Below are positions 1 through 23,577 of a stretch of DNA of 23,577 nt, piece by piece; position 1 is the first letter of the stretch; every line of letters starts with the position of its first letter. A model generated the notes under the pieces. It was given only the letters and a program-made list of their open reading frames with translations. It did no database searches and had not been told where the DNA came from. The DNA is taken from NCBI GenBank assembly GCA_036172245.1, contig JAYWIR010000017.1, positions 3,906,001 through 3,929,577 of the forward strand, read 5' to 3'. Position numbers and translations under genes: made by a program. Source of the stretch: Raillietiella orientalis. Taxonomy: Eukaryota.

Positions 1-1044
1 ACCCATGTTTCCAGCGGGACCGGCGATGAGAGGAGGCGCGCGATTGCGGAATCGCTGAGAAGTTTCGACCTCGCGCTCCTGCAGCAGGTGCACAGGCTCC
101 CTGCGCAGGTGATGAGCGAGGTCGGGCGCTTCTCTGGGGAACCCCGGGGATGAAATCTGCGCGCACTTGCGGGGTCGCATTCCTCCCTGAGCCGCCGCTC
201 AAATGGCAAGTGAAGCAGTGGGTACGTTTCGACGAGGTCGGTCAGGACGGCCAGGTGGCACTCAAGTGGTCCGACTAGATCGACTACTGCGCTGGGGTGG
301 GCTGTTTGGAGTCCCACAGGAAGACCTCGAGTGGCTAACAGCGCTGAAAAACAGTCGGACCTTTCTGCTGATACACTGGGGTCTCTGTGCAACGCCCGCC
401 AGTCTCACTGGACCCGGGGACTGTAGACCCCAACTGTTATAGGCGCAGAGAACGGAAATCCCTCCCGCACCTCCCAAAGGACTGTGTTGCCCTCCGGCCC
501 CTTTCGGGATGCTTTGCCGCAACACTTGGAACGCCCGGCAGCAACCCCGAGACATGTATCCAAGAGCCTCTTCCTGCTCGAAGCCCTTACGCCGGCAGGC
601 CGCATCCCCAGCAGCGCTTGGCTGCTTACGCGAAGGGATCATGGCTGCATGGAACAATGTCAAAGGAGACCAGAACGACAGAGACGCCATCTATTCTGCT
701 GTCCTCTTCATGAGGATAGAGCGTCAAGATGACCCCATCTGGGAGTGTCGAAACAGGAACTTGCCAGCATGCTTACAAGGATGCAGAGGACGCCCTCCGG
801 CTTCCGGTCATCCTTTCTTGAACCCCCTTCCCCATTTTTTTGATTGTTTTTTTATTTTTATTTTTTTCTTCTTTTTTGTCCCTCTCCCCCTCTGTTGCCG
901 AGGCGAATCCCGCTGGCTTGAGTGCCAGTTCCCGGCAGGTTCCTCCTCGTAGTTATAACTAACGTGGCAGGATCAAACGTCCTACCACAGACATGGATGT
1001 TCGTTTTTTACAAATAAAAGCTCCGGCGTGACCGGGTGTCAACC
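1..1044 (+). mobile_element. Decayed 3' portion of an L1/Tx1-like non-LTR retrotransposon (ORF2 C-terminus with CCHC finger, T-rich 3'UTR, terminal hairpins)
   Basis: Frameshifted translation reads RWGGLFGVPQEDLEW..TFLLIHWGL.NARQSHWT..VDPNCYRR.ERKSLPHLPKDC, a decayed C-x2-C-x7-H-x4-C LINE finger. A T-rich tract follows at ~835-880, then AATAAA at 1013-1018 and CCGGCGTGACCGGGTGTCAACC at 1023-1044. Clearly homologous to 2920-3530, 4498-5200 and 9038-9730. Confidence 0.75.
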
Positions 1045-1047
1045 AGA

Positions 1048-1265
1048 GTTTTTTTCTATTGATTTTTATTTTATTTTTATTTTTGTTTGCCCCTCCGCTG
1101 CCGGCTGGGCTGTCCGGGGCTCGCCGGCCTGTTGAGTAACCGGTCTGGGTGCTGGTTACGCAACAGTTTCCGAACATTAACGGACAATGTAGGGCCGATG
1201 GTCCTACACATGTATGTTTATTATTTTTATAATAAAGACCCTTGCGTAACCGGGTGTTAAACCGG
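1048..1265 (+). mobile_element. Second, diverged LINE 3'UTR/terminus in tandem behind copy 1
   Basis: Same layout as copy 1: T-rich tract, GC-rich segment, hairpin tgtagggcc-gat-ggtcctaca (1188-1208), AATAAA (1231-1236), then cttgcgtaaccgggtgttaaacc. Confidence 0.6.
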
Positions 1266-1279
1266 ATCCACCCTGTCCT

Positions 1280-1930
1280 AGTAACTGTCTACGACTCTCG
1301 ACCTTGCCGTAACAGGGCGGCCTTTCCAGATGGCCTGGAGAGAGTGGTTGCACTCGGCGCACTCGAAGACAACTGACCTCGTAGCATGGGCCTTCGACGT
1401 CCGCCTGCAGCGTCCACTCTCAGATGAGGGAAGGCTTCCAGAGGAACCTGCAGGAAAAAGAACCCGGGTCTCCGACTCCATCACCCACGTGTTCCTTGAT
1501 GAATAGCTCTGTACGCAGGCCGGATAGCGAAGACAGTTGTACCCCGACCCTGTCGGATCACGCCACTATCCACCCGGAAGAAGGTTCCCGGAAACCTGCA
1601 TTGAAAGGATGTCTCATGGATGGATAGGCCGCCGGGAAGCACGGAAAGAGCTCGGAACCTCCGTGGGAAACCGTCTTATCCACATGCTGGGAAATCCGGA
1701 ATGGTTTCGAACATTCCATACTTCCGTTCGGCGTTCTTCCCATCTCCTTCCGGGCTTCACCGAAGGACAAGAGTGCGGTGGCGCCTCGCTCCGAGCCCGC
1801 ACCCCGGACGCGCGCAGCCCGATGTCGGGAGCTTCAAGGAATGCCCTTCATTAGCGGGAAGACGAACCTGACGATAAGGCGCAGCAGGGCTGCTGCTCAA
1901 CCTCGAAGACCAAATGTGCACCTTCCCACG
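1280..1930 (-). pseudogene. Highly degenerate LINE reverse transcriptase core
   Basis: Minus-strand motif-like segments occur in the expected order: AAPYRQVR (~KAYDRV), PNGSMECSKPFRISQHVDK..ELF (~NG.S.F.I..GVRQG..LF), KEHVGDGV (~YADD), SSESGRCRRTSK (~SG..N.SK). All are degenerate. Confidence 0.4.
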
Positions 1931-2029
1931 CTTGATTTCTTTCTTTTTTTTTTTTTTAAGAGGCCAGTAGCAACCTGGCAGAGAGATCGTCACTATGGTC
2001 CCAGGATGATGGAAATCCTTTTGAAGGTT

Positions 2030-2343
2030 CTTCTGTTTCTCTGCTTTCCTTCTGATCTTTTTTTCCGGATGTTCTTTTTTTTTTTGGCTCCCGAGGAGTG
2101 CCGAAGAACCGCCTACCTCCTCAGAGGAGCTCACGAAGCTCTTCGACACTGCTCACGCCACCCGAGGGTGCGCGCAACACTTCTTCAAGTTACAGGGGGA
2201 CCCTCTCCCCAATCCCTGGAAGGATCCTGGAGGTCATGTTCCAAATGCCAGTCACTCAACGAAGGCATCCCGGTGCCGCGTCCGAAGCCTGCAGGCCAAC
2301 CAGTGCCATCCTGCGGGGTAACTCGAAATCTACGACGCACCCA
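2030..2343 (-). mobile_element. Short copy of the composite element (T-arm-like head, antisense LINE ORF2 segment, A-rich tail)
   Basis: The reverse complement of 2270-2343 matches 8568-8638 and 8976-9039. Segment 2095-2240 matches 8690-8900, 10150-10250 and 11790-11880, with a shared CACCCTCGGGTGG core. The T-rich tract at 2047-2085 is the A-rich tail on the minus strand. Confidence 0.6.
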
Positions 2344-2349
2344 TTTGTC

Positions 2350-2830
2350 GGCGTCGATGCTTTCCTAGCTCACACTCCTTTGGAAGAGACCACCTCCACC
2401 TTCGGCTCTCCTTGAGCTGGAGACAAGATATCCTTCTGTTTCCCTCTTGGGGTCTCCAGAGCGACCGGCACAGGCGCCTGGTTCCCTGGGGAGTGCGTCT
2501 CCAGGCTGTTTGAGGTCGTTCCCGCGCCTCTTGTTGGACTGCGGCGCCCTCCGCGAACTTTGGCGGGGATCGGATTCGGCACTCCTCCTCACTGAGGACA
2601 CCGCCAAGGACTCGCTGCGGCGATCCCTCGCGAGGGGCGGAGTCGCGGCAAGCGCCGTCCTTGAGGCGACGCGTTGCATCTGAGCCATTGCCACAGCCCA
2701 CCATATGCAGGGGTCTCGGACTCAGCTAAGGGAGGGAAGGGCTGGGGATTCTTCCCAACCCCAGACTGCCCCCAGCAACCGACGTGCGTGTCGGTGACTT
2801 CTTTTCGGTCTCGTCGTCGTGGTCGTTGTA
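2350..2830 (-). pseudogene. Degenerate LINE RT N-terminal region
   Basis: Minus ORFs give GVGKNPQPFPPLAES..YGGLWQWL (~GKSPGPDG.PAEFY..FW) followed by GNDLKQPGDAL..DPKRETEGYL (~N.DYK..AKAL...P.Q.GF). The order is colinear with the neighbouring fragments. Confidence 0.35.
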
Positions 2831-2834
2831 ATTG

Positions 2835-2907
2835 TTGTTTCGGGAACAGCGTTCCCAACTTGTTGGTTGATTTTTATAAAATAAACCTCCTTGCGTCACC
2901 GGGTGGA
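2835..2907 (+). mobile_element. Isolated LINE 3' terminus fragment
   Basis: Hairpin gggaac-agc-gttccc (2842-2856), AATAAA (2880-2885), then ccttgcgtcaccgggtg, closely resembling the terminus at 1231-1257. Confidence 0.5.
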
Positions 2908-2919
2908 AGTCAAGGGCAA

Positions 2920-3530
2920 GCTGACTCCCAAAGCGGTGGTCGCGACACCACTGGTCACTGGGGTCTACGATCCCGGACTGCCGCAGGTGCGGGGAACGAG
3001 AATCATCCCTCCTGCACTTGCTCGTGGACTGGGTTGCCCTCTGGCCCTTGCGGGAACGTTTGGGGACGATCCTGGGGATTCCAGCTGGAAACCCTATGGA
3101 TGTTTTAAAACTCCTCTTCATGAAGGATGCCCTACCGCCGGCCGCAGCCTCAGCAGCTCCTTGCTGCATCTGCGGGATCGTGGCTGGAGGACCTCACGAA
3201 AGGAACGCCAACGACTATGCAGTCCTCTTTCCGCAAACAGCAGCCAGATGGTCCCACCTAGGTTCTATCAGGACGGATCTAGCCAGCAACCTGGAAAGAA
3301 TGCGGAGAACGCCTCCAGCATACAGGGATCCCTTCCTTGCCCTCCAGAGTGCTTTTCCATTTATTTTTTGGAGGTGTTTCACCCTCATCGTTTCCTAGGT
3401 GAGTTTCGTCGGTCTGCGTACCGGCAGTCCGGCAGGTCCTTTGTAGAATTGAAAGTGGTAGAACCACGCGCCCGTTCAAGCTTGACAGTTTATCGTTTAT
3501 TTCAATAATCTCCCCGGCGTGACCGGATGG
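2920..3530 (+). mobile_element. Diverged L1/Tx1-like 3' fragment (CCHC finger to terminus)
   Basis: Translation PDCRRCGERESSLLHLLVDW.ALWPL..LGTILGIPAGNPMDVLKLLFMKDAL is homologous to copy 1. The terminus AATAAT..CCGGCGTGACCGG lies at 3504-3526. Confidence 0.7.
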
Positions 3531-3559
3531 TGGCTGTCGTCCAGGGCATACCCTCAGGG

Positions 3560-4490
3560 ACTAAGCGTGAGTTCTTCGGGGCAAGCCTATCCCATTTCCT
3601 ACTGGTTTATGCGTTTGCTTTCCCTTCCTCCCAAGTTTCCGTCTTAGGGAGGGAGGCACCTTTAGCCGATGCATGTCGGTGAGGTGGATGCTCTGGCGAC
3701 TGTGGCTGGAAAGATGGTTCCTAGAATGCGTCTGTTCGTGCCACACGCAGAGAGCACATGGCATCGGAGTTTGCAGCAGGTTCTTGCGTGCCTGCCAGAC
3801 TATGAGACCCTGACAGCCACTGATATTTTATGCGTGCGATTGATGATGCAGAAGATGTACATCAAAACCCCGCATGTTTTCCGGGTCCAATCTTCTCGAA
3901 ACCCAATATTTCTTTCAGCTGCAGATGCAGCAGCATCTTCTGGCTTCACATCCCTCGAAAGGCTTCCTTCTAAACTGGGGAAGAAAGGAAATTCTTCGAT
4001 ACGCGGTACTTGGAGCCATCGATCCTGGCTCCACATCTGATGGGACACGTGGTCTGTGACCGGCAGGAGGCGATGCCAAACGTCGCCCTTCGGTTTCTCC
4101 CCTAGCGAAAAAATCACCTTTGACTCCTGTTTTGTGTATGCTGCTTTTCCATTTCGAGCTGACCACCTCAGATGACCGAAATCAGCCCAGGGTTGCAGTC
4201 GGAAAAATTTCCGCTGGCTTCTTCCAGAAAGGCCAATTCCCACGGTGGTAAGCTCCCAGACGATTTTGCAGCTTCCCCTGCCAAGATCTTCAGACTGATG
4301 ATGTACGAGGCACAGGGAAAGGGAGTCAACTCAAGATCTAGTGACAGTGAGACACCGTGACCTGCATGGCGGTCAGAAGCACCAGCTCTTGCTGACTGGT
4401 ATGAACGTCTTGGCAAGTCCTGTGGCGAAAACATTTCGAATCAGAAAACGTTATTGTCATTGCCGTCAGTTTCCAAAGCCGTTAAGGGAA
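3560..4490 (-). pseudogene. Degenerate LINE APE endonuclease C-terminal half and linker
   Basis: Minus strand reads AGHGVSLSLDL (~GDFN..L..LD), FFRLQP..LRW..G.A (~D.FR..P...TW), LPVTDHV at 4046-4066 (~SDH), then W.RKT..LMYIFCI (~W..K..R...I, typical of L1 ORF2 after the endonuclease). Confidence 0.4.
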
Positions 4491-4497
4491 ACGGGAG

Positions 4498-5860
4498 TGG
4501 ATTGACACCCGGCCACTCCGGGGTGTTTATTTGTTAAAAATAAACATAAAGGCCAGTGGCAAGATGCTGATCCTGCCACGTTACAGAATATACAAAAAAA
4601 AACAGCCGAGAACCAGCGCTCAGACCGGCGAGATTCGCCACGGCAGCACAGGTAAAACAAAAAGAAAAGTAAAACGAAGATACAAAAAATGGGGGTAGGG
4701 GGTTTGGTAAGGGATCACTGTGTGCTGGAGGGTGTCCTTTGCATCCTTGCCAGGATGCCGACGAGTTCCTGCTTCGCGATTCCTAGATGGGGCCATCTTG
4801 ACGCTGTCCTCAAAAAGAGGACTGCAAAATACGTGGCGTCCCTCTCGTTCTGGCTTCCTCTAGCGTTGCTCCATGCAGCCACGGTCCCGCTGCGTGGGCG
4901 GCAAAGTGCTGCTAGAGATGCAGCCGGCGTGAGGGCTTCGCGAAGGAAGAGGAACTCCCGAACGTCTTTGGAGCTGCCCTGAGGGATCCTCAGGGCAGCT
5001 CCAAAGACGGTGATGAGTTCCAACATGAAGAGGAAGGCAACACATTCCATGGACAGGTGAAAGAGGATTCTCTTTTCTCCGCACCTGCAGCAGTTCGGGT
5101 TCACTACCTCCCCCGAGTCCAATAACACTGGCGGGCATTGCATGGGAGGTCCCAGTGCATCAGCAGCAGAGCCAACTCCTGCCATTTCAAGGGGAAGGTG
5201 CGGATGTCCATGAACACGGGAGCCACGGCAGATCTTCCACCGGAAGTCCCAGTAGCTCGCCCCAGTGCAAGTCGTCGAGGGGGGACACTCGGAGTCTCAA
5301 CGTCAAAGTCTTCAACGGTGTTAGCTGGTCCGTCGTCCATTCGTCTAGTTTTTTTCTCCTACCGTAGGTTTCGGCATTGACCTCCCATTTTGCCGCGAGG
5401 TTGCTGCCCACCGTTGAAGGAGGGGTACGCTAGGATTCCATAGAGCATTCCCTGCAAGGTGTTGCCTGTTCGAGTTCGATCCGCAGAGGTGAGACAAACA
5501 GGCCTCGTACTTCCTCTGACCTGTTCGAGTCCTTTTCGCTGAGCGAAATTTCTCAAGGACTCCGCCGAAAAGCAGGAATTCTATTCGTGGCAACGAAACC
5601 GTTTCATTGGGAACCTCCTGCACGTGAAATAAGCAAGAATTACACGCAAGGTGTGTGTGGAGATGCTCCATGGAAGTGGACCTCGAACGGGTTGCGATTT
5701 TGCTTTGCTTGGGAGCTTTCTTCGACAGTGAAACGGTTCCGGAAGCCTTCAGCGGTCACGTGATCTGCATACGTGAAGCAGATATTCCAGGATGAATGAT
5801 GGCTCTGTTCCTGAGTGCAGGAGTTTTCCACTTTACCCAGGATTGCGGTCGCTTTCTCGC
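4498..5860 (-). mobile_element. L1/Tx1-like 3' fragment with the best-preserved CCHC finger
   Basis: ORF 4715-5185 contains NPNCCRCGEKRILFHLSMEC (C-x2-C-x7-H-x4-C). Upstream lie HWGELLGLPVEDLPW, LKWQELALLLMHWDLPCNARQCYWT and NALWNPSVPLLQRW (~PLW.N...W). A 10-bp hairpin sits at 4556-4579, AATAAA (minus) at 4526-4531 and the terminus at 4502-4525. The upstream limit is approximate. Confidence 0.75.
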
Positions 5861-6149
5861 TAAAAATGGTGTGATAGCAATTTATAGATGTCTAATTCCA
5901 AGGAATAAAAAATAACGAAGCCAATTAAAAACACTGGAGGAGAGAGGGGAAGAAAGCAAACGAATTAAAAGGCAAAAAGAGAATTTTGAATTGCATTTTG
6001 CTGTCATTTCCAACACTCAGTCAATGGCATTTCCTATTGGAACAATGGATTCAATTTTCGGGATTCTGATTGTTCGATATATCTAGAATATTCTACAATT
6101 CGATATTTATTTCTTCACTCCATATATATAAAGATGTGTATGAAATTTT

Positions 6150-6480
6150 TCTAATCTTCATTACACATACTGGTAAGGTTTATAGGGGATAAGACGCTTT
6201 CCCCAGTTACGGTGTAACCAGGTGGCATATCGGTGTTATAGTGTGCCCAGATGAGTTGGAAATAGGGTCTACTATTCCTCAGATAGGTCTCCTGATGGGT
6301 ACATGCTGATTCAATGATGGCGGGCATTGAACATTTGGAGTTAGTCTGCTGCAAATTTTGCATAAGGTGGTAACCTACGGAGACAGGTTCCTTTCTTCCC
6401 GAGAATCGTCCCGTCTTTCCCACAGAGGATGCTGAGACATTGAATCTGCTTTCCTAAAGATGCACAATAAGATCATGCAG
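6150..6480 (-). pseudogene. Degenerate LINE APE endonuclease N-terminus
   Basis: ORF 6151-6423 reads VSVGYHLMQNLQQTNSK..ACTHQETYL (6280-6303), resembling the N.RGL...K....DI..LQETH start of APE endonucleases. Confidence 0.4.
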
Positions 6481-6499
6481 CAGGTGTATTTGAGTGTGT

Positions 6500-8280
6500 G
6501 TCCCTGAATGCTCGTCTCATGGTCCATTCAGAGAGGTTGCGTCTCTGAGAAGCCGAAATTTGATCTGATTGCTCCCTGGGGGCGCCTTCCTTTCCCGACC
6601 TCCAGTCCTCAAGGGGTAGTTTTCGACTTGCTCAGAAACAGTCACCTGTTTCGCGGGTGGAACGTCTCTTCCGGTCGACGTCTCCGATCACAAAGATGCA
6701 CAGCAGAATCTGAAATCCATTCATTTCGGGATCACTGCCTGTCAGATTAAGGCGGTGCCCTTGCAGCCGTTTCTGCGCTCCGTGCCACCACTCAAAGAGC
6801 TCGGCTGCATTACTGATCCTTTTGTGAGAGAGGATGCCAACAATCTCAGCAGAGACTTCTTAGGTTGAAGGAAGACATCGTGGTGTGGCTTGGCGGCGCG
6901 AAAGAAATTCGTCGAGTGGGTTTCGATGCTGAGAATCTTCCCTATTTGCTTGGCCCATGTGCTTTAGTAATAGTGAGCGCTCTTGACTCCTCTGGAATCC
7001 TTTCCGCTTGTCTTTTCTGAAGAAGGCAGGCTCTTCAAACTGAAGTGGATCCATAGCACCCACTCTTGGCGATCGCTAAAATGGAGATCAAACAGATCTC
7101 TCCGAGTTACCGGGTTCGCACGGATCTGCAGACGGCGTTTCCGACCTCGGCGAATCAGGGAGGAGGACTTGATGTATGGATTCCTCAATCACGAGGATTG
7201 GTGGATCAGTGGACTTCTATAAGGAGTCGGTTCCTGCATCTCCTCTGGAAGGTGATTTCCTTTAGTGGGCTACTTGAAAAACCACTTGAAACCCTTCCTC
7301 CGGCTCCTTCCTTGACAGGAAGGAGCCGGAGGAAATTCTTGTGGAGGTACACAGAGATCCCGACGTGCAAATAGGTCGTGAGAGCTAAAAGTAGGGACGA
7401 AAGACGAATCGAACCATCTGGTGGCTGCTAGTTTCCTCCGAAGTTTCCTTCAGGTTAGCTGGCGCTCGCTGAGGTGGAAAAAGAACGGAGCCTCATCCAG
7501 TAAAGCGGATAATTCCAGACCTTGGGAACAAAGTGACCTCGACCTATTACCCAACTTGAAATGGGCAAGGAGTCCGGCCTGCTTGAAAGCTGAACTCGGA
7601 CTGTCGGATCCATGAGCGCCTAGTTGGCCTACTTTGATGAGCAGAACTCGAGTTATGGGATGAACCGAACATTGGGTTACGGCTCCCGATGCGGCGCCCG
7701 CCAGATCCCATGAAAGGTTTTGGTTGCTATGGACAGCAGGACGGTGAAGTTCGAATCTGCTAAGGAGTGTTGGCAGCCATTCACCTGCCGAAGCAACCGG
7801 TCCTGGAGATGGGTGGCGTTCAGGAGTCTGGTCTACACTCAACCGCCGGGACACAGCTACTCTTGGCTCCAATCTTCAAGATAGCGGTACCCAGAAAGGG
7901 ACCACCCTATGAATCTAGGAAGGACTCTGGAGAAAGAGTCCTTCCTAGCTTTGAAGGGAACCTCTTCCTCATTCTCTCCGGAGGGGTCCCACTCTCGAAG
8001 GGGACTGCTCCATTTTTTCTTGTCCGAAGGAAACCCAGAAAGGCTTTGCTACCAGGAATTCCTTCTCCGGAGGGGACCCGAATTTCTTCCGTCTTCTTCT
8101 CCTCTGAAAAGAGCCCCGAACGGACGCTTCTGGAATTTCTCAGAAGGGGCTCCCCAAAAAGAGCAGCACTCTCCTTTGCACCTTGGAGAGGCGTCATCGA
8201 TCCACCAGAGATTACAACTCGCAAACTGGTCGTTAATCCTCTTGTTCCGTTTTTCCTCCTGCCATCTTAAAGCTTCGAGC
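6500..8280 (+). pseudogene. Degenerate LINE ORF2 (RT core through post-RT region)
   Basis: Ordered motif-like segments: SIQRGCVS (6523-6546, ~RQGCPLS), CFAGGTSL (6647-6670, ~FADDT), FGITACQIK (~FG..SG..IN), GRLFKLKW (~GR..L.K), PTSANQGGGLDV (7141-7176, ~P..GGLG). Segment 7785-8210 is homologous (opposite strand) to 9900-10250 and 11520-11880. Confidence 0.5.
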
Positions 8281-8379
8281 ACGCGAGATTCTCAGATGTG
8301 TCCGGAAACGCTGAGTGGAGTCAGTTTCAAGATGGGATGGCGTCGACTACGTTGAGAAGAAGACGCTTTGCAATCGCTG

Positions 8380-8974
8380 GGGGGCCGTGCGGCTGCGGGC
8401 TTCTGCGTGGCACCAGGTTTTGCGGGTTCGAATCTCACCCGGGAGCGAGGGGGGGTATCAACTCCGAGAATGAGCCCATGTCGGAGGCCACATGGTTATG
8501 GTCTCAGCGCGTGGCACTAAGCGCCGTGGGTTCGAATACTCGACAAGAATCAATGCCGGAGAGATGTGGGTGCGCGTAGTGGGTTTGAGTTCCTCCCGCG
8601 AGATGACACTGGTTGGCCTGCATTCGGGTGCGGCATCGATAGAGGTTCAAACTGGATGCTCCCGATGAGGGCTGAAAATGAGAGTAGACCTCCAGGTCCT
8701 TCCAGGGATCAAGAAGTGGGAGTTCCCCTCCGGTTGTGCAAAGAAGCGGACTCCCCTTTCGAGCCCCTCCGTAGAGTAGGTGTCGTCAGTTCATCCCCAT
8801 CAGGTTACCCCATTATAACTTGAAGAGATAATACTCACCCTCGGGTGGTGTGGACAGCCTCATAGAGCTACGTGAGCCGCCAAGCGCGCGACGGTTCTTG
8901 AGAAACTTGGCGAACCGCCCCCAAAAAGGAAAAGCCGATAGGAAAAAAAAGAAAAGCAAAGCTGGAAGGAAAAC
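8380..8974 (+). mobile_element. Composite SINE-like element: tandem tRNA T-arm/B-box-like head, antisense LINE segment, A-rich tail
   Basis: GGGTTCGAAT occurs at 8424 and 8528 within ~104-bp-spaced related units, with a third degenerate unit at 8568-8638. The body is homologous to 11385-11490 and 2095-2240. The A-rich tail spans ~8922-8974. Confidence 0.55.
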
Positions 8975-9037
8975 AGCGTCGTGGGTTTCGAGTCCTTCCG
9001 CAGGATGGCACTAGTAGGCCTTTTCGGGTACGGCACT

Positions 9038-10262
9038 GGTTGACACCCGGTCACGCCGGAGCGTTTATTTATAAGGTGAACATCCATGTCTGTGGCAGGA
9101 CGTTTGATTCTGCCATGTTACTTATAACTACGAGGAGGAGCCTGCCGGGATCTGACATGCAGGCCAGCAGGGTTCGCCTCAGCAGCACAGGGGAAGGGGA
9201 GACAAACAAAGAGAAAAAAACAAAACAAAAAATGCAGTCAAAAAACGAAGGGAAGGGAGGAGGGGAGTTCGGGAAGGGATCACTGTGCTGAAGAACGTCC
9301 TCTGCATAATTGTAAGGATGCTGGCAAGTTCCTGTCTTATGGTTCCCAGATGAAGTCATCTTGACGCTACCCTCATGAAGAGGACGGCAAAATAGATGGC
9401 GTCCCTGTCGTCCTGATCTCCTCTGCAGCCACGATCCCGCCTTGTGGGCAGGCAAGCACTTCTAGGGATGCGGCCAGCCTGAGGGCGTCGTGCAGGAAGA
9501 GGCACCTTACAACGTCTCTGGTATTGCCGTCGGGAGTTCCAAGTGTCGTGGCAAAGCGTCCTGAAAAGGGTCGGAGTGCAACACAGTCCATTAGGAGGTG
9601 CGGGAGGCTTCCCAATCCACGCACCTTGCACAGTTTGGGTTCACACACACCCGTGTCCACAGATGCCGGTGGGCGTTGCACTGGAAGCCCCAGTGCAGCA
9701 GCATGAAAGACGAATGCTGCCACTTTAAGAGGAGGGTGCGGCACTGACGGAATACAGAAACCTCCGGATGCTCCGTCGACTGTCTCCAGGATTGCAAGTC
9801 GACCTTTCGAAGTCCTCCCAGGATCAAGGAGCAGTCCTCCTCATGCAAGGAGGGTCCCTCCTCGGTCGCGTACCACAGAGCTGATCGATGCTGCTCTCGG
9901 GAGGTTGCCTCTCCAGAGCATCGGAAGCTTCCTTCAGAGGACTTTAGAAACGTCCCTTCGGGGTTTTCTTCCCAGGAGGAAACCAGGAGCGATTCCCGGA
10001 GGAGAAATTTCAGAAGATACTTCTTTCCGAGAAGAAACGAGGAGTGGCAGTCCACTCCGAGGGTGCCTCTGGAGAGAAATTAGGAAGATGTTCCCTCCTA
10101 AGCTTAAGAGGAACGCGCTCCTTCCTCCTGAGTCTTCCTAGGTGGTCCATCCAGGGTTACCCCCTCAGTTGAAAGGTTGAAACACACCCTCGGGTGGCGT
10201 GAACAGTGTTGAAAGAGCTTTGTGCGCGCCTCCTAAGGCGGCTAACGGTTCATGGGTACTTA
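9038..10262 (-). mobile_element. L1/Tx1-like 3' fragment (~1.2 kb) embedded in a composite unit (head motif 8976-9039, A-rich tract 10271-10293)
   Basis: ORF 9591-10055 ends LKWQHSSFMLLHWGFQCNAHRHLWT..NPNCARC, continuing as SLPHLLMDC. The 3'UTR and terminus (9038-9115) are nearly identical to 964-1044. Confidence 0.75.
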
Positions 10263-10299
10263 GCAACCTCAAAAAAAGAAAGAAAGAAAAGGGAAGACG

Positions 10300-11150
10300 G
10301 TCGACAAATGCATTATCTTCATCCTTCAAATGCGAAAAGTTCCAAAGAGTTCGGCGATGCGTGCCAAATTGGAAGCTTCAACTCTGAGCGCGCTCAAGGA
10401 CCCATGTTGCGTAAGAAGACCTCGGCAGGGCAAGAGACACTCTTGGTCTCCCTACGTCACTCTTCAGGTCACCCTCCGATCCGCGAATCCTCCTCCCCCC
10501 CCCTTCCTCTTCAACTCTCTGCTCTCCCGACATTCCAGCGCTACTCATTTTTCTCCTTCTGCCGACAGCTGTTCGCTTTCTCTGGGAGACGCTGTTGAAA
10601 TTTGGAAGCAGGATTTCCCAAGAATCCATTTTGAGGAGCGCTTCCTGTTTTGCCCGCTCCTGATTCGCTTTCTCCGCCCTCCCTCCACCTGCGCATTCTG
10701 GATTTTTCAAGCAGCAGGGACGATCGAGGTTTCAGGGTTTCCCAACATTCCTCTCATGCTCGCAGCATCCACCCCATCCTGGAGATCACCACGCTCTAAG
10801 ATATATATCCCTTCCCCAGGAACTCATTGCCCCCCACGCGAGACTACATGTCCGGATGCGTCGTTGCCGTGCGGTTCCTATGAGATTGAGGACCACTAAC
10901 GTACGGAGCATTGCAAGAACGCGTGGTGCATTCAGAAGTATTGATGCTGCGGGTGGATGGTCGCGACATGGAATCCTCATGCGTTCCCTGGGGAGTGTCT
11001 GTGACGTAACGGTGTGTTCGGTCGCATCTGCGGCGACTTGAGCGTGTGGAGTCTGGCGACGCCTTTCCGAGAGAATGCCTCCTTTCCGGATGCTCGTTAG
11101 CAGTGGGGTCGCAGAGGTTAGCCCTCCAGCCTCCCCCTGCTCTCCCAGCT
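10300..11150 (-). pseudogene. Possible decayed LINE ORF1 (gag-like) fragment
   Basis: Only a weak resemblance: IGTARQRRIRTCSL..MSSWGRDIYLRAW*SPG..CCEH.RNVGK (~TG.R.v.l...IPS...G..v.Y.GQ..C..C...GH), followed by a charged low-complexity segment. Confidence 0.2.
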
Positions 11151-11174
11151 ACCCTTCCTTGTCCCCCGCGCACT

Positions 11175-11940
11175 CTGCCAGCTGAGCGATTGGTCGCTGC
11201 CAGACGCGACGCCGAGATGCCGACTCGCGTCGGAGGTCTCCGCGCGCGGCGCCAACCGTTATGGGTTCGAATCCCGCCCGGGGAAGGGCCAACTCCAGAG
11301 AAACAAGTGCGTCGTGGGTTTTAAGTTTCCCCCACAGGTTGGCGCAGCACCGGCCTGTTGACTGGCCGGGACTGGAGCGTAGGATGGAAGTCGACTCTCT
11401 GGGATCCTTCCGGAAATCAAGGATCGCCGGCTCCATTCGGGGTGTTCCTCCGGTTGTGAAAATGGAGTTGTTCCCTCTCTCCTTCTAGGGAAGGACCTTT
11501 CGATCTCGTACCATGGAGCCGGTGGATCGACACCTCTCCAGGGTGCAAAGATGCGCGCTGCTCCCTTCGGAGAGCGATCTTCCAGAGAAATTGGGAAGCG
11601 TTCCTGTGGGATTCATCTTCAGAGGAGGAAACAGGGAACGGATCCTTTCCCGGTTCCCTCTGGAGAAGAAATCATGGAGTGGTGGTCCCCTCCGGAGGGT
11701 CCCTCCAGAGCGAATGAGGGTTCCCTACCAATCAAAGAGGAACGGACTCCTTCCTCCTGAACTTTCTGGATTCATAGGATGCTACATCCGAGAGCTCACC
11801 CCCTAACTTAAAGAGTTCCACGCGACCTCAAGTGGAGCGCGCGGACAGTGCTAAGGAGCTCCGTGAGACCCCTTCAAGAAGGCGAACGAGAGAGGGAGAG
11901 AGAGAGAGAAAGGTGAAGAAGCGAAAACATAAGAACCTAG
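11175..11940 (+). mobile_element. Composite SINE-like element with a perfect B-box, antisense LINE body and GA-rich tail
   Basis: GGGTTCGAATCCC at 11263-11275; a possible degenerate A-box (cagctgagcgattggt) at 11179-11194; head motif at 11307-11375; body homologous to 8680-8770, 9900-10230 and 7880-8210 (rc); (GA)n/A-rich tail at 11887-11935. Confidence 0.55.
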
Positions 11941-11949
11941 AAGGACTTC

Positions 11950-12330
11950 GATGCCATCAGGACTGGGATGCGCACTTTGATTTCAGCCAAGAGTCCGGGG
12001 AGCGACGCCGAGATAGAGAGAGGCAGCGGGCAAGTCATCATCCCGTTTGTTCTCCCGTTCGGCGAGAATCGCAGAGAGATGCCGCCGTTGCCTGGGACCA
12101 TGGAAACAGCATCCTGCACTGGATTCAGAGGGCACAATGCGACGGAGGGCGATCTCGTCACTTCCCCTTCCTGGAAACAATAATTTGCCCAATTTTTTTT
12201 TATTTTCACTTTTTTTCTTTCTGGTCTTCCCTCCCGTTTGTTCCCTTGCCGAACCTCGCCGGCATACTTCTGCCAATAGTTGGCTCTGGTGGAACTTGAA
12301 CTTCTTCCCCAGCTGCTTGTTTATTGTTTA
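11950..12330 (+). mobile_element. Strongly diverged LINE ORF2 end and T-rich 3'UTR
   Basis: ctgggaccatggaaacagcatcctgc..ggattcagagg..tcacttccccttcctggaa followed by a T-rich tract aligns by eye with 738-880. Confidence 0.45.
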
Positions 12331-12349
12331 CTTTCTAGTCAGCAAACGC

Positions 12350-15030
12350 CCGGCACGACGAGGTGGGAAACTCCGTCCCTCCAATACGAGGACAGTGAGG
12401 AGACAGCGCTGCTGCCATTCTTCGCTGAATACAAAACAAGAGCGGAGTGCAGCTGGAGAGTCAGCAACGAACTCCATACACCAGAAAGTTCTTACCGGGG
12501 CATTGTCCTTCGTTCACCGGCCATCAGAAAAACATTCCGGATCCACCTCGCACGATACCCTGAACAGATGACCACAAAAAGTCATCGTCCTGGAGTTCCG
12601 TAAACAGGATTGGCTGCTGGAATTCTCTTGGCAGGGTGGAGGCCAATGCATCTTCATTCGAACTTCTGTTCCGAGTTCTGAGCATTGCCAGGCAACTCCT
12701 GGAACAATGGAGTTCGTTCTTAAGCCCTGACCTGCTGCCACAGAAACCTAATCGCTCATTGAACTGCCTTTCCTCAGCCACTTTCCTACTCATTCATATG
12801 ATGCTCAGCCTACATCGAAACGGTATTTGTATTCCACTGCTATTTGACTGTAGTGTAAAAGGATGTGACAAGCGTTCAACGTACATGCAGGAATGGTGTG
12901 ATGAAGCTCTTCCACTTTCCTGGAGATCACCACATCGCTTGCCGATCCTAGAAACGTTCCAAGTTTTACCACGTTAGGCAGATCTCTTGCTAGAAGCTAT
13001 GCAAAATGACGCATTGGAGGGATGCCAGCGTGCAGGAATAGATGGCCATCTTCCGGAGGGAAGCACCGCAGAAACTAACGTGTGCACATCACGAAAATGA
13101 ACACCCAGAGATGTTTGATACATTGAGCAAATGCAAACTACCCATGAGAAGACTTCAGCATGACCTGCACCAGCACGCGCCCTCCTTCCCTTCCCTGAGG
13201 TGAGCGAACACTTGACACGAGGTAAAGTACGTCGTTTCGTGTGACGAGTCCGCAACGTTGCATTAGAAGGATGCGAGCAGCACCTCCGTGCTTTCCTGCT
13301 GCGAGACCCGGAACGAGCTGCCATCTCAGCACTTTCCTTCGCCTTTCTCCCGAGGCAGTGCGCTCAACACTGCGCAAGATCACCGTTTCCGTGCCTGTCC
13401 CGAAAATAGGCAGCCACTCGGATCCCATTTAACCCCACATCGCCACATTTAGATGGAATTCAGTGCAAGTAGCCATCTTCCTGGACATCCTTTCGGGATC
13501 TGCTTTCGGAAACACTTGCAATGTTACCCGAAGCCGGGAAGCTAAGCTGGGAAGCTTTGGCGAGATCAGATGGGGCTTTGAGGATCCACTGTGGAAAACT
13601 CCCATTGCGAAGTTGCCCCGCGGGACGTCCTTTTACAATTCCATAATGCAGGTGAACAACCCATGGGCCTTTCGGAACGAAGCCCAGAACAAAAGCACTT
13701 TGATACTAGACATTCAGGAAACTGAGCTTTTCGACATCACTTCCTGACTGCAGAGTTCGTGACAGGTGATGTCTGAGGGATGACGGTAGCTCCCACGGTA
13801 GCAGAAAACTACTTTTCTGCAAGCAAGCAGTGGCGGTGCTGAGGCTGTATGCGAAAATCTGCACTCAAATTCGCAAACGACAAGAGTCACTGAAACGAAA
13901 GACAGCACGGGGCTCAGGAATTCTGTGCTTTCGTTTCAGTGACTTGTCGTTTGCGAATTTGAGTGCTGTTTCAGCACGACAACACACTCTGGTGTTTCCG
14001 TTGCCAGAGTGTGTTGTGACTCCATCTGCCGGCCACTCAAAACTGGGAAGAATCTCTGTGGATAAGGGAAAGCACATGAGCCCTTCACGTCCCTCCTGGA
14101 AGAACTGAGAGGTCACACTGTCCAAACTGAGGAAGACCTTTTCGTAATGAAGTATATGAAGGCAATGAAGCAAACTGAGAGAGCATCGGTCCTCAAATGA
14201 CCTCATTTTGCTCGCCGCCTTTATATAAACTTTTCGGAAAACCTTCCTTACGAGTTGCCTCCGCAACGCAACAAGCCCAGAGGAGAAGAATGGCAACTAC
14301 CAAAAGGAGAGCTCTGTACCCACCTCGACACAGTGCTTTGCTTTCACGACCAGGTCCTCCACGGAACCGCTCCAGAGTGTGCGTTCGACTCGCGCCAAAG
14401 GAAGGACAGAAGCTCATGGACTCAGAAGGCCTCAAGAGCAATTGAAGTCACATCTCGACGTGTGAACAAGGGAACCCACGCAACGGCAGCTTGGCACCGT
14501 CATCGATACGTCGTGCTCTTCCCTGTCCGACACCACCGATCCAACAGATTCACAGAAAGTCAAAAATGTAAAAGTATAAAACTTAGCTGTTTCGCTGGTC
14601 ATGGAACGCTTGTTAGCTGCGGGACACCTGGATGTCAACTACTGGAAGAAACAAATTTCATTATGGAATCGAACTCATCTGGAAAATCTTCTGAAGACTC
14701 CTTCCGTAGAGACCACTGTGGCAGGAAAACATAAGAAATCATATTCTGCAGAATGGCAACGACCATGTGCAACTGAAACATCTGGGAAAAGTTTCAAGTG
14801 CTTTGAACAAATGCGGATCTTGTGTGTGCATCAAAGTGATGTACAAAAATCCGCAAACTCACCTATTTTTTTTGTCGAAACTCCCAAGGATCACAAGGTT
14901 TTTATCAAAGTCTTACCGTGCTTGGAACACCATCGAAACCAATGGAATCACATTTTTGCCATCTTAGTGCACGAAAAAGAGAATTCTTGTCTGTACCCTG
15001 AGAAGTTTATGCGAAGCAAGTGGCTTTGAA
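12350..15030 (-). pseudogene. Long decayed L1/Tx1-like ORF2 (APE endonuclease + reverse transcriptase)
   Basis: Colinear motif remnants: LVILGSFD 14874-14897 (~ILGDFN), VSDR 14522-14533 (~SDH), CDFNCS (~WKFN.S), RGSYRHPSDITCHEL (~GK.PGPDG..EF), GLFTCI..KD...GNF..LASRLRVTL 13519-13545, ILRSVERTAS (~LD.EKAFD), GSASDVVISRKVEEL 12904-12948, RLGFCGSRSGLKNEL (~LS..GR..L.K), FLW 12572-12580. Contains stops and frameshifts. Confidence 0.6.
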
Positions 15031-15053
15031 CTCATGAGGAAACTGACGTCCGA

Positions 15054-15130
15054 GAACCCATGAAGAAGCTATGAACCTATGAAACCTAAAACCTATGAAC
15101 CTATGAAACGGAAAACCCATGAACCCTAGG
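15054..15130. repeat. Degenerate short tandem repeat, approx. (AACCYATG)n
   Basis: gaacccatgaagaagctatgaacctatgaaacctaaaacctatgaacctatgaaacggaaaacccatgaaccctagg. Confidence 0.75.
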
Positions 15131-15439
15131 CCCAAGCCTGTTGCAGAAATTATCTTTCTCCCCTCAATCATTAAATGAATATCATTTTCGAACTTCAGGG
15201 AAGAATTGAGAAATTCAATTAGTAGCAGATGCTTCGGTCAATTGCAGCTTATAGTCACGGATCGACAACCTTCCGCGTTTGCACTTCCGCACACTTGATA
15301 TTGCTGCTAGGCATGCAAACCGCCTTAAGTTCAAGACAAAATATACAGTTCACATGACTGTGCACTCTAATTTGTTAGCTCTCCACAAAACTGGCAGTCG
15401 TCCAGGGTTCCGTGTTAACTATTACCAAAAAGAAAATCG

Positions 15440-15475
15440 ATGATCCCAATTCTTAGACTGCTCTTGTTACTTCAG
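15440..15475 (+). CDS. Mucin-like gene exon 1 (signal peptide MIPILRLLLLLQ)
   Basis: ATG at 15440 and a hydrophobic core. The phase-0 donor CAG|GTAATG at 15476 matches the acceptor tctccttctag at 15580. Confidence 0.75.
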
Positions 15476-18400
15476 GTAATGCATGAACATTTTAAAAATA
15501 TAGTGAATCCATGATATAAGTACTATAAAAGAAAAATTGAAGCGACGCTGTGCAAAGACCTCTTTCATGTCTCCTTCTAGACATTAGTATGGCATCCTAC
15601 ACCTTCATCTGTCCAAACCGTATCTGGCTTGATGAATGTGGAGATGCACCAAGCAAAACGATGCAAATTGACACGCCTGAATGAAGAAAGCTATTCATTA
15701 GAAATGCCTGACCTTAGAGGCACTCCCTCTTGTGACATAGGTCTACATGTAAGTAATTATGCAGCAAATTCTATCGATAGTAACTAGAGGTTTTCCTATC
15801 GAAGAACGGCATCTTCCCATTTGCAGCAGAATTGTCTATAACTCCTAACAAAGACACAAGAAACAGAGAAGGAGCATTGCAATTCAAGGATATCATCAGA
15901 TCAAAGAAGTAGGTACCATAATACTGAGAGAATGTTTCTCACATATGCTCAACGCTTCGAGAAATTACTGTTTACACAGAAACTTGTAGTCTATTCCCAT
16001 AACATTATATTACTGTTTACATAGCAACTTGTAGTCTATTCCCATGACACTATATTACTGTTTACATAGCAACTTGCAGTCTATTCCATGACATTATATT
16101 AGACATTTCATTCCAAAACCATCATTCATTGTATAAAGAAATGAACGAATCCAAAAACAATAACTACAATGCGTTTTAGGATCACTTTCCAAGACGTAAA
16201 GGAGAAAGAAAGCTACTGCATTTTTCGAGGTGCTCAGATCAGCCTCATGGATACCCGTCTCCAAGGAATTCAGATCGACATAAAGAATATCGAAAAGCCA
16301 CACCCATATCTAATACAAAAAACTGACGAATACTTTCGGGTTCCAAGTCTCAAAGTAATAACATCAGCAAGAAATGAAAAAACATCTTATATAGAAGTGA
16401 AGGTAAGAATCAATATAAAATGCATTTAAACTAATCCTTAATTCACATCATATCGTGTGAGCGAACACCATCACCAAAGTAAAGAAAAATTACACTGAAT
16501 CATTCTTAAACAAAATAGAATATTCTAACATAACCAATGGGAAAATATACAGGATTTCCGAGCCCTTCACAACACGTTAACTAGCCAAAAAAAAACCCGA
16601 TCATACATCAAAAAACTCTCTTCACATCGACAAATTATCAAACAGCAATGCTAATAACAAAGTAACCAATTAACAGAAAGAGTCAAAACAAACTTCATAG
16701 AAAAACCACTTTTCTTTATCCCACAGTCCGGCAAAACTTTTCAAGCATCCGCAATACTTAGACGGATACCAACAGAAAAAAAAATCACCTACACAATCTA
16801 CGTCACTACAGCAGCAAGGAAAAACCCTAAGAAGCTACAAATATACAGGTTCAACGCAACCAGCCTTCAAATCAACAGAGAAATCCGAGCGCAAAATCAA
16901 GGATCCAGTTTACAATTCATTCTCATCGGCAACAGCAAGTATTTAGGAAAAGGACTTTGCATCTTTACAAAACAAATAAAAAATAACAAAATTCCAACAA
17001 CAACACCAGGTAAATAGAAAAAAATCAACAACACAAAAACAGACAAAATCAAAAAACAACCACCAAATAATTAGCAAAAATTTCTCCCTAGAAATAATCA
17101 ACCCAACAACGCCGCAACGAAAAACAACGACCAGTGCTACTACGAAAACCACCAACACACAGACAACTCAAAAGACACCACTACTAACATCCTCAACAAA
17201 ATACTCAAGCATAAGTCCAACAACAATTTCCAACCCATCAAGTGAACAGACATCACAAAAAACCACCACCAGGACTACAAAACCAACAACCAAAACAGAA
17301 AAGCCATCATCAACTCATCAGTCACCCCAAAGCAGTACCGTAAGCGCCACTACAGGAACAACGGCATGGTCTTCCCAAACACTGACAACCACAACCACAT
17401 CAACTACTGCTACTCATAGCTACGGTAGCACAGACACAACCCCATCTTCTGCATCCACCGAAGCAAGCAGTCCCATCTCCACCACATCAACTGCAAGCAC
17501 ATCAGAAGTTACGGAAACGACAGCTGCCTCCAGTTCCCCTTCGTCAACGGCGTCAACACCGGAGCCGTCAAGTTCATCCGACACGTCTGCCACACCAACG
17601 CTAACGCCTGCGTCCACTACTGGCAGTACCGTCAGCGCCACTTCAGGAAGCACAGTATCCTCCTCCCTCGCAACCACAACCACGACAGCCTCTTCAACTG
17701 GTACTGGGAGACCCGGTAGCACCGACACGAGCCCATCTTCCGCATCCACCGAAGCAAGCAGTCCCATCTCCACCACACCAACTGGAAGCACATCAGAAGT
17801 TACGGAAACGACAGCTGCCTCCAGTTCCCCGTCGTCGCCGGCGTCAACACCGGTGCCGCCCAGTTCATCCGACACGTCTGCAACATCCACGCTATCGCCT
17901 CCGTCAACCGCAGGCAGTACCGTCAGCGCCCACTACAAGAAGCACAGCCTCCTCCTCCCTCGCAACCACAACCACTGCAGCGTCCTCTGCTGGTACTGGG
18001 AGTCCCGGTAGCAGCGACACGAGCCCATCTTCCGCATCCACCGAAGCAAGCAGTCCCATCTCCACCATACCAACTGGAAGCACATCAGAAGTTACGGAAA
18101 CGACAGCTGCCTCCAGTTCCCCGTCGTCGCCGGCGTCGAGCCCCGGTGCCGCCCGCTTCATCGACACGTCTGCCACATCCACGCTATCGCCTGCGTCAAC
18201 CGCAGGCGATGCCGTCAGCGCCACTACAGGAAGCACAGTATCCTCCTCCCTCGCAACCACAACCAGTGCAGCGTCCTCTGCTGGTACTGGGAGTCCCGGT
18301 AGCACCGACACGAGCCCATCTTCCGCATCCACCGAAGCAAGCAGTCCCATCTCCACCACACCAACTGGAAGCACATCAGAAGTTACGGAAACGACAGCTG

Positions 18401-21400
18401 CCTCCAGTTCCCCGTCGTCGCCGGCGTCAACACCGGTGGCGCCCAGTTCATCCGACACGTCTGCCACATCCACGCTATCGCCTCCGTCAACCGCAGGCAG
18501 TACCGTCAGCGCCACTACAAGAAGCACAGCCTCCTCCTCCCTCGCAACCACAACCACGGCAGCGTCCTCTGCTGGTACTGGGAGTCCCGGTAGCACCGAC
18601 ACGAGCCCATCTTCCGCATCCACCGAAGCAAGCAGTCCCATCTCCACCACACCAACTGGAAGCACATCAGAAGTTACGGAAACGACAGCTGCCTCCAGTT
18701 CCCCGTCGTCGCCGGCGTCAACACCGGTGCCGCCCAGTTCATCCGACACGTCTGCAACATCCACGCTATCGCCTCCGTCAACCGCAGGCAGTACCGTCAG
18801 CGCCACTACAAGAAGCACAGCCTCCTCCTCCCTCGCAACCACAACCACAGCAGCGTCCTCTGCTGGTACTGGGAGTCCCGGTAGCAGCGACACGAGCCCA
18901 TCTTCCGCATCCACCGAAGCAAGCAGTCCCATCTCCACCATACCAACTGGAAGCACATCAGAAGTTACGGAAACGACAGCTGCCTCCAGGTCCCCGTCGT
19001 CGCCGGCGTCAACCCCGGTGCCGCCCACTTCATCCGACACGTCTGCCACATCCACGCTATCGCCTGCGTCAACCGCAGGCAGTACCGTCAGTGCCACTAC
19101 AGGAAGCACAGTATCCTCCTCCCTCGCAACCACAACCAGTGCAGCGTCCTCTGCTGGTACTGGGGTCCCGGTGACACCGACACGAGCCCATCTTCCGCAT
19201 CCACCGAAGGAAGCAGTCCCATCTCCCACCACCCCAACTGGAAGCACATCAGAAGTTACGGAAACGACAGCTGCCTCCAGTTCCCCCGTCGTCGCCGGCG
19301 TCAACACCGGTGGCGCCCAGTTCATCCGACACGTCTGCCACATCCACGCTATCGCCTCCGTCAACCGCAGGCAGTACCGTCAGCGCCACTACAGAGCACA
19401 GCCTCCTCCTCCCTCGCAACCACAACCACGGCAGCGTCCTCTGCTGGTACTGGGGAGTCCCGGTAGCACCAACACGAGCCCATCTTCCGTGCATCCACCG
19501 AAGCAAGCAGTCCCATCTCCACCACACCAACTGGAAGCACATCCAAGTTACGGAAACGACAGCTGCCTCCAGTTCCCCGTCGTCGCCGGCGTCAACACCG
19601 GTGCCGCCCAGTTCATCCGACACGTCTGCCACATCCACGCTATCGCCTGCGTCAACCGCAGGCAGTACCGTCAGCGCCACTACAGGAAGCACAGTATCTT
19701 CCTCCCTCGCAACCAGAACCACGGCAGCGTCCTCTGCTGGTACTGGGAGTCCCGGTAGCACCGACACGAGCCCATCTTCTGCATCCACCGAAGCAAGCAG
19801 TCCCATCTCCACCACACCAACTGGAAGCACATCAGAAGTTACGGAAACGACAGCTGCCTCCAGTTCCCCTTCGTCACCGGCGTCAACACCGGTGCCGCCC
19901 AGTTCATCCGACACGTCTGCCACATCCACGCTATCGCCTCCGTCAACCGCAGGCAGTACCGTCAGCGCCACTACAAGAAGCAGCCTCCTCCTCCTCGCAA
20001 CCACAACCACAGCAGCGTCCTCTGCTGGTACTGGGAGTCCCGGTAGCAGCGACACGAGCCCCATCTTCCGCATCCACCGAAGCAGAAGCGGTCCCATCTC
20101 CCACCACACCAACTGGAAGCACATCAGAAGTTACGGAAACGACAGCTGCCTCCAGTTCCCCTTCGTCACCGGCGTCAACACCGGTGCCGCCCAGTTCATC
20201 CGACACGTCTGCCACATCCACGCTATCGCCTCCGTCAACCGCAGGCAGTACCGTCAGCGCCACTACAAGAAGCACAGCCTCCTCCTCCCTCGCAACCACA
20301 ACCACAGCAGCGTCCTCTGCTGGTACTGGGAGTCCCGGTAGCAGCGACACGAGCCCATCTTCCGCATCCACCGAAGCAAGCAGTCCCATCTCCACCACAC
20401 CAACTGGAAGCACATCAGAAGTTACGGAAACGACAGCTGCCTCCAGTTCCCCGTCGTCGCCGGCGTCAACACCGGTGCCGCCCAGTTCATCCGACACGTC
20501 TGCCACATCCACGCTATCGCCTGCGTCAACCGCAGGCAGTACCGTCAGCGCCACTACAGGAAGCACAGTATCCTCCTCCCTCGCAACCACAACCACAGTA
20601 GCGTCCTCTGCTGGTACTGGGAGTCCCGGTAGCACCGACACGAGCCCATCTTCCGCATCCACCGAAGCAAGCAGTACAATCTCCACCACACCAACTGGAA
20701 GCACATCAGAAGTTACGGAAACGACAGCTGCCTCCAGTTCCCCGTCGTCGCCGGCGTCAACCCCGGTGCCGCCCACTTCATCCGACACGTCTGCCACATC
20801 CACGCTATCGCCTGCGTCAACCGCAGGCAGTACCGTCAGCGCCACTACAGGAAGCACAGTATCCTCCTCCCTCGCAACCACAACCAGTGCAGCGTCCTCT
20901 GCTGGTACTGGGAGTACCGGTAGCACCGACACGAGCCCATCTTCCGCATCCACCGAAGCAAGCAGTCCCATCTCCACCACACCAACTGGAAGCACATCAG
21001 AAGTTACGGAAACGACAGCTGCCTCCAGTTCCCCGTCGTCGCCGGCGTCAACACCGGTGGCGCCCAGTTCATCCGACACGTCTGCCACATCCACGCTATC
21101 GCCTCCGTCAACCGCAGGCAGTACCGTCAGCGCCACTACAAGAAGCACAGCCTCCTCCTCCCTCGCAACCACAACCACGACAGCCTCTTCAACTGGTACT
21201 GGGAGTCCCGGTAGCACCGACACGAGCCCATCTTCCGCATCCACCGAAGCAAGCAGTCCCATCTCCACCACACCAACTGGAAGCACATCAGAAGTTACGG
21301 AAACGACAGCTGCCTCCAGTTCCCCGTCGTCGCCGGCGTCAACACCGGTGCCGCCCAGTTCCATCCGACACGTCTGCAACATCCACGCTATCGCCTCCGT

Positions 21401-23577
21401 CAACCGCAGGCAGTACCGTCAGCGCCACTACCAAAAGACGCACAGCCTCCTCCTCCCTCACAACCACAACCACAGCAGCGTCCTCTGCTGGTACTGGGAG
21501 TCCCGGTAGCAGCGACACGAGCCCATCTTCCGCATCCACCGAAGCAAGCAGTCCCATCTCCACCATACCAACTGGAAGCACATCAGAAGTTACGGAAACG
21601 ACAGCTGCCTCCAGTTCCCCGTCGTCGCCGGCGTCAACCCCGGTGCCGCCCACTTCATCCGACACGTCTGCCACATCCACGCTATCGCCTGCGTCAACCG
21701 CAGGCAGTACCGTCAGCGCCACTACAGGAAGCACAGTATCCTCCTCCCTCGCAACCACAACCAGTGCAGCGTCCTCTGCTGGTACTGGGAGTCCCGGTAG
21801 CACCGACACGAGCCCATCTTCCGCATCCCACCGAAGCAAGCAGTCCCATCTCACACCAACTGGAAGCACATCAGAAGTTACGGAAACGACAGCTGCCTCC
21901 AGTTCCCCGTCGTCGCCGGCGTCAACACCGGTGGCGCCCAGTTCATCCGACACGTCTGCCACATCCACGCTATCGCCTCCGTCAACCGCAGGCAGTACCG
22001 TCAGCGCCACTACAATAAGCACAGCCTCCTCCTCCCTCGCAACCACAACCACGGCAGCGTCCTCTGCTGGTACTGGGAGTCCCGGTAGCAGCGACACGAG
22101 CCCATCTTCCGCATCCACCGAAGCAAGCAGTCCCATCTCCACCATACCAACTGGAAGCACCAGAAGTTACGGAAACGACAGCTGCCTCAGTTCCCCGTTC
22201 GTCGCCGGCGTCAACCCCGGTGCCGCCCACTTCATCCGACACGTCTGCCACATCCACGCTATCGCCTGCGTCAACCGCAGGCAGTACCGTCAGCGCCACT
22301 ACAGGAAGCACAGTATCTTCCTCCCTCGCAACCAGAACCACGGCAGCGTCCTCTGCTGGTACTGGGAGTCCCGGTAGCACCGACACGAGCCCATCTAATG
22401 CATCCACCGAAGCAAGCAGTCCCATCTCCACCACACCAACTGGAAGCACATCAGAAGTTACGGAAACGACAGCTGCCTCCAGTTCCCCTTCGTCACCGGC
22501 GTCAACACCGGTGCCGCCCAGTTCATCCGACACGTCTGCCAAATCGTCGATCACGCCAGCGTCCACTACTGGCAGTACCGTCAGCGCCACTTCAGGAAGC
22601 ACAGCCTCCTCCTCCCTCGCAACCACAACCACGACAGCCTCTTCAACTGGTACTGGGAGTCCCGGTAGCACCGACACGAGCCCATCTTCCGCATCCACCG
22701 AAGCAAGCAGTACAATCTCCACCACACCAACTGGAAGCACATCAGAAGTTACGGAAACGACAGCTGCCTCCAGTTCCCCTCCGTCATCGGCGTCAACACC
22801 GGTGCCCCCTACTTCATCCGACACGTCTGCCACATCCACGCTATCGCCTGCGTCAACCGCAGGCAGTACCGTCAGCACCACTACAAGAAGCACAGCCTCC
22901 TCCTCCCTCGCAACCACAACCACAGCAGCGTCCTCTGCTGGTACTGGGAGTCCCGGTAGCACCGACACGAGCCCATCTTCCGCATCCACCGAAGCAAGCA
23001 GTCCCATCTCCACACCAACTGGAAGCACATCCAAGTTACGGAAACGACAGCTGCCTCCAGTTCCCCGTCGTCGCCGGCGTCAACACCGGTGCCGCCCAGT
23101 TCATCCGACACGTCTGCAACATCCACGCTATCGCCTCCGTCAACCGCAGGCAGTACCGTCAGCGCCACTACAAGAAGCACAGCCTCCTCCTCCCTCGCAA
23201 CCACAACCACAGCAGCGTCCTCTGCTGGTACTGGGAGTCCCGGTAGCAGCGACACGAGCCCATCTTCCGCATCCACCGAAGCAAGCAGTCCCATCTCCAC
23301 CACACCAACTGGAAGCACATCAGAAGTTACGGAAACGACAGCTGCCTCCAGTTCCCCGTCGTCGCCGGCGTCAACACCGGTGCCACCCAGTTCATCCGAC
23401 ACGTCTGCAACATCCACGCTATCGCCTCCGTCAACCGCAGGCAGTACCGTCAGCGCCACTACAAGAAGCACAGCCTCCTCCTCCCTCGCAACCACAACCA
23501 CGGCAGCGTCCTCTGCTGGTACTGGGGGTCCCGGTAGCACCGACACGAGCCCATCTTCCGCATCCACCGAAGCAAGC
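15440..23577 (+). CDS. Spliced, 3'-incomplete gene for a large secreted or cell-surface mucin-like Ser/Thr/Pro-rich glycoprotein
   Basis: Exons read by hand with GT-AG introns in matching phase: 15440-15475, 15581-~15748, ~15790/15827-15908, 16180-16402, 16727-17009, 17092->end. The N-terminus MIPILRLLLLLQ|TLVWHPTPSS is signal-peptide-like. The last exon is a Thr-rich linker plus 97-aa PTS repeats. Confidence 0.85.
15581..15748 (+). CDS. Mucin-like gene exon 2 (TLVWHPTPSSVQ...RCKLTRLNEESYSLEMPDLRGTPSCDIGLH)
   Basis: Pyrimidine-rich acceptor, open frame, and GTAAGT at 15749. The exact donor is ambiguous (15740, 15748 or 15752). Confidence 0.7.
15827..15908 (+). CDS. Mucin-like gene exon 3 (ELSITPNKDTRNREGALQFKDIIRSK)
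   Basis: Acceptor tcttcccatttgcag|cag (NAGNAG), with an alternative at 15790. The phase-2 donor AA|GTAGGT at 15909 matches the acceptor at 16179. Confidence 0.6.
15964..16101. repeat. Intronic 45-bp minisatellite, 3 copies
   Basis: attactgtttacatagcaacttgtagtctattcccatgacattat starts at 15964, 16009 and 16054. Confidence 0.9.
16180..16402 (+). CDS. Mucin-like gene exon 4 (ITFQDVKEKESYCIFRG...TSYIEVK)
   Basis: Acceptor gcgttttag at 16179; open frame (ORF 16169-16429); phase-0 donor AAG|GTAAGA at 16403. Confidence 0.8.
16727..17009 (+). CDS. Mucin-like gene exon 5 (SGKTFQASAILRR...FNATSL...GKGLCIFTKQIKNNKIPTTTP)
   Basis: Phase-0 acceptor ttttctttatcccacag at 16726; 94 open codons; phase-1 donor CAG|GTAAAT at 17010. 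Confidence 0.8.
17092..23577 (+). CDS. Mucin-like gene giant exon (Thr/Lys-rich linker then PTS repeats; apparent frameshifts)
   Basis: Acceptor tttctccctag at 17091 completes GAA in phase 1. The frame is open to the first indel at ~17931, after which the S/T frame hops among the ORF-track frames. Confidence 0.85.
17424..23577 (+). repeat. Coding tandem repeat, 291-bp (97-aa) unit, ~21 copies
   Basis: The anchor acagctgcctc recurs at 17520, 17811, 18103, 18394, 18685, 18976, 19267 ... 23047, 23338 (21 times, spacing 287-295, mostly 291). Unit: TTAASSSPSSPASTPVPPSSSDTSATSTLSPPSTAGSTVSATTRSTASSSLATTTTAASSAGTGSPGSTDTSPSSASTEASSPISTTPTGSTSEVTE. Confidence 0.97.

What the first reader, a model, noticed from the sequence alone, without database searches (positions are those of the whole stretch)
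8380..11940. Candidate new non-autonomous element: tRNA-like (Pol III B-box) head + ANTISENSE LINE ORF2 body + A-rich tail, four copies
Seen: four units (2343->2030 minus; 8380-8974, 8976-10293 and 11175-11940 plus) share a ~70-nt head motif (GTGCGTCGTGGGTTT(C)GAGT..CCGCAGGATGGCACT..GGCC..CGGCAC). Each continues into LINE ORF2 sequence in antisense with different internal deletions. All stop near the same ORF2 point and end in an A- or GA-rich tract. The long LINE body at 7785-8210 has the same ORF2 segment but no such tract, so the boundary belongs to the derivative. Known: tRNA-derived SINEs usually borrow a LINE 3' tail in the sense orientation. Inference: this is a SINE-like chimera carrying antisense LINE coding sequence, which could both hitchhike on and silence its parent LINE. 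Alternative: the head motif is the LINE's own 5'UTR or its insertion target, read on the other strand.
Basis: partly seen in the sequence, partly recalled or inferred. Interest (0 to 1): 0.7.

Follow-up and report, generated by a model that had tools for sequence, protein, structure and literature searches.

The report
Long SINE used as LINE landing-pad
This is an abundant non-coding jumping repeat (a SINE) whose middle is a short tandem repeat, not a backwards piece of a LINE gene; it looked like one because LINE elements in this genome insert again and again at fixed spots inside it, a known habit with an unusual target.

Summary
The four units are copies of one dispersed family of about 0.8-1.0 kb (1257 first-look candidates). 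It has a tRNA-like head with two B-box-like motifs and a body of degenerate 40-41-bp tandem repeats. The body matches no intact ORF2. The 'LINE body' at 7785-8210 is a 28S rRNA fragment plus another SINE piece. The A-rich tract is internal: the full 3' end is a 43-nt hairpin plus poly(A), with TSDs. Only 9041-9733 is LINE: a 5'-truncated L1/Tx1-type copy inserted antisense with a 13-bp TSD. 11 of 20 LINE-picked loci sit at that same SINE site; inserts are independent. A sister LINE inserts in sense at the hairpin base, where most copies end with no poly(A) and no TSD (49 of 55). That tailless class is unexplained. The scan noted this SINE and the antisense site before on other DNA of this genome. 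The antisense-ORF2 chimera is not supported.

The parts
1944..2369 (-). SINE copy 1: starts at model ~65, deleted 262-696, keeps the complete 3' end
   Evidence: nhmmer; sequence
1961..2003 (-). Terminal 43-nt hairpin, followed by a short pyrimidine run and poly(A) (1957-1944)
   Evidence: young copies z -4.9 and -3.0; this decayed copy z -0.9
7307..7872 (+).
   Evidence: Rfam RF02543
7872..8207 (-). SINE body fragment, model 328-717; not LINE
   Evidence: 209 bits; no ORF2 hit
8381..8470 (+). Separate decayed tRNA-like head, model 11-89
8474..8975 (+). SINE copy 2: intact 5' end, deleted 333-686, cut inside the internal A-rich tract where copy 3 joins
8474..8560 (+). tRNA-like head with first B-box-like motif; best sampled match tRNA-Glu(CTC), 48 of 81 columns (59%)
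8976..9040 (+). SINE copy 3, left part (model 98-170), ending in the LINE target site
9026..9038 (+). Left copy of the LINE's target-site duplication (12 of 13 identical to 9734-9746)
   Evidence: locus L182
9041..9733 (-). 5'-truncated L1/Tx1-type LINE (ORF2 C-terminus, 3'UTR, AATAAA, terminal hairpin, no poly(A)), antisense to the SINE
9734..10324 (+). SINE copy 3, right part: right TSD, repeat body, A-rich tract, decayed tailless end (end read by eye; model hit stops at 10300)
11223..11958 (+). SINE copy 4: near full length (model 4-871), tailless end, no hairpin

Best explanation
A long tRNA-headed SINE. SHOWN: a fixed 5' end; a degenerate tRNA-like head with a duplicated B-box unit; a body containing a variable tandem array of ~41-bp units; an internal A-rich tract; a 3' hairpin, T-run and poly(A). 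Poly(A) copies have TSDs and are often 5'-truncated, so the head strand is the RNA strand and the copies arose by target-primed reverse transcription. INFERRED: Pol III transcription from the head, and mobilisation of poly(A) copies by a poly(A)-recognising LINE that was not identified. SHOWN: one L1/Tx1-type LINE subfamily inserts antisense at model position ~170 with 6-15-bp TSDs and varied 5' truncation. A sister subfamily inserts in sense at the base of the terminal hairpin. In both, the LINE's last bases resemble the target. INFERRED: endonuclease site preference plus 3'-end annealing to the target, as is known for Tx1-clade elements. The window unit 8976-10324 is one such nested insertion; its 5' junction falls on LINE-target microhomology, which makes ORF2 appear to run on into the SINE body. 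Most copies end at the hairpin base without poly(A) or TSD. My best guess for these (about 45%) is reverse transcription primed internally, or on RNA cut, in the linker before the hairpin by a machinery that leaves no TSD.
For: Dispersal and limits. No ORF2 origin. The body read as protein finds 146 places (of 150 scored), longest open frame 583 aa and most with stops inside the match. Tandem array of 40-41 bp x 4.6-5.5. Polarity: T4+ runs 0.6 per copy in sense against 4.9 in antisense, n=38. TSD score in 7 full-length poly(A) copies 6.6 against 3.2 in permuted pairs, p=0.0015. 5'-truncated poly(A) copies carry 16-bp and 9-bp TSDs (L221, L237). 19 of 20 fetched hairpin-pattern hits (20 of 46 fetched) have SINE upstream. 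Target site 1: 11 of 20 loci picked by the ORF2 C-terminus alone have the SINE head at the LINE 3' end. In 30 loci where the SINE resumes within the fetched DNA, 28 had a locatable junction and 26 a target-containing TSD; inserts are 252-1579 bp. The LINE tree is star-like, and the three copies with near-identical breakpoints are only 78-80% alike against a background of 78%. Target site 2: L183 is SINE tail, ~950 bp of sense LINE, then hairpin and poly(A); 5 exact genome-wide matches of LINE end plus hairpin start, 0 in the reversed control.
Against: tRNA identity of the head is 59% over 81 columns, just under the SINEBase 60% rule; only 30 of 62 tRNA hits were fetched. No RNA evidence was obtained. 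No LINE among those sampled shares the 3' hairpin (best E 0.089), so the partner is unknown. The hairpin is 90% paired but shows no covariation beyond shuffles, and the body folds no better than shuffles in 12 of 13 copies on the sense strand. Among 29 distinct mid-picked copies, by my reading 13 lack the tail motif and 5 lack the head, the opposite of plain 5' truncation. Tailless copies have no TSD at the junction (n=26, p=0.32) or within 950 nt (n=25, 5.7 against 5.6). Targeting is not exclusive: 12 of 21 other family-1 3' ends lie outside site 1, as do the window copies ending at 1046, 3529 and 4502. All samples are top-scoring hits, not random draws. The LINE clade was not tested with a tree.
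Confidence: 0.85

Rival explanations
1. One reading: a chimera of tRNA head, antisense ORF2 body and A-tail that hitchhikes on and silences its parent LINE.
For: Real antisense ORF2 lies directly behind the head in copy 3, and one tblastn hit runs 22 nt past the junction (to 9755). A parent LINE family that was not sampled cannot be excluded: only 150 of 3358 RT candidates were scored.
Against: No body match to any sampled LINE at DNA or protein level; the body is a tandem array; the ORF2 piece is bounded by a TSD; the reference 'LINE body' is rRNA plus SINE.
Confidence: 0.04
2. The SINE+LINE unit is a composite that retrotransposes as a whole, the LINE piece riding as a passenger and giving antisense LINE RNA from the Pol III head.
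For: L182 (the window), L186 and L190 have almost the same LINE 5' breakpoint. 10 of 28 LINE pieces, the window's included, have no T4 run in their first 680 nt on the SINE strand, so read-through is possible.
Against: Those three are not sisters (78-80% identity); insert lengths otherwise differ and most carry their own TSD; the shared breakpoint lies on LINE-target microhomology.
Confidence: 0.07
3. Tailless copies are damage products: the sense-inserting LINE's endonuclease cut genomic SINE copies at the hairpin base, and repair deleted the hairpin, poly(A) and 3' TSD.
For: The tailless ends cluster within -3..+1 nt of that site (43 of 49); the same site is a LINE target; it would explain the missing TSD; hairpin-bearing clades lie both outside and nested inside the tailless copies.
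Against: It needs most copies of some subfamilies to have been cut. Only 3 of 49 tailless sites have family-1 LINE directly downstream by blastn (a fourth, L193, by blastx). The label is strongly clustered on the tree (3 changes against 12 shuffled), which suggests subfamily- or time-specific origin.
Confidence: 0.2
4. The element is not a Pol III SINE but a non-autonomous retroposon read on the opposite strand, or moved by a TSD-less route (tyrosine recombinase or Helitron type).
For: Most copies lack TSD and poly(A); truncation is commoner at the tail.
Against: Poly(A), TSDs and head-side truncation in the hairpin class; T-run asymmetry; no terminal inverted repeats or A|T insertion preference seen.
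Confidence: 0.05

Closest known systems
tRNA-derived SINEs (SINE2) with a body of unknown origin; the quasi-oligomeric CHRS family (SINEBase, PMC3531059; Definitions section and passages read)
   Same: Head-body-tail layout, dispersed, high copy, variable tandem motif in the body, poly(A) tail and TSD in one class.
   Different: About 0.8-1.0 kb against 75-662 nt for the 175 listed families; 41-bp unit against ~20 nt; tRNA identity borderline; a large class with no tail and no TSD.
Tx1-clade LINEs that target other transposons: Tx1 in Tx1D, Tx1-Mar in Mariner-N4_AMi, Tx1-8_Crp and Tx1-4_AMi in LTR elements (PMC4494074; passages read)
   Same: Repeated independent insertion at a fixed site of another repeat; exceeds that paper's 20% rule (11 of 20).
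   Different: The target is a SINE, with at least two sites and opposite orientations used by sister subfamilies. No such case turned up in the listings of three searches (listings and abstract starts only). Repbase and subscription papers were not searched.
SINEs with LINE-derived middle bodies (RTE or Vingi 5' parts; PMC5786205; abstract, introduction and methods read)
   Different: Those bodies come from LINE 5' regions; here no LINE origin was found for the body.
Tailless retropseudogenes (PMC5322556; passages read)
   Same: 5'-intact, 3'-truncated copies without poly(A), ending at a structural boundary; internal priming proposed.
   Different: Those were defined by 8-35-nt TSDs; the tailless copies here show none, and they are the majority class in my sample.

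Membership tests
SINE (SINEBase definition) | Short (<1 kb), interspersed | tested here: met
   Full copies 685-1019 nt to the tail motif, consensus 879, on many contigs; the longest young copies slightly exceed 1 kb
SINE (SINEBase definition) | At least 100 copies | tested here: met
   146 scored places; 1257 first-look candidates
SINE (SINEBase definition) | At least 60% identity to a tRNA over at least 60 nt | tested here: inconclusive
   59% over 81 columns to tRNA-Glu(CTC), z 4.2, 0 of 300 shuffles; several other tRNAs score 57-58%; 26 distinct tRNAs from 30 of 62 hits tested. ARAGORN and Rfam call no tRNA in the window
SINE (SINEBase definition) | Pol III transcription from an internal promoter | not testable with these tools
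   B-box-like motifs and scarcity of sense T-runs are indirect only
SINE (SINEBase definition) | Non-coding, spread by LINE-type reverse transcription | tested here: met
   No conserved ORF; poly(A), TSD and 5' truncation in the hairpin class
SINE with LINE-derived body or tail | Body or 3' end homologous to a partner LINE | tested here: not met
   limited to the LINE families sampled
Tailless retropseudogenes | 5'-intact, 3'-truncated, no poly(A) | tested here: met
   49 of 55 tail sites; a few of the 49 are decayed hairpins or LINE insertions
Tailless retropseudogenes | Flanked by 8-35-nt TSD | tested here: not met
   the copies are old (terminal branches 0.11-0.18 for most), so very short TSDs could be missed
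Target-specific Tx1-clade LINE (the inserted element) | APE endonuclease plus RT in ORF2, zinc-knuckle ORF1 | tested here: met
   Pfam on sister full-length copies L051, L052, L055
Target-specific Tx1-clade LINE (the inserted element) | More than 20% of flanks in one target | tested here: met
   11 of 20 ORF2-picked loci; 9 of 21 in a stricter motif scan
Target-specific Tx1-clade LINE (the inserted element) | RT phylogeny places it in the Tx1 clade | not tested
   No reference RT set was on hand; the label rests on architecture and recall

The most novel reading that the evidence does not exclude
One SINE acts as a multi-site safe harbour for sister Tx1-type LINEs (positions ~170 antisense, hairpin base sense, perhaps ~72 sense) and co-evolved with them. 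All 15 interrupted copies that passed a strict motif scan carry one sequence variant just 3' of site 1, whereas intact copies are 37 of the other variant to 5, so later SINE subfamilies may have escaped by changing the site. The sense-inserting LINE's machinery may have produced the TSD-less tailless class, and antisense inserts behind the Pol III head may yield anti-LINE RNA. Timing alone could explain the variant bias: LINE inserts are ~12% from consensus, intact-variant heads 12-16%, interrupted heads 16-17%, and the intact sample was picked with queries of that variant.
Probability: 0.2. Interest if true: 0.65.

Novelty: new variant of a known kind. Interest (0 to 1): 0.38.

Why it matters
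As a SINE it is a long but ordinary family. The part worth keeping is the targeting. Target-specific LINEs are known for RNA genes, microsatellites, DNA transposons and LTR elements; a SINE with two fixed landing sites gives many natural insertion and non-insertion records from which endonuclease specificity and target escape could be read. The sharp tailless, TSD-less ends offer a second testable question about how SINE RNA is primed. It is also a caution: nested antisense LINEs with microhomology junctions mimic chimeric elements.

Tried and rejected
Body as ORF2 or ORF1: Pfam on 28 window ORFs gave no family over cut-off; tblastn, blastn and nhmmer against sampled LINE loci were negative. 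Body as a known RNA family: Rfam on window 1-17300, on 20 head-picked loci and on 3 poly(A) loci found nothing in the element. A match to the full rDNA spacers could not be tested; only partial 28S flanks (L135, L148) were compared. Body as a selected hairpin array: CTTCGG is enriched (3.1 against 0.4 per copy) but comes with the repeat unit; folding z is near 0 in most copies. Hairpin covariation: none beyond shuffles; alignment A1 had one row in the wrong orientation and was replaced by A2. Reverse polarity: considered, dropped. Partner LINE by shared 3' end: none in 41 loci. Distant TSDs or chimeras for tailless copies: none. Shared repeat downstream of tailless copies: only 4-5 of 48-49. 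Expression: no RNA holder listed, which is no evidence either way. Earlier notes near this finding: none shown. No paper supplements were opened; those of PMC4494074 may list further Tx1 targets.
Full report
Setting. The window is the last 23.6 kb of contig C17 of a 210-Mb eukaryotic genome. Its first 12 kb are a pile of decayed retroelement pieces; from 17.3 kb on it is a Ser/Thr-rich tandem repeat.

The repeat is real and dispersed. A search with 8560-8960 gave 1257 first-look candidates, 40 scored, 30 loci fetched. These share a sharp 5' boundary equal to window 8474. A search with a tail segment gave 961 candidates and a sharp boundary 40-60 nt beyond the A-rich tract. A profile from 18 full copies (876 positions) maps five pieces and one stray head in the window: 2369-2004 minus, 8207-7872 minus, 8381-8470, 8475-8951, 8976-9042 plus 9734-10300, and 11226-11952.

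The body is not ORF2. I recovered near-complete LINEs of the family whose 3' ends litter the window (L052: 1123 aa, EN plus RT) and of other families. tblastn places ORF2 in the finding only at 9305-9755. The SINE profile overlaps LINE frames in 41 LINE loci only where a LINE is nested in a SINE copy. The segment 7785-7872 is 28S rRNA. The body holds a degenerate tandem array of 40-41-bp units over consensus 376-638; its origin is unknown. It folds no better than shuffles in 12 of 13 copies tested.

True 3' end and polarity. 5 of 42 tail sites, including window copy 1, continue into a hairpin and poly(A). A search with that end gave 192 candidates; the 30 fetched show the hairpin, 2-9 pyrimidines and usually an A-run. 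Full-length poly(A) copies have TSDs (n=7, permutation p=0.0015), as do two 5'-truncated ones. T4+ runs are rare on the head strand. So the head strand is the RNA strand. The hairpin is stable in young copies (z -4.9 and -3.0), 90% paired in 20 copies, but shows no covariation above shuffles. No sampled LINE shares it. The head resembles tRNA, best Glu(CTC), at 59%, so formal SINE membership is borderline on that one criterion.

Why it looked like antisense ORF2. In copy 3, 9041-9733 is a LINE 3' fragment on the minus strand between 13-bp repeats (9026-9038 and 9734-9746). In 20 loci picked only by the ORF2 C-terminus (one of them the window's own 4502-5430 copy), 11 have the SINE head ending at model ~170 against the LINE 3' end. 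The 30 loci picked by the junction itself show the same site by construction and serve only to test independence. Of the 50 loci, the SINE resumed within the fetched DNA in 30; 28 had a locatable junction and 26 a 6-15-bp TSD containing the target, with inserts of 252-1579 bp. The inserts form a star tree, which argues for separate insertions and against a travelling composite. Against exclusivity, 12 of 21 other 3' ends of this family lie elsewhere.

Subfamily bias. Interrupted copies carry one variant 3' of the site (15 of 15 in a strict scan); intact copies are 37 to 5 for the other. In the least biased intact set (mid-picked) the count is only 4 to 2. LINE inserts are about as old as or a little younger than the intact-variant copies, so sequence preference and timing are not separated.

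Second site and tailless copies. Outside the poly(A)-picked sets, 49 of 55 tail sites lack the hairpin, and 43 of the 49 end within -3..+1 nt of its base. They have no TSD. On a tree of 38 copies, an old hairpin group lies outside and a young hairpin clade (86-98% identical) lies inside the tailless copies, so source copies probably kept the hairpin throughout; recombination could also explain this. A sister LINE subfamily inserts in sense at exactly this point: L183, L242, L089, L204 and 5 exact pattern matches against 0 in the control (one of the five is L242). That accounts for only a few tailless copies. The rest I attribute, with low confidence, to internal priming or RNA cleavage at the hairpin base; cut-and-repair of genomic copies is the rival.

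Comparison with known systems. SINEBase lists tRNA head plus unknown body plus tail as the commonest structure and CHRS as a tandem-motif case (PMC3531059). Tx1 elements that target DNA transposons or LTR elements are described (PMC4494074, passages). LINE-derived bodies are known from RTE and Vingi 5' regions (PMC5786205, first part read). Tailless retropseudogenes require TSDs (PMC5322556, passages). I saw no SINE-targeting Tx1 in the listings; that is not a full literature check. The labels Tx1, B box and R2-like are partly recalled.

Earlier notes. The scan had noted the antisense site and the tandem-hairpin body on other DNA of this genome. I had reached the first before looking (note) and the second. 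The passenger reading of one note is not supported for most copies. I did not see the terminal hairpin with poly(A), the tailless class or the second site in the notes shown.

Verdict. Observation partly confirmed; the antisense-ORF2 chimera is not supported. What is there is a long SINE that sister LINEs use as a fixed target. Interest 0.38.

Noticed in passing
L132:880-1015 and 6150-6289, L133:7070-7211 (G000:C71): Intact Tx1-type LINEs of a second family stand in tandem arrays, their 3' ends joined to U4 snRNA sequence (Rfam; junctions): a possible U4-targeting lineage. Other copies of the family sit elsewhere, one antisense inside the SINE (L149).
   Followed up: partly
L135:693-7554, L148:1250-3700: A different non-LTR family inserted antisense in 28S rRNA at the same junction in both loci, by recall close to the R2 site.
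   Followed up: partly
L213, L224, L240 (SINE model position ~72): Family-1-like LINE 3' ends in sense orientation joined to the SINE just after the first B box: a possible third target site.
   Followed up: partly
window 17318-23577: Mucin-like Ser/Thr-rich tandem repeat of ~291 bp (97 aa) with many frameshifts, running to the contig end; the frameshifts may be sequencing errors.
   Followed up: no
window 7307-7872: Decayed 28S rRNA fragment abutting a SINE piece.
   Followed up: partly
window 4951-5021, 7295-7334, 13856-13971: Local inverted repeats; Rfam microRNA hits there are far below gathering scores.
   Followed up: no
window 284-1046 (+), 2943-3529 (+), 4502-5430 (-): Further 3' fragments of the same LINE family that are not inside the SINE.
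   Followed up: partly
L184 and L198 (G000:C3, 78 kb apart); L174 and L175: Near-identical locus pairs (99.6% for the first): recent segmental duplications or assembly duplicates.
   Followed up: no
L020, L169: Two SINE copies joined tail to tail at their tailless ends.
   Followed up: no
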